Origin: Escherichia coli
GTDB taxonomy: Bacteria; Pseudomonadota; Gammaproteobacteria; Enterobacterales; Enterobacteriaceae
NCBI RefSeq assembly: GCF_041886205.1
Contig: NZ_CP169029.1
Length of the DNA stretch: 64,000 nucleotides
Strand: one strand, 5' to 3'
Shown here: in pieces, positions 1-64,000 of the stretch
How the letters are laid out: the number at the start of each line of letters is the position of its first letter
How positions within the stretch are numbered: the stretch's first letter is position 1
The notes under the pieces: model-generated
The model's input: only the letters and a program-made list of their open reading frames with translations
What the model was told of the DNA's origin: nothing
Databases searched by the model: none
Program-made: the position numbers and the translations under genes

Positions 1-238
1 CATGTTCATGGCAATGATCAGGTAGCTATAAGTACGTTTGAAATGAACATGTTTGATTTCCGTCGTGATAATATAGGAAAAAGTATGCAATCCGGGTTAG
101 ATAAAAAAACTGCTCCTGCAGGAATCATAATGTAATAAATATTAGATATTTTTATATTAGAGGTGAGGAGATGGCGTCACCTCTAATATTTTCGCTGATT
201 GTATTTAGCATCAAATAATAAAGGTACAATTAATTTAA

Positions 239-424
239 GTGACTATCATGAAAAAATTAGTTCCGCCATATCAAGTAACCCCGGCACAAATCTATCGTTC
301 CGTTGCCAGTTCTACAGCCATTGAAACCGGAAAACCCGTGCAAGAAATTGAGCGACAGCTCAAACGTAACCGAACGCTGGCGAAGAACGTCGGCCTCGCC
401 AGCAAATCCAGAGATCCGATTTAA
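239..424 (+). CDS. Hypothetical small protein (61 aa), convergent with integrase
   Basis: ORF in six-frame track; no recognisable family; AT-rich context. Confidence 0.25.
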   Translation: MTIMKKLVPPYQVTPAQIYRSVASSTAIETGKPVQEIERQLKRNRTLAKNVGLASKSRDPI

Positions 425-428
425 GCCT

Positions 429-1736
429 CTATCTCTGCCCAAACAGGTTAACGACATTGTTTTCCTGCTGTTGCTGGTGGTTATTCACCCGAGACTCCCA
501 GATCTCGAGAGCCTTACGCTTTTCAACCAGGTAATCGTAACGATCGTAGTGTTTAGAACTCACATCCTGTAGAGCATGGTTCTGAATGCGGTCACGCAGG
601 TCTTTAGCAATACCCGCTTCGCCCATCAGGGTCTTACAGGTACGACGAATATCACGCGCAATAAAAGATGGGCTCAACGCAAAGTGTTGCCGGTAATAAA
701 TGATGGCTTGTGCAAAGCTGTCTGTGCGTAGATGCTGTTCCGGTTTAATACGCTGCGGGAAGATGTAAGGACTCTGACTATGATTCTCAGCTTTCAACTT
801 TTCGAGTATCTCAATGGCTGACTCAGTCAAAGGCACCAGATGATCCCTTTTATTTTTCGACACATCCGCCACTATCAATAACGTTTTTTCTTCCCAGTTA
901 ACGGCATCCCAACGGCTGGAAACCAGTTCATGAGGCCGCTGGCCACCCGTATAGACACACAAGTTAAGCAATTGGCTGATTAACGGGCCGACCTTTGGTG
1001 CTTTAGGGAAATCCCCCATCAGTTGCTGCAACTCATCCAGCTTCAGCCAGTTTGTCCCTGCCTTCTCCGCTGCAGATTGTTTGGGTATGACACTCACTGG
1101 GTTCATTTGAAGCCCAAACATCACGTTCTGCTGGTGGTTTGCCGGATCGTTGTCAGCCTTCAACCCATAATTGAATGCTGCCATCAGATAAGAGCGAACA
1201 CGATTTGCTTCAACTGATGCGCCACGTTTAATAATGGTGGCCAGAATTTGTTTGATATGAGCGGGGATAACGTCACGCGCTTTCGTCGCTTTAGGTATAA
1301 ATGGATAGGTTTCTTTTTCCAGCCGGTACAAAACCTGTTGCCAGGTGCGTTTACCGTCTTCACGCATTTTGGTGGTGTAACCCAAAATGAGTTGCTCAAT
1401 GCTGCCTTTGAGCTGGTCTTCACGTTGTTGTTGTTCGGCAGAGAAAAGCTGCTCTGCGATTTCAGCTTTGGGGTCTTTCCCTTCTTTAAGAAGACCCGCA
1501 TGTTCTTTACATTGCTGTCTTGCCTGCGCGAGTGACAACTCTGGGAAACGGCCAAGCAGAATGAATTGCCGTTTTCCTTGCCAAAAATAACGATAGTAAA
1601 ATACTCGCTGACCCGATGGCTCAACTTTCACCCCTAATCGCCCTGCCCCACGCTCACCACTTTTATCCCATTCATAATAAGCAGTAGTCTTCGGCTTCAA
1701 GCCACTAATCATTGAGACAGTTAAATTATCAGCCAT
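429..1736 (-). CDS. int: Tyrosine recombinase / phage integrase, P4 family (start probably Met at 1736; longest ORF extends to 1838)
   Basis: N-terminal arm-binding-like segment (FYYRYFWQGKRQFILLGRFPELSLAQARQQ) and C-terminal catalytic region ending HYDRYDY with conserved R/H/R/Y pattern. Confidence 0.8.
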   Translation of the reverse strand: MADNLTVSMISGLKPKTTAYYEWDKSGERGAGRLGVKVEPSGQRVFYYRYFWQGKRQFILLGRFPELSLAQARQQCKEHAGLLKEGKDPKAEIAEQLFSAEQQQREDQLKGSIEQLILGYTTKMREDGKRTWQQVLYRLEKETYPFIPKATKARDVIPAHIKQILATIIKRGASVEANRVRSYLMAAFNYGLKADNDPANHQQNVMFGLQMNPVSVIPKQSAAEKAGTNWLKLDELQQLMGDFPKAPKVGPLISQLLNLCVYTGGQRPHELVSSRWDAVNWEEKTLLIVADVSKNKRDHLVPLTESAIEILEKLKAENHSQSPYIFPQRIKPEQHLRTDSFAQAIIYYRQHFALSPSFIARDIRRTCKTLMGEAGIAKDLRDRIQNHALQDVSSKHYDRYDYLVEKRKALEIWESRVNNHQQQQENNVVNLFGQR

Positions 1737-1930
1737 AGTATTTTTCAGTCCTTTGTTCGTTACGTCACCCAGTCTGATTCTGGGTGACGTAGTGGGTGAC
1801 GTAAGGATGATACTGAAGGTAAAAACGCAGAACAACATGAAACAACAACCAGCAAATAACCTACTGTTATTTATTAAATTTAATCTAACGTGAAAAAAGA
1901 TGCAAAATCATGAAACATGGATTTCATATG

Positions 1931-1976
1931 ACTCATAATCGCTTGGTCGCTGGTTCAAGTCCAGCAGGGGCCACCA
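1931..1976 (+). other. Partial tRNA-Ile(CAU) gene, 3' half only (anticodon loop to CCA); att-site-like remnant
   Basis: ACTCATAATCGCTTGGTCGCTGGTTCAAGTCCAGCAGGGGCCACCA matches the ileX/ileY-type tRNA from the anticodon loop onward; upstream bases do not match the 5' half. Confidence 0.65.
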
Positions 1977-2731
1977 AATCATCATTCATGTATCAGGAAG
2001 AGTTAAGGGTACAAGGGGTACTCGATGGCGGTCTATATTTCACGATTAACGCCATTTCAAGGAAGAAGTGCGGTGGGTGGTTTCGAATGAGGGCTGGTGT
2101 TTTGGTACGTGGCATGCCACTGCAATGTATTTATCCATCAGTACTCATTCAAAAGTACCTGGAAAAAATGCCCGCTATGCCAAGCGGGCAAATTGCTTAC
2201 ATGTGGAATTAAGTAATTAACGATAAAGCCAGAGTATTATCATTTATCATGCCTCTTCATTTAATCAGGTTAATTACTCAAATCACTGAACTATTCTCTG
2301 TTCGCTTACTGATGATAAGTGAAGTGTCACAACCACGATTTGTATGTGGACCAATGCCGTAGAGTAAGGATGAAATGTCTCTGCCACGCATTAAACATCT
2401 ACTACTGACCAGAACACCCGCCGCAGGCAGATGAGTCTTGTGAGTATTACAGAAGCATGGCTATGCTCATTAACCAACTCTAATAGATATAAATTCCTAA
2501 CACTCGAAAAACGAATTTCACTAATAAGTCATAACGGGTGATTTTTATCATACAGCGAAATAACCTTTTGTTTATTAAATTTAACATTCTTGTGCTTATT
2601 TAATTAAAAATTCCATGCGTAGCATGTGAAACAGTTAATGTCAGCAAATGTCTCAAATGAGCGATTTTTTATAGTGACAAACAGTAATAACGTTAAAAAT
2701 AGCCATGAAGACATTAACTGAGGAATAGACA

Positions 2732-4081
2732 ATGTTAGTTAGTAAAAGCAACGAATTTAACACTAGCGCAGTTTTGGCTAGCAGGAATTATAATGAAAAC
2801 AATTCTTCCAACCCCATGGGGCTACTAGCTTATAGTATTTTAAATTTAATTTGTAAGGAAGCTGCCTCAGGGACGTACAACGGTGCTATTGAAATTTTAC
2901 AAAAAATGATGTCTGAATGTAAATATCAAGAAGGCAACGCCTTTGTCATTATGGGATCTGGAGAACAATTAAAACGTATTAAATATGATGTTGATGAAAA
3001 TAACTTAAAAGTATTCAACGTACACTTTAATAATAATGAAGAGTTAGTTACTGATGGTGAGCCTGACGTAGTATGTTTAAGCAAGCAGGAGTGGGAAAAT
3101 CTTCTCATTAAATTAAAACCGGAGATTAAAGAAAATGTGTTTTCTGAAAATAACAAATCATCGAGAGAAAATAATGTTGATCAGTATGTTCAATCCGCTA
3201 AAAGAAATGAACAGGCCCTTTTCGATAATATAATAAAAAGTGATTTTCATGTTGCTTCACTTCAGCCAGGTAGTACGCGTAGTGTTATTTCAGAAACGCC
3301 ACGAAATGTCTGTATGGAACCACGTAATTCCTATGAAACCAAAATAGATGAGATTTCATCTTTGTCAGAGTCAAAGGAACACTCCATAGATATTCAAGAA
3401 AAAACAGATGCGTTTGTGAATGAGTTCAAGGGGATATTATTTGATAAAAATGGAACGTCTTCAGAGTTTCTACTTAATTTTTATGAATGTTGCTATGAGT
3501 TTTTACCAAGAGCGCAGCCTCAGGATAAAATCGATAGCTATAATTCAGCACTGCAAGCTTTTTCCATCTTTTGTTCATCTACGTTGACACATAATAATAT
3601 AGGCTTTGATTTCAAATTATTTCCAGAAGTCAAGCTGTCTAGAGAACATCTTGAAACGGTATTCAAATACAAAAATGGCGATGATGTCCGGGAGATAGCC
3701 AAAATTAACATTACTCTCCAAAAAGAAGAGGGTGGTTTATATAATTTACGTGGATTAGATTTTAAGGGATGCTTCTTTTCTGGACAGAACTTCAGTAACT
3801 ATGATATTCAATATGTGAACTGGGGAACGTCATTGTTTGATCTTGATACTCCATGTATTTTTAATGCGCCTGCTTACAACAAGAGTAATGAAAAATCATT
3901 AGAACGCGTCAGCGAAAACGGTTTAAGTGGAGTCTTGTCTGATCGTAATAAAAAAATAAAACTCATCACGGGCGTGGCACCATTCGATGATATTTTATTT
4001 ATGGATGACGACTTTGATGATAGTTCCTCTGAGGATGATCCCGTTGAGAATAGTCCTGTTGTGACTAGTCCCCTTGTATAA
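2732..4081 (+). CDS. AT-rich hypothetical protein, ypjC-like, with pentapeptide-repeat-like segment near C-terminus
   Basis: 449-aa ORF, low GC, Asn/Ser-rich; segment NLRGLDFKGCFFSGQNFSNYDIQYVNW resembles pentapeptide repeats; position matches ypjC of K-12. Confidence 0.55.
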   Translation: MLVSKSNEFNTSAVLASRNYNENNSSNPMGLLAYSILNLICKEAASGTYNGAIEILQKMMSECKYQEGNAFVIMGSGEQLKRIKYDVDENNLKVFNVHFNNNEELVTDGEPDVVCLSKQEWENLLIKLKPEIKENVFSENNKSSRENNVDQYVQSAKRNEQALFDNIIKSDFHVASLQPGSTRSVISETPRNVCMEPRNSYETKIDEISSLSESKEHSIDIQEKTDAFVNEFKGILFDKNGTSSEFLLNFYECCYEFLPRAQPQDKIDSYNSALQAFSIFCSSTLTHNNIGFDFKLFPEVKLSREHLETVFKYKNGDDVREIAKINITLQKEEGGLYNLRGLDFKGCFFSGQNFSNYDIQYVNWGTSLFDLDTPCIFNAPAYNKSNEKSLERVSENGLSGVLSDRNKKIKLITGVAPFDDILFMDDDFDDSSSEDDPVENSPVVTSPLV

Positions 4082-4389
4082 AGTTCTAAAAGCAGTTTTC
4101 AATGATAAATAAATGGCTATTTTTACGAAGAGATAATAACGTAGATTGAAACAATATGTATTATTGATTGAGTAAACGGGATTATTATTCACACTACATC
4201 CATTTTAGTGTCACTACCAAAGAAAAAGGGGCTACGTTTTCATGTAACCCCTTGATTTATTTGGTGGGCTGGCAGTGACTGAATTGGTGCTGTAATTGGT
4301 TGAAATATTTCATCTAATGTCTGGTTTAACTTTCCTTAGCTGCCTGAAAGTTTTTTGATCTCACCCAGCAATAACAGCGTTACGGTGCA

Positions 4390-4680
4390 CCACGACTGAC
4401 TGAAGAACTGCGTGCTCAGGGTTACCACTTCAACGTAAAACCGTGGCAGGAGGTCCGGACTGAAAAAACTGCTCAGGACATTATCGGCAGGGTACGCACT
4501 GGTAGTCTGTAAACTGAACCGACTGGGGCGCAGTATGTGGCATCTTGTCGTGCTGTTGGAGGAGCTGTGCGAACGTGGTATTAACTTTCGTGCTCTGGCC
4601 CAATCTATATTTGCCCAACAATGGGGGGACGGAAGCTGTAAAAGTAAAACAATCTGCGATCTCAGAGTTATTGTGTGATT
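4390..4680 (+). pseudogene. pinH: Serine invertase (Pin/Hin family) fragment, pinH-like pseudogene
   Basis: Translation KLNRLGRSMWHLVVLLEELCERGINFRALAQSI matches the resolvase/invertase catalytic-domain core; frameshifted upstream, no intact N-terminus or HTH. Confidence 0.7.
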
Positions 4681-5007
4681 TTTATGTGAGCAGAAGATAT
4701 TCATCAGAAACGATTATGTAAATCATTTTATTTTGCCGACTGCCTGATTGTCGAAAGAAAAGAATACGCCCGGGTTTCCTGAATAGATTGACTTTTTTAT
4801 CCAACCACACTTCAGCGCACTGCGTTTAAAAAATGCCTCATTCTTATGCGGAATATCATCATTTCATCATGATGTCTTTGATGAGCGGTGAACACAATAC
4901 ACTTGCGCTGTCTCTTCAGGATGAATCCCCTGGTCTGGTGCCTGTGGGCTGATGTTGCAGCAAAGCTAAGGTCGCTTAAACGCTACTCAGTATTCACTTT
5001 TCAGAGG

Positions 5008-8000
5008 ATGAAATTTATGAACAGGACCAGTCCCTATTATTTTCGCCGCTCAGTACTTTCCTTATTGATATCTGCCCTGATATATGCTCCGCCCGGGATG
5101 GCGGCCTTTACTACTAATGTTATTGGTGTGGTAAATGATGAGACTGTAGATGGCAACCAACGAGTAGATGAACGAGGTACAACAAATAACACTCATATTA
5201 TCAACCATGGCCAGCAGAGTGTTTATGGCGGAGTATCTAATGGAAGTATTATTGAATCGGGTGGATATCAAGATGTTGGAAGGAATAACAATTATATGGG
5301 GCAGTCTAATAATACAACCATTAACGGAGGAAGACAGACAATTCATGACGGGGGCATTTCCACCGGTACGATAATCGACAGTGGCAATCAGGACGTTTAT
5401 ACAGGTGGTATCAGCAATGGAACGACAATTAAGGGTGGTAATTCACACATAAGTGGGGGGACTGCGAATGGAACAATCATTGATGGTGGCAGCCAACGAG
5501 TAACAACGCAGGGGCATGTTGACAGTACAACGATAAATAAGTCTGGCTCTCAGGACATCACGCAAGGAAGTCTGGCGACGAACACAATCATAAATGGTGG
5601 ACGACAGTATGTTGAACAGAGCACAGTAGGAACAACCACCATTAAAAATGGCGGTGAGCAAAGAGTATATGAAAGCCATGCGCTGGACACGACGATTGAA
5701 GGTGGAACTCAGTCTCTGAATAATAAGTCAACGGCAAAAAATACTCAGATCTATTCTGGTGGTACGCAAATTGTTGATAACACCAGCACCTCGGATGTTA
5801 TTGAAGTTTATTCCGGTGGCGTGCTTGATGTTAGTGGTGGTACGGCAACAAATGTTACCCAGCACGATGGTGCAATTTTAAAAACAAACACTAACGGTAC
5901 GACGGTGAACGGTACGAATAGTGAAGGTGCATTCTCCATCCACAATCACGTGGCAGACAATGTGTTGCTGGAAAACGGTGGTCATTTAGACATAAACGCA
6001 TATGGTTCGGCAAACAAGACTATTATCAAAGATAAAGGAACAATGTCAGTTTTAACCAATGCTAAAGCTGATGCGACCCGAATAGATAACGGCGGGGTAA
6101 TGGATGTTGCCGGAAACGCGACCAATACCATAATTAATGGTGGCACACAGAATATTAATAATTATGGCATAGCCACGGGAACCAATATCAACAGCGGAAC
6201 GCAAAATATCAAGAGCGGCGGGAAAGCTGACACGACAATTATATCCTCCGGGAGCCGGCAGGTTGTTGAGAAAGATGGTACGGCAACTGGCAGCAATATT
6301 AGCGCCGGAGGCTCGCTGATTGTCTATACCGGCGGTATTGCACATGGGGTTAACCAGGAGACGGGCAGTGCTTTAGTTGCCAACACGGGTGCAGGGACTG
6401 ATATCGAAGGATACAACAAGCTCTCTCACTTCACTATTACCGGAGGGGAGGCTAATTATGTTGTGCTGGAAAATACCGGCGAACTGACGGTAGTGGCTAA
6501 AACCTCGGCGAAAAATACTACCATTGATACTGGCGGTAAGCTGATTGTCCAGAAGGAGGCTAAAACAGATAGCACCAGACTTAATAATGGCGGCGTTCTG
6601 GAGGTTCAGGACGGTGGTGAGGCTAAGCATGTTGAGCAACAATCCGGCGGCGCATTAATTGCTTCCACGACCTCCGGAACACTTATCGAAGGAACCAACA
6701 GTTATGGTGATGCTTTCTACATCAGGAATTCAGAAGCTAAAAATGTAGTGCTGGAAAACGCTGGCTCATTAACAGTCGTCACTGGTTCCCGGGCAGTTGA
6801 TACGATTATTAATGCCAATGGCAAAATGGATGTTTATGGAAAAGATGTTGGCACTGTACTTAATAGTGCTGGCACCCAAACAATATATGCCAGTGCCACT
6901 TCTGATAAAGCAAATATCAAAGGTGGCAAGCAAACGGTATATGGTTTAGCCACTGAAGCAAATATCGAAAGTGGTGAACAAATTGTTGATGGTGGGTCAA
7001 CAGAGAAAACACACATCAATGGTGGCACGCAAATCGTTCAGAATTATGGTAAGGCAATCAATACCGATATCGTCTCTGGCCTACAACAAATTATGGCAAA
7101 CGGGACAGCGGAAGGTTCCATTATTAATGGGGGTTCACAGGTAGTTAATGAGGGCGGTCTGGCTGAAAACTCGGTGCTTAATGACGGCGGCACACTCGAT
7201 GTGCGGGAGAAAGGCAGCGCAACGGGGATACAGCAGAGTAGCCAGGGCGCTTTGGTTGCAACCACCAGGGCGACGCGGGTCACAGGAACACGCGCGGATG
7301 GCGTCGCGTTCAGCATCGAGCAGGGTGCGGCGAACAATATCCTGCTGGCAAATGGCGGCGTGTTAACCGTGGAGTCAGACACCTCTTCTGACAAAACACA
7401 GGTCAATATGGGCGGACGGGAGATCGTCAAAACAAAAGCCACTGCGACAGGCACGACGCTCACCGGCGGTGAACAAATTGTCGAGGGTGTGGCGAATGAG
7501 ACAACAATTAACGACGGCGGAATACAAACAGTTTCAGCTAACGGAGAGGCAATAAAAACAAAGATCAATGAAGGCGGTACGCTGACAGTCAACGATAATG
7601 GCAAAGCGACAGATATCGTCCAGAACAGCGGTGCCGCTCTCCAGACGAGCACGGCTAACGGTATTGAAATCAGCGGTACTCACCAGTACGGTACTTTTTC
7701 CATTTCCGGCAATTTAGCGACCAATATGTTGCTGGAAAATGGCGGTAATTTATTGGTATTAGCAGGTACCGAAGCTCGCGACTCCACGGTTGGCAAGGGT
7801 GGGGCAATGCAAAACCTGGGTCAGGACTCCGCCACAAAGGTTAACTCTGGCGGGCAATATACCCTTGGGCGGTCAAAAGATGAGTTTCAGGCTCTGGCCC
7901 GGGCAGAAGATCTCCAGGTCGCTGGCGGTACGGCAATCGTCTACGCAGGTACGCTGGCGGATGCATCGGTCAGTGGCGCGACAGGAAGCCTGTCGTTAAT

Positions 8001-9597
8001 GACGCCACGGGATAATGTTACGCCAGTTAAACTCGAAGGGGCGGTCCGGATTACCGATAGCGCGACATTGACTCTGGGAAATGGCGTCGATACCACGCTT
8101 GCCGACCTGACGGCTGCCAGCCGGGGCAGTGTCTGGCTTAACAGCAATAATTCCTGTGCAGGTACCAGCAACTGCGAATATAGAGTAAACAGTTTGCTAC
8201 TCAACGACGGTGATGTTTATTTGTCAGCACAAACAGCAGCGCCTGCCACAACTAACGGTATCTACAATACGCTGACAACCAATGAACTTTCCGGTAGCGG
8301 TAATTTCTACCTGCATACCAACGTTGCAGGCTCCCGGGGCGATCAACTGGTCGTCAACAACAACGCCACTGGTAATTTTAAAATCTTTGTTCAGGATACC
8401 GGCGTCAGCCCACAGTCTGACGACGCGATGACGCTGGTGAAAACAGGGGGAGGGGATGCTTCGTTTACGCTGGGCAATACCGGCGGTTTCGTTGATCTTG
8501 GGACCTATGAGTATGTCCTGAAAAGTGACGGCAACAGCAACTGGAACCTGACCAATGATGTCAAACCCAACCCGGACCCCATCCCAAATCCAAAGCCAGA
8601 CCCAAAACCCGATCCAAAGCCAGACCCAAATCCAAAACCAGACCCTACTCCCGATCCAACGCCGACACCCGTTCCGGAGAAACGCATTACGCCTTCTACG
8701 GCAGCCGTACTCAATATGGCAGCAACATTACCGTTGGTATTTGATGCTGAGCTAAACAGTATTCGCGAGCGGTTGAACATAATGAAAGCGAGTCCACACA
8801 ACAATAATGTCTGGGGGGCGACGTATAACACCCGTAATAATGTCACCACCGATGCGGGTGCCGGGTTTGAGCAGACGCTGACCGGAATGACAGTGGGGAT
8901 CGACAGCCGTAATGATATTCCTGAAGGAATTACCACGCTAGGCGCTTTTATGGGCTATTCCCATTCACATATCGGTTTTGATCGCGGAGGACATGGCAGT
9001 GTGGGCAGTTATTCTCTGGGCGGCTATGCCAGTTGGGAACATGAAAGTGGTTTCTATCTGGACGGTGTCGTGAAGCTGAACCGTTTTAAAAGTAACGTAG
9101 CAGGTAAAATGAGCAGCGGTGGAGCCGCCAATGGCAGTTACCACAGCAACGGGCTGGGCGGTCACATTGAAACCGGGATGCGATTTACCGATGGTAACTG
9201 GAACCTGACGCCGTATGCATCGTTAACGGGGTTCACCGCTGATAACCCCGAATATCATTTATCCAATGGCATGGAATCGAAATCAGTCGATACCCGCAGT
9301 ATATATCGTGAACTGGGTGCAACGCTGAGTTACAACATGCGTCTGGGGAACGGTATGGAAGTTGAGCCGTGGCTGAAGGCGGCTGTGCGCAAAGAATTTG
9401 TCGATGATAACCGGGTGAAGGTGAATAATGACGGTAATTTCGTCAATGATTTGTCGGGCAGACGTGGAATATACCAGGCAGGTATTAAAGCCTCATTCAG
9501 TAGTACGTTAAGCGGGCATCTCGGGGTGGGGTATAGCCATGGTGCCGGTGTGGAATCACCGTGGAACGCGGTGGCTGGTGTGAACTGGTCGTTCTGA
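5008..9597 (+). CDS. ypjA: Large adhesin-like autotransporter (ypjA-like); start assigned to the signal-peptide Met, ORF opens at 4888
   Basis: Signal peptide (MKFMNRTSPYYFRRSVLSLLISALIYAPPGMAA), long passenger of about 19-residue Gly/Thr/Asn-rich repeats, Pro-Asp-Lys linker, C-terminal beta-barrel ending VNWSF. Confidence 0.85.
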   Translation: MKFMNRTSPYYFRRSVLSLLISALIYAPPGMAAFTTNVIGVVNDETVDGNQRVDERGTTNNTHIINHGQQSVYGGVSNGSIIESGGYQDVGRNNNYMGQSNNTTINGGRQTIHDGGISTGTIIDSGNQDVYTGGISNGTTIKGGNSHISGGTANGTIIDGGSQRVTTQGHVDSTTINKSGSQDITQGSLATNTIINGGRQYVEQSTVGTTTIKNGGEQRVYESHALDTTIEGGTQSLNNKSTAKNTQIYSGGTQIVDNTSTSDVIEVYSGGVLDVSGGTATNVTQHDGAILKTNTNGTTVNGTNSEGAFSIHNHVADNVLLENGGHLDINAYGSANKTIIKDKGTMSVLTNAKADATRIDNGGVMDVAGNATNTIINGGTQNINNYGIATGTNINSGTQNIKSGGKADTTIISSGSRQVVEKDGTATGSNISAGGSLIVYTGGIAHGVNQETGSALVANTGAGTDIEGYNKLSHFTITGGEANYVVLENTGELTVVAKTSAKNTTIDTGGKLIVQKEAKTDSTRLNNGGVLEVQDGGEAKHVEQQSGGALIASTTSGTLIEGTNSYGDAFYIRNSEAKNVVLENAGSLTVVTGSRAVDTIINANGKMDVYGKDVGTVLNSAGTQTIYASATSDKANIKGGKQTVYGLATEANIESGEQIVDGGSTEKTHINGGTQIVQNYGKAINTDIVSGLQQIMANGTAEGSIINGGSQVVNEGGLAENSVLNDGGTLDVREKGSATGIQQSSQGALVATTRATRVTGTRADGVAFSIEQGAANNILLANGGVLTVESDTSSDKTQVNMGGREIVKTKATATGTTLTGGEQIVEGVANETTINDGGIQTVSANGEAIKTKINEGGTLTVNDNGKATDIVQNSGAALQTSTANGIEISGTHQYGTFSISGNLATNMLLENGGNLLVLAGTEARDSTVGKGGAMQNLGQDSATKVNSGGQYTLGRSKDEFQALARAEDLQVAGGTAIVYAGTLADASVSGATGSLSLMTPRDNVTPVKLEGAVRITDSATLTLGNGVDTTLADLTAASRGSVWLNSNNSCAGTSNCEYRVNSLLLNDGDVYLSAQTAAPATTNGIYNTLTTNELSGSGNFYLHTNVAGSRGDQLVVNNNATGNFKIFVQDTGVSPQSDDAMTLVKTGGGDASFTLGNTGGFVDLGTYEYVLKSDGNSNWNLTNDVKPNPDPIPNPKPDPKPDPKPDPNPKPDPTPDPTPTPVPEKRITPSTAAVLNMAATLPLVFDAELNSIRERLNIMKASPHNNNVWGATYNTRNNVTTDAGAGFEQTLTGMTVGIDSRNDIPEGITTLGAFMGYSHSHIGFDRGGHGSVGSYSLGGYASWEHESGFYLDGVVKLNRFKSNVAGKMSSGGAANGSYHSNGLGGHIETGMRFTDGNWNLTPYASLTGFTADNPEYHLSNGMESKSVDTRSIYRELGATLSYNMRLGNGMEVEPWLKAAVRKEFVDDNRVKVNNDGNFVNDLSGRRGIYQAGIKASFSSTLSGHLGVGYSHGAGVESPWNAVAGVNWSF

Positions 9598-9607
9598 CCA
9601 TCAACGA

Positions 9608-9630
9608 AAAAGCCCACATCTGTGGGCTTT
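9608..9630 (+). terminator. Hairpin downstream of ypjA (AAAGCCCACA-tctg-TGTGGGCTTT)
   Basis: Perfect 10-bp inverted repeat 11 nt after the stop codon; weak U-tract. Confidence 0.4.
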
Positions 9631-9760
9631 CATGTTACCAGGAGCCGCGGCTCTTTTGCGTATCCTGTTTTGTCTCCTCACCGTCTGGTCGGTGTCCTGC
9701 TGAGGCTGCTAACTTCCTGTTTTTGTTGGTGTTGTCCTTACACCGTCCAATCATGATTGG

Positions 9761-9771
9761 GCTGGCGGAGT
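9761..9771. other. Putative distal att core (imperfect repeat of ssrA 3' end)
   Basis: GCTGGCGGAGT resembles GCTGGCGGGAGT at the tmRNA 3' end (window 21340-21351); short and imperfect. Confidence 0.3.
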
Positions 9772-9825
9772 CTGAATAACATTTGCAACATAATGTTTTT
9801 ATTGTTTATTTTCCAATTCAACTTT

Positions 9826-9853
9826 CATTGGTATACCTAAGCGTATACCAATG
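9826..9853. repeat. Inverted repeat CATTGGTATAC-ctaagc-GTATACCAATG; candidate integrase arm-type site
   Basis: Perfect 11-bp arms; near-identical motif recurs at 21199-21223 at the opposite end of the element. Confidence 0.5.
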
Positions 9854-9937
9854 GCGATTTGTTGCAATGATTCCTGTGGTTAAGCGAACTTGTTGTTGAA
9901 TAGCTCACATCAAGAAAAAAACTTTTTTTACGGAAAA

Positions 9938-10030
9938 CTGTTCACACTGTTCACTCGCCATTATTTGTCTTTAATTTCAATGTGATATACGGTGAATAGT
10001 CCGTGAACAGTGAACACTTTACTGTTCACT
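9938..10030. repeat. Cluster of TGTTCAC iterons (P4 ori-like, alpha-binding type)
   Basis: At least five copies of TGTTCAC/GTGAACA in both orientations just downstream of the alpha gene. Confidence 0.6.
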
Positions 10031-10040
10031 TTCCGGGATT

Positions 10041-10070
10041 TCAGGTAAAAAAAGACCGGCTGATGCCGGT
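10041..10070 (-). terminator. Rho-independent terminator downstream of alpha
   Basis: On minus strand GACCGGCATCAGCCGGTC hairpin followed by TTTTTTT. Confidence 0.55.
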
Positions 10071-10079
10071 CCGGGTAGG

Positions 10080-12413
10080 TTATGTCGCGGTGGTTTCGTC
10101 GCACCGGGGCAGCCAGTCGGCGTTGCTTTCCTCCCTGAGCGCAAGGTTCGTCTGCATCCCCTGATTTGTTCGCCGCCTGGCGTAATTCAGCCCGTACTCT
10201 TTCAGCATCGATGACAGCCCTTTGCCGAACATGGTCAGGCTGAGGGTGTTCTTGTAGCCGTGCGCCTCCATGTAAACCAGATAGGCGTGATACAGGTACA
10301 GGCGCGGCTGTCGCGGGATGATATTCGCATTCCCCATGTACATACCGTCAGGCTCGGGCAGCGCCTCCAGATAGCCACAAAAATCGAATGTCGGGTCAGC
10401 GTCGCGCTTGATGCTGAGTGCCTCGTCGGAGTTCTGCTGCGACTGGAGCAGTGTGCGCGCGGTCATCGGGTCGCTGAACGTCTGCATAAGCTGACGCACG
10501 ATGACGGCCAGCTCGCGGGCAATTTTATCTTTCAGCTTCGGGTCACGCTCCTCCGGGGCAATCTGTTCCGGGAAGTGCATTATCACCCGGCGACGCGACA
10601 CGCCGCCGCTGCGGTCGGTGAAGCGCATCGGATTGTTGTTTACGGCCAGTATCACCGCCGGAATATGGGTGGAGTACGCATCGCGGTATTTCGGGTCAAC
10701 CGAGACCGCATCCCCGCCGGTGATGGCCTTGAGTCCTGCCCCGTCACCGCTCCATTTCTCCTGGTCAGGCAGACGTATCAGCGAGAAGCCAATCAGCGCC
10801 GCGCGCTCGCGGGGGGATTCCAGCGTTTCGATAGTCGCTGACGTGGCGTTATCTTCCCCGGCGAGCATGGTCGCTATTTCGGCCAGAATACTTTTCCCGC
10901 TGCCACCGGGACCGGTCACTTCGAGGAAGAGCTGCCAGTCGTAGCGGTTCGCCAGCACCATAAACAGCGCGGCGAGTATCACGTCACGTTTATCGGCACG
11001 CGAACCGGCGGCGCGGTCGAGCCAGCGCCAGAAATTCGGCGCGTGCGTCTCCAGCGTTTCCCCCTCCACCGGCGGGGTGAAATCCACGTCGCACAGGGTG
11101 CGCAGCCAGTGCGTTTTGCTGTGCGGGCTGAATATACCGGTACTGGTATCAAGCACGCCGTTGCGAAAGCCAATCAGCCGCCGTGGCGGGGCATCCTGCT
11201 GCGGAATAATCAGTTTCAGGGTGTCCACCACCGAGGCAATTTTCCCCGACGAAAACGGGGCGCGCAGACGCTGGAACAGCCCGGCCACGTCGCGCGCAAA
11301 GTCTGACGGCGGAATGATTTTCCATATACCGGCTTCATAGCGGGACAGGAGCTGCCCGTTCGCATCCACCGCCAGCGCTTCGCCGTAATGCTCATGCACC
11401 CGCATGGCTTTCTCACTGGTGCTCATGGCGGTAAATTCCGCCTCGCTCATGGTAGAGAAAGGGCTTTCAGCCGGTGGCCGGATGGCGTCATACATGGCTT
11501 TACGCGTGGCCTCCCCACCGTGCTGTGTATACGCATCATTCCAGTCACCGAACACCGGCGGCAGGGCGACCACGCCCTCACAGGACTCTGCGGCCGCAGA
11601 CGCTTTGGTCTGGCCGTCGCCGTTAAGGTCACGGTCGGCGGCAATGACAATCCGGCAGGCCGGGTATTTGTGACGGGCAAGGCTCGCCAGAGAAAGGAGG
11701 TTCACCGACGACAGCGCCACCATGACGGTTTCGCCGGTCAGGTGATGCACGGTGAGCGCGGTCGCGTAGCCCTCCGCTATCCACAGCCGTTTTCCCGCCT
11801 CTTTTTTCCCGTCGAGAATATGACATGTCCCTTTTACCTGCCCCCCTTTCAGGGTGCGCTTGAGACCGTCCGCGTTAATGAGCTGGACGTTAACCAGTGC
11901 GCCGCTATCGTCATACAGCGGGACAACCACATCCCCGGCACGGTACGTCACACCGCCGGTTTTGTGCATGGCCGTCAGTACCTGACATTCCCGGCCGGGA
12001 AAGCCCTTGCGGGTGAGGTAGGCGTTGCCGGTGGCCGGTTGGGTTTTCTCCATCAGTCTGGCGGCCAGCGCGGCCGCCGCTTTGCGGTCGGCCTCCGTTT
12101 CAGCGTCTGCGGCCGCAGTCACCGCCGGGGATACCGGAGGCAGGTTGCCGGTCACGGCGTTCACCTTCCCGGCCGCCTCTGACGGGGTCACGCCGAACAC
12201 TTTCTCAACCAGTTTCAGACCGTCCCCCGCGCCGCACTGGTTACAGAACCACGTCCCGCGTCCCTCCTTATCGTCAAAGCGAAAGCGGTCGGAGCCGCCA
12301 CACACCGGACAGGCCTGATGACGGTTTTTGATGACCGTTACCCCCAGCGCCGGGAGAATGCGCGGCCAGTGGCCGCACGCCTGTTTCACGGTGTCCGTTA
12401 CGTTCATTTTCAT
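10080..12413 (-). CDS. P4 alpha-like primase-helicase (777 aa)
   Basis: N-terminal zinc-binding cysteine pairs (CPVCGG ... CNQCG), central primase region, Walker A (GPGGSGKS) helicase domain; size identical to P4 alpha. Confidence 0.9.
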   Translation of the reverse strand: MKMNVTDTVKQACGHWPRILPALGVTVIKNRHQACPVCGGSDRFRFDDKEGRGTWFCNQCGAGDGLKLVEKVFGVTPSEAAGKVNAVTGNLPPVSPAVTAAADAETEADRKAAAALAARLMEKTQPATGNAYLTRKGFPGRECQVLTAMHKTGGVTYRAGDVVVPLYDDSGALVNVQLINADGLKRTLKGGQVKGTCHILDGKKEAGKRLWIAEGYATALTVHHLTGETVMVALSSVNLLSLASLARHKYPACRIVIAADRDLNGDGQTKASAAAESCEGVVALPPVFGDWNDAYTQHGGEATRKAMYDAIRPPAESPFSTMSEAEFTAMSTSEKAMRVHEHYGEALAVDANGQLLSRYEAGIWKIIPPSDFARDVAGLFQRLRAPFSSGKIASVVDTLKLIIPQQDAPPRRLIGFRNGVLDTSTGIFSPHSKTHWLRTLCDVDFTPPVEGETLETHAPNFWRWLDRAAGSRADKRDVILAALFMVLANRYDWQLFLEVTGPGGSGKSILAEIATMLAGEDNATSATIETLESPRERAALIGFSLIRLPDQEKWSGDGAGLKAITGGDAVSVDPKYRDAYSTHIPAVILAVNNNPMRFTDRSGGVSRRRVIMHFPEQIAPEERDPKLKDKIARELAVIVRQLMQTFSDPMTARTLLQSQQNSDEALSIKRDADPTFDFCGYLEALPEPDGMYMGNANIIPRQPRLYLYHAYLVYMEAHGYKNTLSLTMFGKGLSSMLKEYGLNYARRRTNQGMQTNLALREESNADWLPRCDETTAT

Positions 12414-12424
12414 GGTGTTCTCCC

Positions 12425-12745
12425 TCAGTGCAGCGCCGGTGCGGTGATATGACGGGCGCAGAGTTCATCCATCACGGCCAGCCCGAGAAAGGACAGCGAC
12501 GGCGCGGCCTTGAGTGGTCCGGCTTCCATTAAATCTTCGAGCAGGGCACAGGCAATCTGACGGCCTTTTTCCTCGCCATGCTGGCGCAGGTAGAAGCCCT
12601 CCAGCTCGGTCGCAATGGCGCTTTCCAGCGTACTGAGCGTGAGCTGCGGGTAGCGGTGCTGACGTTCGCACAGGGTCAGCCATGCACAGGCCACGGCGCG
12701 GCGATAGAGCGCGGCGCGTAAGACGGGCGTTAATGGCTTTTTCAT
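12425..12745 (-). CDS. Hypothetical protein (106 aa), satellite left operon
   Basis: ORF abutting the alpha start in the same operon. Confidence 0.45.
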
Positions 12746-13002
12746 ACGTTGCGCTCCCCGGCCAGCCAGCGCTGATTGCAGCGTTCGACCACACCTTCAA
12801 GCCGGGCGGTCATGAGGTAAATCACCGAGGTGAGCTGTAGCTGCTGCGCCGGATTGTGGCGCAAAGAGGTGCAGTCCTGCACCTGCATCAGTTCGCCGAC
12901 GAGCTGGCCGACGTTGCGAAGATGTTCGAGGCATTCGAGGTCTGCCCGGCTGATGGTGGGCTGGTTTATATTCTGCGACCGTTCCGTACTGTTAACAGGC
13001 AT
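12742..13002 (-). CDS. Hypothetical protein (about 86 aa; start at Met with AGGAG upstream)
   Basis: ORF with Shine-Dalgarno-like AGGAG before ATG at 13002; 4-nt overlap with downstream gene. Confidence 0.4.
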
Positions 13003-13073
13003 TATTTCGTCTCCTGAGGACGTGCGTATCCCTGCGCAGATACGCACATTTTATTTTGGGGTGTCGTTTTTAA

Positions 13074-13523
13074 TTACAGATAACGGCGGTAGCTGTTATC
13101 CGGTTTTATTTCCGTTTCCAGCCTGAAATTATTCCGCCATTTATGCGCCACCGGCGCCGGGCGTTTAACCGGGGGAATATCATCAGGATAGTTATCGATA
13201 TTCCGCGCCCGGTATTGCTGTAATGCCGGGTCGGCCGCTATTTCGCGTAATACGGCGTGGCGGTTTTCAGGGTTGCGCTTAAATACATCGGGATGCTCAC
13301 AGGTAAAGTCCCGCAAAAAACGACTGAGCGGAATTTCTGCCATACGGCCACCGGCAATAATACGAATGAGGATGGTGTAGGTGCGCCGGTAAGGGTTCCA
13401 GACCAGCCCCGGACAGCGGTACGGCATATCCCACGGAATACCGTCGGCCAGCACGCCCGACACCACCACATCAGGAAATCCTGTACAGCGATATGTTTCG
13501 CCCGGCTGAGGGAAATCAAACAT
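13074..13523 (-). CDS. P4 orf151-like protein (149 aa)
   Basis: Position and size match P4 orf151 upstream of alpha; GGAGG before ATG. Confidence 0.5.
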   Translation of the reverse strand: MFDFPQPGETYRCTGFPDVVVSGVLADGIPWDMPYRCPGLVWNPYRRTYTILIRIIAGGRMAEIPLSRFLRDFTCEHPDVFKRNPENRHAVLREIAADPALQQYRARNIDNYPDDIPPVKRPAPVAHKWRNNFRLETEIKPDNSYRRYL

Positions 13524-13815
13524 GGTGCTCCCCTCCGTTTCCCGACGTCGTGGCGAGAAAGTCACGGCACAGGCCTTTGGCTTTCAGCTCTTCCAGGACG
13601 TAGCTGACGTCCTCATGGATATAACTAAAAATCTGCGGCAGGTATAGCTGGTGTAAACCGTTCAGCTCACGGCGCAGCAAATCTCCACCGATGAACTGCG
13701 AGACGGCGCTGGCGCGATTGAGTTTATGGTACGCCTCAATGCTGAGGTGTTCCTGCATGGGGTTAAGGTCATCACGACGCGCTGAGATGGTCTGAGGGGT
13801 GTTTTTATTATGCAT
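13516..13815 (-). CDS. Small protein (99 aa), position of P4 epsilon
   Basis: In-frame Met inside a longer ORF; overlaps neighbours by 8 nt; position equivalent to epsilon. Confidence 0.45.
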
Positions 13816-14005
13816 GTGACACCTCCACAACCGGCAGACGGGCGGCAAGGGAAAGCACGTATTCCCGGACAAGGGTGCGGCGGGCGGCCAGCTCGTCACC
13901 GGCCACGGTGCGGAGCATACAGATACGGGGTTTACGGTCTGCACGACGGACGGCGGCAAACACAAAGACAAACTGAGGGTGTGACGGGGTGAGGGTCGTA
14001 GCCAT
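13808..14005 (-). CDS. Small protein (65 aa), position of P4 kil/eta
   Basis: AGGAGG 7 nt upstream of ATG at 14005; overlaps downstream gene start. Confidence 0.35.
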
Positions 14006-14403
14006 AAGGCAACCTCCTTCGAGTAGCAAATTATTGCTATCGCCGGAGTTCTCACGCTCAGTGGCGATAGCCCAGACGGGGGTGAGAATACCGGCCTCGA
14101 AGAATACCGGCCAGCCCGAGGGCTGCCCCGCCTGAGCTACCATTGACATGACAGCATGATATGCGATTGCGGACAGGAGACACAAAGTGACGTCTGCACG
14201 ACGATCCGCACACCACGCCATTATCTGGCGCTCTGTGGCGTTAGTTGCGACACAAAAAAAGACGCATGGCGCGTCTGGTGTCGCCTTCGAGTTACTCGGG
14301 TTCTCACGCCCGGTTACCGATTTTGCGGCAACAGCAAAACTGTACCAGGAAACACACAACGGATGCAAGCCAGAAAAAGGGGCTTTGTGAAATCGGCTCT
14401 GAT

Positions 14404-14670
14404 TCATGCGTCGTATTTCCGGTTGCGGTGCGCGACACGTTCTTCCATCCATGCCGTGATTTCAGACTGTAGCCAGGCGACATTTTTACCCCCGAGGGAA
14501 ACCTGCGCCGGGAAAGCGTTACGGGCGATTAAATCGTAGAGCGTGGAGCGGGACAGGCCGCACTGATGAATGACTTCCGGGAGACGTAAAAAACGTTCCT
14601 GAGTCGGGGCTGAAACCGGCATCGGGTGCGCGGCAGTGGGGGACGGTGGTGCTGATGAAACTGTGTGCAT
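14404..14670 (-). CDS. Vis/AlpA-family transcriptional regulator (start may be internal Met at 14622)
   Basis: [28 protein letters not shown] is an AlpA-type HTH; 88 aa as for P4 Vis; divergent from sid. Confidence 0.7.
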
Positions 14671-14944
14671 AACGCTACCTCGTTAATATCCGCAGAGATC
14701 CGGACGTATCCGTCCGGTATCAGGTAGCGCTCTATTTTGTGAATATTTTTCTTCAATGCAACAGAGGCATGTTGTGTCGTGGAGCAGTTTTGTCTGTTAT
14801 TTAAGCAGCGACCTGAAAATATGAAAAATAATTGGCACATGACGCGCTGAGACGTTCATAAATCACAGTCAATTGATATCGCCTATCAATAGATAAAAAT
14901 ATAATTATTAAAACAATGACTCTCTAAAAGGAGCTTGCCGAAAC

Positions 14945-15050
14945 CAGTGAACAGTAGTGAACAGTTGGTGAACACTTTTCTCTCAACTGTTCACTCTTTA
15001 ATTTATTGTTTTATTTATATTTTTATACTGAGTGAACAGTAGTGAATAGT
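14945..15050. repeat. Second TGTTCAC iteron cluster in the divergent vis/sid control region (crr-like)
   Basis: Six copies of GTGAACA/TGTTCAC in an AT-rich intergenic region about 5 kb from the first cluster. Confidence 0.5.
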
Positions 15051-15218
15051 TATATGTAAAAAAACAAATAGAGTGAGGGGTTTTCCTGCGACCTTTCTCT
15101 GGCCAGCCGGGTTTTTAAGTCCTGTTTGTGCCATGTCTGCGACAACGGCAATGAATCGAGTTGTTGTCTGAGGGACGGCAGAATGGCGTCAGGTTGAAAA
15201 CACAGAGAGAACCCGACG

Positions 15219-16022
15219 ATGAAACCAGATTTGTTTACCGCAGTAATGAAAACCATCGGCAGCACGCAGGATGAGAACATCCGCACGGCCATTGACAGCG
15301 CACTGGATACCCTTAACGAGAAAGCAAACCAGAACGCAGAGGCCACGATAAATAATGCGCTTGAGGCATTCAGCAAGGCCAAATCCGCGCACACGGAAAA
15401 TATGCTGAAACTGAATGATATTGATGCGGCCATTACCCGCAGTGAGAAAGAGCGTCAGAACGCCCTGAATGAAAGTGCCGAAGCGGAACAGAACTGGCGT
15501 ACCCGTTTTCGCGAACTGCGCGGCATGATGACCCCGGAACTGAAAGCCGAACACAGTCAGCGAGTGGCCGGTCGGGAGCTGGCGGAGGAATTCACCGCCC
15601 TGATTGATGAGCTCAACGATGATAAAGCCAGTACCATGCTGGCCGCCTGTACATCAGGAGATAAGTACGTCGGCACGCATTTTACGGTGTTCTCTGCCTA
15701 CTCCCGGAATGAGTGGGCGACCGTGATGAAAGACATCCCTCCCTCACTGGTGCGCGCATTTGCGTTACGTCTGCGTGAACTCGAAATGAAAGGAGAAGAA
15801 CACCCTCACAACGTTCTCATTCAGGAACTGGGGGAGAATGTACTGGCGCAAAGCAGGTACTACACATTCAACATGGCGCAGGAGCCGGTAATTTCAAAAA
15901 TTGGGCTTCACCGTCCGGCACTCACCGGCGTGGATATGAAACTCTATAAAAGCCCGGTTCTCAGAATGGCGCGGGCTAAAGAGCTGGCACAGAAGAAAAA
16001 ATCGCGGGGGGTTAAGCCATGA
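15219..16022 (+). CDS. sid: Sid-like capsid size-determination (external scaffold) protein
   Basis: Similarity to P4 Sid (NWRTRFRELRGMMTPELKAEHSQRVAGRELAEEF); first gene of sid-delta-psu. Confidence 0.75.
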   Translation: MKPDLFTAVMKTIGSTQDENIRTAIDSALDTLNEKANQNAEATINNALEAFSKAKSAHTENMLKLNDIDAAITRSEKERQNALNESAEAEQNWRTRFRELRGMMTPELKAEHSQRVAGRELAEEFTALIDELNDDKASTMLAACTSGDKYVGTHFTVFSAYSRNEWATVMKDIPPSLVRAFALRLRELEMKGEEHPHNVLIQELGENVLAQSRYYTFNMAQEPVISKIGLHRPALTGVDMKLYKSPVLRMARAKELAQKKKSRGVKP

Positions 16023-16261
16023 TGCGCTGTCCGTACTGCAAACAGGCTGCCCATGTCCGTACCAGCCGTTACCTGTCGGATAACGTCAAACAGAGCTACC
16101 TCCAGTGCGTGAATGTCTTTTGCTCCGCAACCTTTCGCACCACCGAGTCTATCGACGAGGTAATACGGCCACCGGCAGAAGAAAAGCCCGAACCGCCGCA
16201 GACAGTACCAGAAACACCGCCCCGAATTCTGGACTGCGCCCGGTCATCGCTGCGCCACTGA
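16019..16261 (+). CDS. Delta/Ogr-type zinc-finger late transcription activator
   Basis: MMRCPYCKQAAHVRTSRYLSDNVKQSYLQCVNVFCSATF with C-x2-C ... C-x4-C pattern typical of P2 Ogr/P4 Delta; 4-nt overlap with sid. Confidence 0.85.
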   Translation: MMRCPYCKQAAHVRTSRYLSDNVKQSYLQCVNVFCSATFRTTESIDEVIRPPAEEKPEPPQTVPETPPRILDCARSSLRH

Positions 16262-16277
16262 TTCAGGAGAAAAGACA

Positions 16278-16853
16278 ATGGCACGAGCACTACTGGAACA
16301 GGCCTTTGAAACCTGTCAGAAGAATAAATCGGACTGGGTGAGCAGCAAGTCAGCACTGGCGCGGGCTGAAATGGCGCTGAAAGAGCTGGAGCTGACCTGC
16401 ACCCGTTATGAACCGGAGGCCGCACAGGCGCTGCGGGATGATATTGACCTGAAAAAATGGGCGGTAAATCAGTCGGCCGGGCAGTACATCCGGTCACATG
16501 AGGCCGTGCAGCGTATCAGTATCCGGCGTCAGCTCCACGCCTTTATGCAGGTAAGCGGCGACGCGCTGGCCGCCGCACTGGCACCGGAATTAATGCATCT
16601 CTGCGAACAACCTGACATTGTCAGAGAACGGGCTCTCGACCGGGCGGCCGCCAGTGTTCGCGAAGCGCTGTCCGTTTATGTAACCCGCGGAGGAAATATT
16701 GATTACGCAGAGGATGATCGCGACATTCTGACAACCATCGGTTTCCGGCCTGACAGAGCATCGAGAGACGACAACCGGGCAAAATATACGCCTGAACAGA
16801 GTCAGATTTTCATGCGCCGACAGGCCGCGCAGACCCGCAAAAAATCCGCATAA
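16278..16853 (+). CDS. psu: Psu-like polarity suppression / capsid decoration protein
   Basis: KWAVNQSAGQYIRSHEAVQRISIRRQL and ALAAALAPEL and DILTTIGFRPD match P4 Psu; 191 aa. Confidence 0.85.
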   Translation: MARALLEQAFETCQKNKSDWVSSKSALARAEMALKELELTCTRYEPEAAQALRDDIDLKKWAVNQSAGQYIRSHEAVQRISIRRQLHAFMQVSGDALAAALAPELMHLCEQPDIVRERALDRAAASVREALSVYVTRGGNIDYAEDDRDILTTIGFRPDRASRDDNRAKYTPEQSQIFMRRQAAQTRKKSA

Positions 16854-17017
16854 AACGCCCCGAAAATACCCGTCTTTTTAATAAAAATAGCCATGCATGC
16901 CTACGCTGCATGGCTTTGCATGCAAAAACCTGAATTTTCCACACCCCGCCGCACCAGCACTGGCGCGGCCTGAGTCCCTTCATGCGCCTGCATTAAAAGT
17001 GCCCCACGAAGCGGGCA

Positions 17018-17036
17018 GGCGTGGCGGGGAGAGCAT
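17018..17036. other. cos-like cohesive-end site
   Basis: GGCGTGGCGGGGAGAGCAT matches 16 of 19 positions of the P2/P4 cohesive end as I recall it; lies after psu as in integrated P4. Confidence 0.45.
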
Positions 17037-17113
17037 TGCGCGCCAAGCGATATATAATTAATTAATGAAGAAGGATAGAATTAACCATATAGCCATAAAA
17101 AAGGATGCGGGTG

Positions 17114-18685
17114 ATGAAGGCGAGTGATATGCAGCACTTATGTAATATAGCCAGAGAGCTTGTTTCTGATGGCAAGTTTGAAAAGGCGTATGAGTTCACG
17201 TTGCAGATTTATAAATCCCTTGACGAAAATATCTTTGGGGATAATTACTATATACTTCTTTATAATATGGCTGCGAATTTTGTTGATATAGGAGGAATGC
17301 AACCGAATAAAGAGGCTTCTCTGCTAGGCTATAACTTAATGAATGAGCACTTTGACTCTTTTTCTAAAATTATGGATGAATCTACGCTCTATTATAACCT
17401 AGCAAACGCAAAGTCAAACTTGGTTGAAAAAGGCAGTGTTTTTAAACAAACGTTTACAACAATTGAGGATATGGTGGATGTAAAAAATTTATACTGGAAG
17501 GCATTTAAATTACTCGGTGATGATAATACTATATATAGCAAAGAACTGAAGGTCAATTTAGCAAACTCACTCAAGCAACAGTTTAGAGTTGTAGAGTCTA
17601 TTTCATATTATGATGATGTTATTTCCTCGGGGGAAGATATACCGCAAGCATGGATTAACAGGTCTGAAGCCTTAATGCTATTGCTGCAACTCTCTGGTTC
17701 TCATACTATAAAGCATATAAGAGAGATTAGACTTGGATATATGAAAGCAATTGAATCAACAGAGATGCCACCGCCATGGAAACCACACTTTCAATCACGT
17801 GCTGAAAAACTCACGGAAGATATAATCGAAATGTCGGGAAAACCATTTTTTGAAAAAGAAGATGAGCTTGATGAAAAACAGACGCTAGAAGAATATAGCA
17901 AACTTAATAATTATCAAAAATTCGTTTTAGATAACCACTTTGTTCTTTCTGAGCATGGGGTGTATTGTCCTTGCGTAGTTGGGGCTAAAGATAACCTAAC
18001 AATATTACCAACACATAATGATGTTTCTGGTGATTTTATTATTCCCATGGAAATGGTTTTGAATAGGCTAAAGTCTGAATATGCTTTGGCAAGGCGCTCG
18101 TTATTCGAGTATGAGTACATGGAGGAAGTTGATGATGTGGCCTGTTATTCAGAGTTGTATAACGATGAAGTTTTAAATGTTGGTGTTGAGAAGATAAGAA
18201 ATGCATTTCGTATATGTTTTGGTGTGTTAGATAAAATAGCTATTGCAATATGTGAGTTATACGATGTTTATCCAGCCAATAAAATAGTGTACTTTGAAAA
18301 TTTTTGGCAATTAAACCAAAATGGGCGAAGGGATAAGTTTGAAGAAATAAAAACTCCAGCTTTACTGGCTTTATATAGTCTAGCTACTGACCTAAATGAT
18401 AGAAAGAATGGTGAATTATCCTTTTATAAGGATTGGAGAAATGATTTGGAACATAATATAGTGATCGTTCATAAAGATTGCGAGCCTTTAGATATATATA
18501 ATTCCTACGGTTACATGAAGAATATTAGGTTGATATCGGAGTCTGATTTTACTAGACATTTTAAAGTGTTATTGCAAATAGTACGCTCAGCAATTTTTCT
18601 TTTTACCTTTATGGTAAGAGAAGAGGGGGGTAAAAGTAACAAGGATTCATTTTTGATATCAAACTCACTAGATTGGAAAATATGA
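17114..18685 (+). CDS. Cargo protein A (523 aa): TPR-like N-terminal half, C-terminal Rx4H HEPN-like motif; function unknown, candidate defence protein
   Basis: AT-rich ORF with AAGGA 8 nt before ATG at 17114 (ORF opens at 17105); helical repeat-like N-terminus; motif WRNDLEHN near C-terminus; lies in the cos/psu-int variable slot. Confidence 0.7.
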   Translation: MKASDMQHLCNIARELVSDGKFEKAYEFTLQIYKSLDENIFGDNYYILLYNMAANFVDIGGMQPNKEASLLGYNLMNEHFDSFSKIMDESTLYYNLANAKSNLVEKGSVFKQTFTTIEDMVDVKNLYWKAFKLLGDDNTIYSKELKVNLANSLKQQFRVVESISYYDDVISSGEDIPQAWINRSEALMLLLQLSGSHTIKHIREIRLGYMKAIESTEMPPPWKPHFQSRAEKLTEDIIEMSGKPFFEKEDELDEKQTLEEYSKLNNYQKFVLDNHFVLSEHGVYCPCVVGAKDNLTILPTHNDVSGDFIIPMEMVLNRLKSEYALARRSLFEYEYMEEVDDVACYSELYNDEVLNVGVEKIRNAFRICFGVLDKIAIAICELYDVYPANKIVYFENFWQLNQNGRRDKFEEIKTPALLALYSLATDLNDRKNGELSFYKDWRNDLEHNIVIVHKDCEPLDIYNSYGYMKNIRLISESDFTRHFKVLLQIVRSAIFLFTFMVREEGGKSNKDSFLISNSLDWKI

Positions 18686-18814
18686 AAACATTACGTTGCA
18701 AGTATATCTTGTATTCGTTCAACTTTGACCTGACACACCTCTGGCACAAAGCCCCAATCTCATAGGCGGTTCTATGCCAGGGGCTGAAAGTCTGTCTCTG
18801 GTAACATACACTTA

Positions 18815-19801
18815 TTATGTTATATTGAGGAAATCTGGGATATTAGCTGGTTCAAGGTCAAAAATATATTTAATGATTCCGGCTTTTAGGTTCTCCTCAA
18901 TTCCTTTCCTGAAATCTAGAATACTTGAGATTGTTGCATCATGTTGTAAATGATGTCGCCAGTGAACATCTTTTTCTCGACTATGAAAAGATAACAATCG
19001 GGTTAGAGCCATATGTGCGAACATTCCTGATTGTTCATCGATTGTATAATGGGCAACCACGTGGGAATCAGAATATGATTCTTTCGTAGAAAGATCCCAA
19101 GAATGAAATAATTGCTGAGCAATTGGTGATAGATCCCTTATTTGTTCATTTCTTCCGTTAGTGAAGTAAACATCATCTATGACGGTATGCCAGTTTTCTT
19201 GTGTCCCTTCATCTGTTTCAATGGTTTCAATAATATTTTCTTTCTTGAAACTTATATGAACACCTGAATTAACTTGTGGAGTGTAGGTGAAGTCACCTAA
19301 AACTTTACTCATTAAGCTATTACGCATTGCATCATTGAAATTAAGATTGAAATTTGTTTTTGCCTTTGTAAATAAATCTAGATCTACCAGGCTCCAAATT
19401 CCATGTCTTCTCCAGGCAATTAAAACGGGCAGCCCTAATAATTGGCCGTAAGCTCTTAATCTGGACACGTAATCTGGACGAAAAGACAAAACATTTCCCA
19501 TGTAAGATTTAACTTCAATCAAAACAGTAGTCTTGCCTGCGCCACGCACATTAAAATTTGCTAGTAAATCTGGAACCTGAAAAGTCTTGTTAGAAGTAGT
19601 TGGATACTGCTGTTGATCCAATTTATGGACTAGGTTGCATTGACCTAGCCAACCACAGATAATCGAAAACTCGTCTTCTAACGGGAGGCCAATATTAAGT
19701 CTATTTACACGTTCAGCGATAGCCTTAGCGTCAGCCTCCCAACCCAGTTGCTCTAGAGATTCATGTATAAGTCTCTCTAAATCTGTCGGCTTATCTTTCA
19801 A
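18815..19801 (-). CDS. Cargo protein B (328 aa): putative PD-(D/E)xK-fold nuclease; function unknown, candidate defence protein
   Basis: AT-rich ORF; VPDLL ... 16 residues ... VLIEVKS fits the PD-(D/E)xK spacing; convergent with protein A. Confidence 0.7.
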   Translation of the reverse strand: MKDKPTDLERLIHESLEQLGWEADAKAIAERVNRLNIGLPLEDEFSIICGWLGQCNLVHKLDQQQYPTTSNKTFQVPDLLANFNVRGAGKTTVLIEVKSYMGNVLSFRPDYVSRLRAYGQLLGLPVLIAWRRHGIWSLVDLDLFTKAKTNFNLNFNDAMRNSLMSKVLGDFTYTPQVNSGVHISFKKENIIETIETDEGTQENWHTVIDDVYFTNGRNEQIRDLSPIAQQLFHSWDLSTKESYSDSHVVAHYTIDEQSGMFAHMALTRLLSFHSREKDVHWRHHLQHDATISSILDFRKGIEENLKAGIIKYIFDLEPANIPDFLNIT

Positions 19802-19960
19802 GGTAGCTCCCTATAGGTTTAGTTCGAACTCAATAAGTTATATGTCATTAACATATTACAAAGTTATGCCATTATCGCTTAAAGCCGATCATCATGTAAG
19901 AATACATTATATCCGTGGCAACGGTTAGTGCTAATTCACAGATATACTGAGCAAAAATTT

Positions 19961-21148
19961 TTAATGATTTACTTTATCTCCCCACCAATCCATCAACTCA
20001 ACTCTTTGAAGTAAATAAGTTGAACGGTTGTAAGCTTTTCGAACTTCATTTTTGTCTGAGTGTGCTAATGCTGCTTCAATAACATCAGAATTAAATCCGG
20101 CTTCATTGAGTGCAGTACTTGCGATGGACCGTAACCCGTGAGCAACTAATTTCCCACCATAACCAATACGCTTAAGTGCGGCATTAGCAGTCTGACTATT
20201 CATTGGTTGCTTAGGGTTATTTCTGCTGGGAAAAACATGTTCACGGTGAGCGCTGATTGGTTTCATCACTTCCAGAATATCTAACGCCTGAGGAGATAGT
20301 GGGACTATGTGCTCACGCTTAGCTTTCATCCGTTCGGCAGGAATTGTCCAGAGCTTTGCATCAAGATCGATCTCTGCCCACCGGGTACTGGAAGCCTCAG
20401 AAGGGCGCACAAGGGTCAGGAGTTGCCATTCGATTAGACAGCGAGTCGGAACAGACAGATTTGACATGACTAAAGAACGCATCAGCTTCGGCAATTCTTC
20501 TGGCCGCAACGTCGGCATGTTTTGCTTTTTGGGCTTCTCAAAGGCCATGCCAACACCGGATGCTGGATTGGCATCAATCAGACCAGTGTTTACGGCATAA
20601 ATCATGATTTCGTTAATGCGCTGCACCAGTCGACGTACAGTCTCAAGCGCCCCACGTGCTTTTATTGGCTCAAGGGCTTCAACCAAAGTTCGGGCTTTGA
20701 TTTGCTGAACGGGGATCTCACCGATGGCAGGGAATACATCTTTCTCCAGTGAACGCCAAATGTCTTTTGCGTAATCAGGGGTAACGCTTTTGCTTTTGAG
20801 ATGGAACCAGTTAGCGGCGACCGTTGAAAAAATACTGTCCAGAGCGATTTGCTGCTGTTCCTCTGCAACTTCGGCCTGAATTTGCGGGTCAATTCCGTTG
20901 GCTAACAAGGCAAGGTAATCCGCTCTTAACCCTCGGGCGTCAGCAAGTGAGAGGGCGGGGAAAGCACCTAGCCCCATCATTGTCCGCTGTTTTGTCGCCG
21001 GACGTTGATAACGGAAACGCCAGAGCTTTTTCCCGCTGGTTTTCACTATCAGGAAAAGGCCATCGCCATCATGCAGCGTTAGATCCTTCTCTAACGCTTT
21101 AGCGCGCAGAACTTCGGTGTTGGTCAGGGGGCGTGTTGTCCGTGCCAC
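19961..21148 (-). CDS. int: P4-family integrase (IntA-like) next to ssrA
   Basis: 395 aa; N-terminal LWRFRYQRPATKQRTMMGLGAFPALSLADAR arm-binding-like domain; catalytic C-terminal domain; immediately downstream of tmRNA 3' end. Confidence 0.9.
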   Translation of the reverse strand: MARTTRPLTNTEVLRAKALEKDLTLHDGDGLFLIVKTSGKKLWRFRYQRPATKQRTMMGLGAFPALSLADARGLRADYLALLANGIDPQIQAEVAEEQQQIALDSIFSTVAANWFHLKSKSVTPDYAKDIWRSLEKDVFPAIGEIPVQQIKARTLVEALEPIKARGALETVRRLVQRINEIMIYAVNTGLIDANPASGVGMAFEKPKKQNMPTLRPEELPKLMRSLVMSNLSVPTRCLIEWQLLTLVRPSEASSTRWAEIDLDAKLWTIPAERMKAKREHIVPLSPQALDILEVMKPISAHREHVFPSRNNPKQPMNSQTANAALKRIGYGGKLVAHGLRSIASTALNEAGFNSDVIEAALAHSDKNEVRKAYNRSTYLLQRVELMDWWGDKVNH

Positions 21149-21167
21149 TGTGGCCGCTCCTTCATGA

Positions 21168-21232
21168 ATTGGTATACGCTTTTAGGTATACATCCTACCG
21201 TATACCTAAACGTATACCAATAATCACCGGAT
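21168..21232. repeat. Cluster of GGTATAC motifs incl. CGTATACCTAAACGTATACCAAT; candidate integrase arm sites between int and ssrA
   Basis: Three or more GTATACC/GGTATAC copies; 23-nt block nearly identical to 9832-9852. Confidence 0.45.
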
Positions 21233-21332
21233 TTAGCCGGATGTTCTCGGACAACTACAGACACAAAAAAGCCCGCAGAGCTTGTGCTATACGGGCTTTC
21301 TGTACTTCACCGGACGTATCCGGATCATCATT

Positions 21333-21695
21333 TGGTGGAGCTGGCGGGAGTTGAACCCGCGTCCGAAATTCCTACGTCCTCGGTACTACATGCTTAGTCA
21401 GTCTTTACATTCGCTTGCCAGCTGCGGACGGACACGCCACTAACAAACTAGCCTGATTAAGTTTTAACGCTTCAACCCCAGGCAGGGCTTCCACGCGATC
21501 TCTTTTGGGTTTGACCTCTCTTGATCCCCGTCCTAAGAGCGGAGGCTAGGGAGAGAGGGCTCTAAGCAGGTTATTAAGCTGCTAAAGCGTAGTTTTCGTC
21601 GTTTGCGACTATTTTTTGCGGCTTTTTACGAGGCCAACCGCCCCTCGGCATGCACCTTGGGTTTCGCAAATCCCGTCGAATCCAGAATCAGCCCC
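21333..21695 (-). ncRNA. ssrA: tmRNA (SsrA), 363 nt
   Basis: Reverse complement begins GGGGCTGATTCTGGATTCGACGGGATTTGCGAAACC and ends GGTTCAACTCCCGCCAGCTCCACCA; ANDENYALAA tag template region present. Confidence 0.95.
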
Positions 21696-21909
21696 AATGT
21701 GTAACGATAAGTATACCAGATTTATGAGCGCCATGACCAGCCTCAATGGCGTTATCGTTAAAGATTTAGCACCCATGTAGCCTGATTTTTATTCGATTAA
21801 GCAATGGGATGGCAACATTTTCGTCGGATGTGATAGCCAATAAGATGTTCATTCGCGCCGCCGGAGAGGGAGGCGCGGTGAGGAACTGGTCAATAATTGG
21901 AGTGCAGGT

Positions 21910-22392
21910 TTAACGGTGGGCGTTTTTCATGATACGCGCTTTATCCACCTGCCATTCGCGCTCTTTGATATCTGAACGTTTATCGTGCTGTTTCTTACCT
22001 TTGGCGACGCCGATTTTCACTTTGCACCAGGCATTTTTCCAGTACAGGGAGAGCGCCACTACGGTATAGCCTTCTCGATTGACGCGACCGTACAATGAGT
22101 CCAGTTCGCGCTGGTTGAGAAGTAACTTGCGGGTACGGGTAGGATCGCACACCACATGCGTGGAGGCCACTGCCATTGGCGTGATGTTTGCGCCAAACAG
22201 GAACGCTTCTCCGTCACGCAGAAGGACATAGCTGTCGCTGATATTGGCTTTTCCTGCGCGCAGGGATTTAACTTCCCAGCCTTGCAGGGCAAGTCCCGCT
22301 TCGAACTCTTCTTCGATAAAGTATTCGTGACGGGCGCGCTTGTTAAGCGCGATGGTCGCTGAACCAGGTTTATGTGCTTTTTTCTTCGTCAT
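21910..22392 (-). CDS. smpB: SsrA-binding protein SmpB
   Basis: 160 aa, [45 protein letters not shown]; directly upstream of ssrA. Confidence 0.95.
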
Positions 22393-22562
22393 AAGCGTCG
22401 TGAATCATCGGTAATCTGAAATCGAAAACACCCCATATCAATCCTGCGGGGGACAAGGCTCTATCTTAGCATGAACCCGATGTTACCCAGCGCCGGGATA
22501 GCGTTTTTTTTACAGCAGGATAAATGATATTATTTGTTGGATTTTTGTTGATGGAAATTGTT

Positions 22563-23000
22563 ATGCCTCAGATTAGCCGGACCGCACTGGTACCCTACAG
22601 CGCGGAGCAAATGTATCAGTTAGTGAATGACGTTCAGTCTTATCCTCAGTTTTTGCCGGGTTGTACCGGAAGTCGGATTCTGGAGTCCACTCCTGGGCAG
22701 ATGACTGCGGCGGTAGATGTCTCTAAGGCTGGGATCAGCAAAACGTTTACTACCCGCAACCAGTTGACCAGTAACCAAAGTATTCTTATGAATCTGGTGG
22801 ATGGGCCGTTTAAGAAATTGATCGGCGGCTGGACGTTTACGCCGCTGAGCCAGGAGGCGTGTCGTATCGAGTTTCATCTCGACTTTGAGTTTACCAATAA
22901 GTTGATTGAACTCGCCTTTGGTCGCGTGTTTAAAGAGCTGGCGGCTAATATGGTCCAGGCTTTTACGGTTCGTGCGAAAGAGGTTTACAGTGCCAGGTAA
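22563..23000 (+). CDS. ratA: Ribosome association toxin RatA (SRPBCC family)
   Basis: [37 protein letters not shown]; ORF opens at 22524, start chosen at conserved Met. Confidence 0.85.
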
Positions 23001-23280
23001 AATTGCCGTTGAGGTGGCTTATGCGCTACCTGAGAAGCAGTACATGCAGCGTGTGACGCTGCAGGAGGGTGCGACGGTTGAAGAAGCTATTCGCGCCAGT
23101 GGCTTGCTGGAATTGCGTACCGATATCGATTTAACTAAAAACAAAGTCGGCATTTACAGCCGTCCGGCAAAACTAAGCGATAGTGTGCATGATGGCGATC
23201 GGGTGGAGATTTATCGCCCTCTCATTGCCGATCCGAAAGAGCTGCGCAGGCAACGAGCAGAAAAATCAGCAAATAAATAA
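22990..23280 (+). CDS. ratB: RatB (UPF0125 protein), probable GTG start
   Basis: In-frame GTG at 22990 overlapping ratA stop; 96 aa; ORF track opens earlier at an internal Met of the overlap. Confidence 0.7.
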
Positions 23281-23341
23281 CAGACAGGAAAAAGGTGCTC
23301 ATTGAGCACCTTTTTTAACGTTTTTGAGAGCAACTTTATTA

Positions 23342-23683
23342 TTAATTACCACTCAGCGCAGGTTTGTTATCAATGTTGGTCAACACACCGCTACTGTTAA
23401 AGGTCAGCGTCAGCGTTTGCTGCGTTACACCTTCATGACCTGGTTGCTGGCGGAAGACATAGAACCAGGTATTCGTACCAAATGGATCGGACATCAGCGG
23501 TGTACCCAATGCGTACGCAACTTGTTGTTGCGTCATGCCAACACGTATTTTGGATACGTCGTTAGCGGTCAGATAGTTCCCCTGGTTGATGTCAGGACGG
23601 TAAACCACTCGCTCCAGAGTGGAACAGCCTGCGGTCAACATCAATAGTACTGCTGCTGCAGCAGTCAGCGTTTTACAGCGCAT
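23342..23683 (-). CDS. bamE: Outer membrane assembly lipoprotein BamE
   Basis: 113 aa, lipobox LTAGCS, conserved BamE core. Confidence 0.9.
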
Positions 23684-23831
23684 AGTGATTTGATTCCTTT
23701 TCGGGCCCGAGCAGTACGTGGCTCATCTGTAATATGCCGATGATAATAGACCTTTCATCACTTTAAAACCTTTTGCTTTCCGGTCTTACGGCGTTTTGCT
23801 GTTTACTCTGACCGTGAAGCAGGAAAAAAGT

Positions 23832-25493
23832 TTACGCCGCAAGCAGTTCTTTCGCATTCGCCAGTGTGTTACGTGTGACTTCGCTGCCACCAAGCAGGCG
23901 CGCCAGCTCTTGTAACCGCGCTTTTTTATCCAGGGATTGCATATGCGTTTCTGTCATCGCACCATCGGTTTCTTTGCTGACAAAATAGTGTTGATGACCA
24001 CATCCCGCGACTTGTGGCAGGTGGGTAACACACATTACCTGAGTTGATTCGCCGAGTTGACGCAGCAGTTTGCCGACAACTGCCGCTGTTGGACCGCTAA
24101 TCCCTACATCCACTTCATCAAAAATCAGTGCCGGGGTTTCCATTTTACGCGCGGTAATGACCTGGATTGCCAGTGCGATGCGGGACAATTCACCACCGGA
24201 TGCGACTTTGGCAATAGGCTGCATTGGCTGACCAGGGTTGGTGGTTACCCGAAATTCAATACGATCGGCACCGTCAGCGCCCAGGTGATGCTCGTCAAAT
24301 TTAACATCGATCGTAAACTGCCCATGCGGCATTGAGAGCGCATGCATACTGTCGGTGATCAGCTGTGCAAGTTCTTCTGCATATTGCTGGCGTTGTTGGT
24401 GTAATGCGCGCGCGGTTTCCAGTGCCTGCTGATGATGTTTCGTTACCGCCAGCGCGAGCGTTTCTTGTGAGTCGGCCTGATCGTCCAGTTGCTGCTGTTC
24501 TTCCAGTAGCGACTGGTAATACTGTGGTAATGCCTCAGGGCTGACGTGATGTTTACGTGCCAGCGAAATCTGTTTTGAGAGGCGCTGTTCAAGTTCAAAC
24601 AGTCGGTTGGGATCGAGATCCAGATGATCGCAGTAGTGGCGAAGTTCATCGCTGGCTTCAGCAATCTGGATGGTAGCTTCTTCCAGCATATCAAGTACGC
24701 CGGACAGTTTGCTGTCCATGCCAATCAATTCGCTCACCAGTTGTTTAGCCGTGTAAAGCTGACTTTGCAGGTTTGCGTCTTCACCGTCGGCCATTAATGC
24801 CAATGCATTCTGGCTGGTAGTCAGCAATTGACCGCTGTTCGCCAGACGTTTGTACTCTTCGTCGATTTGCTCAAACTCTCCGGGCTGCGGATTAAATTCG
24901 TTAAGTTCTTTCAATTGGTATTGCAGTAGTTCCGCACGGGCGGCGCGTTCCTGACTTAACTGTTGATGATGCGCGAGGTCGCGGCAGCTTTGATGCCACA
25001 ACTGATAACGTGCGGTCATTTCCTGAAGCAGAGAGGTTTCATTGGCATAGCCATCAAGCAGGAATTTTTGGTGCTCGGGTTTGGTGAGTAACTGATGAGC
25101 GTGCTGACCATGGATCTGAATCAGCAACTGACCCAGTTCGCGCAGTTGTGACAGAGGAACAGCTGTACCGTTGATGAAACCACGGGAGCGACCATCGCTG
25201 CTGATTACGCGACGAAGCAAACATTCATGCCCGTCTTCAAGCTGGTTTTCTTCCAGCCAGCGCAGGGCCGCTGGCGTATCTTTCAGAGAAAAACGGGCGC
25301 ACAGGTCAGCGCGAGCAGCGCCATTACGCACCATGTCGGCTTCAGCTCGACCACCGAGACAAAGGCCGAGGGCATCTATCGCAATAGATTTACCCGCGCC
25401 GGTTTCACCGGTTATTACGGTCATGCCGCTGTGAAAATCAATCTCAAGCTCACGAACGATAGCAAAGTTGCTGATGGTCAGTTGTGCCAACAT
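23832..25493 (-). CDS. recN: DNA repair protein RecN
   Basis: 553 aa, N-terminal Walker A GETGAGKS, coiled-coil middle, SMC-like C-terminus. Confidence 0.95.
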
Positions 25494-25578
25494 AGTCGTT
25501 TTCCTGTATGAAAAACCATTACTGTTATTGTGTACAGTATAAACTGGTTTTATATACAGTAAAGAGGCTGGCGTAAAA

Positions 25579-26457
25579 TTAGAATAATTTTTTTGACCAG
25601 CCGAGCTTTGTGCTTAATGTATTGAAATAACTGTAATCTTTAGGATGAATCAGATTCAGATGGTAATCACAGCGACGAATCAAGACATCTTCACCTTCCT
25701 GAATAGGTAGTGCTATCTGGCTGTCGCAACTGATTTCCAGGTCGTTACGGCGATGCGAAAAACGCAGACGGATCGTGCTGCTGCTGTTTATGACCAGTGG
25801 TCTTGCTGACAACGTATGCGGGAACATGGGCACCAGGGTAATCGCATCCAGAGAGGGGGTCAGAATAGGACCGCCTGCAGAGAGGGAATAAGCGGTGGAG
25901 CCTGTTGGTGTCGAAATAATCAGGCCATCAGATCGCTGAGAAAACGCAAAGATCTCGTCGATATACACTTCGAACTCAATCATATGCGCCACTTTACCAG
26001 GATGAAGTACCACTTCATTTATCGCGGTGCTGATGCGCTTTTGGCAATCTTGCTGACAGACTTGCGCTTCCAGCAAAAAACGTTTCTCGCTGATGTAGTG
26101 ACCTTCCAGCACATCGGCTAATTGTTGCTGGGCGTTATCGGGGTCAAGATCAGTCAGGAAACCCAGGTTGCCACGGTTGATTCCAATAACTTTTATATCG
26201 TAACGGGCGAGCGTGCGCGCCGCGCCCAGCATATTACCGTCGCCACCAACGACTACCGCGAGATCAGCCAGTTGCCCAATCTCCGCGAGCGTGCCAGTTT
26301 TCACATTCTTCAGTTGCAGTTCGTGAGCGATTTGCTGCTCAACGATGACCTCGTAACCTTTTGTGCACAGCCAGCGGTAGAGCATTTCATGTGTTGTCAG
26401 TGCAGTGGGGTGCCGTGGGTGTCCCACAATGCCAATACACTTGAAATGATTATTCAT
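25579..26457 (-). CDS. nadK: NAD kinase
   Basis: 292 aa with [11 protein letters not shown] motif. Confidence 0.95.
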
Positions 26458-26546
26458 TTTTCCGAGGTCCTTGTTGCGAAGATTGATGACAATGTGAGTG
26501 CTTCCCTTGAAACCCTGAAACTGATCCCCATAATAAGCGAAGTTAG

Positions 26547-27173
<627 letters not shown>

Positions 27174-27194
27174 TTTCTGTTTTCGTAATAAATA

Positions 27195-27228
27195 ACGGCC
27201 CAGCATGCGAATGCCGGGCCGTTTTTTT
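27195..27228. terminator. Hairpin ACGGCCC-(14 nt)-GGGCCGT plus T7 between convergent grpE and yfjD
   Basis: Perfect 7-bp stem followed by TTTTTTT. Confidence 0.6.
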
Positions 27229-28489
27229 ACTCCGCCACACTCTCGCGCAGCGGTTTCACAGGAAAAACTTTTACCTGCTTAATCATATTGTCCTGTACGT
27301 CGAGAATATCGATATCGTACTCGCCAATACGCACGCGGGTGCCAGCGACAGGGATCTCTTCCAGAGCTTCAAGAATGACGCCATTAACCGTGCGGGCATC
27401 GTCTTCAGGTAGATGCCAGTTAAAGGCTTTGTTGATTTCTCGCACGTTGGCGGTGCCATCGATAATCACCGAACCGTCGTTTTGCGGCGTAACCTCTTCG
27501 GCAAGTGTTGGCGACATCGACGTAGTGAAATCGCCGACAATCTCTTCCAGAATATCTTCAACCGTCACCAGCCCCTGAATGTCTCCATACTCGTTGACGA
27601 CCAGGCCGACTTTCTTTTTGTTGCGCTGAAACTTCACCAACTGTGTGCTGAGCGGCGTACCTTCCGGTACAAAATAGATCTCGTCCGCGGCGCGCAGCAT
27701 GGTTTCTTTGGTGAACTCTTTTTTCTCCGACATCAACCGCCAGGCTTCACGTACTCGCAGCATACTGATGGCGTCGTCCAGCGAATCACGGTAGAGCACG
27801 ATGCGCCCGTGAGGTGAGTGGGAGAGTTGGCGCAGAATCGATTTCCAGTCATCGTTGATATCAATACCGATAATTTCACTGCGCGGCACCATGATGTCAT
27901 CAACGGTCATCTTTTCCAGATCGAGCACAGACAGCAGCATATCCTGATTGCGACGGGAAATTTGTGAGCGTGATTCGTGCACGATAGTGCGCAACTCTTC
28001 TTTGCTCAAAGAGCCGCTAACCACGATATCGGTTTTGATACCCATCATGCGCATCAGCATACGGGTGATAGCATTCAGCAACCAGACCAGCGGCATCATC
28101 AAAATTTGCAGCGGAGCCAGCAGAAAACTACTCGGATAAGCGACTTTTTCCGGGTACAGCGCGGCAATGGTTTTCGGCAATACCTCAGCAAAAACCAGTA
28201 CGACAAAAGTCAGCACACCAGTCGCAATTGCCACGCCCGCATCGCCGTACAAACGCATCCCGACAATAGTGCCGAGCGCAGAGGCAAGAATATTGACCAG
28301 GTTATTGCCGATTAACACCAGGCTTATCAGGCGGTCTGGCTTACGCAGCAATTTTTCGACGCGTTTGGCCGAGCGATTACCCTGTTTCGCCATATGTCGA
28401 AGACGATAGCGGTTGAGGGTCATCATTCCGGTTTCGGACCCGGAAAAATAGGCTGAAATGACCACCATGATGATCAGAATAATGATCAA
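27227..28489 (-). CDS. yfjD: CNNM/CorC-family inner membrane protein with CBS domains (YfjD)
   Basis: DUF21-type membrane N-terminus, CBS pair, CorC_HlyC C-terminus; true start may lie slightly upstream. Confidence 0.85.
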   Translation of the reverse strand: MIIILIIMVVISAYFSGSETGMMTLNRYRLRHMAKQGNRSAKRVEKLLRKPDRLISLVLIGNNLVNILASALGTIVGMRLYGDAGVAIATGVLTFVVLVFAEVLPKTIAALYPEKVAYPSSFLLAPLQILMMPLVWLLNAITRMLMRMMGIKTDIVVSGSLSKEELRTIVHESRSQISRRNQDMLLSVLDLEKMTVDDIMVPRSEIIGIDINDDWKSILRQLSHSPHGRIVLYRDSLDDAISMLRVREAWRLMSEKKEFTKETMLRAADEIYFVPEGTPLSTQLVKFQRNKKKVGLVVNEYGDIQGLVTVEDILEEIVGDFTTSMSPTLAEEVTPQNDGSVIIDGTANVREINKAFNWHLPEDDARTVNGVILEALEEIPVAGTRVRIGEYDIDILDVQDNMIKQVKVFPVKPLRESVAE

Positions 28490-28533
28490 CGTAGTAGTAG
28501 AAATGTGTTCCAGGGGAAACTCCTTTTCTGGGT

Positions 28534-29400
28534 TTAGCTGATTAACTGCTGGACAATTCGGCTGCCGAAGTAGGCCAGTGTCAGAATTACCGCGCCCGCA
28601 ACGTTAAACCAGACGACGCGGCGTCCACGCCATCCTTCATGGTAATGTCCCCACAGCAGCACAATATAGACAAACCACGCCACGATAGAGAGCACAGCCT
28701 TGTCGATATTTTCCATGCTAAATAGGTTGTGCATGTAGAACAGGCCAGTGCAAAGCGTGAGCGTTAGCAGCACCACGCCAATCTGCGTGATGTGGAACAT
28801 TTTACGCTCGATACTCATCAATGGCGGCATTTCCTGGTTAAATGCCAGCTTCTTGTTCTTCAGTTGGTAATCAATCCACGCCAGTTGCAGCGCGTACAGG
28901 GCGGCGATAATTAGCGTGGCATAGGAAAAGAGCGATAAGCCAATGTGCACCAGCATCCCAGGCGTTGCTTCCAGATGGGTGATGTATTCATTGGGCATGA
29001 AGGTCGCCAGCGCCAGGTTGATAAGCGCAAAGGCATAGACAATGGGTAGCAGCAACCAGCCACGATTGCGAGAAGCCACAATGGTCATTACCGTACAGAT
29101 CATCAAACTGACCAATGAACCAACGTTCAGCAGGCTGAGGTTTTGTCCGCTATCACCGTCGGGTAGGATGCGGGCTTCCAGAGCGATTGCGTGGCAGACC
29201 AGCGCGATGACCGCAGAAATAATAGCCATGCGCCGCCAGCCGCCGTTTTTTTGCAGCAGACCGGGAACAATCAGCGCAAGACTGACGGAGTAGGCGACAA
29301 GCGCGAGCAGAGCAAAAACGGGCATAGTAATGTCGACAGTTTGAGCAATAAGAAAGAGAAGCAGTATAGCGTCAGGTGAACGCTGCTCCAACCGTTGCAT
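28534..29400 (-). CDS. ypjD: Inner membrane protein YpjD (cytochrome c assembly-like)
   Basis: Multi-pass hydrophobic protein divergent from ffh. Confidence 0.8.
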   Translation of the reverse strand: MQRLEQRSPDAILLLFLIAQTVDITMPVFALLALVAYSVSLALIVPGLLQKNGGWRRMAIISAVIALVCHAIALEARILPDGDSGQNLSLLNVGSLVSLMICTVMTIVASRNRGWLLLPIVYAFALINLALATFMPNEYITHLEATPGMLVHIGLSLFSYATLIIAALYALQLAWIDYQLKNKKLAFNQEMPPLMSIERKMFHITQIGVVLLTLTLCTGLFYMHNLFSMENIDKAVLSIVAWFVYIVLLWGHYHEGWRGRRVVWFNVAGAVILTLAYFGSRIVQQLIS

Positions 29401-29491
29401 AACAACAAAGACGCCTTCATGTTATACTGCGGCAAAATACTGATGATGTGTCGCGATTGCGGCCAACCGTTTCCACCCCAGGCGAGAGACA

Positions 29492-30853
29492 ATGTTTGAT
29501 AATTTAACCGATCGTTTGTCGCGCACGCTGCGCAATATCAGTGGCCGTGGACGCCTCACTGAAGACAACGTAAAAGATACGCTGCGCGAAGTGCGCATGG
29601 CGCTGCTGGAGGCGGATGTCGCTCTGCCGGTAGTGCGTGAGTTTATCAATCGCGTAAAAGAGAAAGCGGTTGGTCATGAAGTTAATAAGAGCCTGACGCC
29701 GGGGCAGGAGTTCGTCAAAATCGTCCGTAACGAACTGGTTGCGGCGATGGGCGAAGAGAACCAGACCCTGAATCTTGCAGCACAACCGCCTGCGGTCGTG
29801 CTGATGGCAGGCCTGCAAGGTGCTGGTAAAACAACCAGCGTTGGTAAACTTGGTAAGTTCCTGCGCGAGAAGCACAAGAAGAAAGTGCTGGTGGTTTCTG
29901 CCGACGTTTATCGCCCGGCGGCAATCAAACAGCTTGAGACGCTGGCAGAGCAGGTGGGCGTTGATTTCTTCCCTTCTGATGTTGGTCAGAAGCCGGTTGA
30001 TATTGTTAACGCGGCGCTGAAAGAAGCCAAACTGAAATTCTACGACGTGCTGCTGGTGGATACCGCTGGTCGTCTGCACGTTGACGAAGCGATGATGGAC
30101 GAGATCAAACAAGTCCATGCGTCGATTAACCCGGTTGAAACCCTGTTTGTGGTTGACGCCATGACCGGTCAGGATGCGGCCAATACGGCAAAAGCATTCA
30201 ATGAAGCGTTACCGCTTACCGGCGTAGTGTTGACCAAAGTGGACGGCGATGCCCGCGGCGGTGCGGCGCTCTCTATTCGTCACATCACTGGCAAACCGAT
30301 CAAGTTCCTCGGTGTTGGCGAGAAAACAGAGGCGCTGGAGCCGTTCCATCCGGACCGCATCGCGTCGCGTATTCTCGGCATGGGCGACGTACTGTCGCTG
30401 ATCGAAGATATCGAAAGCAAAGTTGACCGCGCGCAGGCAGAGAAATTAGCCAGCAAGCTGAAAAAAGGCGACGGCTTCGATCTCAACGATTTTCTTGAGC
30501 AACTGCGCCAGATGAAAAATATGGGCGGCATGGCTAGCCTGATGGGCAAGCTGCCGGGCATGGGGCAGATCCCGGATAATGTTAAGTCTCAGATGGACGA
30601 TAAAGTGCTGGTGCGTATGGAAGCCATCATCAACTCGATGACGATGAAAGAGCGCGCTAAGCCAGAAATCATCAAAGGTTCGCGTAAGCGTCGTATCGCT
30701 GCCGGTTGCGGTATGCAGGTGCAGGACGTTAACCGCCTTCTGAAGCAGTTCGACGACATGCAGCGCATGATGAAGAAAATGAAGAAAGGCGGAATGGCGA
30801 AGATGATGAGAAGCATGAAAGGGATGATGCCACCGGGATTTCCTGGTCGCTAA
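29492..30853 (+). CDS. ffh: Signal recognition particle protein Ffh
   Basis: 453 aa, GLQGAGKTT G-domain, Met-rich C-terminal M-domain. Confidence 0.95.
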   Translation: MFDNLTDRLSRTLRNISGRGRLTEDNVKDTLREVRMALLEADVALPVVREFINRVKEKAVGHEVNKSLTPGQEFVKIVRNELVAAMGEENQTLNLAAQPPAVVLMAGLQGAGKTTSVGKLGKFLREKHKKKVLVVSADVYRPAAIKQLETLAEQVGVDFFPSDVGQKPVDIVNAALKEAKLKFYDVLLVDTAGRLHVDEAMMDEIKQVHASINPVETLFVVDAMTGQDAANTAKAFNEALPLTGVVLTKVDGDARGGAALSIRHITGKPIKFLGVGEKTEALEPFHPDRIASRILGMGDVLSLIEDIESKVDRAQAEKLASKLKKGDGFDLNDFLEQLRQMKNMGGMASLMGKLPGMGQIPDNVKSQMDDKVLVRMEAIINSMTMKERAKPEIIKGSRKRRIAAGCGMQVQDVNRLLKQFDDMQRMMKKMKKGGMAKMMRSMKGMMPPGFPGR

Positions 30854-30911
30854 ATGACCTTATGCGATAGAGTTATTAACTGCTGATTGCATTTTCTCCA
30901 GAAATCAGTAA

Positions 30912-31238
<327 letters not shown>

Positions 31239-31256
31239 TCTGTCACGGTGGTCATG

Positions 31257-31805
31257 ATGAGCAAACAACTCACTGCGCAAGCACCTGTTGATCCCATCGT
31301 TTTGGGAAAAATGGGTTCGTCTTACGGTATTCGTGGGTGGCTCAGAGTGTTTTCTTCCACCGAAGACGCCGAAAGCATTTTTGACTATCAGCCCTGGTTT
31401 ATCCAGAAGGCGGGTCAGTGGCAGCAAGTCCAGCTGGAAAGCTGGAAGCACCACAATCAGGACATGATCATCAAGCTGAAAGGCGTTGACGATCGTGATG
31501 CGGCGAACCTGCTGACGAATTGTGAAATTGTCGTGGATTCATCGCAACTGCCTCAGCTTGAAGAGGGTGACTACTACTGGAAAGACCTGATGGGCTGCCA
31601 GGTAGTAACCACTGAAGGCTACGATCTCGGTAAAGTCGTCGATATGATGGAAACCGGATCCAATGACGTTCTCGTCATTAAGGCAAACCTGAAAGATGCG
31701 TTTGGTATCAAGGAACGCCTCGTACCGTTCCTCGATGGGCAGGTTATCAAGAAAGTCGATCTCACTACTCGTTCAATCGAAGTAGATTGGGATCCTGGTT
31801 TTTAA
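31257..31805 (+). CDS. rimM: Ribosome maturation factor RimM
   Basis: [33 protein letters not shown]. Confidence 0.9.
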
Positions 31806-31835
31806 ACCACCGGATAAACGGTAAAAGACGGCGCT

Positions 31836-32603
31836 ATGTGGATTGGCATAATTAGCCTGTTTCCTGAAATGTTCCGCGCAATTACCGATTACGGGGTAAC
31901 TGGCCGGGCAGTTAAAAATGGCCTGCTGAGCATCCAGAGCTGGAGTCCTCGCGACTTCACGCATGACCGGCACCGTACCGTGGACGATCGTCCTTACGGC
32001 GGCGGACCGGGGATGTTAATGATGGTGCAACCCTTGCGGGACGCCATTCATGCAGCAAAAGCCGCGGCGGGTGAAGGCGCAAAGGTGATTTATCTGTCAC
32101 CACAGGGACGCAAGCTTGATCAAGCGGGCGTCAGCGAACTGGCAACGAATCAAAAATTGATTCTGGTGTGCGGTCGCTACGAAGGTATAGATGAGCGCGT
32201 GATCCAAACCGAAATTGACGAAGAATGGTCAATCGGCGATTACGTTCTCAGTGGTGGTGAGTTACCAGCAATGACGCTGATTGACTCCGTTTCCCGGTTT
32301 ATTCCGGGAGTACTGGGACATGAAGCCTCAGCAACAGAAGATTCCTTTGCTGAAGGATTGCTGGATTGCCCGCACTATACGCGGCCTGAGGTGTTAGAAG
32401 GGATGGAAGTTCCGCCAGTGTTACTGTCGGGCAACCATGCCGAGATACGTCGCTGGCGTTTGAAACAGTCGCTGGGCCGTACCTGGCTTAGAAGACCTGA
32501 ACTTCTGGAAAACCTGGCTCTGACTGAAGAGCAAGCAAGGTTGCTGGCGGAGTTCAAAACGGAACACGCACAACAGCAACATAAACATGATGGGATGGCG
32601 TAA
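31836..32603 (+). CDS. trmD: tRNA (guanine37-N1)-methyltransferase TrmD
   Basis: 255 aa, [13 protein letters not shown] start and SPOUT fold motifs. Confidence 0.95.
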
Positions 32604-32641
32604 GCCCCCGAGATATCAGTTTACCCAGGATAAGAGATTAA

Positions 32642-32992
<351 letters not shown>

Positions 32993-33022
32993 GATTTCGC
33001 TTAAGCGACATCCTGTTAAGAA

Positions 33023-33051
33023 GGGCTGGCCAATTGGCTGGCCCTTTTTTT
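33023..33051 (+). terminator. Rho-independent terminator of the rpsP-rplS operon
   Basis: GGGCTGGCCAATTGGCTGGCCC hairpin (two G-U pairs) followed by TTTTTTT. Confidence 0.6.
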
Positions 33052-33068
33052 ATCTGTTTGCTCGTGTT

Positions 33069-33551
33069 TTAAGGGGTAGTAATCACCACTGCGACGCGGC
33101 GGTTCTCGGCGCGGCCCTGGGCGGTCTTGTTACTGGCTATGGGATATTTTTTTCCTAAACCCTGTGTGGTGAGATTGCTGCGCGGAATTTGTCCACCCTT
33201 AGCCCATGCATCGGCCACGACATTCGCCCGTTTCAATGATAAGCCTTCGTTGTAACTGTCTTCAACATAGTTATCGGTGTGTCCATCCATACGGGCATGT
33301 GTTAGCCCTGTCGAGGCCAATTTGGCTGCCATGGTTTGGATCTGTTGCTGGCTTTCCGGGAGCAATTTGTAGTCATTTTTGGCGAACAGAATGGCATCTG
33401 ATAAGCCCAGCGACCAGTCGCCGGCGGATTCAGTAAATCCATAAGATTGCATAGCGGCGACTTGCTCAGGAGTAAACTTTCCCTGAGGGGACTGGCAGCC
33501 AGTCAGTATTAGTGAGGTGAAAATCAGGGGTGCTACCAGGTGCTTTATCAT
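33069..33551 (-). CDS. yfiB: OmpA-family outer membrane lipoprotein YfiB
   Basis: 160 aa, lipobox LTGC, OmpA-like C-terminal domain; last gene of yfiR-dgcN-yfiB. Confidence 0.85.
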   Translation of the reverse strand: MIKHLVAPLIFTSLILTGCQSPQGKFTPEQVAAMQSYGFTESAGDWSLGLSDAILFAKNDYKLLPESQQQIQTMAAKLASTGLTHARMDGHTDNYVEDSYNEGLSLKRANVVADAWAKGGQIPRSNLTTQGLGKKYPIASNKTAQGRAENRRVAVVITTP

Positions 33552-33566
33552 ATCGATATATCCTTG

Positions 33567-34793
33567 TTATCTCACCAGCTTTTCGGCACGCTGGTGTTTG
33601 GCCTGATACATATTGTGATCGGCAAGCTCTTGTAATTTTTCCGCAGAGGAGTGCTCAATGGTCATCGCGTAACCAATGCTTAATGTCATGGTGGTCTGAT
33701 AGCCATTATGAAGATCAAACGGGAGATTAAAGATTTGTGTCAGTGCTGAACATATCTGCTGCACTTCAGATTCCGACTGTACATCATAGAGCACCATAGC
33801 GAATTCATCGCCGCCTATGCGGTATGCTTTATGTCGCAGCCCGCCAAATTCAGCTAACCGTTTTGCGATTTCAATCAAGACTCGATCGCCCGTCGCATGA
33901 CCCCAGGTATCATTGATATATTTGAAATTATCGCCATCAAGAAATAGTAACGCCGACGTTTTTCGGGCATCGGAACTGTTCATCAACGTGTTGATACCGC
34001 TACGAAACGCTGCGCGGTTAGCCAGCCCGGTTAATGGGTCATGTAGTGCGGTACGTAGAAGCTGCGCATTTTTGGCCTGTAAACGAAGCTGCCACTCTTC
34101 CATTTCATCCAGCAGACTGTTGAAGTCGAGAGCGAATCGGTGAAACTCAGCGATACGTTCTTCCGAAACTCGTCGGGAAAAATTGCGGTTGGAACGCACA
34201 TCATGTACGACATCGGTGATATTTTTCAGCGCTTCCACCAGGCCATTGTGCAAATGGCGGGTGAGGGTAATTGCGATGCCTGATGCCAGCAGAATACAAC
34301 CGGTCAGTACGGCGAGCGAAAACCAGATAAAATGGCTGATTGAACTGTCGCGAGCGGTTAAGCGTACTTCGCCAATGGTTTCACCATTGTGACGAATCGG
34401 CTGAATGATGGGGGCAGGGAAGAGCCAGTGGCTTATGAAATTGCTGAAAGTATCGCCTGGATCCTTACGGGTGTAATGCCAGGATGCCAGAATATTTTGC
34501 TGCTTATCACGCACTTCTGCAGTTGAAAATTGGCCTTGCTGGCCCAGCGCTGCCAGCGTTTCAGTTGCTGCAGGGCCATCGGCAAAAACGACCGCTGCTT
34601 CCAGACTGTAAGTCATTGTTGCTGCTGTCAGTGCCAGGTTTTTTTGCGCGTACTGTTTCAGGGTCAGCACCGAGGTCACGGAAAGCAGCAACCAGATCAG
34701 CATCATAGTGATAAATATGCTGGTCATACTGATGTTGCGTAATGCTCTTTTAAACGTGGGGCGCTTATTAAGAGAATTATCGTTATCCATCAT
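33567..34793 (-). CDS. dgcN: Diguanylate cyclase DgcN (YfiN)
   Basis: 408 aa, two TM segments, HAMP, GGDEF domain with RIGGDEF. Confidence 0.9.
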
Positions 34794-35301
34794 TTTTCTT
34801 CCGTGCGAGCATTAAGACATCCGGGTTGACCTTTACACCGCTACGCGATAAGGCATGCAGGTTTACGGCAAATCTGACGTCATTATTGTGGATGATCAGA
34901 CAAAAGGCGCTACCAATAATGCACTCGGTATTTTGTTCGGCAATTAATAATAACGCCTTTGACGGATATTGTTCGGTTAATTCCATCTGGAATGTCGGTG
35001 ACTCGTTGCCAAAATAAAAACCATTGCAGCCTGAAATCATCGCCTCTTGTTGAGTGTGAATGATGACAGGCAGATAAGGCAAAGATGTCGCGGCATTCTC
35101 TTGTAGGGCGGTACTAAAACGTGAAGATGAAAAGATACATAACTTTGGTGGCCCTGATAGCGCAGGCCAGCGGGTGTAACTGACAATACCGGAAACCATC
35201 ATACGCACGTTTTTCGCAACGTCAGAAGGCTCCTGAGCGAGTATTGGTGCTCCCGTCAGCAGGAGAATCAGAAGTAAGAACAGTCGGTGAGAAAAACGCA
35301 T
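34783..35301 (-). CDS. yfiR: Periplasmic repressor of DgcN, YfiR
   Basis: 172 aa with signal peptide; overlaps dgcN start by 11 nt. Confidence 0.85.
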
Positions 35302-35450
35302 TCAGGGATCCCCACCATCTTCGCTCGAAATGCATCGATATTTTTTCAGAATACTCATTAAAATATCATTTTTTCATGCGATAGTCATCAATGTGAGAAA
35401 TAAAACACAATGAGTAAAATTTTATGTTTAATTTATTTGTGGGGTTTTAA

Positions 35451-35813
35451 TTAATTTAATCGTATTGTGCTGGCATTTTCATCAGCCCCTTTTTGCCATA
35501 CTTCATGCAATTGGCTGGCATTTTCAACATTGTTGCAGCTGGCAGGAAAGCTTTTACCGGAAAGTCCTCGGGCATAAGTAAAATCGGTCTGGCAAGTTTT
35601 CTTTTGTCCTTCGGCATATCCTTTAAGGTATAGACCGCGATCCGCCTGTGAATCGCTAAATGCATCGTCATCTTTTATGGCGCTGCCCGATATCGCATCT
35701 TCCATACCAACATCATACCAGTCGGTGCTGGTCAAGGTTGGCGCGTGAGTATAAGGATCAATCTGACATCCGCTAACCAGTAAAGCCAACAAGGGGGCGA
35801 TAAATTTTTTCAT
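35451..35813 (-). CDS. yfiL: Lipoprotein YfiL
   Basis: Signal peptide with lipobox LVSGC; start chosen at MKKFIAPLLALL. Confidence 0.7.
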   Translation of the reverse strand: MKKFIAPLLALLVSGCQIDPYTHAPTLTSTDWYDVGMEDAISGSAIKDDDAFSDSQADRGLYLKGYAEGQKKTCQTDFTYARGLSGKSFPASCNNVENASQLHEVWQKGADENASTIRLN

Positions 35814-35912
35814 CATTTCTTTCTCCTTTTTCAAAGCATAGCGGATTGTTTTTAAAGGAGGTGTAAATTTATTTGTACGAAAATAAGCGTCAAAGCGCGA
35901 ATAAATTGTTTT

Positions 35913-35953
35913 TGTAAAGAAAAATGTACGAAATATGGATTGAAAACTTTACT
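35913..35953. promoter_or_regulatory. Candidate TyrR boxes upstream of aroF
   Basis: TGTAAAGAAAAATGTACG and TGGATTGAAAACTTTACT resemble TGTAAA-N6-TTTACA. Confidence 0.4.
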
Positions 35954-36024
35954 GTATGTGTTATCGTTACGTCATCCTCGCTGAGGATCAACTATCGCAA
36001 ACGAGCATAAACAGGATCGCCATC

Positions 36025-37095
36025 ATGCAAAAAGACGCGCTGAATAACGTACATATTACCGACGAACAGGTTTTAATGACTCCGGAACAACTGAAGGCCG
36101 CTTTTCCATTGAGCCTGCAACAAGAAGCCCAGATTGCTGACTCGCGTAAAACCATTTCAGATATTATCGCCGGGCGCGATCCTCGTCTGCTGGTAGTATG
36201 TGGTCCTTGTTCCATTCATGATCCGGAAACTGCTCTGGAATATGCTCGTCGATTTAAAGCCCTTGCCGCAGAGGTCAGCGATAGCCTCTATCTGGTAATG
36301 CGCGTCTATTTTGAAAAACCCCGTACCACTGTCGGCTGGAAAGGGTTAATTAACGATCCCCATATGGATGGCTCTTTTGATGTAGAAGCCGGGCTGCAGA
36401 TCGCGCGTAAATTGCTGCTTGAGCTGGTGAATATGGGACTGCCACTGGCGACGGAAGCGTTAGATCCGAATAGCCCGCAATACCTGGGCGATCTGTTTAG
36501 CTGGTCAGCAATTGGTGCTCGTACAACGGAATCGCAAACTCACCGTGAAATGGCCTCCGGGCTTTCCATGCCGGTTGGTTTTAAAAACGGCACCGATGGC
36601 AGTCTGGCAACGGCAATTAACGCTATGCGCGCCGCCGCCCAGCCGCACCGTTTTGTTGGCATTAACCAGGCAGGGCAGGTTGCGTTGCTACAAACTCAGG
36701 GAAATCCGGACGGGCATGTTATCCTGCGTGGTGGTAAAGCGCCGAACTATAGCCCTGCGGATGTTGCGCAATGTGAAAAAGAGATGGAACAGGCGGGACT
36801 GCGCCCGTCTCTGATGGTAGATTGCAGCCACGGTAATTCCAATAAAGATTATCGCCGTCAGCCTGCGGTGGCAGAATCCGTGGTTGCTCAAATCAAAGAT
36901 GGCAATCGCTCAATTATTGGTCTGATGATCGAAAGTAATATCCACGAGGGCAATCAGTCTTCCGAGCAACCGCGCAGTGAAATGAAATACGGTGTATCCG
37001 TAACCGATGCCTGCATTAGCTGGGAAATGACCGATGCCTTGCTGCGTGAAATTCACCAGGATCTGAACGGGCAGCTGACGGCTCGCGTGGCTTAA
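36025..37095 (+). CDS. aroF: DAHP synthase, Tyr-sensitive (AroF)
   Basis: [30 protein letters not shown]; ORF opens upstream at 35956. Confidence 0.95.
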
Positions 37096-37105
37096 GAGGT
37101 TTATT

Positions 37106-38227
37106 ATGGTTGCTGAATTGACCGCATTACGCGATCAAATTGATGAAGTCGATAAAGCGCTGCTGAATTTATTAGCGAAGCGTCTGGAACTGGTTGCTGA
37201 AGTGGGCGAGGTGAAAAGCCGCTTTGGACTGCCTATTTATGTTCCGGAGCGCGAGGCATCTATGCTGGCCTCACGTCGTGCAGAGGCGGAAGCTCTGGGT
37301 GTACCGCCAGATCTGATTGAGGATGTTTTGCGTCGGGTGATGCGTGAATCTTACTCCAGTGAAAACGACAAAGGATTTAAAACACTTTGTCCGTCACTGC
37401 GTCCGGTGGTTATCGTCGGTGGTGGCGGTCAGATGGGACGTCTGTTCGAGAAGATGCTGATACTCTCGGGTTATCAGGTGCGGATTCTGGAGCAACATGA
37501 CTGGGATCGAGCGGCTGATATTGTTGCCGATGCTGGAATGGTGATTGTTAGTGTGCCCATTCATGTTACTGAGCAAGTTATCGGCAAATTACCGCCTTTA
37601 CCGAAAGATTGTATTCTGGTTGATCTGGCATCAGTGAAAAATGGACCGTTACAGGCCATGCTGGCGGCGCACGATGGCCCGGTACTGGGGTTACACCCAA
37701 TGTTCGGTCCGGACAGCGGTAGCCTGGCAAAGCAAGTTGTGGTCTGGTGTGATGGACGTAAGCCGGAAGCATACCAATGGTTTCTGGAGCAAATTCAGGT
37801 CTGGGGCGCTCGGCTGCATCGTATTAGCGCTGTCGAGCACGATCAGAATATGGCGTTTATTCAGGCTCTGCGCCACTTTGCTACTTTTGCTTATGGGCTG
37901 CACCTGGCAGAAGAAAATGTTCAGCTTGAGCAACTTCTGGCGCTCTCTTCGCCGATTTACCGCCTTGAACTGGCGATGGTTGGGCGACTGTTTGCTCAGG
38001 ATCCGCAGCTTTATGCCGACATTATTATGTCGTCAGAGCGTAATCTGGCGTTAATCAAACGTTACTATAAGCGTTTCGGCGAGGCGATTGAGTTGCTGGA
38101 GCAGGGCGATAAGCAGGCGTTTATTGACAGTTTCCGCAAGGTGGAGCACTGGTTCGGCGATTACGCACAGCGTTTTCAGAGTGAAAGCCGCGTGTTATTG
38201 CGTCAGGCGAATGACAACCGCCAGTAA
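37106..38227 (+). CDS. tyrA: Chorismate mutase / prephenate dehydrogenase (TyrA)
   Basis: 373 aa, [30 protein letters not shown]. Confidence 0.95.
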
Positions 38228-38269
38228 TAATCCAGTGCCGGGTGATTCACATCATCCGGCACCTTTTCA

Positions 38270-39430
38270 TCAGGTTGGATCAACAGGCACTACGTTCTCA
38301 CTTGGGTAACAGCCCAATACCTTCATCGAACGGGTGATGTCCCCTAACTCTTTCAATGCTTTTTGCATTTCCGCTGATTCAAGATTGGCCTGAATATCCA
38401 GATAAAACATCTCTTCCCATGGATTACCGTGAATCGGGCGTGACTCCAGACGGGTCATAATCAGATTGTGGTTGCGCAATACCAGCAATGCTTCAACCAG
38501 CGCACCAGCTTGTTGTCCGGTCGCCATTAACAACGTCGTTTTCGCCGGAACCTGGTCAGACACATTAATGGCTTTACGTGCCAACACCACAAATCGGGTG
38601 AAGTTTTGTCGCTGATTCGCTTCAATACGCTCCAGTACCTGCAAACCGTACAAAGTGCCGCCAGCTTCGCTTCCCAACGCAGCAACATGCGGTGATTTTG
38701 CCTGTGCAACCTTTTCCATTGCCGCAGACGTACTTTCGGTATATTCAATCTTCCAGTGCGGATAACGATTAAGGAATTTGCTGCATTGCTGGAATGGCTG
38801 CGGATGGCTGTAGACCGTATTAATGGTGGATAAATCAGTCGTGCCGGAGACCAACAAACAATGGTCGATAGTTAACGTCATCTCGCCAACAATCGACAAG
38901 CTGGTATGTTGCAGCAGATCGTAAACGTCGTTTATGGCACCGGAGCTGGTATTTTCAATCGGTACGACGGCATAGTCGGCCTGGCCGGTTTCCACCTGAT
39001 TAAAAATATCGGCAAATTTGGCGCAGCCACTTTCAATGAATTGCTCAAAGTGACGGGCAGCATACTGGCGCGCCGCAAGATGGGAATAAGAACCTTTGGG
39101 GCCGAGAAAAGCGATGCGTGCTGAGTGCGGATTAATTTTATTGAGATGTTGCTGGAGCAAAGCCTGCTGAGTTAATACGGAATCTTCAATGATGAGCTGG
39201 AACAGGCGAGTAATGTAATGGGCGTCCAGATGGTGCGCTTTACCGAGCGTAATTAATCTTTCCAGTAAATCGCGTTCACGATCAATATCACGTACCGGGC
39301 GATGCGAGAGCAGTTTGGCTTTTCCCACCTCGACGGCCAGTTCGCGCCGCTCTGCGAGTAATGCTAATAATTTTTCATCCAGCGCGCTGATTTTCTCTCG
39401 CAGCGCCAGTAACGGGTTTTCCGATGTCAT
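38270..39430 (-). CDS. pheA: Chorismate mutase / prephenate dehydratase (PheA)
   Basis: 386 aa, [32 protein letters not shown]; ACT domain at C-terminus. Confidence 0.95.
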
Positions 39431-39452
39431 AGTGTTGCCTTTTTGTTATCAA

Positions 39453-39482
39453 TAAAAAAGGCCCCCCGATTTGGGAGGCCTT
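39453..39482 (-). terminator. pheA attenuator terminator
   Basis: On minus strand GGCCTCCC-aaatc-GGGGGGCC hairpin followed by T-run, between pheL and pheA. Confidence 0.6.
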
Positions 39483-39528
39483 ATTGTTCGTCTTCGCATT
39501 CTGTTTCACACGACGAAACGCCTCCCAT

Positions 39529-39576
39529 TCAGGGGAAGGTAAAAAAGAATGCGAAGAAAAACGGTGTGTGTTTCAT
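39529..39576 (-). CDS. pheL: pheA leader peptide (15 aa, [15 protein letters not shown])
   Basis: Seven Phe codons in 15; not in the ORF track because of its size. Confidence 0.85.
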   Translation of the reverse strand: [15 protein letters not shown]

Positions 39577-39629
39577 GTTTGTTTCCTTAAGTGACTTTAG
39601 TACAGTACCCGTACTGTTTTCACGCTGTC

Positions 39630-39656
39630 AACAAAAAACGCGCCCGAAGGCGCGTT
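39630..39656 (-). terminator. Terminator downstream of raiA
   Basis: On minus strand GCGCC-ttcg-GGCGC hairpin plus TTTTTT. Confidence 0.5.
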
Positions 39657-39679
39657 GGCGATACACTCAATATAAAGGA

Positions 39680-40075
<396 letters not shown>

Positions 40076-40291
40076 TCAAAATGTGTGATGGAAATCTCAT
40101 AATTTTGTCACTTTTTGTCAACGAATCTTTTTTGTGAGAAATCGCAGGAAGAGGTGTTTTTTTACTTGAGGAATATCTCAAAGCGAGCCATATTTGATGA
40201 GATAGATAGTGACTAAATCGCTTCAGTTTCACAACTAACAGAATAAAAAAACGGCAGCTCAAGGGCTGCCGTTTTGTGTTTCAGGTTTCTG

Positions 40292-41029
40292 TTATGTATT
40301 GCTGCTGTTTGCGGCGATGATTTTCGCTACTTTTTCAGCTTGCGCATTCATCTGCATCTGACGGTATGCATTTTCCATCAGCGGCAGCGCATCACGCGTA
40401 GCCTGGGTATCCGGGTAGTCGCGCAACATGCCTTCTACGCGGTTAACGACGGCAACCCATGCGCCACGTTCTGTATAGTACTCGGCCACGGAGTATTCAT
40501 ATTTCGCCAGACGATCTTTCAGGAATACCAGACGTTTGGTGGCATCGGTGGTGTACTGACTGTTTGGATAGCCGCGCACCAGTTTGGAAAAGTCACTAAA
40601 CGCAGCTCGTGCATGTTGAGGATCGCGATCGCTACGATCGACGCCAAAGAACCCTTGCAGCGCACTGTCATCCAGCGCCATATTGGTCAGGCCACGCATG
40701 TACATAACATAATCGATATTCGGATGGGTCGGGTTAAGGCGAATAAAACGATCGATGGCAGCCTGTGCTAACGGCAAATCGGCGTTTTTATAGTAGGCGT
40801 AGATGAGATCCAGCTGCACCTGCTGCGAATACGGACCAAACGGATAGCGATTATCTAACGCTTCCAGTTGCGTTATTGCCTGTCTCCAGTTACCGTCCTG
40901 CAGCTTTTGTTGTGCAGTCGCGTAAATTTCATTTGGCGGATTATCAGGTACTTCTTCCTTTGACCCCGAGCAACCCGCCAAAAACAGGCTTAGTGTGGCG
41001 GCTGCCACCAGATATTTCATGCGCGTCAT
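40292..41029 (-). CDS. bamD: Outer membrane assembly lipoprotein BamD
   Basis: 245 aa, lipobox LAGCSGS, TPR repeats. Confidence 0.95.
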
Positions 41030-41163
41030 GACGTTTTGACTTTCCTCAAAATGTAATACGGGAGATTCTCTGTTCCTGCTCCCGGTTAAGACCAGCTACA
41101 ATAGCACACTATATTAAACGGCAAAGCCGTAAAACCCCAACGATAAACGAAGAAGCAGTATAT

Positions 41164-42144
41164 ATGGCACAACGAGTACAGCTCACTGCAACGGTGTCCG
41201 AAAACCAACTCGGTCAACGCTTAGATCAGGCTTTGGCCGAAATGTTCCCGGATTATTCACGTTCGCGGATAAAAGAATGGATCCTCGACCAGCGCGTGCT
41301 GGTTAACGGCAAAGTTTGTGATAAGCCGAAAGAAAAAGTATTGGGTGGCGAGCAGGTTGCCATCAACGCTGAGATTGAAGAAGAAGCGCGTTTTGAACCG
41401 CAGGATATCCCGCTGGATATCGTCTATGAAGATGAAGACATTATTATCATTAATAAACCGCGCGACCTGGTGGTACATCCTGGCGCGGGTAACCCGGATG
41501 GCACGGTACTGAATGCGTTGCTTCATTACTATCCACCCATTGCCGATGTACCGCGTGCGGGCATCGTCCATCGTCTGGATAAAGACACCACTGGCCTGAT
41601 GGTTGTGGCAAAAACCGTTCCGGCTCAGACGCGTTTAGTCGAATCTTTGCAACGGCGTGAAATTACTCGTGAGTATGAAGCGGTGGCGATTGGTCATATG
41701 ACCGCTGGCGGTACAGTAGATGAACCAATCAGCCGCCACCCGACCAAACGTACTCACATGGCGGTGCATCCGATGGGCAAACCAGCGGTGACTCACTATC
41801 GCATCATGGAACACTTCCGTGTGCACACGCGTCTGCGGTTGCGTCTGGAAACTGGACGTACGCACCAGATCCGCGTGCATATGGCCCATATCACTCATCC
41901 GCTGGTGGGCGATCCGGTTTATGGTGGTCGTCCGCGTCCGCCAAAAGGTGCTTCGGAAGCATTTATCTCCACGCTGCGTAAGTTTGACCGCCAGGCGCTT
42001 CATGCAACCATGCTGCGTCTTTATCACCCGATCTCCGGCATCGAAATGGAATGGCATGCGCCTATTCCACAAGATATGGTGGAGCTGATTGAGGTGATGC
42101 GCGCCGATTTCGAAGAGCATAAAGATGAAGTGGACTGGTTATGA
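41164..42144 (+). CDS. rluD: 23S rRNA pseudouridine synthase RluD
   Basis: 326 aa, S4 domain then RluA-family catalytic domain (HRLDKDTTGLMVVAK). Confidence 0.95.
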   Translation: MAQRVQLTATVSENQLGQRLDQALAEMFPDYSRSRIKEWILDQRVLVNGKVCDKPKEKVLGGEQVAINAEIEEEARFEPQDIPLDIVYEDEDIIIINKPRDLVVHPGAGNPDGTVLNALLHYYPPIADVPRAGIVHRLDKDTTGLMVVAKTVPAQTRLVESLQRREITREYEAVAIGHMTAGGTVDEPISRHPTKRTHMAVHPMGKPAVTHYRIMEHFRVHTRLRLRLETGRTHQIRVHMAHITHPLVGDPVYGGRPRPPKGASEAFISTLRKFDRQALHATMLRLYHPISGIEMEWHAPIPQDMVELIEVMRADFEEHKDEVDWL

Positions 42145-42872
42145 GTAAGCTGATTGTCCCGCAGTGGCCGCTGCCAAAAGGTGTTGCGGCCTGTAGCTCT
42201 ACTCGTATCGGCGGCGTGAGCTTGCCCCCGTATGACTCGCTCAACCTCGGTGCCCATTGTGGCGATAACCCGGATCACGTTGAGGAGAATCGCAAGCGAC
42301 TTTTTGCTGCGGGCAATTTGCCTTCTAAACCGGTCTGGCTTGAGCAGGTACACGGCAAAGATGTGCTTAAGCTTACTGGCGAACCTTATGCCTCAAAACG
42401 AGCAGATGCCTCTTATAGCAATACGCCTGGCACGGTTTGCGCAGTGATGACTGCCGACTGCCTCCCTGTGCTGTTTTGCAATCGAGCGGGAACGGAAGTC
42501 GCCGCCGCTCATGCTGGCTGGCGTGGACTGTGCGCAGGCGTGCTGGAAGAGACGGTTTCCTGTTTTGCTGATAAACCTGAAAACATTCTCGCCTGGTTAG
42601 GGCCGGCAATTGGTCCACGCGCGTTCGAAGTGGGGGCGGAGGTTCGCGAGGCGTTTATGGCAGTAGACGCTAAAGCAAGTGCAGCTTTCATTCAGCATGG
42701 TGATAAGTATCTGGCGGATATTTATCAGCTTGCCCGGCAGCGTCTGGCGAACGTGGGTGTTGAGCAAATTTTCGGCGGCGACCGTTGTACATATACGGAA
42801 AATGAGACTTTCTTCTCTTATCGTCGCGACAAGACCACCGGTCGTATGGCAAGTTTCATTTGGCTGATATAA
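42141..42872 (+). CDS. yfiH: Purine nucleoside phosphorylase / laccase-domain protein YfiH (PgeF)
   Basis: 243 aa; 4-nt overlap with rluD stop. Confidence 0.9.
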   Translation: MSKLIVPQWPLPKGVAACSSTRIGGVSLPPYDSLNLGAHCGDNPDHVEENRKRLFAAGNLPSKPVWLEQVHGKDVLKLTGEPYASKRADASYSNTPGTVCAVMTADCLPVLFCNRAGTEVAAAHAGWRGLCAGVLEETVSCFADKPENILAWLGPAIGPRAFEVGAEVREAFMAVDAKASAAFIQHGDKYLADIYQLARQRLANVGVEQIFGGDRCTYTENETFFSYRRDKTTGRMASFIWLI

Positions 42873-43001
42873 CCTAAAGAATCAAGACGATCCGGTACGC
42901 GTGATTTTCTTTTCACATTAATCTGGTCAATAACCTTGAATAATTGAGGGATGACCTCATTTAATCTCCAGTAGCAACTTTGATCCGTTATGGGAGGAGT
43001 T

Positions 43002-45575
43002 ATGCGTCTGGATCGTCTTACTAATAAATTCCAGCTTGCTCTTGCCGATGCCCAATCACTTGCACTCGGGCACGACAACCAATTTATCGAACCACTTCAT
43101 TTAATGAGCGCCCTGCTGAATCAGGAAGGGGGTTCGGTTAGTCCTTTATTAACATCCGCTGGCATAAATGCTGGCCAGTTGCGCACAGATATCAATCAGG
43201 CATTAAATCGTTTACCGCAGGTTGAAGGTACTGGTGGTGATGTCCAGCCATCACAGGATCTGGTGCGCGTTCTTAATCTTTGCGACAAGCTGGCGCAAAA
43301 ACGTGGTGATAACTTTATCTCGTCAGAACTGTTCGTTCTGGCGGCACTTGAGTCTCGCGGCACGCTGGCCGACATCCTGAAAGCAGCAGGGGCGACCACC
43401 GCCAACATTACTCAAGCGATTGAACAAATGCGTGGAGGTGAAAGCGTGAACGATCAAGGTGCTGAAGACCAACGTCAGGCTTTGAAAAAATATACCATCG
43501 ACCTTACCGAACGAGCCGAACAGGGCAAACTCGATCCGGTGATTGGTCGTGATGAAGAAATTCGCCGTACCATTCAGGTGCTGCAACGTCGTACTAAAAA
43601 TAACCCGGTACTGATTGGTGAACCCGGCGTCGGTAAAACTGCCATCGTTGAAGGTCTGGCGCAGCGTATTATCAACGGCGAAGTGCCGGAAGGATTGAAA
43701 GGCCGCCGCGTGCTGGCGCTGGATATGGGCGCGCTGGTGGCTGGGGCGAAATATCGCGGTGAGTTTGAAGAACGTTTAAAAGGCGTGCTTAACGATCTTG
43801 CCAAACAGGAAGGCAACGTCATCCTGTTTATCGACGAATTACATACCATGGTCGGCGCGGGTAAAGCTGATGGCGCAATGGACGCCGGAAACATGCTGAA
43901 ACCGGCGCTGGCGCGTGGTGAATTGCACTGCGTAGGTGCCACGACGCTTGACGAATATCGCCAGTACATTGAAAAAGATGCTGCGCTGGAACGTCGTTTC
44001 CAGAAAGTGTTTGTTGCCGAGCCTTCTGTTGAAGATACCATTGCGATTCTGCGTGGCCTGAAAGAACGTTACGAATTGCACCACCATGTGCAAATTACTG
44101 ACCCGGCAATTGTTGCAGCGGCGACGTTGTCTCATCGCTACATTGCTGACCGTCAGCTGCCGGATAAAGCCATCGACCTGATCGATGAAGCAGCATCCAG
44201 CATTCGTATGCAGATTGACTCAAAACCAGAAGAACTCGACCGACTCGATCGTCGTATCATCCAGCTCAAACTGGAACAACAGGCGTTAATGAAAGAGTCT
44301 GATGAAGCCAGTAAAAAACGCCTGGATATGCTCAACGAAGAACTGAGCGACAAAGAACGTCAGTACTCCGAGTTAGAAGAAGAGTGGAAAGCAGAGAAAG
44401 CATCGCTTTCTGGTACGCAGACCATTAAAGCGGAACTGGAACAGGCGAAAATCGCTATTGAACAGGCTCGCCGTGTGGGGGACCTGGCGCGGATGTCTGA
44501 ACTGCAATACGGCAAAATCCCGGAACTGGAAAAGCAACTGGAAGCCGCAACGCAGCTCGAAGGCAAAACTATGCGTCTGTTGCGTAATAAAGTGACCGAT
44601 GCCGAAATTGCTGAAGTGCTGGCGCGTTGGACTGGGATTCCGGTTTCTCGCATGATGGAAAGCGAGCGCGAAAAACTGCTGCGTATGGAGCAAGAACTGC
44701 ACCATCGCGTTATTGGTCAGAACGAAGCGGTTGATGCGGTATCTAACGCTATTCGTCGTAGCCGTGCGGGGCTGGCGGATCCAAATCGCCCGATTGGTTC
44801 ATTCCTGTTCCTCGGCCCAACGGGTGTGGGGAAAACAGAGCTTTGTAAGGCGCTGGCGAACTTTATGTTTGATAGCGACGAGGCGATGGTCCGTATCGAT
44901 ATGTCCGAGTTTATGGAGAAACACTCGGTGTCTCGTTTGGTTGGTGCGCCTCCGGGATATGTCGGTTATGAAGAAGGTGGCTACCTGACCGAAGCGGTGC
45001 GTCGTCGTCCGTATTCCGTCATCCTGCTGGATGAAGTGGAAAAAGCGCATCCGGATGTCTTCAACATTCTGTTGCAGGTACTGGATGATGGGCGTCTGAC
45101 TGACGGGCAGGGGAGAACGGTCGACTTCCGTAATACGGTTGTCATTATGACCTCTAACCTCGGTTCCGATTTGATTCAGGAACGCTTCGGTGAACTGGAT
45201 TATGCGCACATGAAAGAGCTGGTGCTCGGTGTGGTAAGCCATAACTTCCGTCCGGAATTCATTAACCGTATCGATGAAGTGGTGGTTTTCCATCCGCTGG
45301 GTGAACAGCACATTGCGTCGATTGCGCAGATTCAGTTGAAACGTCTGTACAAACGTCTGGAAGAACGTGGTTATGAAATCCACATTTCTGACGAGGCGCT
45401 GAAACTGCTGAGCGAGAACGGTTACGATCCGGTCTATGGTGCACGTCCTCTGAAACGTGCAATTCAGCAGCAGATCGAAAACCCGCTGGCACAGCAAATA
45501 CTGTCTGGTGAATTGGTTCCGGGTAAAGTGATTCGCCTGGAAGTTAATGAAGACCGGATTGTCGCCGTCCAGTAA
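43002..45575 (+). CDS. clpB: Chaperone/disaggregase ClpB
   Basis: [35 protein letters not shown]; two AAA+ modules ([17 protein letters not shown]); ORF opens at 42990. Confidence 0.95.
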
Positions 45576-45584
45576 ATGATAAAA

Positions 45585-45607
45585 CGAGCCCTTCGGGGCT
45601 CGTTTTT
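45585..45607 (+). terminator. clpB terminator
   Basis: CGAGCCC-ttcg-GGGCTCG hairpin followed by TTTTTG. Confidence 0.6.
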
Positions 45608-45690
45608 GTCTATAAGTTAGACGGGAAAGACTATATTTAAGATGTTTTGCCTGAAAAGTGAGCGAACGATAAAGTTTTTATATTTTTCGC

Positions 45691-45718
45691 TTGTCAGGCC
45701 GGAATAACTCCCTATAAT
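45691..45718 (+). promoter_or_regulatory. rRNA operon promoter P1
   Basis: TTGTCA -35 and TATAAT -10 with 16-bp spacer, AT-rich UP region upstream. Confidence 0.6.
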
Positions 45719-45809
45719 GCGCCACCACTGACACGGAACAACGGCAAACACGCCGCCGGGTCAGCGGGGTTCTCCTGAGAATTCCGGCAGAGAAAGCAAA
45801 AATAAATGC

Positions 45810-45837
45810 TTGACTCTGTAGCGGGAAAGCGTATTAT
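45810..45837 (+). promoter_or_regulatory. rRNA operon promoter P2
   Basis: TTGACT -35 and TATTAT -10 with 16-bp spacer; boxA-like GCTCTTTAACAA follows. Confidence 0.55.
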
Positions 45838-46018
45838 GCACACCCCGCGCCGCTGAGAAAAAGCGAAGCGGCACTGCTCTTTAACAATTTATCAGACAAT
45901 CTGTGTGGGCACTCGAAGATACGGATTCTTAACGTCGCAAGACGAAAAATGAATACCAAGTCTCAAGAGTGAACACGTAATTCATTACGAAGTTTAATTC
46001 TTTGAGCATCAAACTTTT

Positions 46019-47561
<1,543 letters not shown>

Positions 47562-47645
47562 CTTAAAGAAGCGTACTTTGCAGTGCTCACACAGATTGTC
47601 TGATAGAAAGTGAAAAGCAAGGCGTCTTGCGAAGCAGACTGATAC

Positions 47646-47721
47646 GTCCCCTTCGTCTAGAGGCCCAGGACACCGCCCTTTCACGGCGGTAACAGGGGTT
47701 CGAATCCCCTAGGGGACGCCA
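47646..47721 (+). tRNA. gltW: tRNA-Glu(UUC) in 16S-23S spacer
   Basis: GTCCCCTTCGTCTAGAGGCCCAGGACACCGCCCTTTCACGGCGGTAACAGGGGTTCGAATCCCCTAGGGGACGCCA. Confidence 0.95.
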
Positions 47722-47914
47722 CTTGCTGGTTTGTGAGTGAAAGTCACCTGCCTTAATATCTCAAAACTCATCTTCGGGTGATGTTTGAGATATTTGCTCT
47801 TTAAAAATCTGGATCAAGCTGAAAATTGAAACACTGAACAACGAAAGTTGTTCGTGAGTCTCTCAAATTTTCGCAACACGATGATGAATCGCAAGAAACA
47901 TCTTCGGGTTGTGA

Positions 47915-50818
<2,904 letters not shown>

Positions 50819-50911
50819 ACAACGCCGAAGATGTTTTGGCGGATTGAGAGAAGATTTTCAGCCTGATACAGATTAAATCAGAACGCAGAAGCGGTCTGAT
50901 AAAACAGAATT

Positions 50912-51031
50912 TGCCTGGCGGCCTTAGCGCGGTGGTCCCACCTGACCCCATGCCGAACTCAGAAGTGAAACGCCGTAGCGCCGATGGTAGTGTGGGGTCT
51001 CCCCATGCGAGAGTAGGGAACTGCCAGGCAT
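50912..51031 (+). rRNA. rrfG: 5S ribosomal RNA
   Basis: TGCCTGGCGGCCTTAGCGCGGTGGTCCCACCTGACCCCATGCCGAACTCAG ... GGAACTGCCAGGCAT; 120 nt. Confidence 0.95.
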
Positions 51032-51043
51032 CAAATCATGCGA

Positions 51044-51069
51044 AAGGCCATCCGTCAGGATGGCCTTTT
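51044..51069 (+). terminator. rRNA operon terminator T1
   Basis: AAAGGCCATCC-gtca-GGATGGCCTTT hairpin followed by T-run. Confidence 0.6.
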
Positions 51070-51382
51070 TGCGCTGGCGGCAGAAACAATGCCGGATGCG
51101 ACGCCAGCGCGTCTTATCCAGCCTGCGCGAGGACATAAATGATGTAATTTCAGCAAGTTATCTCGACATCCTCTACCTGCAAGTCAAAGTGCTTATTCAC
51201 GATCAATCCCAACCACATCGATTTTCTATATAACCAGAATCCCCCAAAATCATTCTCCTGCTAACGAATTCACATTTGTGGTTGTATAATTATATGCAAC
51301 AATTACATAACATTTAATTCACCAAAAAACAAACAAAGCAATCGACAGAAAACATCAGGTTTATGGCAGGAGTAATATTCAC

Positions 51383-52681
51383 ATGACAGAAAGCACTGTA
51401 ACGACAGGCGATGAACTGACGTCCAAAGAGACCCGCCGTCGCATATGGGCAATTGTAGGGGCATCATCCGGCAATCTGGTAGAGTGGTTTGATTTCTATG
51501 TCTACTCGTTCTGCTCCCTCTACTTTGCTCACATATTTTTCCCTTCAGGTAACACTACTACGCAACTATTACAAACAGCTGGCGTTTTTGCTGCGGGCTT
51601 TCTAATGCGCCCTATAGGCGGCTGGCTATTTGGCCGCATAGCCGATAAACATGGTCGCAAAAAATCGATGCTTTTATCGGTGTGTATGATGTGTTTCGGC
51701 TCACTGATTATCGCCTGTTTGCCAGGCTACGAAACAATCGGTACCTGGGCCCCGGCATTATTGCTTCTTGCTCGTTTATTCCAGGGATTATCCGTTGGCG
51801 GAGAATATGGCACCAGCGCCACCTATATGAGTGAAGTCGCTGTCGAAGGGCGCAAAGGATTCTATGCCTCGTTCCAGTATGTCACGTTAATTGGTGGGCA
51901 ACTGCTGGCGTTACTGGTTGTGGTTGTTCTGCAACAGACGCTTGATGACACCACGTTGAGACAGTGGGGCTGGCGCATACCTTTTGTGATCGGTGCCGTG
52001 TTGGCAATTGTGGCTTTGTGGTTACGTCGCCAGTTAGATGAAACTTCGCAACATGAAACGCGAGCGTTAAAAGAAGCGGGCTCAATGAAAGGGCTATGGC
52101 GCAATCGCCGTGCATTCATGATGGTGCTAGGCTTTACTGCTGCGGGCTCGCTCTGCTTTTACACCTTCACCACCTATATGCAAAAGTATCTGGTCAACAC
52201 CGCTGGTATGCATGCCAACATGGCGAGTGGCATTATGACTGCTGCATTGTTTGTATTCATGCTTATTCAACCACTCATTGGTGCACTGTCGGATAAAATT
52301 GGCCGCCGGACATCAATGTTATGCTTCGGTTCGCTGGCTGCTATTTTTACCGTCCCGATCCTGTCGGCATTGCAGAATGTCACCTCACCTTATGCAGCCT
52401 TTGGGCTGGTGATGTGCGCATTGCTGATTGTCAGTTTTTATACCTCTATCAGTGGCATCCTTAAAGCAGAAATGTTTCCGGCACAGGTTCGCGCCCTGGG
52501 CGTCGGCCTTTCTTATGCAGTTGCTAACGCCTTATTTGGCGGCTCTGCGGAGTATGTGGCGCTGTCGCTGAAATCGGTAGGGATGGAAACAGCATTCTTC
52601 TGGTATGTGACCTTGATGGCCGTGGTGGCGTTTCTGGTTTCTTTGATGCTACATCGCAAAGGGAAGGGGATGCGTCTTTAG
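51383..52681 (+). CDS. kgtP: Alpha-ketoglutarate permease (MFS)
   Basis: 432 aa, 12 predicted TM segments, MFS signature [13 protein letters not shown]. Confidence 0.9.
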
Positions 52682-53022
52682 TGACGGGTCAGTTGCCAGA
52701 CGGTATAGCCGGTGCTTGCACCGGCGACATCCCAGGCCAAATCCTTCCAGCTCCAGCCGCTCCCTTCGGGGCGGCTATCCCAAAGCTCTTTTGACGCCCC
52801 CAAACTGACAGAGAACATCAATCCAAACATGGCACTGCGATCCCGGCTCATCCCCTGATGCTGTGAATATTCATTTCCGGCGGCGGAAAGCATCGCCGAG
52901 GCGATAAAGTGTTGAGCTTTATCCTGCCCGCTCCAGCTATCGTTAGCCATATGGCTGCATCCAGAAAGTAACAATAGCGAACAGACAAAAAGAATACGCA
53001 AAACGTGGCCTCCAAAAAACAA
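52678..53022 (-). CDS. yfiM: Lipoprotein YfiM (start uncertain within ORF)
   Basis: Lipobox LLSGCS; overlaps kgtP stop by 4 nt. Confidence 0.7.
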
Positions 53023-53046
53023 ACCCCGTACAGGACGGGGTTGTGA

Positions 53047-54405
53047 TTACAGGATGCGGCTAATTAATCGGTCGATGCGGATACGGCGCAAACGGCGGAT
53101 GAGTTTACGAACCTTCACCGGATAATCGGCAATACTTTGCAGATCGCGATAGTGCTTAACGATGGTGGTATGCTCGCGGATCAGCTCCAGTTCTTTCTCT
53201 CGCTGCGGCGCAAGCTCCAGTTGTGGATCGTGGATCAAAATGGCGTTTTCCAGATCCAGACGCCAGGCGCGCGGGTTCAGGTTATTACCGGTGATCAACA
53301 TCCACTTATCATCAACCCACATCCCTTTTAGGTGATAGGTGTTGTCGTCATCTTTCCATAACCGAACCACTAGCTGGTCAGTATTGACGTAATACTGCAA
53401 ACGGCTCAGGAAACGACGCAGATTGATCTCATAGAGATAAGGCAATGCGCCAATTATCTTGAAAGGTTCATCTTCCGGAATGTAGAAGTCATTCGCGGTT
53501 TTATCACCAACAATAATTTCGACCTTTTTCCCTTCGCGCAGCAACTGGATAATATTGCGCACAAGGATTGCAGGCAGGTTGAAGTATGGCGTACAGATGG
53601 TTAGTTTCTGCTCGGCACAAGGCATAAGATGGAAAATGGTTTTGTTCAACAGACTCGATTTCCCCAGCCCCACTAGCGGCGTTACGGAAAGCTGATCGTT
53701 GTCGGCATCGCCCTGGAAATGATAAGCGGCATCACGCAGCTCCTGGCGGAACAGACGAATATCGTTCTTGATTTCCGGGCTTTTTGGCCGATTAACATCA
53801 TCCAGACGATTAACGCCGCGACCATTCATAATATTCTGTGTAACCCATTCAAACATAATGTCTGACATCTTACGGTTACGGATCAGATGATAACGGTCGT
53901 AGCGATATTTATCGTGCTGATGCAGGTAAACATCGTTCAGGCTGGCACCGCTATAAAGTACGCTATCGTCGATGATAAAGCCTTTAAAGTGCAGAACACC
54001 AAGAGCTTCACGGGTATTGATTGGAACGCCATAAACCGGAACATCTACGCCCGGATTTTCCTGCGCCATGCGGCAGTACCAGTCAGCGTTAGTGTTAGAT
54101 GCCGCAGCGCCAATGCGTCCACGTTGTGCACGATGCCAGTCGACCAGCACCCGCACATCCAGTTCCGGACGCTGCCTTTTAGCCTCATACAACGCGTTCA
54201 GAATGCCTTTGCCACCGTCATCCTGTTCGAGATACAGGGCGACAATGCAAATGCGCTGCTTCGCGCTGGCTATTTTTTCCAGCAGCGTCTCCCGGAAGTC
54301 GGCGGGAGCGTAAAAGAAATCGACATCATCAACTGATTGAGAAATCTTGGGTAGTTGGGCAAGGTGTTGTTGATGTTTATTACGCTTAAATTTTGACAAC
54401 ATCAC
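53047..54405 (-). CDS. pssA: CDP-diacylglycerol-serine O-phosphatidyltransferase (phosphatidylserine synthase)
   Basis: 452 aa, two phospholipase-D-like HKD halves (HFKGFIIDD; HLKGMWVDD). Confidence 0.95.
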   Translation of the reverse strand: MMLSKFKRNKHQQHLAQLPKISQSVDDVDFFYAPADFRETLLEKIASAKQRICIVALYLEQDDGGKGILNALYEAKRQRPELDVRVLVDWHRAQRGRIGAAASNTNADWYCRMAQENPGVDVPVYGVPINTREALGVLHFKGFIIDDSVLYSGASLNDVYLHQHDKYRYDRYHLIRNRKMSDIMFEWVTQNIMNGRGVNRLDDVNRPKSPEIKNDIRLFRQELRDAAYHFQGDADNDQLSVTPLVGLGKSSLLNKTIFHLMPCAEQKLTICTPYFNLPAILVRNIIQLLREGKKVEIIVGDKTANDFYIPEDEPFKIIGALPYLYEINLRRFLSRLQYYVNTDQLVVRLWKDDDNTYHLKGMWVDDKWMLITGNNLNPRAWRLDLENAILIHDPQLELAPQREKELELIREHTTIVKHYRDLQSIADYPVKVRKLIRRLRRIRIDRLISRIL

Positions 54406-54515
54406 AGTGCATTTCTTCTCTGTTCATTGAAGGGTCCTCTGTGCAATGCAGACGACATAAGCGGGCAATAATAACACCAGTCCCGATTAAGTGGTCAACA
54501 TTTCCAGTACCTTAC

Positions 54516-57176
54516 TCATGATTCCTCGCGCTGGGCAAGATTTAGCGTAAGCCCAACGATCCCCTCTTCGAGCTGGATATCAACGTTAAACCCGAGCTTG
54601 CGGGCCAGCGCCACCATGCCACGATTGTTTGGCATCGTAATACCATTCAGACGTTGTAGTCCGTGATCTCGCGTATAGGTAATCAACTTTTCCATTAAGC
54701 GTCGACCTAAGCCTAACCCTTTGAGATCCGAGCGAACCAGCACGGCAAATTCGGCATCGATGTTATCAGGATCGGAAATCGCACGCGTGACGCCGAGGAT
54801 CTCTTCCGTTTGATCAATACGTCGTACCGCTACAAACGCCATTTCCCGATCGTAGTCGATCTGTGTCATGTTGGCTAAATCTTCATGGGTAAATTCGTTG
54901 ATCTCGCTAAAGTAGCGGTAATAAAGATCTTCTTTGGTGACTCGCGAAATGAATTGCTGAAGTTGTGGCTCATCTTCTGGCAAAATCGGGCGGAACAAGC
55001 AGCGTTCACCGTTTTTCAATTCTACCCATTCTTCCAGCTGATGCGGATAAGGGCGCACTGCCAGCCGACTCTCGTTATCGCCTTCAAACGGCGAGATATC
55101 CAGCGTGACATCCAGCGCGGTAAATTCACTGCCAGAAGCCAGCAAAGGATGAATATCCAGACGCTGAATTTCCGGGCAATCGACAATCAAGTTGGAAACC
55201 TGCACCAGAAGCTGGCTCAAGCCTGCAACATCCAATGGGCGTAGCGCACTGCGCGCACGAATCTTTTTACTTTTGATCCCCTGAATAACCAGATAGCGGG
55301 CCAGGTTCATATTCAGCGGCGGCAGTGCGACGACGGCTTGATCTTCAGGACGCCACTCCACACCGCCTTCACCCAGCATGATCAACGGCCCGAAAACCGG
55401 ATCGTGCTCAACCACAACCCGCAACTCCTGAGCGCCAGCACGGTTAGCCATACTTTGCACCAACAGGCCGTGGACCCGCGCCTGTGGCCAGGCCATTTTT
55501 ACGCGATCGAAAATAGCGTTCGCCGCTTGCTGGACTTCATTGGCTGTACGCAGGTAAAGCATGACGCCCTGAACTTCCGATTTATGTGGAATATCCGGCG
55601 AACGCAATTTCAGCGCCACCGGATAACCAATCTGTTCGGCAATATGCACCGCTTCGGTGCTATCGCTGGCAATCCAGGTAGGGAGCGTGTTCATGCCATA
55701 CGCTTGCAGGATGGGCTGAACTTCATGGGTATCGAGCGACGTAGCCCCTTCGGCAATCGCCTGTTGCAACAGAAGATGCGCTTCTGCGGTATTGGAAGTC
55801 AGATTGCTGGGCAACGCCGGCGTTTCGCGTAGTTGCTTCTGATTACGCCGGTACTCCACCATATGCATAAAAGCAGTGATGGTTCCTTCCGGGGTACGGT
55901 AGGTCGGCAGCCCGGCTTCGCTGAATAAACGTCGTGCCTCTTGCGAGGAGTGCTCGCCGCACCAGTTCGTCAGCAAAGAGACATATTTGCTGCGGGGATG
56001 ATGCTTTACCGCTTCAATTAATACTTGCGCGCTTTCTGTTGCGGGAGCAGCGGCGCTGGGCGAATGAATAACCATCAGCGCATCAAAATCCTGGCTGTGG
56101 AGCAGAATGTCCAGCGTTTTGACATAATGCTCGCTGCTGGCGTCATCGCGCAGATCGAGCGGGTTAGAGACTGCCACATGTTCTGGCAATGCATCGCGCA
56201 ATTTCTGGCAGGTTTCTTCGCTTAGCGTTGCCAGCTTGCCATTGCGTGACCATAAGGCATCCAGCGCCAGCGCGGCAGGCGCAGCACCGTTGCTGATAAT
56301 CATCAGCCGGTCGCCACGTAGCGGGCGCATATGGCTAAGGGTTTCCACCGCCGAAAACAGCTCGTGGGTGTCCTGTACCCGCAACAAACCGGCACGCTGA
56401 ATAGCCGCATCCCATGCCGGGTCCATTCCTGCCGTGGTGTTGAGCAGTCGCTGTGCCGCCGGGCTACGTCCGCTTTTAATCACCAGTATCGGTTTATTAC
56501 GCGAGGCACTACGGGCCGCCGAAACAAAGCGTCGCGCGTCGCTTAACTGTTCGAGATAGAGCAGGATGGCGCTGGTTTTACTGTCGCGTGCCAGATAGTC
56601 AAGCAATTCATCAACGTCGATATCCAGGCTGTCGCCGAGCGCAATAAAGTAGGAAAAGCCCATCTTACGCTGTTGCGCCCAGTCGAGGATGGTGTTGGAG
56701 ACGGCAGCCGATTGCGAAATAAACGCCAGCTTGCCGCGTTTAATCGGCACAGGCGAAAAGCTGGCATTCAGACCTTGCCAGGGAGCCAGTAAACCCAGAC
56801 TGTTTGGTCCAAGCAGGCGCATGTTATGGCGCAGGGCGCAGACGCGTAGCTCTTCGTGTTGTGATGCCGGTGCAGAAAGAATAATGCAGGTTTTACAGCC
56901 TTTCTCGCCGAGCTCTTCCAGAAGAGCAAGATTACGGCTGGCATTGGTACATAAAACCGCAAGGTCGGGTGTAAAGGGCAAGCTGGCAATATCCGGCCAG
57001 GCCAACACACCCAACACCTCTTTCCAGGCTGGCGTCACCGGGAGTACCGGTCCGTTAAAGCCTCCCGCCAGCAGGTTACGCATCATCAGGTAACCTGCGC
57101 GATTGGGTTTCATCGACGCGCCAATTACCGCTATCGATTTTGGTCGCAGTAGTGCTTCCAGTCCTCGCTGACTCAT
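54516..57176 (-). CDS. pat: Protein lysine acetyltransferase Pat/PatZ (YfiQ): ADP-forming acyl-CoA synthetase-like domain plus C-terminal GNAT
   Basis: 886 aa; CoA-binding/succinyl-CoA synthetase-like N-terminal region, GNAT motif (KGLGLGRRLMEKL) at C-terminus. Confidence 0.9.
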   Translation of the reverse strand: MSQRGLEALLRPKSIAVIGASMKPNRAGYLMMRNLLAGGFNGPVLPVTPAWKEVLGVLAWPDIASLPFTPDLAVLCTNASRNLALLEELGEKGCKTCIILSAPASQHEELRVCALRHNMRLLGPNSLGLLAPWQGLNASFSPVPIKRGKLAFISQSAAVSNTILDWAQQRKMGFSYFIALGDSLDIDVDELLDYLARDSKTSAILLYLEQLSDARRFVSAARSASRNKPILVIKSGRSPAAQRLLNTTAGMDPAWDAAIQRAGLLRVQDTHELFSAVETLSHMRPLRGDRLMIISNGAAPAALALDALWSRNGKLATLSEETCQKLRDALPEHVAVSNPLDLRDDASSEHYVKTLDILLHSQDFDALMVIHSPSAAAPATESAQVLIEAVKHHPRSKYVSLLTNWCGEHSSQEARRLFSEAGLPTYRTPEGTITAFMHMVEYRRNQKQLRETPALPSNLTSNTAEAHLLLQQAIAEGATSLDTHEVQPILQAYGMNTLPTWIASDSTEAVHIAEQIGYPVALKLRSPDIPHKSEVQGVMLYLRTANEVQQAANAIFDRVKMAWPQARVHGLLVQSMANRAGAQELRVVVEHDPVFGPLIMLGEGGVEWRPEDQAVVALPPLNMNLARYLVIQGIKSKKIRARSALRPLDVAGLSQLLVQVSNLIVDCPEIQRLDIHPLLASGSEFTALDVTLDISPFEGDNESRLAVRPYPHQLEEWVELKNGERCLFRPILPEDEPQLQQFISRVTKEDLYYRYFSEINEFTHEDLANMTQIDYDREMAFVAVRRIDQTEEILGVTRAISDPDNIDAEFAVLVRSDLKGLGLGRRLMEKLITYTRDHGLQRLNGITMPNNRGMVALARKLGFNVDIQLEEGIVGLTLNLAQREES

Positions 57177-57207
57177 ACCGGTCTCCCGCAGAAGTGACCG
57201 AATGATT

Positions 57208-57906
57208 TTAAACGCTTTCTAACTGTTCTGCTGTGATGCTACCCAGATGTTGCGTTTTTCCTGCCAGATAGCGTGTTTTAAAGCGGGTAAAATGCTCGCC
57301 TAACCCTGCTGCCGCCCCGGTATCGCCGGCCATATCTAACAGTGCGATGGCTACCTCGGCAGTACAATATTGGCCTTCAGCCTGGGCTTCACGCAGGCGA
57401 TAGGCAGAAAGCCGGGAAAGATCGACGGAAATGACGGGAAGATTATCCAGATACGGACTTTTACGAAACATCTTGCGAGCTTCCGGCCAGGTACCATCGA
57501 GCATGATAAACAGCGGTGGCTTACCGGCAGGTGGTGTGAAGATCACTTCCCGTTGCTCATCAGCATACGAGGCGGGAAAGACCACCATTGGCTGATAGTC
57601 CGGGTTTTGTACCAGATCCAGCAAATCTTGCGAGGGTTCGGTACGCGACCATTGAAACGCAACGGTATCAGGCAAAATATCAGCAATCAGACGCCCGGTA
57701 TTACTGGGCTTCATTGGCTCGGTGTCGAACATCAGCAAACAGAAGCGACTTTTTGCTTGCGCTGGGGTAATTGTCGAACAGAGACATAATTTCTCTGGTA
57801 AAAGGCAGCGTTGGCAGCGACGAACGCGATTACCGCGGGCAAGAAAAGGACGTGTTGCGCGCGCAATACGCTCGGCGCGTAACTGGAGAACAGCGTTTTC
57901 GGTCAT
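57208..57906 (-). CDS. yfiP: DTW-domain tRNA-uridine aminocarboxypropyltransferase (YfiP/TapT)
   Basis: CQRCLLPEKLCLC zinc motif and LDGTW motif; start chosen at MTENAVLQL, ORF opens at 57957. Confidence 0.8.
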   Translation of the reverse strand: MTENAVLQLRAERIARATRPFLARGNRVRRCQRCLLPEKLCLCSTITPAQAKSRFCLLMFDTEPMKPSNTGRLIADILPDTVAFQWSRTEPSQDLLDLVQNPDYQPMVVFPASYADEQREVIFTPPAGKPPLFIMLDGTWPEARKMFRKSPYLDNLPVISVDLSRLSAYRLREAQAEGQYCTAEVAIALLDMAGDTGAAAGLGEHFTRFKTRYLAGKTQHLGSITAEQLESV

Positions 57907-57974
57907 AAGAGAGCGTCGAAAAAACGCCATTGTCGCAGAGGAGAAAACGGGGCACAAGATGCGCCCCGGTAAGA

Positions 57975-58394
57975 TTAAAGAGATTCGTTCAGCCAGCTAT
58001 CAAACGGCGCTTTCGGTACTGCGCCATTAAGCATGTCGACAACCTGACCGTTTTTGAAAATCATGATCGTCGGTATACTACGAATTCCAAAGCGGCTGCT
58101 TAATTCACGTTCAGCTTCGGTATTCACTTTCACAAAGCGCACTTTACCGCTACGCTCTTGCGCGACATCTTCAAAAATTGGTGCGAAATTACGGCAGGGG
58201 CCGCACCACGGTGCCCAGAAGTCGATCACCACAGGTAGATCATCTTTCAGCAATTTGTCGAGCGTTTCACCGGTCGCATTAATCACCTCTCCGTCAAACA
58301 AGTCGTGACCGCAGCGTCCGCATTTTGCCGCATCTTCGATCCGATCGTCGGGAATGCGATTGATGGCCTGACAATGGGTACAAACGGTATTCAT
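57975..58394 (-). CDS. trxC: Thioredoxin 2
   Basis: 139 aa, N-terminal zinc-finger CxxC pairs (CTHCQ, CGRCG), WCGPC active site. Confidence 0.95.
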
Positions 58395-58600
58395 AACTAA
58401 CCTCGGGATGAGTAAGGAGACTTATCGGCAACGACGCCGGTATGTTTCTAATATGTTACATATTATCGGGGACATTGTTCCAGACAACAATCTGTTTTAT
58501 TCAATAGGTATGATAGTCGCAGGCTTTGGTACGAAATCATGGCGAACCGCGCGGACTTCGGGTAATCTGCGCGCTTCGCGCAGCGCTGGTGGAGAAAAGC

Positions 58601-59638
58601 ATGAACGATGAAATGAAAGGTAAAAGCGGCAAGGTCAAAGTGATGTATGTCCGCAGTGATGATGATTCTGATAAACGTACCCACAACCCGCGTACCGGGA
58701 AAGGGGGCGGGCGTCCAGGAAAATCTCGTGCTGACGGTGGCCGTCGCCCCGCCCGCGATGACAAACAGAGTCAGCCCCGTGACCGCAAGTGGGAAGATTC
58801 GCCGTGGCGCACGGTTTCCCGCGCGCCGGGTGATGAGACGCCGGAAAAGGCCGATCACGGTGGCATCAGTGGTAAAAGTTTTATTGATCCGGAAGTTTTG
58901 CGTCGTCAGCGTGCGGAAGAAACCCGCGTCTACGGCGAAAATGCATGTCAGGCACTGTTCCAGAGCCGTCCGGAAGCGATTGTTCGCGCCTGGTTTATCC
59001 AGAGCGTAACGCCACGTTTTAAAGAAGCCTTGCGCTGGATGGCGGCAAACCGCAAAGCGTACCATGTGGTGGATGAAGCGGAATTGACAAAAGCGTCAGG
59101 CACGGAACATCACGGCGGCGTTTGCTTCCTGATCAAAAAGCGTAATGGCACAACCGTGCAGCAGTGGGTAAGCCAGGCAGGTGCGCAGGATTGCGTTCTG
59201 GCACTGGAAAACGAATCTAACCCGCATAACCTGGGTGGCATGATGCGCAGCTGCGCGCACTTCGGCGTGAAAGGCGTTGTGGTGCAGGATGCGGCACTGC
59301 TGGAGTCGGGTGCGGCTATCCGTACCGCAGAAGGCGGCGCAGAGCACGTTCAGCCGATTACTGGCGACAACATTGTTAACGTGCTGGATGATTTTCGTCA
59401 GGCGGGTTACACCGTAGTGACCACTTCCAGCGAGCAGGGGAAACCGCTGTTCAAAACCAGCCTGCCAGCGAAAATGGTACTGGTGCTGGGTCAGGAATAT
59501 GAAGGGTTACCGGATGCCGCACGCGATCCGAACGATCTGCGCGTGAAGATTGACGGTACGGGCAACGTTGCCGGGCTGAATATCTCTGTTGCAACAGGCG
59601 TTTTGCTTGGTGAATGGTGGCGTCAGAATAAAGCCTGA
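58601..59638 (+). CDS. yfiF: SpoU-family RNA 2'-O-methyltransferase YfiF
   Basis: Basic Arg/Lys-rich N-terminus then SPOUT methyltransferase domain; start chosen at [13 protein letters not shown] opens at 58526. Confidence 0.8.
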
Positions 59639-59685
59639 TAAATCAGCCGGGTGGCAACGCTGCCATCCGGCATTTTCCCGCAAAT

Positions 59686-60375
59686 TTACTCACTCTCTGC
59701 CGGTAATACTGGCATCCAGTCAATCGGCGTCTCGCCATGTTGTTCCAGCCACTGATTTGCCAGCACAAAATGGTTACAGCCAAAGAATCCACGATGCGCA
59801 GAAAGCGGTGACGGATGCGGTGCTTTCAGTACGTGATGGCGTTGCTTATCTATAATCGCCCCTTTCTTTTGCGCATGCGATCCCCACAACAAAAACACCA
59901 CGCCTTCGCGATGCTGGTTAATCAGGCTGATGACTTTATCGGTGAAGGTCTCCCAGCCGAGGCTGGCATGGGAATGCGCCTGACCTGCGCGTACCGTCAA
60001 CACAGTATTGAGTAGCAGAACGCCCTGACGCGCCCAGCTTTCAAGATAACCATGATTAGGGCGGGTGAAGCCCGGAATAGTATTTTCCAGCTCTTTATAC
60101 ATATTCAGCAGTGACGGAGGAGTGGCGATTCCGGGGCGAACGGAAAATGCCAGCCCATGCGCCTGTCCCGGTCCGTGATAAGGATCCTGGCCGAGAATCA
60201 CCACTTTAACGTCACCCAACTCGGTAAAGCGGAACGCGTTAAAGACATCTTTTTGTGGCGGATAGATAGTGACGCCGGACTGCCGCTCGCTGGCGACGGT
60301 CTGAAGGGTATTAAGAAAATAGGGTTGCTTCTTCTCTTCAGCCAGCACGTCATGCCAGGTTAATTCGTTAGCCAT
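59686..60375 (-). CDS. ung: Uracil-DNA glycosylase
   Basis: 229 aa, [20 protein letters not shown]; GQDPYH motif; HPSPLS motif. Confidence 0.95.
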
Positions 60376-60678
60376 CTCGCTCTCCTGCGAATCTTCAATC
60401 CGCCTAGCTTAACTGCTTCTTTCTACAGAACAAAATCATGCTCATTTTTAGACTTAAACGAGTGCAAAAAAATGTAAATTGGTAAAATTTCACACCTGCA
60501 TAAGTTGATGTAAAACAATAAAATCCATTTGCGACCATACTTGATGTGTGGTTTTTGTTGATTTAAATCAAAGATTCAAGGGTGTTTGAGGAGTATATAT
60601 ACACTCAAGCAACAATGGTTTTACCAATTGGCCGCGACAGGCTGAACAAATCAAATAATTTTGCCGGGGAGGCATCAC

Positions 60679-61062
60679 ATGATTACAGGTATCCAGATTA
60701 CTAAAGCCGCTAACGACGATCTGCTGAACTCTTTCTGGCTGCTGGACAGCGAAAAAGGCGAAGCACGTTGCATCGTTGCGAAAGCAGGTTTTGCAGAAGA
60801 TGAAGTGGTTGCAGTAAGCAAACTGGGTGACATTGAGTACCGTGAAGTTCCAGTAGAAGTGAAACCAGAAGTTCGCGTTGAAGGTGGTCAGCACCTGAAC
60901 GTTAACGTTCTGCGTCGTGAAACTCTGGAAGATGCAGTTAAGCATCCGGAAAAATATCCGCAGCTGACCATCCGTGTATCCGGATATGCAGTTCGCTTTA
61001 ACTCTCTGACTCCGGAACAGCAACGCGACGTTATTGCTCGTACCTTTACTGAAAGCCTGTAA
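60679..61062 (+). CDS. grcA: Autonomous glycyl radical cofactor GrcA (YfiD)
   Basis: [22 protein letters not shown] ... glycyl-radical C-terminal motif RVSGYAV. Confidence 0.95.
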
Positions 61063-61117
61063 GGCTTAAGTAGCAAGTTACTAAGCGGAAGAGGGCGACT
61101 TCTTCCGCTTTTTTTCG

Positions 61118-61705
61118 TTAATAGAAAATGCGTACCGCGCAATAGACCAGCAACAGTGCAAGCACGATATTCAACTGGCGACCATACTGGCGAAACAATC
61201 GCTGAAACAGATGCCCCGCCAGCGCCCAGCACACATTGCCAAACGTCCCAATCATCGCCAGCAAAACGCTGACGCCAACTACCCAGCTTAACGCCTGTGT
61301 TTGCGGCAGAACAAATGTCGACAGTGCCGTAACACCGTACAAAATGATTTTGACGTTCACAAACTGCAAAGCAAAGCTGGCCCAAAAACTGATTGGTTTT
61401 GTCTGAAGTCCATCTTCCTTTGTTGGACTGGTAGCGATTTTCCACGCCAGCCAGACAATATATGCCGCTCCTGCCCAACTCAACAGATGCACTGCTGCCG
61501 GGTCGATAACAGCCAGTGAAAACGAAATGCCCGCACACAGCAACATGACGATTAAAAATCCCAGACTCATCCCTGCCAGCACGCGGGTACTCTGACGAAA
61601 TCCGTGCGTTGTAGCTGAGCTAAGGGCGAGAATATTGTTCGGTCCTGGCGTCATGGCGGTAATCAGGGTGTAAGTCCAAAAAGCACTTAAAAGGGTCGGT
61701 GTCAC
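61118..61705 (-). CDS. eamB: Cysteine/O-acetylserine exporter (LysE family) EamB/YfiK
   Basis: 195 aa, six hydrophobic segments, LysE-type. Confidence 0.85.
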   Translation of the reverse strand: MTPTLLSAFWTYTLITAMTPGPNNILALSSATTHGFRQSTRVLAGMSLGFLIVMLLCAGISFSLAVIDPAAVHLLSWAGAAYIVWLAWKIATSPTKEDGLQTKPISFWASFALQFVNVKIILYGVTALSTFVLPQTQALSWVVGVSVLLAMIGTFGNVCWALAGHLFQRLFRQYGRQLNIVLALLLVYCAVRIFY

Positions 61706-61806
61706 TTGTTATCTCCTCTGTTTTGGTAGACAGTACCCGACACGGAACATTTAAAAAAATGAATGTTTTTACATTCTAAATTCGATATTTTCGATAGGTT
61801 TGGGTT

Positions 61807-62688
61807 ATGGATCTGCGCCGTTTTATTACGCTTAAAACCGTGGTGGAAGAGGGTTCCTTTTTGCGTGCTTCGCAAAAATTGTGCTGCACACAATCGACGG
61901 TGACTTTTCATATTCAGCAGCTTGAGCAGGAGTTCTCGGTACAGTTGTTTGAGAAAATTGGTCGACGGATGTGCCTTACCCGCGAGGGGAAAAAGCTGCT
62001 GCCGCACATCTATGAACTTACCAGAGTGATGGATACGCTTCGTGAGGCTGCCAAAAAAGAGTCGGATCCGGACGGGGAACTACGCGTTGTTTCGGGCGAA
62101 ACGCTGCTCTCTTACCGAATGCCGCAGGTGTTGCAGCGTTTTCGGCAACGCGCACCAAAAGTACGTTTATCGTTGCAGTCACTGAACTGTTACGTGATCC
62201 GTGATGCGCTACTGAATGATGAGGCCGATGTCGGAGTTTTTTATCGCGTAGGGAATGATGATGCTCTGAATCGACGAGAGTTGGGTGAACAATCACTGGT
62301 GCTGGTGGCTTCACCGCAAATTGCAGATGTCGATTTTACTGAGCCGGGAAGACATAACGCCTGTAGCTTTATTATCAATGAACCACAATGTGTCTTCCGG
62401 CAGATATTTGAGAGCACGCTGCGCCAGCGACGGATCACGGTGGAAAACACCATTGAGCTTATAAGTATCGAAAGCATCAAGCGTTGTGTCGCGGCAAATA
62501 TCGGGGTCAGTTACTTACCGCGTTTTGCGGTGGTAAAAGAGTTGGAGTGCGGAGAATTAATTGAATTGCCTTTTGGCGAACAGTCGCAGACCATTACGGC
62601 AATGTGCGCTCACCATGCCGGAAAAGCGGTTAGCCCGGCGATGCACACTTTTATTCAGTGTGTTGAAGAGAGTTTTGTGGCTGGATAA
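61807..62688 (+). CDS. yfiE: LysR-family transcriptional regulator YfiE
   Basis: N-terminal HTH (ITLKTVVEEGSFLRASQKLCCTQSTVTFHIQQLEQE) plus LysR substrate-binding domain; divergent from eamB. Confidence 0.8.
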   Translation: MDLRRFITLKTVVEEGSFLRASQKLCCTQSTVTFHIQQLEQEFSVQLFEKIGRRMCLTREGKKLLPHIYELTRVMDTLREAAKKESDPDGELRVVSGETLLSYRMPQVLQRFRQRAPKVRLSLQSLNCYVIRDALLNDEADVGVFYRVGNDDALNRRELGEQSLVLVASPQIADVDFTEPGRHNACSFIINEPQCVFRQIFESTLRQRRITVENTIELISIESIKRCVAANIGVSYLPRFAVVKELECGELIELPFGEQSQTITAMCAHHAGKAVSPAMHTFIQCVEESFVAG

Positions 62689-62746
62689 AAATAATGTCGG
62701 GATTAAACCCGGCATTTAACTTGTCGACAAAGTGCGCTTTATTCAT

Positions 62747-62844
62747 GCCGGATGCGGCGTGAACGCCTTATCCGGCCTACAAGATCGTGCAAATTCAATA
62801 TATTGCATGAGCCACGTAGGCCTGATAAGCGTAGCGCATCAGGC
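62747..62844. repeat. REP/BIME palindromic elements (two units)
   Basis: GCCGGATGCGGCGTGAACGCCTTATCCGGCCTAC and GTAGGCCTGATAAGCGTAGCGCATCAGGC are canonical REP units in opposite orientation. Confidence 0.6.
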
Positions 62845-62896
62845 AGTTTTGCGTTTGCCAGCACTTTTAATACCAGGCTTAAACCCGGCATTGAGA

Positions 62897-64000
62897 TTAC
62901 TCTTCTGTCGTTTGCGGTGGCACGCCCGTTCCGCTCGGTTTACGGCGCTTACCAATATTTTTGGTGTCGCGATGGCGTTTTTTCACCCGCGGCTTCTCTT
63001 TCTCTTTAGCTTTTTTCTTCTCGGCGCGTTTTGCCAGTACTTTCTTCGATGGCTTGCCGGTCTGCTTCTCGCTTGGCGCACGCGTTTTCGGGCGTAACTC
63101 ATCAATTACGCGAGCTTTAATTGGCTCTTCAATATAGCGACCAACTTTGCCCAGCAGCAGATGGTCATGGGCTTCTACCAGCGAAATTGCGGTGCCTTTA
63201 CGACCGGCGCGCGCGGTACGTCCGATACGGTGCAAATAAGTATCGCCACTGCGCGGCATATCGAAGTTAAAGACGTGGCTGACGTCAGGAATGTCGATAC
63301 CGCGCGCGGCAACATCGGTTGCAACCAGTACGTTTACGCGACCTTCGGTCAAACGCTTGATCGCTTCGTTACGCTTGCCTTGTACCATCTCACCTTCGAG
63401 ATAGCAGTTGTTGATGCCCGCTTCGCGCAGCCAGTTTGCCAGCTCATGCACACGTTCACGCTTACGCACAAACACAATTGAGCGGGTCGCTTCCGGCTGT
63501 TTTAACAGATGCACCAGCAACGCGGTTTTATGCTCAAGATCATCGGCGCGGTAATACCACTGATGAATTTTTTTGCGCTCACGGGTGGACGGATTGGCAG
63601 AAACTTCCACCGGGTCTTCCAGCAGACGCTCGGCAAAGTCCTGAATCGCATCGCCTTCCAGCGTTGCCGAAAAGAGCAGGGTCTGTTTACGCCAGCGCGT
63701 TTCGCCAGCAATATGTTCGATATCCTGAGCGAAGCCCATATCCAGCATACGGTCTGCTTCGTCGAGGATCAGCGTTTCAACCGCGCGGCAATCGAAGTTC
63801 TCTTCTTTTATGTATTGCAGCAGACGTCCGGTCGTGGCGACCACGATGTCCTGATTTTCGCTGAACACTTCCGCGTGGTTCATATAGGCTACGCCGCCGG
63901 TGATGGTGGCGATATCCAGATGCGTATGTTTCGCCAGTTCGCGGGCATGATCGGCTACCTGCATCGCCAGCTCGCGAGTTGGGGTGAGGATCAAAATACG
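62897..64000 (-). CDS. srmB: DEAD-box RNA helicase SrmB, C-terminal part (N-terminus beyond window end)
   Basis: DEAD box (ILDEADRML), SAT, HRIGRTARAG motifs; basic C-terminal tail; ORF runs off the window. Confidence 0.9.
   Translation of the reverse strand, partial: RILILTPTRELAMQVADHARELAKHTHLDIATITGGVAYMNHAEVFSENQDIVVATTGRLLQYIKEENFDCRAVETLILDEADRMLDMGFAQDIEHIAGETRWRKQTLLFSATLEGDAIQDFAERLLEDPVEVSANPSTRERKKIHQWYYRADDLEHKTALLVHLLKQPEATRSIVFVRKRERVHELANWLREAGINNCYLEGEMVQGKRNEAIKRLTEGRVNVLVATDVAARGIDIPDVSHVFNFDMPRSGDTYLHRIGRTARAGRKGTAISLVEAHDHLLLGKVGRYIEEPIKARVIDELRPKTRAPSEKQTGKPSKKVLAKRAEKKKAKEKEKPRVKKRHRDTKNIGKRRKPSGTGVPPQTTEE

What the first reader, a model, noticed from the sequence alone, without database searches (positions are those of the whole stretch)
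17018..17036. cos-like site between psu and the cargo genes
GGCGTGGCGGGGAGAGCAT matches the 19-nt P2/P4 cohesive-end sequence as I recall it at 16 of 19 positions and sits exactly where cos lies in an integrated P4 (after psu). A usable cos means a P2-type terminase could package the element and carry the adjacent cargo genes between hosts.
Basis: partly seen in the sequence, partly recalled or inferred. Interest (0 to 1): 0.4.

Follow-up and report, generated by a model that had tools for sequence, protein, structure and literature searches.

The report
Packaging (cos) site of P4-like satellite
The 19-base sequence is the genuine DNA-packaging (cos) site of an intact P4-like phage satellite sitting next to the ssrA gene of E. 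coli, a well-known feature that lets P2/186-type helper phages package the 11.6-kb element together with its two nuclease-type cargo genes.

Summary
Confirmed and ordinary. Window 17018-17036 (+) reads GGCGTGGCGGGGAGAGCAT: 16/19 to the P2/P4 cohesive end and 18/19 to the phage 186 end. It is the only such match in the window (0.01 expected by chance).

It lies inside the complete 55-bp P2-family cos core (16989-17043). All conserved blocks are intact: TGCATTAAAA, AAGCGGGCA, the 19-mer and TGCGCGC. The site starts 164 nt after the psu stop codon, the same spacing as in P4.

The surrounding 11.6-kb element is colinear with P4 (crr, alpha, epsilon, CI RNA, vis/alpA, ori, sid, delta, psu). It is integrated at ssrA. 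P4's gop-beta-cII genes are replaced by two cargo genes between cos and int.

The three "mismatches" are not decay. The exact 19-mer occurs in 106 IMG/VR contigs: 86 P4-like, always after psu, and 19 P2-like, next to the portal gene. It is the commonest allele in a Psu-anchored sample of satellites (52 of 78).

A defence hotspot placed directly next to cos in P4-like satellites was already described (Rousset et al. 2022).

Side observations:
- G at position 14 is strongly satellite-biased.
- The cargo is an uncharacterised LA2681-type HEPN protein plus an Hjc-like PD-(D/E)xK nuclease, absent from PADLOC.

The parts
17018..17036 (+). 19-nt cohesive-end sequence of cos (GGCGTGGCGGGGAGAGCAT). Staggered nicks at its two ends would give 5' 19-nt overhangs.
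   Evidence: 16/19 to P2/P4 and 18/19 to 186. The exact sequence occurs in 106 IMG/VR contigs.
16989..17043 (+). 55-bp P2-family cos core: TGCATTAAAA (16989-16998), 10-nt variable stretch (16999-17008), AAGCGGGCA (17009-17017), 19-mer, TGCGCGC (17037-17043).
   Evidence: 47/55 identical to P2, 46/55 to P4, 48/55 to 186. Mismatches outside the 19-mer fall in the variable stretch and at the R position just before the 19-mer. The 55-bp core concept comes from Ziermann & Calendar 1990, as cited in PMC3931495 and PMC5694545.
16948..16988 (+). Conserved left extension of cos, shared by P4-like satellites and 186-like phages. It contains an imperfect inverted repeat, GCCGCACCAG-CA-CTGGCGCGGC (16948-16969).
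   Evidence: Column conservation in 66 unique satellite and 68 unique phage sites. BLAST hits of 186-like phages start at window 16947-16954. Its function is inferred only.
16889..16918 (+). Hairpin AGCCATGCA-N9-TGCATGGCT followed by TTT. Likely a terminator of the sid-delta-psu late operon.
   Evidence: 9-bp perfect inverted repeat. The same motif lies downstream of psu in the P4-like sequences printed in Rousset Table S2B. The simple terminator scan did not call it.
16278..16853 (+). psu (191 aa)
   Evidence: Pfam Psu, E 3e-69; 50.5% identity to P4 Psu.
16019..16261 (+). delta (80 aa, single Ogr/Delta zinc finger)
   Evidence: Pfam Ogr_Delta, E 6e-18.
15219..16022 (+). sid-like capsid-size scaffold (267 aa)
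   Evidence: tblastn to P4 Sid: 28% identity, E 1e-20; 97-98% identity to Sid homologues in other satellites.
14947..15184 (.). P4 ori-like region
   Evidence: blastn to P4 9311-9550, 72% identity.
14404..14670 (-). alpA/vis (88 aa)
   Evidence: Pfam Phage_AlpA, E 6e-19; 64% identity to P4 ORF88.
14060..14147 (-). C4/CI-type immunity RNA. An isrK-like RNA lies at 14255-14332 (-).
   Evidence: Rfam RF01695 at 74.4 bits and RF01394 at 68.1 bits.
13519..13815 (-). epsilon homologue (helper derepression)
   Evidence: tblastn to P4 epsilon: 67% identity over 95 aa.
10080..12413 (-). alpha primase-helicase (777 aa). A crr-like iteron region lies at 9909-10040.
   Evidence: 84% identity to P4 alpha; Pfam Zn_Ribbon_Prim, Toprim_3, D5_N, Pox_D5.
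9759..9776 (.). Degenerate copy of the ssrA 3' end (GGGCTGGCGGAGTCTGAA). Probable distal att boundary, giving an element of about 11.6 kb.
   Evidence: The integrase arm-type repeat GTATACCTAAGCGTATACCAAT at 9831-9852 matches 21200-21221. No exact repeat of 12 bp or more was found, so this boundary is approximate.
17105..18685 (+). Cargo gene 1: TPR-like N-terminus plus C-terminal LA2681-type HEPN domain (526 aa). The start is more likely the ATG at 17114, which gives 523 aa.
   Evidence: Pfam PF18733, E 1.5e-35. The RNDLEH (Rx4H) motif is present in the translation. No PADLOC hit. The closest homologue is 90% identical and 523 aa long.
18815..19801 (-). Cargo gene 2: 328-aa protein with an N-terminal Hjc-like PD-(D/E)xK nuclease domain and a beta-rich C-terminal domain of unknown fold.
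   Evidence: P77-D78...E96-x-K98 are invariant in 44 homologues. PDB profile hit to Hjc, E 0.003. AF2 pLDDT 84.6. Foldseek match to Hjc, E 2e-6. No Pfam or PADLOC hit.
19961..21148 (-). Tyrosine integrase (395 aa), followed by arm-type repeats at 21171-21218.
   Evidence: Pfam Arm-DNA-bind_3, Phage_int_M, Phage_integrase; 36% identity to P4 Int; repeats.
21333..21695 (-). ssrA (tmRNA), the integration target
   Evidence: ARAGORN; Rfam RF00023 at 292.8 bits.

Best explanation
Window 17018-17036 is the cohesive-end sequence of a functional-looking cos site belonging to an intact 11.6-kb P4-like satellite integrated at ssrA in Escherichia coli.

The inferred mechanism follows the P4 paradigm. A P2/186-type (Peduoviridae) helper infects or is induced. 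The satellite excises (Int plus AlpA/Vis), replicates as a circle (alpha, ori, crr) and activates helper late genes (delta, epsilon). Sid redirects the helper capsid protein into small capsids. The helper terminase (P2 gpM/gpP homologues) then recognises the roughly 55-100-bp cos region at 16948-17043 on the circular monomer. It nicks both strands 19 nt apart at the borders of 17018-17036 and packages the 11.6-kb DNA.

Because the two cargo genes lie between cos and int, they are carried in every particle. After injection the 19-nt 5' overhangs anneal to recircularise the DNA.

Shown here: sequence identity, position, conservation of all invariant cos blocks, completeness of the satellite, and sharing of the exact 19-mer with P2-like phages. 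Inferred, not shown: cleavage, packaging and transduction.
For: 1. The 19-mer is 16/19 to P2/P4 and 18/19 to 186. It is the only such match in the window, with 0.01 expected by chance.
2. The full 55-bp core aligns without gaps to the circular junctions of P2, P4 and 186.
3. In 66 unique Psu-anchored satellite cos regions, the window agrees with the consensus at every column conserved at 90% or more, except one at -32.
4. The spacing from psu is identical to P4 (164 nt), and homology to the right end of P4 stops one base before the 19-mer.
5. The exact 19-mer occurs in 106 IMG/VR contigs. In 86 it follows psu in a P4-like element. In 19 it lies about 170-200 bp from the portal gene of a P2-like phage, which is that phage's cos position.
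6. It is the commonest allele among P4-like satellites (52 of 78).
7. All P4 essential functions are present as intact ORFs or RNAs, and the element is P4-sized at about 11.6 kb.
8. The literature states that P2 and P4 share a core cos signal used by the P2 terminase, and that the P4 hotspot is directly adjacent to cos (PMC9122126).
Against: There is no experimental evidence for this element.

No deposited, named phage among 50,697 INPHARED records carries the exact 35-nt AAGCGGGCA + 19-mer + TGCGCGC; the best is 34/35, the 186 type. Most potential helpers therefore differ at position 14. Tolerance of that difference is inferred from the natural variation A/T/G at this position. It also rests on my own recollection that P4 (P2-type cos) can use 186 as a helper.

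The distal att copy is degenerate, with no exact repeat of 12 bp or more, and the element lies in a tandem island array, so excision efficiency is uncertain. Only one copy of the 120-bp crr repeat is present, against two in P4. No helper prophage is visible in the 64-kb window.
Confidence: 0.88

Rival explanations
1. The site is a homologous but dead relic. The element would be a cryptic, immobile P4-like remnant (as CP4-57 is often regarded), and the three differences from P2/P4 would abolish terminase cleavage.
For: The att copy at 9759-9776 is degenerate and the element lies in a tandem array of islands at ssrA. No named phage has the identical allele. There is only one crr repeat.
Against: The three differing positions (5, 14, 19) are exactly the positions that vary among bona fide P2-like phage cos sites. 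The exact allele is found at the cos position of 19 P2-like phages and in 86 satellites. Every invariant block of the 55-bp core is intact. All P4 core genes are full-length.
Confidence: 0.08
2. The match is a chance G+C-rich similarity with no relation to cos.
For: None beyond the fact that only 16/19 bases match the reference.
Against: The expected number of such matches is 0.01 per window. A further 36 flanking bases align in register with P2, P4 and 186. The position relative to psu is identical to P4.
Confidence: 0.005
3. The conserved hairpin plus T-run on the minus strand (17017-17000, TGCCC-N8-GGGCA then CTTTTAATGC) works mainly as a terminator. It would insulate the late operon from leftward transcription out of the cargo or int side. 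The cos function would then be secondary or additional.
For: The terminator scan finds it. P2 and P4 have an equivalent CGCCC...GGGCG + TTTTAATGCA.
Against: The left arm falls in the 10-nt variable stretch and is not complementary in many satellites, for example GCGACCTCTT. The scan finds as many such sites in shuffled sequence (0.9 expected). This reading does not explain conservation of the 19-mer or of TGCGCGC.
Confidence: 0.03

Closest known systems
cos of satellite phage P4 (NC_001609 / X51522)
   Same: Same genomic position, 164 nt after psu and at the border of the non-essential (hotspot) region. The 55-bp core has the same architecture, with 46/55 bases identical. The upstream psu-cos spacer is homologous (66% identity over 563 bp).
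   Different: The 19-mer differs at positions 5, 14 and 19. The base before the 19-mer is A rather than G. The cargo to the right (HEPN plus PD-(D/E)xK nuclease) replaces gop-beta-cII. The integrase is a different type that targets ssrA instead of leuX.
cos of phage 186 (Eganvirus, NC_001317) and 186-like Yersinia/Escherichia phages
   Same: 18/19 in the cohesive end, with an identical GGGCA left border and TGCGCGCCA right border. About 40 bp of additional homology lies to the left of the core.
   Different: Position 14 is A in 186 and G here. In 186 the portal gene lies to the right of cos; here the cargo does.
cos of phage P2 (NC_001895), 55-bp core of Ziermann & Calendar 1990
   Same: 47/55 identical. 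TGCATTAAAA, AAGCGGGC, 16/19 of the overhang and TGCGCGC are conserved.
   Different: There is no homology left of TGCATTAAAA, and there are three differences in the overhang.
P4-like satellite defence hotspot (Rousset et al. 2022, PMC9122126; Moura de Sousa & Rocha 2022, PMC8628076)
   Same: A variable cargo lies directly adjacent to cos, between psu and int. Homology with E. coli relatives ends at window 17043-17045, within about 2 nt of the end of the cos core, and a 97.8%-identical relative carries SIR2 there instead.
   Different: This cargo pair has no PADLOC model and was not found in 5,426 complete E. coli genomes by megablast. Defence activity is untested.

Membership tests
P2-family cos site | 19-nt G+C-rich cohesive-end sequence of the form GGCGNGGCGGGGANAGCAN | tested here: met
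   Window 17018-17036 fits this form. It is 16/19 to P2/P4 and 18/19 to 186.
P2-family cos site | 55-bp conserved core around the cohesive end (Ziermann & Calendar 1990, as cited in PMC3931495 and PMC5694545) | tested here: met
   16989-17043 aligns without gaps at 46-48/55 identity. The blocks TGCATTAAAA, AAGCGGGCA and TGCGCGC are intact.
P2-family cos site | Canonical location: after psu in satellites, next to the portal gene in helpers | tested here: met
   The site is 164 nt after psu, as in P4. The same 19-mer follows psu in 86 satellite contigs and lies beside the portal gene in 19 phage contigs.
P2-family cos site | Cleavage by P2-type terminase to give 5' 19-nt overhangs, and packaging into helper-derived capsids | not testable with these tools
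   This needs virion DNA end mapping or a cos-plasmid transduction assay.
P4-like satellite | Core gene set: int, alpA, alpha, epsilon, sid, delta, psu | tested here: met
   Pfam hits for Psu, Ogr_Delta, AlpA, the primase domains and the integrase. tblastn to P4 finds alpha at 84%, epsilon 67%, vis 64%, psu 50.5% and sid 28% identity, all colinear.
P4-like satellite | RNA-based immunity (CI/C4 RNA) and ori/crr replication sites | tested here: met
   Rfam C4 at 74.4 bits and isrK at 68.1 bits. Ori-like and crr-like DNA homology is present, with a single crr repeat.
P4-like satellite | Helper-dependent mobilisation | not testable with these tools
Anti-phage defence system in the P4 hotspot | Location between cos/psu and int | tested here: met
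   The cargo spans 17105-19801, between cos (ending 17043) and int (from 19961).
Anti-phage defence system in the P4 hotspot | Match to a known defence-system model | tested here: not met
   No PADLOC-DB 2.0 hit at E <= 0.1 for either protein.
Anti-phage defence system in the P4 hotspot | Demonstrated protection against phage | not testable with these tools
   Only domain content is available: an LA2681-type HEPN domain with Rx4H, and an Hjc-like PD-(D/E)xK nuclease.

The most novel reading that the evidence does not exclude
The G at position 14 of the cohesive end may be a satellite-specific cos allele rather than neutral drift. It occurs in 47 of 63 unique satellite sites but only 2 of 61 unique helper-phage sites, which carry A or T there. 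No named phage carries the exact allele. If this is functional, P4-like satellites would maintain their own cos lineage, one that helper terminases accept or even prefer. That would affect helper range or competition between satellite and helper DNA for packaging. Separately, the cargo pair (LA2681-HEPN plus Hjc-like nuclease) could be one or two undescribed anti-phage genes that shuttle between the cos-adjacent hotspots of P4-like satellites and P2-like phages.
Probability: 0.15. Interest if true: 0.5.

Novelty: new member of a known kind. Interest (0 to 1): 0.15.

Why it matters
The result confirms that this island is a mobilisable P4-like satellite rather than an inert remnant. Its two nuclease-type cargo genes can therefore plausibly spread between enterobacterial hosts in P2/186-type particles. 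This is the established model for the family (Rousset et al. 2022), so the value is annotation: a precisely placed cos, the element boundaries, and the hotspot border about 2 nt after the cos core. The only points that go beyond the textbook are the satellite-biased cos allele and the uncharacterised cargo.

Tried and rejected
1. Covariation in the hairpin left of the 19-mer. The window (TGCCC...GGGCA) and P2/P4 (CGCCC...GGGCG) look compensatory. Across 100+ sites, however, the left arm lies in a freely variable 10-nt stretch that is often not complementary, so I make no structural claim.

2. Exact att direct repeats. No repeat of 12 bp or more exists between the ssrA-proximal junction and the far side. 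Only degenerate copies of the ssrA 3' end were found, at 9759 and 4259, so the element boundary is approximate.

3. Sigma-70 promoter scan of 16700-17300: nothing found.

4. PADLOC on both cargo proteins: no hits.

5. The "HEPN-TPR" P4-hotspot gene tested by Rousset (Table S2B) is a different protein. It does not tell us whether this cargo defends.

6. Search for a named phage with the identical cos allele: none found; the best is 34/35.

Allele frequencies therefore come from samples, not a census.

8. The two-gene-system idea for the cargo is weakened. The 329-aa nuclease occurs without the HEPN gene in a Serratia P2-like prophage. Distant HEPN homologues occur without the nuclease.

Full report
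**Observation.** Window 17018-17036 (+) reads GGCGTGGCGGGGAGAGCAT. P2 annotates its left cohesive end (1-19) as GGCGAGGCGGGGAAAGCAC, and the P4 record begins with the same 19 bases. Allowing three mismatches on both strands, this is the only hit in the 64-kb window; shuffles give 0.01 expected.

**Flanks.** I joined the ends of the linear P2, P4 and 186 records to recreate their circular cos junctions. The window aligns to them without gaps over TGCATTAAAA - 10 variable nt - AAGCGGGC(A/G) - 19-mer - TGCGCGC. [quoted passage not shown] That description is attributed to Ziermann & Calendar 1990 by PMC3931495 and PMC5694545; the original paper is not in the library. In the window the core is 16989-17043, with 47/55 bases identical to P2, 46/55 to P4 and 48/55 to 186.

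Phage 186's annotated cos is GGCGTGGCGGGGAAAGCAT. The window site differs from it only at position 14.

The gap from the psu stop (16853) to the 19-mer is 164 nt, the same as in P4 (11460 to 11624). BLAST homology to the right end of P4 ends at window 17016, which aligns with P4 base 11623.

**The element.** tblastn and blastn against P4 show colinearity across the following:
- a crr-like region (9909-10040);
- alpha (84% identity, 777 aa);
- ORF106 and ORF151 homologues;
- epsilon (67%) and the cI region;
- vis/alpA (64%);
- an ori-like region (14947-15184);
- sid (28%), delta and psu (50.5%).

Pfam confirms Psu, Ogr_Delta, AlpA, the primase-helicase domains and a three-domain tyrosine integrase. 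Rfam finds the C4/CI immunity RNA and an isrK-like RNA.

The integrase (19961-21148, -) abuts ssrA (21333-21695, -) and smpB. The chromosomal flank is 99.7-100% identical to E. coli.

A degenerate copy of the ssrA 3' end lies at 9759-9776, and integrase arm-type GTATAC repeats lie at both ends. These bound an element of about 11.6 kb, the size of P4. No exact att repeat of 12 bp or more exists, so this boundary is approximate.

P4's gop-beta-cII genes are absent. Two other genes lie between cos and int.

Classification by tblastn gave three groups:
- 86 contigs are P4-like, with the site always downstream of psu in the same orientation.
- 19 contigs are P2-like phages, in which the site lies about 170-200 bp from the portal gene. 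That is the phage's own cos position.
- 1 contig is unclassified.

In a Psu-anchored sample of 80 satellite loci, 78 have a cos 19-mer after psu; the other two loci end just past psu. Of those 78, 52 carry exactly the window allele, 15 the P2/P4 allele, 6 GGCGGGGCGGGGAGAGCAT and 2 the 186 allele.

I then computed column conservation over 66 unique satellite and 68 unique phage cos regions. The window matches the satellite consensus at every column conserved at 90% or more except one, at -32. Conservation stops abruptly after TGCGCGC. P4-like satellites and 186-like phages, but not P2, share a further ~40 bp to the left (window 16948-16988).

The positions at which the window differs from P2/P4 (5, 14, 19) are precisely the positions that vary among authentic phage cos sites. 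I conclude that this is a canonical cos of the family, not a remnant.

**Hotspot border and cargo.** Megablast against 5,426 complete E. coli genomes finds relatives of the sid-delta-psu-cos module at up to 97.9% identity. Every alignment stops at window 17043-17045 or earlier, within about 2 nt of the end of the cos core. No genome contains the cargo. One relative, E. coli FG92-1, carries a SIR2 gene and a leuX-type integrase there instead. This is the arrangement described by Rousset et al. [quoted passage not shown] Moura de Sousa & Rocha 2022 describe the same region.

Cargo gene 1 (17105 or 17114 to 18685, +) has a C-terminal LA2681-type HEPN domain (E 1.5e-35) with an Rx4H motif. Homologues are widespread in Proteobacteria, and many are labelled TPR proteins by JGI.

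Cargo gene 2 (18815-19801, -) has no Pfam hit. It does have an invariant PD...ExK motif, a weak profile hit to Hjc, and a confident AF2 model (pLDDT 84.6). The N-terminal domain of that model matches archaeal Hjc resolvases (Foldseek E 2e-6). Neither protein hits PADLOC.

The same gene pair, in the same order, lies between cos and int of another P4-like satellite in a metagenome assembly (L383, about 87% nt identity from cos to int). An 86%-identical copy of the nuclease alone lies between cos and the portal gene of a P2-like prophage of Serratia proteamaculans. Distant HEPN homologues stand alone in islands with AbiEii, Fic and ArdA genes. The two genes are therefore probably independent modules.

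**Mechanism.** By homology with P4, the helper's terminase recognises cos on the excised, replicated circular satellite. It cuts 19 nt apart and fills Sid-remodelled small capsids. The cargo, being inside the 11.6-kb unit, travels with it. [quoted passage not shown]

What is shown here is sequence, position, conservation and completeness. Cleavage and transduction are inferred.

One caveat: no deposited phage record has the identical 35-nt site; the best is 34/35, the 186 type. Most helpers would therefore meet a one-base difference at position 14. Natural A/T/G variation at that position argues it is tolerated. So does my recollection, not checked here, that P4 can be helped by 186 even though their cos sites differ at two positions.

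**Side finding.** Position 14 is G in 47/63 unique satellite sites but in only 2/61 unique phage sites, where it is A in 34 and T in 25 (nominal Fisher p 7e-18). The samples are "best 80" hits of related sequences, so this is indicative only. Near-identical copies of P4 itself (L009, L038) carry the G14 allele joined to a P4-type left flank, which suggests allele exchange within cos.

**Verdict.** The feature is a textbook component of a well-studied family. Interest is low (0.15), and the classification is a new member of a known kind.

Noticed in passing
window 17031 (position 14 of the 19-mer); loci L224-L303 versus L304-L382: The cos allele is split between satellites and helpers. Position 14 is G in 47/63 unique P4-like sites but in 2/61 unique P2-like phage sites, which have A in 34 and T in 25. 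No GenBank phage record carries the exact 35-nt site. The samples are not random, so this is indicative only.
   Followed up: partly
L009 and L038 (IMG/VR contigs 2802429234_000003 and 2778261640_000001): Elements 99% identical to P4 in psu, sid and alpha carry the window-type 19-mer (T5, G14, T19) fused to the P4-type left flank ...GCGGGCG. This suggests allele exchange or gene conversion right at cos.
   Followed up: no
window 17105-19801; L383 6001-8692; L385 5001-5990: The cargo is an LA2681-type HEPN protein (Rx4H intact) plus a 328-aa Hjc-like PD-(D/E)xK nuclease. Neither is in PADLOC, and the pair is absent from 5,426 complete E. coli genomes. The same pair lies in another P4-like satellite (L383). 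The nuclease alone lies between cos and the portal gene of a Serratia P2-like prophage (L385), on the same side of cos and in the same orientation. So the gene is shared by satellite and helper cos-adjacent hotspots.
   Followed up: partly
window 429-9758: More island DNA lies beyond the satellite. It includes a second tyrosine integrase (429-1838, -, 469 aa), a 449-aa ORF (2732-4081) and a 1569-aa autotransporter-like ORF (4888-9597, +). Another degenerate copy of the ssrA 3' end lies at 4259-4273. Together these suggest islands inserted in tandem at ssrA.
   Followed up: no
window 16948-16988: A conserved stretch of about 40 bp lies to the left of the 55-bp cos core. It is shared by P4-like satellites and 186-like phages but not by P2. 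It includes the imperfect inverted repeat GCCGCACCAG-CA-CTGGCGCGGC. It could be an extra terminase or host-factor binding site.
   Followed up: partly
window 9909-10040: Both 120-bp crr repeats of P4 (4291-4410 and 4471-4590) align to a single window segment. This satellite therefore has one crr repeat rather than two.
   Followed up: no
window 16019-16261: Delta is an 80-aa protein with a single Ogr-like zinc finger, whereas P4 Delta is a 166-aa two-domain protein. Sid is only 28% identical to P4 Sid but 97-98% identical to Sid in other IMG/VR satellites, so the late module belongs to a different sub-lineage from P4.
   Followed up: no

Follow-up and report, generated by a model that had tools for sequence, protein, structure and literature searches.

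ORF A (17114..18685 including the stop codon, + strand), a gene of the 64,000-nucleotide stretch of Escherichia coli DNA analysed here (hereafter the window; contig NZ_CP169029.1), encodes a 523-aa TPR–HEPN protein of the LA2681 family, as established from the ORF listing, Pfam and homologues, and opens the cargo of the psu–int hotspot in a ~11.6-kb P4-like satellite integrated at E. coli ssrA. The best explanation, which we consider moderately probable, is that ORF A is a single-chain sensor–effector, a phage-triggered abortive-infection HEPN RNase carried as hotspot cargo. Sequence comparison makes it a member of the already described TPR–LA2681 HEPN family and, since this family was described before, ORF A is best seen as a good candidate anti-phage gene rather than as a new kind of system.

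Gene, domains and predicted fold of ORF A

The ORF listing gives the reading frame as 17105..18685 (+ strand, 526 aa). The start at 17114, chosen in an earlier note on this DNA, is preceded by an AGGA ~8 nt upstream and yields a protein of 523 aa, the length of the closest homologues (P0001-P0003); relatives range from 510 to 550 aa over their full length. The four peptides cited in that note were all found in the translation, at residues 45, 92, 126 and 441. Stop codons occur throughout the strand opposite ORF A, and the GC content of the ORF A DNA is 34-37%, compared with ~50% for the host.

The AF2 model of ORF A holds only three parts. The N-terminal half, described earlier as TPR-like, is indeed a helical-repeat domain of 14 helices and ~6-7 repeats (residues 1-273; 17114..17932, + strand), in which R158 is invariant and N148, L149 and E161 are nearly so. 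It is followed by a linker (residues 274-308; 17933..18037, + strand), ordered and non-helical according to the AF2 secondary structure and a block-mean pLDDT of ~78-95, which bears a nearly invariant LSEHGLYCxC His/Cys cluster (H281, C285 and C287, conserved in 48-49/50 sequences). The third part is the HEPN domain of the LA2681 family (residues 309-507; 18038..18634, + strand), made of long helices and a small beta-hairpin, with the predicted catalytic motif R442-N-D-L-E-H447 (Rx4H) at 18437..18454 (+ strand).

The earlier note had assigned the C-terminal region to HEPN from this short motif. Taken bare, the motif is weak evidence, an Rx4H arising in 33% of shuffled ORF A proteins and an Rx4-6H in 71%. 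We nevertheless consider it real, because RNDLEH (442-447) is the sole Rx4-6H of ORF A, lies inside a Pfam HEPN_LA2681 match and is conserved. This match (PF18733, E=3.1e-35, 121.8 bits) is near full-length, covering residues 310-504 and model positions 8-204 of 204, and PF18733 is also matched by 40/40 aligned relatives, so that the profile search upheld the assignment. In relatives down to 22% identity, R442 is conserved in 50/50, N443 in 48/50, E446 in 50/50 and H447 in 49/50, and RNx[LF]EH was found in each of the 40 aligned sequences. Judged from these alignments, the catalytic-type residues are under strong constraint. The mean majority-residue fraction per column is higher in the HEPN domain (0.74) than in the TPR domain (0.54), which fits the expectation for an effector and a sensor, respectively.

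Fold searches with full-length ORF A were dominated by TPR matches and were uninformative on the C-terminal half; a second, domain-only model was therefore used. The C-terminal domain is predicted to adopt the HEPN fold, an all-alpha up-down helical bundle with the motif on a conserved helix, in agreement with what had been proposed for this region. Its best structural matches are 8xdj, 5yep, 7ae2, LsoA (5hy3) and RnlA (7aex), the top ones being HEPN/MNT toxins; Csm6, Csx1, the sacsin HEPN and nucleotidyltransferase-associated HEPN domains are also among the matches. Sequence searches of the PDB, with the protein and with a C-terminal-domain profile, returned 0 matches even at E≤10.

HEPN enzymes typically have a metal-independent RNase site formed by two HEPN domains, and the HEPN domain of ORF A is accordingly a putative metal-independent endoribonuclease with a composite two-domain site. 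The presence of the sacsin and nucleotidyltransferase-associated domains among the structural matches, together with the loss of catalysis in some HEPN families tabulated by Anantharaman 2013 (PMC3710099), would also suit a non-catalytic HEPN with a ligand-binding or scaffold role, as in sacsin or the C-terminal domain of kanamycin nucleotidyltransferase, the protein being then a TPR adaptor. This reading is quite improbable: throughout the family, hardly any variation occurs at the R and H of the Rx4H or at the neighbouring N and E, and in the same 2013 table the Rx4-6H pattern separates active from inactive HEPN families, LA2681 being entered as fused to TPR and with the Rx4-6H conserved ("yes").

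The psu–int slot and its one-gene cassettes

The P4 core of the satellite comprises the alpha primase, Icd-like, Sid, Delta, Psu and the integrase, and its alpha–cI–epsilon region shares 76-81% nucleotide identity with phage P4. The integration site is ssrA (tmRNA; 21333..21695, − strand, ARAGORN), with the opposite end of the satellite identified by an incomplete tmRNA copy at ~9608-9761. ORF A sits exactly between cos/psu and int. The left flank is psu (16278..16853, + strand; PHROG 6366 'polarity suppression Psu-like', E=6.7e-62), and the right flank is a P4-type tyrosine integrase (19961..21148, − strand; NCBIfam NF007246, E=2e-177, PHROG 1). The left edge of the variable slot is a P4 cos-type core (…GGCAGGCGTGGCGGGGAGAGCATTGCGCGC; 16990..17042) conserved with L001 and L029, two of the related loci used for comparison, which from general knowledge of P2 and P4 we take to be cos. 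The slot thus bounded has one further gene, on the opposite strand: cassette B (18707..19943, − strand) carries ORF B (18815..19801, − strand), a 328-aa PD-(D/E)xK/Hjc-like predicted nuclease with weak Hjc matches.

In Rousset 2022 (Cell Host Microbe 30:740; PMC9122126), the psu–int locus of P4 was experimentally shown to be a reservoir of anti-phage systems, and the authors list HEPN proteins among the types of cargo in this hotspot that are still uncharacterised. The P4-hotspot clones in Table S2 of that study begin with sequence of the same type as 16990..17042, and the slot of ORF A has the same bounds (psu/cos to int) and the same swapping of content as its P4 hotspot. HEPN_LA2681 is tabulated 21 times in one hotspot table of the supplement, two of these rows including DinI, as in the P2 slot. 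The label of cargo given earlier to ORF A is thus appropriate: ORF A occupies the psu–int hotspot of its P4-like satellite, and its relatives are found in the P2 hotspot and in mobile islands.

Comparison of related slots, all of which adjoin P4-type integrases (L001, L027/L028, L029), delimits the cassette. The AT-rich leader of cassette A (17043..17113, + strand), which has its own ribosome-binding site, travels with the gene: it is ~94% identical to that of L001, the adjoining psu-proximal intergenic DNA being far more diverged, and the match of L027 to the window begins at 17063 while the cos match of L029 stops at 17043. Promoter and terminator scans of cassette A gave scores no better than those of shuffled sequence. 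The cassette has one ORF only, with no small companion ORF and no Rfam match above noise. In L001/L002, A and B are adjacent as in the window, both ~90% identical to the window copies. In L027/L028, an 84%-identical A directly abuts an integrase of the same type, the 18707-19943 stretch being precisely missing, and in L029 the position of B next to A is taken by another gene. ORF A is a self-contained one-gene cassette, and the slot illustrates modular swapping at base-pair resolution, with A alone, A and B, or A and another gene.

The adjacency of A and B in the window and in L001/L002 raises the question of whether they form one two-gene system, for instance a sensor/RNase paired with a DNase. 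We regard this as highly improbable. The two genes are convergent and hence not an operon, A occurs without B in L027/L028 and with another gene at the B position in L029, and each has homologues elsewhere without the other. Homologues of B without A (74-86% identity) were found on plasmids, on an Acinetobacter chromosome and in a Pseudomonas restriction-modification-like island, and B was never seen beside A homologues in the contexts sampled outside the psu–int slot. A two-gene system is largely refuted by L027, L029 and these B-only contexts.

Outside this slot, single-gene relatives of ORF A, ~45% identical, occupy the gpA/DinI–portal hotspot of P2. Another relative lies in an integrative and conjugative element, flanked by ArdA and a Gp49/HTH toxin–antitoxin pair, with AbiEii and Fic nearby, and others are in integrase islands adjoining SocA-type or Gp49/HTH-type toxin–antitoxin genes. 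No conserved partner gene was found beside the relatives in 9 independent contexts. A 2026 preprint reports that P2 and P4 rarely exchange defence genes; despite this, the LA2681 family is common to the P2 and P4 hotspots, and with only ~45% identity between the P2 and P4 copies, no recent exchange is implied.

Such neighbourhoods, rich in toxin–antitoxin genes, invite an alternative in which ORF A acts as an addiction module or selfish toxin, or benefits the satellite through RNA cleavage that would manipulate the host or the P2 helper at P4 induction. HEPN domains often serve as the toxin in toxin–antitoxin systems, HEPN/MNT toxins are the top structural matches, and ORF A rides mobile elements. 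A cognate antitoxin was however not found, whether as an MNT gene, a conserved neighbour, a small ORF or a known RNA. As the slot belongs to the variable part of the element and not to its core, P4 can do without ORF A, and the same family sits in the own hotspot of the P2 helper, which argues against a P4-specific anti-helper role. We consider this alternative unlikely and favor a phage-triggered defence RNase.

Family status and distribution

Full-length homologues at 42-53% identity bear the LA2681 designation in their NCBI protein names, and the family comprises ~630 sequence clusters. ORF A is like the PF18733 family in its full HMM match, its Rx4H and its N-terminal TPR, with no structural difference. 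It is a divergent member, whose closest public relative, metagenomic, is 90% identical, and its setting, a P4 satellite hotspot, is not discussed for the LA2681 family. The proposal that ORF A has a common defence architecture fits its siting in a hotspot and that of its relatives in mobile islands; the combination of scaffold and HEPN itself had already been described computationally in 2013 and named by NCBI.

In the literature searched, no published experimental characterisation or phage test of any LA2681 protein was found, and the sole main-text mention of the family was the 2013 table row. PADLOC-DB v2.0.0 returned 0 families at E≤1 for ORF A, among any system or candidate model, and likewise 0 at E≤1 for ORF B. 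PHROGs gave no match to ORF A and NCBIfam nothing useful. In the supplement of DefensePredictor (PMC13092281), one E. coli LA2681 protein receives log-odds of 9.1 and the label 'predicted novel defense gene'; the invariant LA2681-family peptides were not found in the portion of the supplement text that was searched.

A megablast of the ORF A gene against 5,426 complete E. coli genomes gave no match, and a distant relative is present in only 25 of them, in P2-like prophages where examined. Searches of GenBank phages (megablast, tblastn) gave no match, and a plasmid search yielded only remote LA2681 proteins (~23-27% identity). This distribution bears on whether ORF A could be a housekeeping RNA-processing enzyme lying near the satellite by chance, as might be imagined from Las1 and Ire1, HEPN enzymes that are RNA-processing factors. 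Besides its absence at megablast level from the complete E. coli genomes, the gene has a low GC content, is spread patchily over mobile elements and is located within the satellite, bounded by cos and int. A housekeeping role has a negligible probability and is effectively refuted by the distribution.

Proposed activation and comparison with known systems

We propose that the ORF A protein is made constitutively and auto-inhibited, so that no antitoxin would be needed. When a competing phage infects the cell, the TPR domain would bind a phage-made protein or peptide, or a host one altered by the phage, and this binding would release two HEPN domains or drive their pairing. The two R442/H447 motifs would then together form a composite RNase site that works without metal, as is typical of HEPN enzymes, and cleavage of cellular and/or phage RNA (mRNA, tRNA or rRNA) would arrest translation and abort the infection, protecting the satellite-carrying clonal population. 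Anti-phage function, RNase activity and the resulting toxicity, activation by dimer formation and triggering through the TPR domain are thus predicted from domain content and genomic siting.

A bolder reading is that LA2681 TPR–HEPN proteins are an uncatalogued, widespread, single-gene anti-phage system, acting as a minimal RNase for pattern recognition that needs no NTPase and comparable in bacteria to RNase L. Here, the TPR solenoid would bind a phage protein directly, leading to HEPN pairing and switching RNA cleavage on; H281, C285 and C287 of the linker, possibly with C368, might act as a zinc or redox latch keeping the enzyme off; and helper P2 and satellite P4 would each deploy the family from their own hotspot. 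Taken as a whole, this reading is possible and distinctly tentative. No NTPase Pfam match was found in ORF A or in 40 relatives. Should ORF A prove protective, a compact, 1.6-kb, single-gene and antitoxin-free HEPN system, for which PADLOC has no model, would be added to the defence catalogue, and the LA2681 family, until now represented by one table entry from 2013, would gain its first function. ORF A would also offer a simple model of a repeat-domain sensor gating a HEPN RNase, as neither an NTPase nor a second messenger would intervene. If protection is absent, ORF A is simply an annotated hypothetical protein on a satellite.

Sensor domains that control HEPN RNases include the ankyrin repeats of RNase L and the CARF domain of Csm6, and TPR solenoids usually bind peptides or proteins, not nucleotides. 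In outline, ORF A may resemble RNase L and Ire1 (KEN-type HEPN) or Csm6 and Csx1, in which a sensor is joined to a HEPN RNase active on pairing. Unlike them, it has no kinase-like or CARF domain, a TPR solenoid being the presumed sensor, and shares no sequence kinship with them beyond the HEPN fold, activation by dimerization being presumed. The HEPN–MNT and RnlA/LsoA toxins share the type of catalytic motif with ORF A, and cleavage of RNA with arrest of growth is expected of both. These toxins need a separate antitoxin gene (MNT, or RnlB/LsoB), whereas ORF A has no adjacent MNT or RnlB-like gene in the sampled contexts and carries a 270-residue TPR in cis.

HEPN candidates from the P4 and P2 hotspots were cloned in Rousset 2022, as pFR83 ('HEPN-TPR') and pFR103 ('Putative HEPN'), and are listed there only as 'additional tested systems', not among the validated ones; a HEPN protein from a hotspot may therefore show no phenotype when assayed on a limited set of phages. 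Neither is of the same family as ORF A: the best BLASTP match to pFR83 has E=0.099 over 38 residues, and pFR103 is unrelated in sequence. In pFR83, the HEPN is N-terminal, as placed by its Rx4H and read by us as ApeA-like, so that the domain order is reversed relative to ORF A. No LA2681 protein appears among the tested systems in parts 2-3 of Table S2 (all of S2B) of that study. The new P4 systems that the 2026 preprint describes, namely Crouga, Bandua, Aernus, Toga, Reve and Hailong, have other domain contents than ORF A.

ApeA (Gao et al. 2020), AbiD/AbiF and the CBS–HEPN protein DS-11 are, like ORF A, single polypeptides that combine a HEPN with a regulatory domain and are antitoxin-free. 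Mutation of the HEPN catalytic residues abolishes the defence conferred by DS-11, as reported with DefensePredictor (PMC13092281). These proteins differ from ORF A by their HEPN families and partner domains, and no PADLOC match of ORF A to models of the ApeA, AbiD/AbiF or DS-11 type was obtained at E≤1. With the NLR-like Avs/STAND sensors, ORF A shares a TPR solenoid as presumed recognition module and a nuclease-type effector, and TIR–STAND–TPR proteins occur in the same P4 hotspot (Rousset 2022, PMC9122126). By contrast, ORF A lacks a STAND/P-loop NTPase between sensor and effector, has the reversed order, with the sensor N-terminal, and is 523 aa long, compared with the >1000 aa typical of Avs/STAND sensors.

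Reading frame, fold and family of ORF A

The frame of ORF A is uninterrupted from 17114 to 18685 (+), and the opposite strand offers no competing frame, with stops throughout. In the ORF listing the gene starts at 17105 (17105..18685, 526 aa); the ATG at 17114, with an AGGA about 8 nt upstream, gives 523 aa, the same length as the three closest homologues. The four peptides quoted in the earlier note, which had described a TPR-like N-terminal half joined to a C-terminal region with a HEPN-like Rx4H motif, were all found in the protein (residues 45, 92, 126 and 441), confirming its observation. The bare motif is weak as evidence: shuffled ORF A protein contains Rx4H in 33% and Rx4-6H in 71%. 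RNDLEH (residues 442-447) is the sole Rx4-6H of the protein. A profile search gave one strong Pfam match, residues 310-504 to HEPN_LA2681 (PF18733; E=3.1e-35, model positions 8-204 of 204), bearing out the HEPN call. Searches of PADLOC, PHROGs and NCBIfam returned no meaningful match, and no solved structure is related to ORF A by sequence. The AF2 full-length model, computed from an alignment of 40 sequences, has high confidence (pLDDT 87.4, pTM 0.90) and comprises 14 helices over residues 3-273, forming a TPR solenoid as predicted, an ordered coil (274-308), and long helices with a small β-hairpin (309-507), a fold that fits HEPN.

Full-length relatives of 510-550 aa number in the hundreds. 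A word-indexed search returned at least 285 matches, the top three at 90%, 84% and 77% identity, after which values level off at 42-53% across 89% or more of the length. When 1.84 billion cluster representatives were searched exhaustively, 632 passed E≤1e-3 and 123 passed E≤1e-30, the majority aligning end to end; a two-domain architecture is therefore normal for the family rather than a fusion peculiar to this locus. A 2013 study already described the LA2681 family together with its fusion to TPR (Anantharaman 2013, PMC3710099); the family has a Pfam model, and such proteins carry an NCBI name. Membership of ORF A is established on all features checked, namely HMM, motif, fold and TPR fusion. 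In the searchable literature, a single paper mentions 'LA2681' in its main text, 'HEPN-TPR', 'TPR-HEPN' and 'PF18733' appear in no main text, and no experimental work on the family was found. DefensePredictor (PMC13092281) gives the label 'predicted novel defense gene' to an LA2681 protein of E. coli; the available part of its supplement text contains none of the family's invariant peptides. ORF A is a fairly divergent new member of an already described family, unsurprising to specialists, yet a clean, compact candidate cassette for experimental validation.

A P4-like satellite at ssrA with two independent cargo genes

The flank is E. coli DNA (99.9% identity) carrying ssrA, smpB, ratA, bamE and recN. 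Upstream of ORF A lie P4-type satellite genes encoding the α primase (777 aa, 10080..12413, −), an Icd-like protein (13808..14452, −), Sid (15219..16022), Delta (16019..16261) and Psu (16278..16853), and beyond it come ORF B (18815..19801, −), a P4-type integrase (19961..21148, −) and the tmRNA gene ssrA (21333..21695, −; ARAGORN). DNA identity to phage P4 is 76-81% over the α–cI–ε region. A partial tmRNA copy at ~9608-9761 marks the far end of the satellite, intact ssrA standing at the integrase end, and the element bounded by the two copies measures ~11.6 kb, as large as P4. At 17042 the cos-type conserved core sequence of P4 (…GGCGTGGCGGGGAGAGCATTGCGCGC) gives way to the AT-rich leader of the cassette. 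DNA of both cargo genes has 34-37% GC against 50-63% around. The P4 replication region with the α primase (10001-13000) reaches 59-63% GC, well above the ~50% of the host, which makes the satellite a mosaic of three base compositions. Beyond the satellite, the stretch 429-9597 carries a second tyrosine integrase (429..1838, −), a YpjCB-family gene in DNA of 35-37% GC (2732..4081) and, at 4888..9597, an Ag43/AIDA-type autotransporter of 1569 aa whose gene contains a 12-nt repeat coding for PKPDP (8563-8670). These resemble what is left of a CP4-57-type island, so that two mobile elements appear stacked at ssrA.

ORF A had been called cargo, and it does occupy the psu–int interval of the satellite, an anti-phage hotspot defined experimentally, where HEPN proteins are mentioned as uncharacterised cargo (Rousset et al. 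2022, PMC9122126). In the available portion of that work, neither of the two cloned HEPN candidates is related to ORF A, and both are listed among non-validated systems.

We considered ORF A and ORF B as a two-gene system. The closest relative, P0001 (90% identical), comes from a second P4-like satellite inserted elsewhere in the chromosome, and there too the genes run Psu–A–B–Int. P0002 (84% identical; loci L027/L028) belongs to an element of this type in which A directly adjoins the integrase. BLASTN of L027 matches 16852-17068 and 17063-18706, then skips to 19944-21380, so 18707-19943, with ORF B, is a separate insert. Beside a 53% identical copy of A, a different 395-aa gene replaces B. 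Conversely, ORF B homologues of 74-86% identity occur without A on plasmids, beside ars and anti-restriction genes, and on an Acinetobacter chromosome, and a 45% identical one in a P. aeruginosa island, again without A, follows an AAA_15/21 ATPase and a Dam-like methylase. No partner gene of ORF A recurs across the contexts sampled, and its cassette contains neither a further ORF of note nor a known RNA. A two-gene system is thus unlikely, and ORF A is an autonomous one-gene module moving between variable slots of mobile elements.

The ORF B cassette (18707-19943) is a second, independent cargo encoding a 328-aa predicted PD-(D/E)xK/Hjc-like nuclease (D78…E96-x-K98), named 'PDDEXK family nuclease' or 'restriction endonuclease' in the sources and without a PADLOC match. 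Its 74-90% identical homologues occur in Serratia, Yersinia, Kosakonia plasmids, Salinivibrio, Proteus, Acinetobacter and Shewanella, a range implying that the gene has recently spread horizontally.

Relatives in the P2 hotspot and other mobile islands

A distant relative, 66% identical in nucleotides over the HEPN part, occurs in 25 of 5,426 complete E. coli genomes. A P2-like prophage of strain ECONIH5 carries it as sole cargo (L020, 6136-7677) between the replication/DinI (gpA/DinI) genes and the portal gene, that is, in the P2 hotspot, with the architecture and motifs of ORF A. Three of six IMG/VR loci with a relative occupy the same slot (L022-L024). These P2-hotspot members are 42-46% identical to ORF A; helper phage and satellite thus both carry members of the family. 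The gene-to-portal gap varies from about 1.0 to 2.2 kb, which suggests different co-cargo. In the part of the Rousset et al. supplement available (PMC9122126), one hotspot table lists HEPN_LA2681 21 times, and two of its rows differ in their neighbours (AAA_15/21, KAP NTPase).

Other, more distant homologues lie in Budvicia between integrase and resolvase, in an ICE of Cellvibrio, where a Gp49/HTH toxin–antitoxin pair and ArdA flank the gene and AbiEii and Fic are close by, and in a further integrase island adjoining SocA-type toxin–antitoxin genes. A distant homologue in a Citrobacter island stands beside a 719-aa gene; in this Citrobacter braakii context (L003/L004), the only one sampled with a tightly linked upstream gene, the 719-aa gene lies 12 bp upstream, its truncated copy matches DUF8371, and the pair may be a lineage-specific two-gene variant. 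LA2681-type TPR–HEPN genes were located in two hotspots whose part in defence is experimentally established, and in further mobile islands. In such surroundings a defence role of ORF A is likely and a housekeeping role unlikely.

Residue conservation and candidate mechanism

The RNx[LF]EH motif is present in 40/40 relatives (42-90% identity). In a wider alignment of 50 sequences, with identity down to 22%, R442 and E446 are conserved in 50/50, H447 in 49/50 and N443 in 48/50, and a non-catalytic HEPN domain is unlikely. The mean majority-residue fraction falls from 0.74 in the HEPN domain to 0.66 in the linker and 0.54 in the TPR half, a gradient that would fit an effector under constraint and a recognition domain that evolves faster.

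From what is established on HEPN enzymes (Anantharaman 2013; work on Csm6, RNase L and RnlA), these RNases require no metal, and two HEPN domains must pair their Rx4-6H motifs; a single-HEPN protein would therefore act as a homodimer or higher oligomer. We probably have here a TPR-triggered, HEPN-pairing abortive-infection RNase, the most economical model for ORF A. The TPR domain and/or a conserved linker cluster would keep the protein switched off in cis; the solenoid would bind a phage-derived protein or peptide, allowing productive HEPN pairing, and the resulting RNA cleavage would arrest translation. The observations themselves are that the gene is intact and autonomous, that it and its relatives occupy hotspots, that the product has a TPR solenoid, and that the catalytic-type residues of its HEPN domain are invariant; they support the earlier note's reading of a repeat scaffold joined to HEPN as a defence architecture. 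To the main alternative, a selfish toxin or a satellite-benefit role, we give a slim chance. Among known systems, toxin–antitoxin toxins have an antitoxin and STAND/Avs sensors an NTPase; ORF A has no NTPase, and no antitoxin in the contexts sampled, and both assignments were rejected, as was ApeA. The P4 systems newly reported in a 2026 preprint differ in domain content.

Several conserved residues fall outside the standard HEPN description. The linker (17933-18037) holds a nearly invariant His/Cys cluster, LSEHGLYCxC (H281 48/50, C285 48/50, C287 49/50), accompanied in the HEPN domain by C368 (nt 18215-18217; 44/50) and by D373, which never varies; R158 of the TPR half is likewise invariant. 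This cluster, a small feature worth following up, may be a zinc/metal or redox site, or an inter-domain latch.

What the first reader, a model, noticed from the sequence alone, without database searches (positions are those of the whole stretch)
18815..19801. Cargo protein B: putative PD-(D/E)xK nuclease of unknown family
The segment FQVPDLLANFNVRGAGKTTVLIEVKSYMG has a hydrophobic strand ending in PD followed 16 residues later by a hydrophobic strand with E-V-K, the classic PD-(D/E)xK arrangement of restriction-endonuclease-fold nucleases. The C-terminal two-thirds has no obvious motif. The gene is AT-rich and sits next to the integrase.
Basis: inference. Interest (0 to 1): 0.7.

Follow-up and report, generated by a model that had tools for sequence, protein, structure and literature searches.

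The report
Stand-alone Hjc-like nuclease defence cassette
The gene encodes a predicted DNA-cutting enzyme built like an archaeal Holliday-junction resolvase plus an undescribed second domain, and it travels as a one-gene cassette between the anti-phage "hotspots" of many mobile elements, so it is a good but untested candidate for a new single-gene phage-defence system.

Summary
ORF 18815-19801 (-) encodes 328 aa with the motif at residues 74-102. D78, E96 and K98 are 99-100% conserved in 210 homologues, as are E42 and E44.

The gene lies in the psu-int defence hotspot of a P4-like satellite at ssrA in E. coli. It is an autonomous unit. A ~1.2 kb block (about 18727-19929, covering most of a promoter-like site and a 3' hairpin) recurs at 80-84% nucleotide identity in several other mobile elements. 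These include a P2 prophage hotspot, a GMT island, a plasmid and an ICE. In 57 loci no neighbour family recurs in more than 4. Neighbours are often known defence genes.

The convergent HEPN neighbour (17105-18685) accompanies it only in the P4 cassette. No PADLOC model matches, and no experimental work was found.

Best reading: an uncharacterised single-gene defence nuclease with unknown trigger and substrate. Moderately interesting.

The parts
18815..19801 (-). ORF B, 328 aa, TTG start: Hjc-like PD-(D/E)xK nuclease with an undescribed C-terminal domain
   Evidence: ORF listed. Homologues are about 330 aa and align full-length. Purifying selection, dN/dS about 0.1.
19685..19801 (-). Residues 1-39: N-terminal two-helix extension (conserved DLERLIHE.LEQLGW), absent from Hjc
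   Evidence: Model helices 8-19 and 25-37, pLDDT 57-74. Conservation.
19307..19684 (-). Residues 40-165: Hjc-like restriction-endonuclease-fold catalytic domain (alpha1, beta1-3, alpha2, beta4-5)
19670..19678 (-). E42-D43-E44 in helix alpha1: candidate first acidic catalytic residue, as in the Hjc alpha1 glutamate
   Evidence: E42 98% and E44 96% conserved in 210 homologues. Helix 40-52 in the model. The equivalence to the Hjc alpha1 Glu is inferred, not superposed.
19496..19582 (-). E96-V97-K98
   Evidence: D78 and K98 100%, E96 99% conserved. IEVK aligns to Hjc IEVK, and VPD / IEVKS align to the same motifs of S. tokodaii ST1444.
18818..19306 (-). Residues 166-328: acidic C-terminal domain with no described family (long beta-hairpin plus a winged-helix/RRE-like part)
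19906..19934 (-). Promoter-like site TTAGCA-17 nt-TATAAT upstream of B
   Evidence: Consensus scan, 10 of 12 matches. The number of such sites in the region is not above chance. The -10 region is shared with the Serratia P2 and Yersinia GMT copies.
19807..19811 (-). GGGAG ribosome-binding site 5 nt before the TTG start
   Evidence: Sequence. Conserved in most of the aligned cassettes.
18740..18782 (-). Hairpin just after the stop codon. It is part of the cassette and has no T-run, so it is not a canonical intrinsic terminator.
   Evidence: The 116-nt 3' flank (18700-18815) that holds the hairpin folds at -34.5 kcal/mol, z -2.85. The stem arms CTGGCA.AGA / T.TGTGCCA are conserved in 5 of 7 cassettes.
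18727..19929 (-). Extent of the mobile single-gene cassette: nucleotide homology shared with copies in other kinds of mobile element
   Evidence: blastn shows 84% identity to the Serratia P2-prophage copy over query positions 172-1374. Similar blocks occur in a GMT island, a plasmid, an ICE and a P2 end. Homology stops before gene A.
17105..18685 (+). Context only: convergent neighbour A, 526 aa, with a C-terminal HEPN_LA2681 domain. Not a partner of B.
   Evidence: Pfam PF18733 at E 3.2e-35. The Rx4H motif RNDLEH is at residues 445-450. A is adjacent to B only in P4 cassettes and absent from every other B locus.
19961..21148 (-). Context: P4-type integrase next to ssrA (tmRNA 21333-21695)
   Evidence: phrog_1 integrase at E 1.2e-68. 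tmRNA found.
16278..16853 (+). Context: psu-like gene marking the other border of the P4 hotspot
   Evidence: phrog_6366 'polarity suppression Psu-like' at E 6.7e-62. Pfam Psu on the identical gene in L027-L030.

Best explanation
B is an autonomous single-gene anti-phage (or anti-invader) DNA endonuclease carried as hotspot cargo by a P4-like satellite.

Shown:
- A restriction-endonuclease-fold domain of the Hjc type, with a complete and conserved E...PD...ExK site.
- A second, family-specific acidic domain.
- Strong purifying selection on both domains.
- A 1.2 kb cassette that covers most of a promoter-like site and a 3' hairpin, and that has moved between the defence or cargo slots of several kinds of mobile element.
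- No conserved partner gene.
- Frequent known defence genes as neighbours.

Inferred:
- The protein acts as an Hjc-like homodimer that cuts DNA in a metal-dependent way.
- The conserved weak TTG start keeps its level low.
- The C-terminal domain gates or directs the nuclease. It may hold it inactive or off host DNA until an infection-specific cue appears, such as a phage protein or a phage DNA structure or modification.
- Cutting then blocks phage replication, either directly or through host DNA damage (abortive infection).

The trigger and the substrate are unknown.

For: Functional gene: dN/dS is about 0.1 overall, 0.05-0.09 for the N-terminal domain and 0.12-0.19 for the C-terminal domain.

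Hotspot location: psu, delta, a sid-position gene that matches a Psu-like PHROG, alpha primase, integrase, ssrA and C4 RNA identify a P4-like satellite, and B lies between psu and int. That locus is an experimentally supported reservoir of defence systems (PMC9122126; bioRxiv 10.64898/2026.02.27.708500).

Autonomy: the cassette homology 18727-19929 is shared with these loci:
- a Serratia P2-like prophage, in the portal-gpA slot where P2 carries old and tin (L001; L031);
- a Yersinia island with two tandem integrases and a 624-aa gene, a GMT-like layout (L012);
- a Kosakonia plasmid (L014);
- a Pantoea ICE (L020).
Among 57 loci no neighbour cluster occurs in more than 4.

Defence neighbourhood:
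- Gabija-like genes and a Tn7-CRISPR element (L008).
- Gabija, CBASS and mCpol-Cap15 (L024).
- AbiE and Gabija-like genes (L018).
- Lamassu in a Kosakonia ssrA-adjacent island that shares an integrase and smpB-side genes with the window (L033).
- 11 of 20 sampled large neighbours hit PADLOC models.

Regulatory-domain idea: the C-terminal domain is acidic (net -11, family median -7) and less conserved than the nuclease (21% against 39% identity among distant members). Its significant AFDB50 matches are nearly all proteins of this size, many named restriction endonuclease or Hjc.

The TTG start is conserved in 8 of 8 cassettes.
Against: - There is no experimental evidence for nuclease activity or phage protection, for this protein or for any homologue I could find.
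- How a solitary nuclease would spare host DNA is unexplained.
- The C-terminal domain shows no sign of positive selection (omega 0.12-0.19). An arms-race sensor is therefore not indicated.
- tblastn finds no copy in 50,697 deposited phage genomes and only 8 in 72,556 plasmids. blastn finds none in 5,426 complete E. coli genomes. The gene is rare.
- Guilt by association in hotspots is suggestive only. In published tests a sizeable fraction of hotspot cargo gave no phenotype.
- Dimerisation and interdomain geometry were not examined.
Confidence: 0.55

Rival explanations
1. It is a solitary restriction endonuclease in the classical sense. Either it is a modification-dependent (Type IV) enzyme whose C-terminal domain reads modified phage DNA, with a nuclease-plus-winged-helix layout like DpnI, or it is an orphan Type II enzyme whose methyltransferase lies elsewhere.
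For: - Several sources name homologues 'restriction endonuclease'.
- It is a stand-alone nuclease in defence islands with no partner, as Type IV enzymes are.
- In P. aeruginosa a D12-class adenine methyltransferase lies two genes upstream (L004-L007).
Against: - The C-terminal domain is strongly acidic, which is unusual for a primary DNA-binding module.
- No methyltransferase, or any other gene, recurs next to it in 57 loci.
- The best structural relatives are structure-specific resolvases, not sequence-specific restriction enzymes.
Confidence: 0.2
2. It is a housekeeping enzyme of the mobile element: a Holliday-junction or branched-DNA resolvase, like RusA, RecU or T7 endonuclease I. In this reading it serves replication, recombination or packaging of the element rather than defence.
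For: The closest structures are Hjc, Hje and RecU junction resolvases, with almost the whole Hjc fold retained. The gene is found in prophages, plasmids and ICEs.
Against: - It sits in the variable cargo slots (P4 psu-int, P2 portal-gpA), not in replication or packaging modules.
- It is sporadic and rare: 0 of 5,426 complete E. coli genomes and 0 of 50,697 phage records, although P4 and P2 elements are common.
- The carrier elements differ completely in their replication and packaging biology.
- The extra 160-aa domain and 40-aa N-terminal extension are absent from known resolvases.
- Its neighbours are defence genes.
Confidence: 0.1
3. B and the convergent HEPN_LA2681 protein A form one two-gene system, for example an RNase and a DNase that regulate each other or act as a toxin-antitoxin-like pair.
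For: A and B are adjacent in all P4 copies seen. They stay together in a diverged variant where both proteins are about 90-91% identical to the window's (L025, L026). Both are AT-rich.
Against: - They are convergent, with 129 bp between the stop codons.
- B homologues at 41-87% identity occur without any A homologue in all other loci examined. One is an ssrA-adjacent island in Kosakonia that shares an integrase and smpB-side genes with the window, where B sits beside Lamassu-like genes instead.
- Nucleotide homology of the B cassette to copies in other elements ends before A.
Confidence: 0.05
4. It is a catalytically active or inactive PD-(D/E)xK module used for something other than phage defence, for example a selfish or addiction function, inter-element competition, or a nucleic-acid sensor.
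For: Hotspot cargo is not always defensive (PMC9122126). Inactive REase folds can act as sensors in immunity proteins (PMC12839542). The gene also lies near plasmid leading-region genes, including anti-restriction genes (L014-L017).
Against: The catalytic residues are essentially invariant, which argues for an active enzyme. Its neighbourhood is consistently defence-rich.
Confidence: 0.1

Closest known systems
Archaeal Holliday junction resolvase Hjc (Pfam PF01870, NCBIfam NF040854; PDB 2wcw, 1hh1, 1gef) and its relatives Hje and RecU
   Different: - Sequence similarity is marginal: 20.3 bits against a curated cut-off of 70.
- B is 328 aa, with an extra 39-aa N-terminal extension and a 163-aa C-terminal domain.
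- The loci recovered are almost all bacterial, many on mobile elements or in defence islands, not an archaeal housekeeping gene.
- Junction specificity is untested.
[quoted passage not shown]
   Same: Both are one-gene PD-(D/E)xK proteins carried as cargo of mobile islands. A B homologue sits in a GMT-like island in Yersinia (L012). This is a plausible functional analogue: a nuclease gated by a non-catalytic domain.
   Different: GAPS1 has its nuclease domain near the C-terminus, with D313 and K328. B has it near the N-terminus, with D78 and K98.
Shedu (SduA, DUF4263) and other stand-alone nuclease defences in PADLOC
   Same: Single-protein defence built on a PD-(D/E)xK nuclease plus a regulatory or sensing domain.
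   Different: No PADLOC v2 model, SduA included, matches B or ten diverse homologues. The domain order and the second domain differ.
DpnI / Mrr-type modification-dependent restriction enzymes
   Same: Solitary PD-(D/E)xK nuclease fused to a second small domain with winged-helix-like features, and no cognate methyltransferase.
Cargo of the P4 psu-int and P2 portal-gpA hotspots (Rousset et al. 2022, PMC9122126; 2026 preprint 10.64898/2026.02.27.708500)
   Same: Same loci and the same pattern of exchangeable AT-rich cassettes. Many unannotated cassettes from these loci protected against phages when tested.
   Different: This cassette is not among the systems named in the text of either paper that I read. 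The supplementary locus tables were only keyword-searched.

Membership tests
PD-(D/E)xK (restriction-endonuclease-like) superfamily | alpha-beta-beta-beta-alpha-beta core fold | tested here: met
PD-(D/E)xK (restriction-endonuclease-like) superfamily | Conserved acidic and lysine residues: D at the start of beta2 and (D/E)xK in beta3 | tested here: met
   D78 100%, E96 99% and K98 100% conserved in 210 homologues. Upstream E42 and E44 are 98% and 96% conserved.
PD-(D/E)xK (restriction-endonuclease-like) superfamily | Divalent-metal-dependent phosphodiester cleavage | not testable with these tools
   Requires purified protein and nuclease assays.
Hjc Holliday junction resolvase (PF01870 / NF040854) | Sequence match above the family's curated threshold | tested here: not met
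   NCBIfam gives 20.3 bits against a cut-off of 70. Pfam gives i-E 0.073 for the query. Homologues score 18-30 bits, although 21 of 35 reach Pfam E <= 1e-3.
Hjc Holliday junction resolvase (PF01870 / NF040854) | Hjc three-dimensional fold | tested here: met
Hjc Holliday junction resolvase (PF01870 / NF040854) | Small single-domain protein (about 120-140 aa) of archaea with a housekeeping role | tested here: not met
   B is 328 aa with two extra regions. The loci recovered are almost all bacterial, many of them on mobile elements or in defence islands.
Hjc Holliday junction resolvase (PF01870 / NF040854) | Homodimer that makes paired nicks specifically in four-way junctions | not testable with these tools
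   No multimer prediction or biochemistry was available.
Type II / Type IV restriction endonuclease | Linked cognate methyltransferase (Type II) | tested here: not met
   No neighbour protein cluster recurs in more than 4 of 57 loci. A D12 methyltransferase lies nearby only in the P. aeruginosa island.
Type II / Type IV restriction endonuclease | Recognisable modified-base or DNA-sequence reader domain (Type IV) | tested here: inconclusive
GAPS1 | PD-(D/E)xK domain toward the C-terminus (D313, K328) | tested here: not met
   B's site is D78/K98 in the N-terminal half.
GAPS1 | Sequence homology to WP_005477165.1 | not tested
   The sequence could not be retrieved with these tools.
Known or candidate defence systems in PADLOC-DB v2.0.0 | Match to any of 5,027 models | tested here: not met
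   No hit at E <= 1 for B. For ten diverse homologues the only hit is a spurious DpdH match at E 0.0036.
P4-satellite hotspot cargo | Located between psu and int of a P4-like element integrated at a tRNA or tmRNA gene | tested here: met
   psu 16278-16853, delta 16019-16261, alpha primase 10080-12413, int 19961-21148. tmRNA 21333-21695 and C4 antisense RNA 14060-14147. The same layout is seen in L027-L030.
Two-gene system with HEPN_LA2681 protein A | Co-occurrence of the two genes across divergent loci | tested here: not met
   A is present only in the P4 cassettes and absent from all other B loci.

The most novel reading that the evidence does not exclude
A junction-resolvase fold has been recruited as a one-gene immune effector that recognises foreign DNA by structure, not by sequence or methylation. 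The dimeric Hjc-like domain would cut the branched replication or recombination intermediates that phages produce in bulk. A new acidic C-terminal domain would act as an autoinhibitor or DNA mimic that a phage factor releases. This would be a previously undescribed defence family with its own sensor domain, spreading as a 1.2 kb cassette across P4, P2, GMT islands, plasmids, ICEs and Tn7-like elements.
Probability: 0.2. Interest if true: 0.7.

Novelty: new variant of a known kind. Interest (0 to 1): 0.48.

Why it matters
If the cassette protects against phages, it adds a compact single-gene system of about 1 kb to the defence repertoire. Its effector would be an Hjc-type resolvase fold, and its second domain has no described relatives.

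It would also be a clean example of one defence gene moving on its own, apparently with its own promoter, between the hotspots of very different mobile elements. It would give a tractable model for how a lone nuclease tells phage from host.

Practically, the family (444 clusters at 50% identity, mostly Proteobacteria) is currently invisible to PADLOC and is annotated as 'hypothetical' or generically as 'restriction endonuclease'.

Tried and rejected
- PADLOC, PHROGs and NCBIfam on B gave nothing except weak Hjc hits.
- The single-sequence PDB search gave only noise.
- tblastn against 50,697 phage records found nothing. Megablast and blastn against 5,426 complete E. coli genomes found only the flanks.
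- I tested a two-gene A+B system and rejected it: A is absent from all non-P4 loci.
- I considered identity with GAPS1 and rejected it on domain order.
- The HEPN-TPR system tested by Rousset et al. (pFR83) has the opposite domain order from A and, by eye, an unrelated N-terminal sequence. No alignment was run.
- I considered that the 3' hairpin might be an integron attC-like site. There are no R''/R' core sites, and the conservation covers only the inner stem, so I dropped the idea.
- I looked for att direct repeats of the satellite and found none with a 12-nt seed.
- I looked for positive selection on the C-terminal domain and found none (omega 0.12-0.19).
- Literature searches for Hjc-like defence proteins found only unrelated cases: HmaA NOV_C and BrxHII.

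Full report
**1. What is at the coordinates**

ORF 18815-19801 on the - strand encodes 328 aa. It starts with TTG, five bases after a GGGAG. TTG is the start in all eight orthologous genes compared, including one at only 73% protein identity.

The quoted segment is residues 74-102, window 19496-19582. The gene has 37.3% G+C, against 49.6% for the window. It lies 160 bp downstream of a tyrosine integrase on the same strand.

**2. Is the motif real?**

Database searches found 269 homologues in a 90%-clustered collection and 444 clusters at 50% identity. Nearly all are about 330 aa and align end to end.

In 210 full-length members of 25-90% identity, P77, D78 and K98 are invariant. E96 is 99% conserved and V97 97%. 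An upstream E42-D43-E44 is 98%, 89% and 96% conserved.

The query matches Hjc only weakly: NCBIfam E 3.7e-4 (20.3 bits against a cut-off of 70) and Pfam i-E 0.073. However, 21 of 35 homologues match Pfam Hjc at E <= 1e-3. A family profile finds Hjc 2wcw in the PDB at E 0.002, with IEVK aligned on Hjc's IEVK. It also aligns VPD and IEVKS to the same motifs of S. tokodaii ST1444.

**3. Structure**

Residues 40-165 are therefore a complete Hjc-type PD-(D/E)xK domain. Residues 1-39 form two extra helices.

In AFDB50 the significant matches to this domain are almost all proteins of about 270-420 aa. Many are named restriction endonuclease, Hjc or HSDR_N-domain protein, so it appears to sit behind a PD-(D/E)xK domain.

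The domain is acidic: net charge -11 in the query and a family median of -7. It is less conserved than the nuclease domain, 21% against 39% identity among distant members. Both domains are under purifying selection. dN/dS is 0.05-0.09 for the N-terminal domain and 0.12-0.19 for the C-terminal domain.

**4. Genomic setting**

The flanking chromosome is E. coli: recN to smpB is 100% identical to several strains. The element at ssrA is a P4-like satellite. Its parts are:
- tmRNA at 21333-21695;
- integrase, psu-like gene, Ogr/Delta-like gene, a second Psu-like gene in the sid position, an AlpA-like gene and the alpha primase;
- a C4 antisense RNA at 14060-14147.

B and a convergent gene A occupy the interval between psu and int. 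Rousset et al. showed that this interval is a hotspot of anti-phage systems (PMC9122126). In a 2026 preprint, 6 of 8 randomly chosen unannotated cassettes from this interval protected against phages.

**5. B is an autonomous one-gene cassette**

Nucleotide homology between the window and copies in other elements covers only about 18727-19929. That is roughly 128 bp upstream of the start and 88 bp downstream of the stop, and it ends before gene A.

The block covers most of a promoter-like site, TTAGCA-17-TATAAT at 19934-19906. The -35 hexamer begins 5 nt outside the block. This is consensus-level evidence only. The block also contains a conserved hairpin after the stop codon.

The same gene occurs in these settings:
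- the portal-gpA slot of P2-like prophages (Serratia L001/L038 and IMG/VR L031);
- the end of another P2-like prophage (L021);
- a Yersinia island with two tandem integrases and a 624-aa gene, a GMT-like layout (L012; compare);
- a plasmid region near ArdA (L014-L017);
- an ICE (L020);
- beside a Tn7-CRISPR element and Gabija-like genes (L008);
- between Gabija/CBASS and mCpol-Cap15 (L024);
- between AbiE and Gabija-like genes on an Agrobacterium plasmid (L018);
- next to Lamassu-like genes in a Kosakonia ssrA-adjacent island that shares an integrase and smpB-side genes with the window (L033).

I clustered all neighbour ORFs from 57 loci. No family recurred in more than four loci. Of 20 large flanking proteins sampled, 11 matched PADLOC models: Lamassu, HerA, SduA-like, CBASS-effector-like and PDC candidates.

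The exact protein is a multispecies Enterobacteriaceae 'hypothetical protein', seen on 232 contigs. It is nonetheless absent from 5,426 complete E. coli genomes and from 50,697 phage records.

**6. Relation to gene A**

A (17105-18685) has a C-terminal HEPN_LA2681 domain at E 3.2e-35, with the motif RNDLEH. In the literature that HEPN family is listed as fused to or linked with TPR repeats.

A stays next to B in a P4 variant in which both proteins are about 90% identical to the window's. It is missing from every other B locus. A and B are therefore two independent cargo genes that share a hotspot.

**7. Mechanism**

Shown:
- an intact, conserved Hjc-like catalytic domain;
- a second conserved domain of unknown type;
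- a self-contained cassette;
- a defence-rich neighbourhood.

Inferred:
- a metal-dependent, probably dimeric, DNA endonuclease kept at a low level by the TTG start;
- activity gated or directed by the acidic C-terminal domain;
- restriction of phage or other invading DNA, directly or by abortive infection.

I put about 0.9 on 'PD-(D/E)xK nuclease of Hjc type', about 0.55 on 'single-gene defence nuclease', and much less on any specific trigger.

The rivals are a Type IV or orphan restriction enzyme (0.2), a housekeeping resolvase of the element (0.1), another non-defence role (0.1), and a two-gene system with A (0.05).

**8. Comparison with known systems**

- By fold it is closest to Hjc, but it fails Hjc membership on sequence threshold, size and biology.
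- It resembles GAPS1 in concept, but the domain order is reversed.
- No PADLOC v2 model matches B or ten diverse relatives.
- Literature searches found no study of this family.

I rate it a new variant of a known kind (stand-alone nuclease defence cargo) and of moderate interest. It is typical of the many unannotated hotspot cassettes. It is unusually well defined as a mobile single-gene unit, and it carries an undescribed second domain.

Noticed in passing
window 17105-18685 (+): Gene A, 526 aa. It has a helical (TPR-like by literature) N-terminal part and a C-terminal HEPN_LA2681 domain (E 3.2e-35) with the motif RNDLEH at residues 445-450. No PADLOC hit. It is an independent candidate RNase defence gene that shares the hotspot, and it is 91% identical in a diverged P4 cassette (L025).
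   Followed up: partly
window 14060-14147 and 14255-14332 (-): Rfam hits to C4 antisense RNA (74 bits), which is the family of the P4 immunity RNA by my own knowledge (no paper was checked), and to isrK (68 bits). Both fit an intact P4-like immunity region.
   Followed up: no
window 4888-9597 (+), repeats at 8563-8670 and 5928-7745: A 1569-aa ORF with six overlapping copies of a 42-nt repeat, 12-18 nt apart, in a proline- and lysine-rich stretch, and four diverged 54-nt repeats. It looks like a large repetitive surface or autotransporter-type protein beyond the alpha-primase side of the satellite. No PADLOC hits for it or for ORFs 429-1838 and 2732-4081. The 2-5 kb region is AT-rich (GC 0.35-0.42).
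   Followed up: partly
window 18740-18782 (-): A hairpin directly after B's stop codon. Its stem arms are conserved in 5 of 7 cassettes from different mobile elements, and it has no following T-run. Its function is unknown (terminator, RNA stability element or recombination site).
   Followed up: partly
L069, L072, L074 (Pseudomonas spp.), around 5800-10300: In a Pseudomonas subclade (38-40% identity) the B homologue overlaps an upstream 551-aa gene whose N-terminus matches CBASS-type endonuclease effector and PDC-M68A models. In L069 and L074 it also abuts a downstream 590-aa gene matching PDC-S49. This is a possible operon in which the B family has been recruited into a multi-gene system.
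   Followed up: partly
L045 4040-6244, L070 2302-4059; L054/L061/L063/L064: HerA-like ATPases lie upstream of B homologues in a Marinobacter MAG (two genes upstream) and a Chloroflexota MAG (immediately upstream, 28-bp gap). A 670-710-aa mad8/HerA-like protein recurs near B in four alphaproteobacterial loci. This recalls the HerA-plus-nuclease defence pairs.
   Followed up: no
L004-L007 (P. aeruginosa), 3510-9023: An integrase island with an AAA_15/AAA_21 ATPase, a D12 adenine methyltransferase, a 209-aa protein and the B homologue, all on the same strand. This is the only locus where a methyltransferase lies close to B.
   Followed up: no
window 14946-14966 and 15031-15051: Two copies of AGTGAACAGTAGTGAA(C/T)AGTT, 85 bp apart, upstream of the sid-position gene. 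They may be regulatory sites of the satellite's late promoter.
   Followed up: no
L033 (Kosakonia arachidis), 2263-8987: An ssrA-adjacent island that shares an integrase and smpB-side genes with the window carries Lamassu-like LmuA and LmuB genes followed by an 87%-identical B gene. This shows the cassette combined with a different system in what appears to be the same kind of hotspot.
   Followed up: partly

Follow-up and report, generated by a model that had tools for sequence, protein, structure and literature searches.

A common, probably ancestral threonine codon in the PheL leader peptide of an otherwise standard Escherichia coli pheL-pheA attenuator

Leader-peptide attenuation of pheA is established in Escherichia coli K-12. 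The trpL, hisL, thrL, leuL, and ilvL leaders likewise combine a short ORF enriched in codons for the regulatory amino acid with alternative 1:2, 2:3, and 3:4 pairings and, as in pheL, an intrinsic terminator ahead of the biosynthetic gene; they differ from pheL in their control codons and in the operons they serve, and they are not homologous Rfam families. According to the pheL scheme, scarcity of charged tRNA-Phe would cause the ribosome to stall on the seven Phe codons of the leader; the stalled ribosome would block pairing of segments 1 and 2, so that segment 2 would form the antiterminator with segment 3 and RNA polymerase would continue into pheA. With plentiful Phe, the ribosome would reach the UGA stop codon, helix 1:2 and the 3:4 terminator would form, and transcription would end ahead of pheA.

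An enterobacterial group of pheL leaders ending in UUC_CCC_UGA undergoes roughly 15% incidental +1 frameshifting, the stimulation of which was ascribed mainly to residues located just ahead of CCC_UGA (Gurvich et al., Nucleic Acids Res 2011, PMC3082878). Three wild-type codons upstream gave wild-type frameshifting, the Pro codon at -10 (codon 5) had a two-fold effect, and no influence of frameshifting within pheL on pheA expression was found (PMC3082878). The leader analyzed here, from a 64,000-nt stretch of E. coli contig NZ_CP169029.1 (hereafter, the window), shares with this group both the UUC_CCC_UGA ending and the conserved core TTYTTYTTYGCNTTYTTYTTYACNTTYCCNTGA. Nothing in that study points to codon 4 (PMC3082878). 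In the species comparison made here, residues 2-5 vary freely within the group, and at least 14 different residues occur at position 4, among them the Thr of the window. The +1-frame continuation past CCC_UGA, a 51-codon extension, is the same in the window and in K-12, including its stop codon.

The closest described system is the K-12 pheL/pheA attenuator (b2598; RF01859), which occupies the same locus in the same gene order (bamD-raiA-pheL-pheA, with tyrA-aroF convergent). In the window, the ORFs run in the order aroF and tyrA (plus strand), pheA, pheL, raiA, and bamD (minus strand), and rluD and yfiH (plus strand). The leader lies directly upstream of pheA on the same, minus strand (pheL stop, 39529; pheA start, 39430), and pheA is collinear with K-12 b2599, in agreement with the RefSeq annotation of identical DNA. 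The original prediction had placed pheL and translated it correctly, giving no strand; the ORF is read on the minus strand (ATG AAA CAC ACA CCG TTT TTC TTC GCA TTC TTT TTT ACC TTC CCC TGA), and translation of the plus strand over 39529-39576 yields no comparable peptide. Seven of the 15 codons (codons 6-8, 10-12, and 14) encode Phe, and the terminal codons are UUC_CCC_UGA. An AAGGA motif that may serve as the Shine-Dalgarno element, judging from its sequence and position, is the same in K-12. The presumed pheL-pheA promoter is marked by a perfect -35-like TTGACA hexamer, which matches the first bases of a published promoter/leader reporter fragment (PMC3082878), while a sigma-70 consensus promoter scan of 39300-39800 returned no site, no -10 hexamer reaching the threshold of at least four of six matches. 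The features of the locus are collected in Table 1.

Table 1. Coordinates and basis of assignment of features of the pheL-pheA regulatory region (window positions, except for the last line)
Feature	Coordinates	Strand	Basis and remarks
pheA	38270..39430	-	ORF list; 386-aa chorismate mutase/prephenate dehydratase, regulated by the attenuator
Phe leader/attenuator RNA	39452..39577	-	cmscan against Rfam RF01859 (Phe_leader)
Intrinsic terminator (3:4)	39452..39482	-	Terminator scan, Rfam structure, MFE fold
Predicted antiterminator (2:3)	39462..39536	-	Constrained fold; 39536..39517 pairs with 39482..39462
Helix 1:2, long hairpin	39486..39562	-	Rfam consensus and ViennaRNA MFE; 22 pairs
pheL leader ORF	39576..39529	-	Translation; 15 codons and UGA
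Phe codon 14	39537..39535	-	Translation
Phe codons 10-12	39549..39541	-	Translation
Phe codons 6-8	39561..39553	-	Translation
Polymorphic base (codon 4, second position)	39566 (codon 39565-39567)	-	Alignment with K-12
Shine-Dalgarno-like AAGGA	39584..39588	-	Read from sequence; 7 nt upstream of the pheL AUG
TTGACA, -35-like hexamer of the presumed pheL-pheA promoter	39626..39631	-	Read from sequence
raiA terminator	39656..39637	-	Terminator scan
raiA	39680..40021	-	ORF list, K-12 annotation; upstream bound of the pheL regulatory region
Third PheL variant ORF	171-218 of extracted loci L123 (EC9) and L125 (ACN001)		

Several observations concern the genes that surround the leader. In K-12, the sRNA RaiZ (b4805) is annotated over the 3′-terminal part of raiA and the terminator of that gene. 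The corresponding part of the window (about 39634-39795, minus strand) differs from K-12 by two SNPs, at 39793 and 39728, and retains an intact terminator hairpin (39656..39637). A match to the Rfam RyfD/Ysr155 sRNA family (RF02768; 85.5 bits) was found at 42883-43000 on the plus strand, truncated at the edge of the searched range and located 3′ of yfiH and ahead of clpB. The mechanically listed aroF ORF (35956-37095, plus strand) extends over 379 aa from an upstream ATG; the true start is probably internal, and the extra length is likely to stem from the way ORFs were listed.

Alignment with K-12 MG1655 (NC_000913.3, 2736500-2739500; pheL b2598 at 2737599-2737646) revealed that 249 of the 250 nt of the raiA-pheA intergenic region are the same, the polymorphic base being the only variable column. 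At codon 4, the window has ACA for Thr (C on the coding strand) and K-12 has ATA for Ile (T), a difference of one transition. The K-12 leader likewise comprises 15 codons, seven of them for Phe, ending in UUC_CCC_UGA, and it has the same 5′ UTR, helix 1:2, antiterminator, terminator, and spacer to pheA. Thus, the Thr-for-Ile difference that the original prediction had reported relative to K-12 is borne out, since K-12 does encode Ile and not Thr at this position, and the Phe control codons and attenuator hairpin that it described as intact are the same as in K-12 across the 250-nt alignment. Background divergence between the two sequences amounts to 43 of 3,001 aligned bases (1.43%), from which about 0.7 differences would be expected in a 48-base ORF; the single difference observed fits this rate. 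The Thr4 polymorphism is already known and catalogued: the PheL peptide of the window is identical to RefSeq WP_001386991.1, named "pheA operon leader peptide PheL", which is found, for example, in E. coli SK1144 and, with the synonymous codon ACG, in strain N96. In SK1144, the DNA is 100% identical to the window across the whole intergenic region. The peptide string was not found in a literature search.

At the RNA level, cmscan aligned the leader to the Phe_leader model over positions 1-125 of 125, untruncated, with a score of 132.2 bits (gathering score, 55; E = 1.6e-24). The 5′ arm of helix 1:2 (39562..39539) lies over the Phe codons, with its 3′ arm at 39509..39486, and the terminator, which sits between the leader ORF and pheA, has a stem (39482..39458) of 10 pairs, 7 of them G-C, followed by a T-run, TTTTTTAT. 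The predicted antiterminator, which sequesters the 5′ arm of the terminator, is the MFE structure when the ribosome mask ends at 39544, corresponding to an A site at codon 7 and a stall at the early Phe codons. Of the four ribosome masks, only this one gave it, the MFE structure reverting to the terminator when the mask extended further 3′; the folds represent equilibrium and not co-transcriptional folding, so that this prediction is indicative only. Base-for-base identity to the experimentally studied K-12 attenuator is stronger support than this masked-fold computation, and from the agreement of 249 of 250 nt with the K-12 regulatory region, Phe-responsive read-through would be expected in vivo.

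The codon-4 SNP corresponds to position 12 of the Rfam model, within its unpaired first 15 positions and four bases ahead of helix 1. The ACA/ATA difference thus precedes the Phe codons that act as the sensor and, with no helix covering it, falls outside the RNA switch. Both alleles have the same MFE structure at -51.7 kcal/mol (ViennaRNA; a 126-nt leader and a 206-nt transcript were tested), and around the initiation region, too, the local folds of the Thr and Ile alleles agree. Since the SNP lies outside every Rfam or predicted helix and the fold is shared by the two alleles, it is reasonable to expect that regulation of pheA is unchanged with Thr4, as the original prediction had proposed.

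To place the two alleles within the species, a 61-base query centred on the SNP was used, and the locus was found in 5,422 of 5,426 complete E. coli genomes. The exact 61-mer of the window (ACA, Thr) is present in 3,560 of the 5,422 genomes (65.7%) and that of K-12 (ATA, Ile) in 1,383 (25.5%), the remaining 479 having some other change inside the 61 bases; because the complete-genome set is non-random, with many laboratory K-12 derivatives and outbreak clones, these percentages describe the collection and not the species. All three sampled genomes from the remaining class (N96, EC9, and ACN001) encode Thr4. Carriers of Thr4 include O157:H7, O111:H- 11128, BL21, S88, and MNCRE44, and carriers of Ile4 include K-12 derivatives, NCTC86, PCN061, and various human and pig isolates. 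That Thr4 is commoner than Ile4 in E. coli is a robust conclusion. The RefSeq product name ("phe operon leader peptide" versus "pheA operon leader peptide PheL") was considered as a proxy for the allele but proved unsuitable: PCN061, annotated with the second of these names, has the Ile 61-mer.

A third PheL variant (RefSeq WP_001700969.1) occurs in EC9 (NZ_CP194953.1) and ACN001 (NZ_CP007442.1), in which Thr13 is replaced by Ile (ACC to ATC). It is accompanied by a T-to-A change two bases past the stop codon (offset 49, counted from the A of AUG). The Thr13Ile change lies within the 5′ arm of helix 1:2 and touches the RNA switch, whereas the codon-4 SNP does not.

The polarity of the substitution was approached by scanning one genome per species with the degenerate core TTYTTYTTYGCNTTYTTYTTYACNTTYCCNTGA, which returned at least 120 Enterobacterales loci, one per species. 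Among the matches listed, E. albertii is the only congeneric outgroup (E. fergusonii, E. marmotae, and E. ruysiae are not among them); the leader of its type strain, compared over the ORF only, since an indel lies downstream of the ORF, has Thr4 with codon ACT. The presence of Thr4 in E. albertii and in most E. coli suggests that Thr is probably the ancestral residue and that the Ile of K-12 (ATA) is probably a derived minority allele, with E. albertii alone as the outgroup for this polarity. Twelve of the 120 listed species leaders have no in-frame ATG and show an apparent GTG or TTG start after a good Shine-Dalgarno sequence; they belong to the genera Klebsiella, Kluyvera, Raoultella, Pseudocitrobacter, and Chimaeribacter, with GTG at loci L019, L028, L034, L058, L071, L084, L098, L099, L109, and L111 and probably at L059, and TTG at L116.

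The best-surviving alternative to a neutral substitution, although an improbable one, is that codon 4 is functional, in that a rare ATA would alter the speed of the first ribosome and the way it is coupled to the paused RNA polymerase, and hence basal or induced read-through into pheA. Of the Ile codons of E. coli, ATA is the rarest and is read by a minor, lysidine-modified tRNA-Ile2; early translation of the leader might therefore proceed at slightly different speeds in the two alleles. In the same direction, ATA occurs at codon 4 in none of the 108 ATG-start leaders of other species among the matches listed, where Ile is encoded by ATC (four leaders) or ATT (three), making the rare codon of K-12 the odd one, and slightly more pairing is predicted at the SNP base with Ile (pairing probability, 0.14) than with Thr (0.01; ViennaRNA). 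Against this reading, the position is hypervariable: the 108 listed leaders contain 14 residues and 30 codons at position 4 (L22, K16, V15, T15, I7, F7, R7, D6, Q5, and others), indicating that codon 4 is not constrained. Position 5 is Pro in 78 of the same 108 leaders, while the 10-residue core was fixed by the search pattern and is therefore invariant by construction. Moreover, the base is unpaired, the MFE and initiation-region folds do not distinguish the alleles, both alleles are common among natural isolates, and the stalling signal at Phe codons 6-14 is located downstream and unchanged.

A related and very improbable variant of this idea turns the comparison around and holds that the K-12 attenuator may itself be atypical, the derived ATA slowing entry into the Phe run, shifting basal read-through, or tying it to the supply of tRNA-Ile2. 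If true, attenuation parameters measured in K-12 would be unrepresentative of roughly two-thirds of E. coli, namely the carriers of ACA.

The original prediction had regarded the difference as a strain marker, which, taken literally, would make Thr4 a derived allele marking the lineage of the window itself. Thr4 does differ from the K-12 reference, as such a reading would have it, but it is the majority allele, present in at least 3,560 of the 5,422 complete genomes, or at least 66% (among them O157:H7, O111:H-, S88, and BL21), and it is shared by E. albertii. Positions 28000-52000 of the window, which contain an rRNA operon (16S and 23S), clpB, ffh, and dgcN, are 100% identical to E. coli wlxctx60 (NZ_AP045833.1), a strain isolated from Ursus thibetanus japonicus, an Asian black bear; over these 24 kb, no more than 11 complete genomes have at least 99% identity. 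The source lineage is therefore uncommon and its pheL allele is common, so that Thr4, being spread far more widely than the lineage, does not mark the strain. A lineage-specific marker is thus contradicted by both the frequency and the outgroup data and is scarcely credible; it is K-12 and its relatives, and not the window, that carry the minority and probably derived allele.

Errors of sequencing or assembly typically show up as one changed base, which was the sole ground for considering one in the window; such an error is ruled out by recurrence of the same 61-mer in 3,560 independent complete genomes, by the 100% identity of the 250-nt region in about 40% of evenly sampled genomes, by the identity to wlxctx60 over 24 kb, and by the dedicated record WP_001386991.1.

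The window thus very likely contains a standard E. coli pheL-pheA attenuator with a common, probably ancestral Thr4, in which the Thr/Ile difference is very probably neutral. For annotation purposes, the pheL of the window is intact and has its own RefSeq protein record, and nothing suggests that attenuation of pheA here departs from the textbook case. The substitution itself, an ordinary allele, matters very little; what it illustrates, with pheL codon 4 as an example, is that the K-12 reference can depart from the consensus of the species.

What the first reader, a model, noticed from the sequence alone, without database searches (positions are those of the whole stretch)
62703..62892. REP pair flanked by a 14-bp direct repeat between yfiE and srmB
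TTAAACCCGGCATT occurs exactly twice (62703-62716 and 62879-62892) and brackets about 160 bp containing two canonical REP units in opposite orientation. The arrangement resembles an inserted BIME with a duplicated flank, or a duplicated terminator arm, in the convergent gap between yfiE and srmB.
Basis: seen in the sequence. Interest (0 to 1): 0.25.

Follow-up and report, generated by a model that had tools for sequence, protein, structure and literature searches.

The report
BIME-1 insertion that duplicated a terminator hairpin
The repeat marks where a 151-bp mobile REP element (BIME-1) landed on the terminator hairpin shared by yfiE and srmB and copied the whole 25-bp hairpin to both sides; the same signature at many other BIME-1 copies gives a concrete rule for where these elements insert.

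Summary
TTAAACCCGGCATT occurs only at 62703-62716 and 62879-62892. It is the conserved part of a 25-nt direct repeat (62692-62716 and 62868-62892, 21/25 identical).

The repeat brackets a complete 151-bp BIME-1: terminal motif, Y REP, linker with an IHF-like site, Z1 REP, terminal motif.

About 47% of 5,425 complete E. coli genomes carry this arrangement. Sampled genomes without it are exactly 176 bp shorter and have one perfect hairpin, AATGCCGGGCTTAAACCCGGCATT, in a 32-bp gap. Salmonella, a Citrobacter-like genome and divergent Escherichia are also empty, so the insertion is derived. In the empty state the hairpin plus T-run matches a terminator consensus for srmB.

The pattern is general. 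In 64 distinct BIME-1 loci from Escherichia, Pseudocitrobacter and relatives, 26 carry a locus-specific stem-loop duplicated directly against both element ends, against about 1% expected. These duplications run 11-36 nt and track hairpin size. Two more E. coli loci (fdnI-yddM, gloC-aspC) show filled and empty alleles with a single hairpin in the empty site.

The likely mechanism is structure-directed staggered integration at the hairpin base followed by gap repair. This is inferred, not shown.

The element is known. I found no description of the hairpin duplication in the papers I could read.

The parts
61807..62688 (+). yfiE (LysR-family regulator) coding sequence; stop codon TAA at 62686-62688
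   Evidence: ORF list; RefSeq annotation of identical or near-identical genomes
62683..62691 (-). A-run on the + strand, which is the U-tract (AUUUUUAUCC) on the srmB strand. It followed the single hairpin in the empty allele. In this window it lies beyond the BIME-1, next to the left hairpin copy.
   Evidence: Terminator-like hit on the - strand of the empty allele and of Salmonella; sequence
62692..62716 (.). Left copy of the duplicated target hairpin, TAATGTCGGGATTAAACCCGGCATT. Stem 62693-62701 pairs with 62708-62716; loop 62702-62707. It differs from the empty-site hairpin at two positions (stem C>T, loop C>A).
62703..62716 (+).
62717..62867 (+). Complete 151-bp BIME-1 insertion; absent as a block, together with one repeat copy, from empty alleles
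   Evidence: The 176-bp presence/absence difference. Paralogues at other loci match positions 5-147 or 5-151 at 86-93% identity.
62717..62746 (+). Left terminal motif of BIME-1 (TAACTTGTCGACAAAGTGCGCTTTATTCAT). The family consensus is CAGATTGCTGACAAAGTGCGCTTTGTTCAT. Its first 15 nt are an inverted repeat of the right end.
   Evidence: Alignment with paralogues; consensus of 64 loci, 12 of the first 15 nt matching the reverse complement of the right end
62747..62780 (+). Y-type REP (GCCGGATGCGGCGTGAACGCCTTATCCGGCCTAC)
   Evidence: Inverted repeat I3; invariant in paralogues; Y/Z1/L nomenclature as summarised in PMC3333891
62781..62815 (+). L linker carrying the IHF-like motif (AAATTCAATATATTGCA)
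   Evidence: Rfam ES036/CssrF hit at 62781-62823, 49.9 bits against a gathering score of 37.6. The linker is conserved in most of 132 pattern hits. IHF binding comes from the literature and was not tested here.
62816..62845 (+). Z1-type REP (GTAGGCCTGATAAGCGTAGCGCATCAGGCA), inverted relative to Y
   Evidence: Inverted repeats I1 and I5
62846..62867 (+). Right terminal motif of BIME-1 (GTTTTGCGTTTGCCAGCACTTT). The family consensus is ATTTTGCGTTTGTCATCAGTCTC.
62868..62892 (.). Right copy of the duplicated target hairpin, TAATACCAGGCTTAAACCCGGCATT. Two G>A changes in the left arm become G.U wobbles in the srmB-strand RNA.
62879..62892 (+).
62897..64000 (-). 3' part of srmB (DEAD-box RNA helicase); stop codon at 62897-62899; the gene runs off the window end

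Best explanation
A 151-bp BIME-1 integrated at the base of the single GC-rich stem-loop that convergent yfiE and srmB share. BIME-1 is a non-autonomous, nearly palindromic mobile element: inverted terminal motifs, Y REP, IHF-type linker, Z1 REP. In the empty state the stem-loop plus its T-run matches an intrinsic-terminator consensus for srmB. The insertion duplicated the whole 25-bp stem-loop, giving hairpin / BIME-1 / hairpin.

Shown: (1) the insertion is derived; (2) the duplicated segment is the entire target hairpin; (3) the same geometry recurs at many other BIME-1 copies, with a duplication length that follows the size of each local hairpin.

Inferred: the two target strands were cut on opposite sides of the stem-loop, each strand at the equivalent position relative to its own hairpin (extruded cruciform or single-stranded hairpins). 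The element ends were then joined, and gap-filling copied the hairpin on each side. The enzyme is unknown. The REP-associated Y1/HUH transposase (TnpA_REP, also called RAYT) is the obvious candidate. The cut polarity is not established.

Consequences: each gene now has a hairpin copy next to its stop codon. The U-tract that completed the srmB terminator now lies on the far side of the element, so the BIME-1 probably becomes part of the 3' UTR. After insertion each copy acquired transitions that keep it better folded in the RNA of the adjacent gene. That last point is only weakly supported.
For: Repeat and anatomy.

Presence/absence of exactly one repeat period (176 bp): 2,524 of 5,425 genomes hold at least 80% of the 701-bp query; sampled others span 525 bp. 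Empty alleles carry one perfect palindrome in a 32-bp gap.

Polarity: Salmonella (17-bp gap), a Citrobacter-like genome (18-bp gap) and divergent Escherichia (32-bp gap) are all empty and keep the same hairpin core ATGCCGGG...CCCGGCAT. The empty hairpin cannot be made by a single crossover between the two present copies. An empty allele exists with the same yfiE 3'-end variant as the filled allele (L135/L136).

Single origin: six sampled filled alleles share all four substitutions.

Generality: 26 of 64 distinct BIME-1 loci have a flank-to-flank repeat above the 99th percentile of 2,000 mismatched pairings (binomial p about 4e-35). These repeats are stem-loops. The left copy ends exactly at the left terminal motif in 14 of 26 loci, and the right copy begins exactly at the right terminal motif in 17 of 26. 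Length is 11-36 nt, median 21. They reach 0-5 nt beyond the outermost G:C pair, about equally on both sides. 21 of 26 align better as direct than as inverted repeats.

Independent filled/empty pairs with a single hairpin in the empty site: fdnI-yddM (651 vs 474 bp) and gloC-aspC (651 vs 480 bp).

Terminator nature: hairpin plus T-run hits on the srmB strand in the empty E. coli allele and in Salmonella.

Strand-asymmetric folding of the two copies, in kcal/mol: left copy -12.8 on the + strand and -9.3 on the - strand; right copy -6.4 and -13.0.
Against: No transposition event was observed and no enzyme was tested. 38 of the 64 loci fall below the repeat threshold, although many of them show a decayed or partial second copy, or a hairpin at one end only.

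Known IS200/IS605-type Y1 transposition makes no target duplication (PMC3333891). An IS200C sitting at the fdnI-yddM hairpin duplicated nothing. A RAYT mechanism would therefore have to differ from the characterised one.

The published TnpA_REP cleavage sites (C|T next to iREPs and in linkers) do not obviously coincide with the BIME-1 termini defined here.

A test for strand-specific C>T changes that would have fixed the cut polarity was inconclusive.

The subfunctionalisation reading rests on three stem substitutions (chance about 1 in 8). It is also complicated because the srmB-proximal copy has lost its U-tract, and the simple scan finds no terminator-like site in the filled window.
Confidence: 0.8

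Rival explanations
1. The filled arrangement is ancestral. Empty alleles arose by deletion of the BIME-1 plus one repeat copy through recombination or slippage between the 25-bp direct repeats (the 'excision of a whole BIME-1' described for E. coli isolates).
For: Direct repeats of 25 bp can mediate precise deletion. At fdnI-yddM the unit (BIME plus hairpin) has been tandemly amplified through its repeats, so the repeats are recombinogenic. At gloC-aspC, E. albertii and a divergent E. coli are also filled, so loss may contribute at that locus.
Against: Salmonella, a Citrobacter-like genome and divergent Escherichia are all empty at yfiE-srmB. The empty hairpin is a perfect palindrome that would need several crossovers to be assembled from the two present copies. 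Even if some empty alleles are secondary losses, the duplication itself still has to be explained.
Confidence: 0.05
2. Two separate events: the terminator hairpin was first duplicated in tandem (or re-created afterwards under selection for termination), and a BIME-1 happened to lie between the copies.
For: The Escherichia yfiE 3' end (TTGCCGGGATAA) looks like an older partial copy of the hairpin's left arm (ATGCCGGGCTTAA). Small local duplications therefore do occur here.
Against: Apart from rare IS-disrupted alleles, only two length classes were seen among sampled genomes (525 and 701 bp). No hairpin-hairpin allele without a BIME turned up. The repeat copies abut the element ends to the nucleotide at many loci in several genera, and three empty sites each have exactly one hairpin. 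Independent coincidences at 26 of 64 loci are not credible.
Confidence: 0.04
3. An ordinary transposase made a fixed 14-bp target duplication (TTAAACCCGGCATT). The extra similarity to its left (TAAT..C.GG.) is coincidence or came with the element.
For: Only the 14-mer is identical between the two copies.
Against: Each copy's left part matches the empty-site hairpin at 9 of 11 positions, and the two copies differ from it at different positions. Other loci show perfect duplications of 16-30 nt that each span a whole stem-loop. The length is therefore not fixed.
Confidence: 0.03
4. The repeat is a chance match in GC-rich palindromic intergenic DNA.
For: Short two-copy repeats are often chance matches.
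Against: 0 of 100 shuffles gave two copies. The repeat period equals the indel length seen across thousands of genomes.
Confidence: 0.01

Closest known systems
BIME-1 (also called RIB or RIP): Y REP, L linker with IHF site, Z1 REP, in E. coli and relatives
   Same: Same parts in the same order and orientation. [quoted passage not shown] It is 86-93% identical to other BIME-1 copies over nearly its full length.
   Different: Nothing about the element itself differs. What is added here is that the conserved unit extends 30 nt and 22-23 nt beyond the REPs to inverted termini, and that a duplicated target hairpin directly abuts those termini.
BIME presence/absence polymorphism in natural E. coli isolates (Bachellier et al. 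1997, Genetics; enrichment of BIME-1 in strain-specific 'loops', PMC1187871)
   Same: A whole BIME-1 is present in some strains and precisely absent in others.
   Different: Those reports, as far as I could read or recall them, call the events excisions. Here outgroups show the empty state is ancestral at this locus. I could not read the 1997 paper, so I cannot say whether it noted flanking repeats.
REPIN-RAYT / TnpA_REP system (Nunvar 2010; Bertels and Rainey 2011; Ton-Hoang 2012)
   Same: Two inverted REPs form a long hairpin and are proposed to be mobilised in trans by a single-copy Y1/HUH transposase that recognises DNA hairpins.
   Different: The published models involve single-strand excision and integration without target duplication and give no target rule. 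The 2012 paper calls the mechanism unknown, and a 2026 preprint assumes semi-random insertion. The hairpin-length duplications seen here are not predicted by those models.
Bacterial MITEs with terminal inverted repeats and target-site duplications (e.g. Correia, ERIC/IRU)
   Same: Short, non-coding, with inverted termini (12 of 15 nt), flanking direct repeats and filled/empty alleles.
   Different: MITE duplications have a fixed short length set by the transposase. Here the length varies from 11 to 36 nt and equals the local stem-loop.
IS200/IS605-family elements, and (from my own knowledge) group IIC introns, which insert beside DNA hairpins or terminators
   Same: They target the 3' side of a terminator-type hairpin. 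An IS200C occupies the same fdnI-yddM terminator in some strains.
   Different: These elements insert without duplicating the hairpin (for IS200C; family property).

Membership tests
BIME-1 | One Y REP and one Z1 REP in inverted orientation | tested here: met
   Y at 62747-62780 and Z1 at 62816-62845 are inverted (I1/I3/I5) and identical to the paralogues' REPs. Definition taken from PMC3333891 and PMC1187871.
BIME-1 | Long conserved L linker (about 35 nt) carrying an IHF-binding consensus | tested here: met
   The 35-nt linker contains AAATTCAATATATTGCA and matches Rfam ES036 above its gathering score. The same motif occurs in most of 132 pattern hits. Actual IHF binding was not tested.
BIME-1 | Single unit per locus, not a tandem array | tested here: met
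   One unit in the window.
BIME-1 | [quoted passage not shown] | tested here: met
   It lies between the stop codons of convergent yfiE and srmB.
MITE-type non-autonomous transposon | Terminal inverted repeats | tested here: met
   The consensus ends CAGATTGCTGACAAA and the reverse complement of the right end, GAGACTGATGACAAA, match at 12 of 15 positions. The window copy's left end is a diverged version (TAACTTGTCGACAAA).
MITE-type non-autonomous transposon | Target-site duplication, with a single copy in the empty site | tested here: met
   Three loci have filled and empty alleles. The length is variable, which is atypical for this family.
MITE-type non-autonomous transposon | A cognate transposase that recognises the ends | not tested
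   No transposase was sought or matched to the termini.
REPIN-RAYT system | REP doublet able to fold into one long hairpin | tested here: met
   The Y and Z1 arms and the terminal motifs are mutually complementary.
REPIN-RAYT system | Mobilisation by the genome's RAYT (TnpA_REP) | not testable with these tools
   This needs genetics or biochemistry. The published in vitro cleavage sites were not matched to the termini found here.
Intrinsic (Rho-independent) terminator, for the duplicated hairpin | GC-rich stem-loop immediately followed by a U-tract on the transcribed strand | tested here: met
   Met for srmB in the empty E. coli allele and in Salmonella. Not met on the yfiE strand. Not met by either copy in the filled window, because the insertion separated the srmB-proximal copy from the U-tract.
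Intrinsic (Rho-independent) terminator, for the duplicated hairpin | Termination activity in vivo | not testable with these tools
   This needs 3'-end mapping or reporter assays.

The most novel reading that the evidence does not exclude
BIME-1 elements (enterobacterial REP doublets) do not insert semi-randomly. They integrate at the base of intrinsic-terminator stem-loops, with each DNA strand cut at the equivalent side of its own hairpin. Gap repair then duplicates the entire hairpin and rebuilds a terminator on the far side of the element. This would be a structure-defined, variable-length target duplication not described for any bacterial transposon. It would also be the first in vivo target rule for REP/BIME mobility.
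Probability: 0.45. Interest if true: 0.8.

Novelty: new variant of a known kind. Interest (0 to 1): 0.6.

Why it matters
REP/BIME elements are the most abundant repeats in E. coli, yet how they insert has been open for about 40 years. The 2012 biochemical study calls the mechanism unknown, and a 2026 preprint still assumes semi-random insertion.

A reproducible footprint turns this into a testable problem. The footprint has three parts: insertion at terminator hairpins, a duplication equal to the hairpin, and precise element termini.

It also suggests why BIME-1 sits at the 3' ends of genes, how it can land on a terminator without abolishing termination, and how it becomes part of 3' UTRs.

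For this locus it predicts that about half of E. coli strains, K-12 included, have altered 3' ends for srmB and yfiE.

Tried and rejected
1. Chance repeat: rejected by shuffles.

2. A donor locus carrying the same hairpin: the insert's closest paralogues (fepA-entD, fdnI-yddM) share only the BIME-1 itself, not the flanks.

3. Other BIME-1 copies in the window for comparison: none found, only a weak REP-like match near 51089.

4. Orientation of the element relative to the A-run or T-run of the target: no bias, 12 against 10.

5. Inferring cut polarity from strand-specific C>T changes in the two copies: left copy C>T 3 and G>A 2; right copy C>T 2 and G>A 4. Inconclusive.

6. Linking the clustered yfiE 3'-end differences to the insertion: rejected, because an empty allele (L135/L136) carries the same yfiE variant.

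7. Prior art: seven full-text searches and twelve papers read found no description of hairpin or terminator duplication flanking BIME-1. Bachellier 1997, Gilson 1991 and Boccard and Prentki 1993 are not held, so earlier description cannot be excluded.

8. MG1655 RefSeq annotation: no repeat feature is listed at this site.

9. The BS-04 allele with a roughly 90-nt poly-T run inside the Z1 REP was treated as an assembly artefact.

Full report
**Observation.** TTAAACCCGGCATT occurs only at 62703-62716 and 62879-62892 in the window, even when one mismatch is allowed. Chance expects 0.05 matches, and no shuffle out of 100 gave two. The repeat is in fact 25 nt long. The copies are 62692-62716 (TAATGTCGGGATTAAACCCGGCATT) and 62868-62892 (TAATACCAGGCTTAAACCCGGCATT). 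They are 21/25 identical and 176 bp apart. Each copy is a stem-loop, and the 14-mer is its loop plus right arm. The repeat lies between the stop codons of convergent yfiE (61807-62688, +) and srmB (stop at 62897-62899, -).

**What lies between the copies.** Positions 62717-62867 (151 bp) form a complete BIME-1:
- a 30-nt left terminal motif;
- a Y REP (62747-62780);
- a 35-nt L linker with the IHF-type motif (62781-62815), which matches Rfam ES036 at 49.9 bits against a gathering score of 37.6;
- a Z1 REP (62816-62845);
- a 22-nt right terminal motif.

In genomes that lack this insert, the best match to the 151 bp is another BIME-1, at fepA-entD or fdnI-yddM. Those matches cover positions 5-147 or 5-151 at 86-93% identity. 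The inserted block therefore coincides with the boundaries of the repeated family. The consensus of 64 loci shows that the two ends are inverted repeats: CAGATTGCTGACAAA against the reverse complement GAGACTGATGACAAA, 12 of 15 matching.

**Population test.** Of 5,425 complete E. coli genomes with a match, 2,524 hold at least 80% of a 701-bp query across the site. In an evenly spaced sample of the ranking, the others span exactly 525 bp, which is 176 bp less. Three empty alleles (ATCC 25922, an O157:H7 strain and strain 50579417) have a 32-bp gap with one perfect palindrome, TAATGCCGGGCTTAAACCCGGCATT. Each copy in the filled allele differs from this palindrome at two different positions. The whole 25-bp hairpin was therefore duplicated, and a single crossover between the present copies cannot regenerate the empty sequence. 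Six filled alleles, K-12 included, share all four substitutions. They differ only at one position of the right copy: CCCGG here, and CCTGG in K-12-like strains, where the change restores a base pair. That indicates a single insertion event.

**Polarity.** All outgroups examined are empty: Salmonella (17-bp gap, with the yfiE stop codon inside the loop), a Citrobacter-like genome (18-bp gap) and divergent Escherichia (32-bp gap). All keep the hairpin core ATGCCGGG...CCCGGCAT. One empty allele (L135/L136) carries the same yfiE 3'-end variant as the filled allele, so that nearby polymorphism is unrelated to the insertion. The insertion is derived.

**Nature of the target.** In the empty E. coli allele and in Salmonella, the hairpin followed by ATTTTTATCC or TTTTTATCTT on the - strand scores as a terminator-like site for srmB. 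In the filled window the scan finds no such site. The srmB-proximal copy has lost the U-tract, which now lies beyond the BIME-1 next to the left copy.

**Generality.** The closest paralogue, at fdnI-yddM, is also bracketed by a perfect 27-nt duplicated stem-loop. I therefore scanned one genome per species for Y-L-Z1 units. This yielded 89 BIME-1 with usable flanks, representing 64 distinct loci in E. coli, E. albertii, E. whittamii, another Escherichia species and Pseudocitrobacter.
- Aligning the 45 nt that abut each end, 26 of 64 loci exceed the 99th percentile of 2,000 mismatched left/right pairings. About 0.6 loci are expected, giving p of about 4e-35.
- The repeats are locus-specific GC-rich stem-loops, usually with an A-run before the left copy and a T-run after the right copy.
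- The left copy ends exactly at the left terminal motif in 14 of 26 loci. The right copy begins exactly at the right terminal motif in 17 of 26.
- Length is 11-36 nt, median 21. It follows the size of the local hairpin and reaches 0-5 nt beyond the outermost G:C pair, about equally on both sides.
- 21 of 26 align better as direct than as inverted repeats.
- Many loci below threshold show a decayed or partial second copy, or a hairpin at one end only.

Two further E. coli loci give independent filled/empty pairs with one hairpin in the empty site. These are fdnI-yddM (651 vs 474 bp) and gloC-aspC (651 vs 480 bp).

**Mechanism.** The following points are shown:
- The insertion is derived.
- The target is a terminator-type stem-loop.
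- The duplication equals that stem-loop.
- The element termini are precise.
- The duplication is symmetric about the hairpin dyad.

The rest is inferred. The two strands are cut on opposite sides of the stem-loop, which are close in space if the palindrome is extruded or single-stranded. The element is joined and the gaps are filled. A fixed-stagger transposase does not fit the variable length. The REP-associated Y1/HUH transposase is the natural candidate because it recognises DNA hairpins. However, the characterised Y1 pathway makes no duplication. The mapped TnpA_REP cleavage sites (C|T near iREPs and in linkers) do not obviously match the termini. An IS200C at the same fdnI-yddM terminator duplicated nothing. 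An attempt to infer cut polarity from strand-specific C>T changes was inconclusive. I put the core reading (insertion with whole-hairpin target duplication) at about 0.9 and the specific staggered-cut model at about 0.5.

**Consequences at this locus.** In predicted RNA folds (kcal/mol) the left copy is more stable on the yfiE strand (-12.8 against -9.3). The right copy is more stable on the srmB strand (-13.0 against -6.4). The undivided hairpin gives -16.3 and -17.2. All three stem substitutions are transitions that give G.U in the adjacent gene's transcript. This suggests RNA-level constraint, but it would happen by chance about one time in eight. More generally, a transcript from either side first meets a hairpin without a U-tract, then the BIME-1, then a hairpin with the U-tract. 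The element would therefore be carried into the 3' UTR while a terminator is rebuilt downstream.

**Comparison with what is known.** The element is a canonical BIME-1. It is present in K-12, and whole-BIME-1 presence/absence among isolates has been reported before. I found no description of flanking hairpin duplication or of a terminator target rule in seven full-text searches and twelve papers. The 2012 TnpA_REP study calls the mechanism unknown. A 2026 preprint assumes semi-random insertion. Three key older papers are not held, so earlier description cannot be excluded.

**Verdict.** The locus itself is an ordinary polymorphic BIME-1. Its footprint, shown here to be general, is the interesting part.

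Noticed in passing
L137, L006, L138, L139 (E. coli fdnI-yddM gap): This locus has four states: empty (one hairpin); filled (hairpin / BIME-1 / hairpin); doubled (three hairpins and two BIME-1 that share locus-specific variants, i.e. tandem amplification through the flanking repeats); and an IS200C inserted right after the hairpin's T-run in an otherwise empty site, with no duplication.
   Followed up: partly
L146 (empty) and L147 (filled), E. coli gloC-aspC gap; also L084 and L023: This is a third polymorphic BIME-1 with a duplicated hairpin (AGCCCGC...GCGGGC). E. albertii and a divergent E. coli are also filled, so here the insertion may be old and some empty alleles may be secondary losses.
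   Followed up: partly
L140 and L141 (yfiE-srmB gap of strains LH09-a and Yu5): Between yfiE and srmB, where the match to the window breaks off inside the BIME-1, strain LH09-a carries an IS621 (IS110-like) and strain Yu5 a frameshifted IS3-family element. This fits the known preference of such IS for REPs.
   Followed up: no
window 62781-62823: The Rfam family ES036 (CssrF sRNA) matches above its gathering score, but the match is simply the L linker of BIME-1. The family looks like a model of the repeat rather than a unique sRNA gene. Weaker naRNA4 hits fall on the REPs.
   Followed up: no
window 62670-62716; L129-L132: In Escherichia the yfiE 3' end (TTGCCGGGATAA) resembles an older tandem copy of the hairpin's left arm plus stop codon (ATGCCGGGCTTAA). 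In Salmonella the yfiE stop codon lies inside the hairpin loop. The last four yfiE codons are polymorphic in E. coli (ESFVAG* against ECFLPG*).
   Followed up: partly
proteins P0016-P0028: Some E. coli YfiE entries are 341 aa instead of 293, at 96-98% identity over 92% of the query. This suggests alleles with a different or extended terminus.
   Followed up: no
L029-L063 (Pseudocitrobacter faecalis and a Pseudocitrobacter MAG): Most BIME-1 copies with perfect flanking hairpin duplications come from Pseudocitrobacter. This suggests recent bursts of insertion in that genus.
   Followed up: no
L008 positions 505-600 (strain BS-04): A run of about 90 T interrupts the Z1 REP at yfiE-srmB. It is probably an assembly or polishing artefact.
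   Followed up: no
L076 (262-bp contig labelled Desulfosporosinus sp. OT): This tiny contig carries a typical enterobacterial BIME-1. It is most likely contamination of that assembly.
   Followed up: no
L011 (E. albertii), L044 (Pseudocitrobacter), L078 (Kosakonia): These loci carry tandem arrays of three or four Y-linker-Z units at a spacing of 110-150 bp. The E. albertii array has BIME-1-type linkers, so BIME-1-like units are not always single.
   Followed up: no
window 51089-51124: A weak REP-like match (81% over 36 nt) to the Y REP region of the insert.
   Followed up: no
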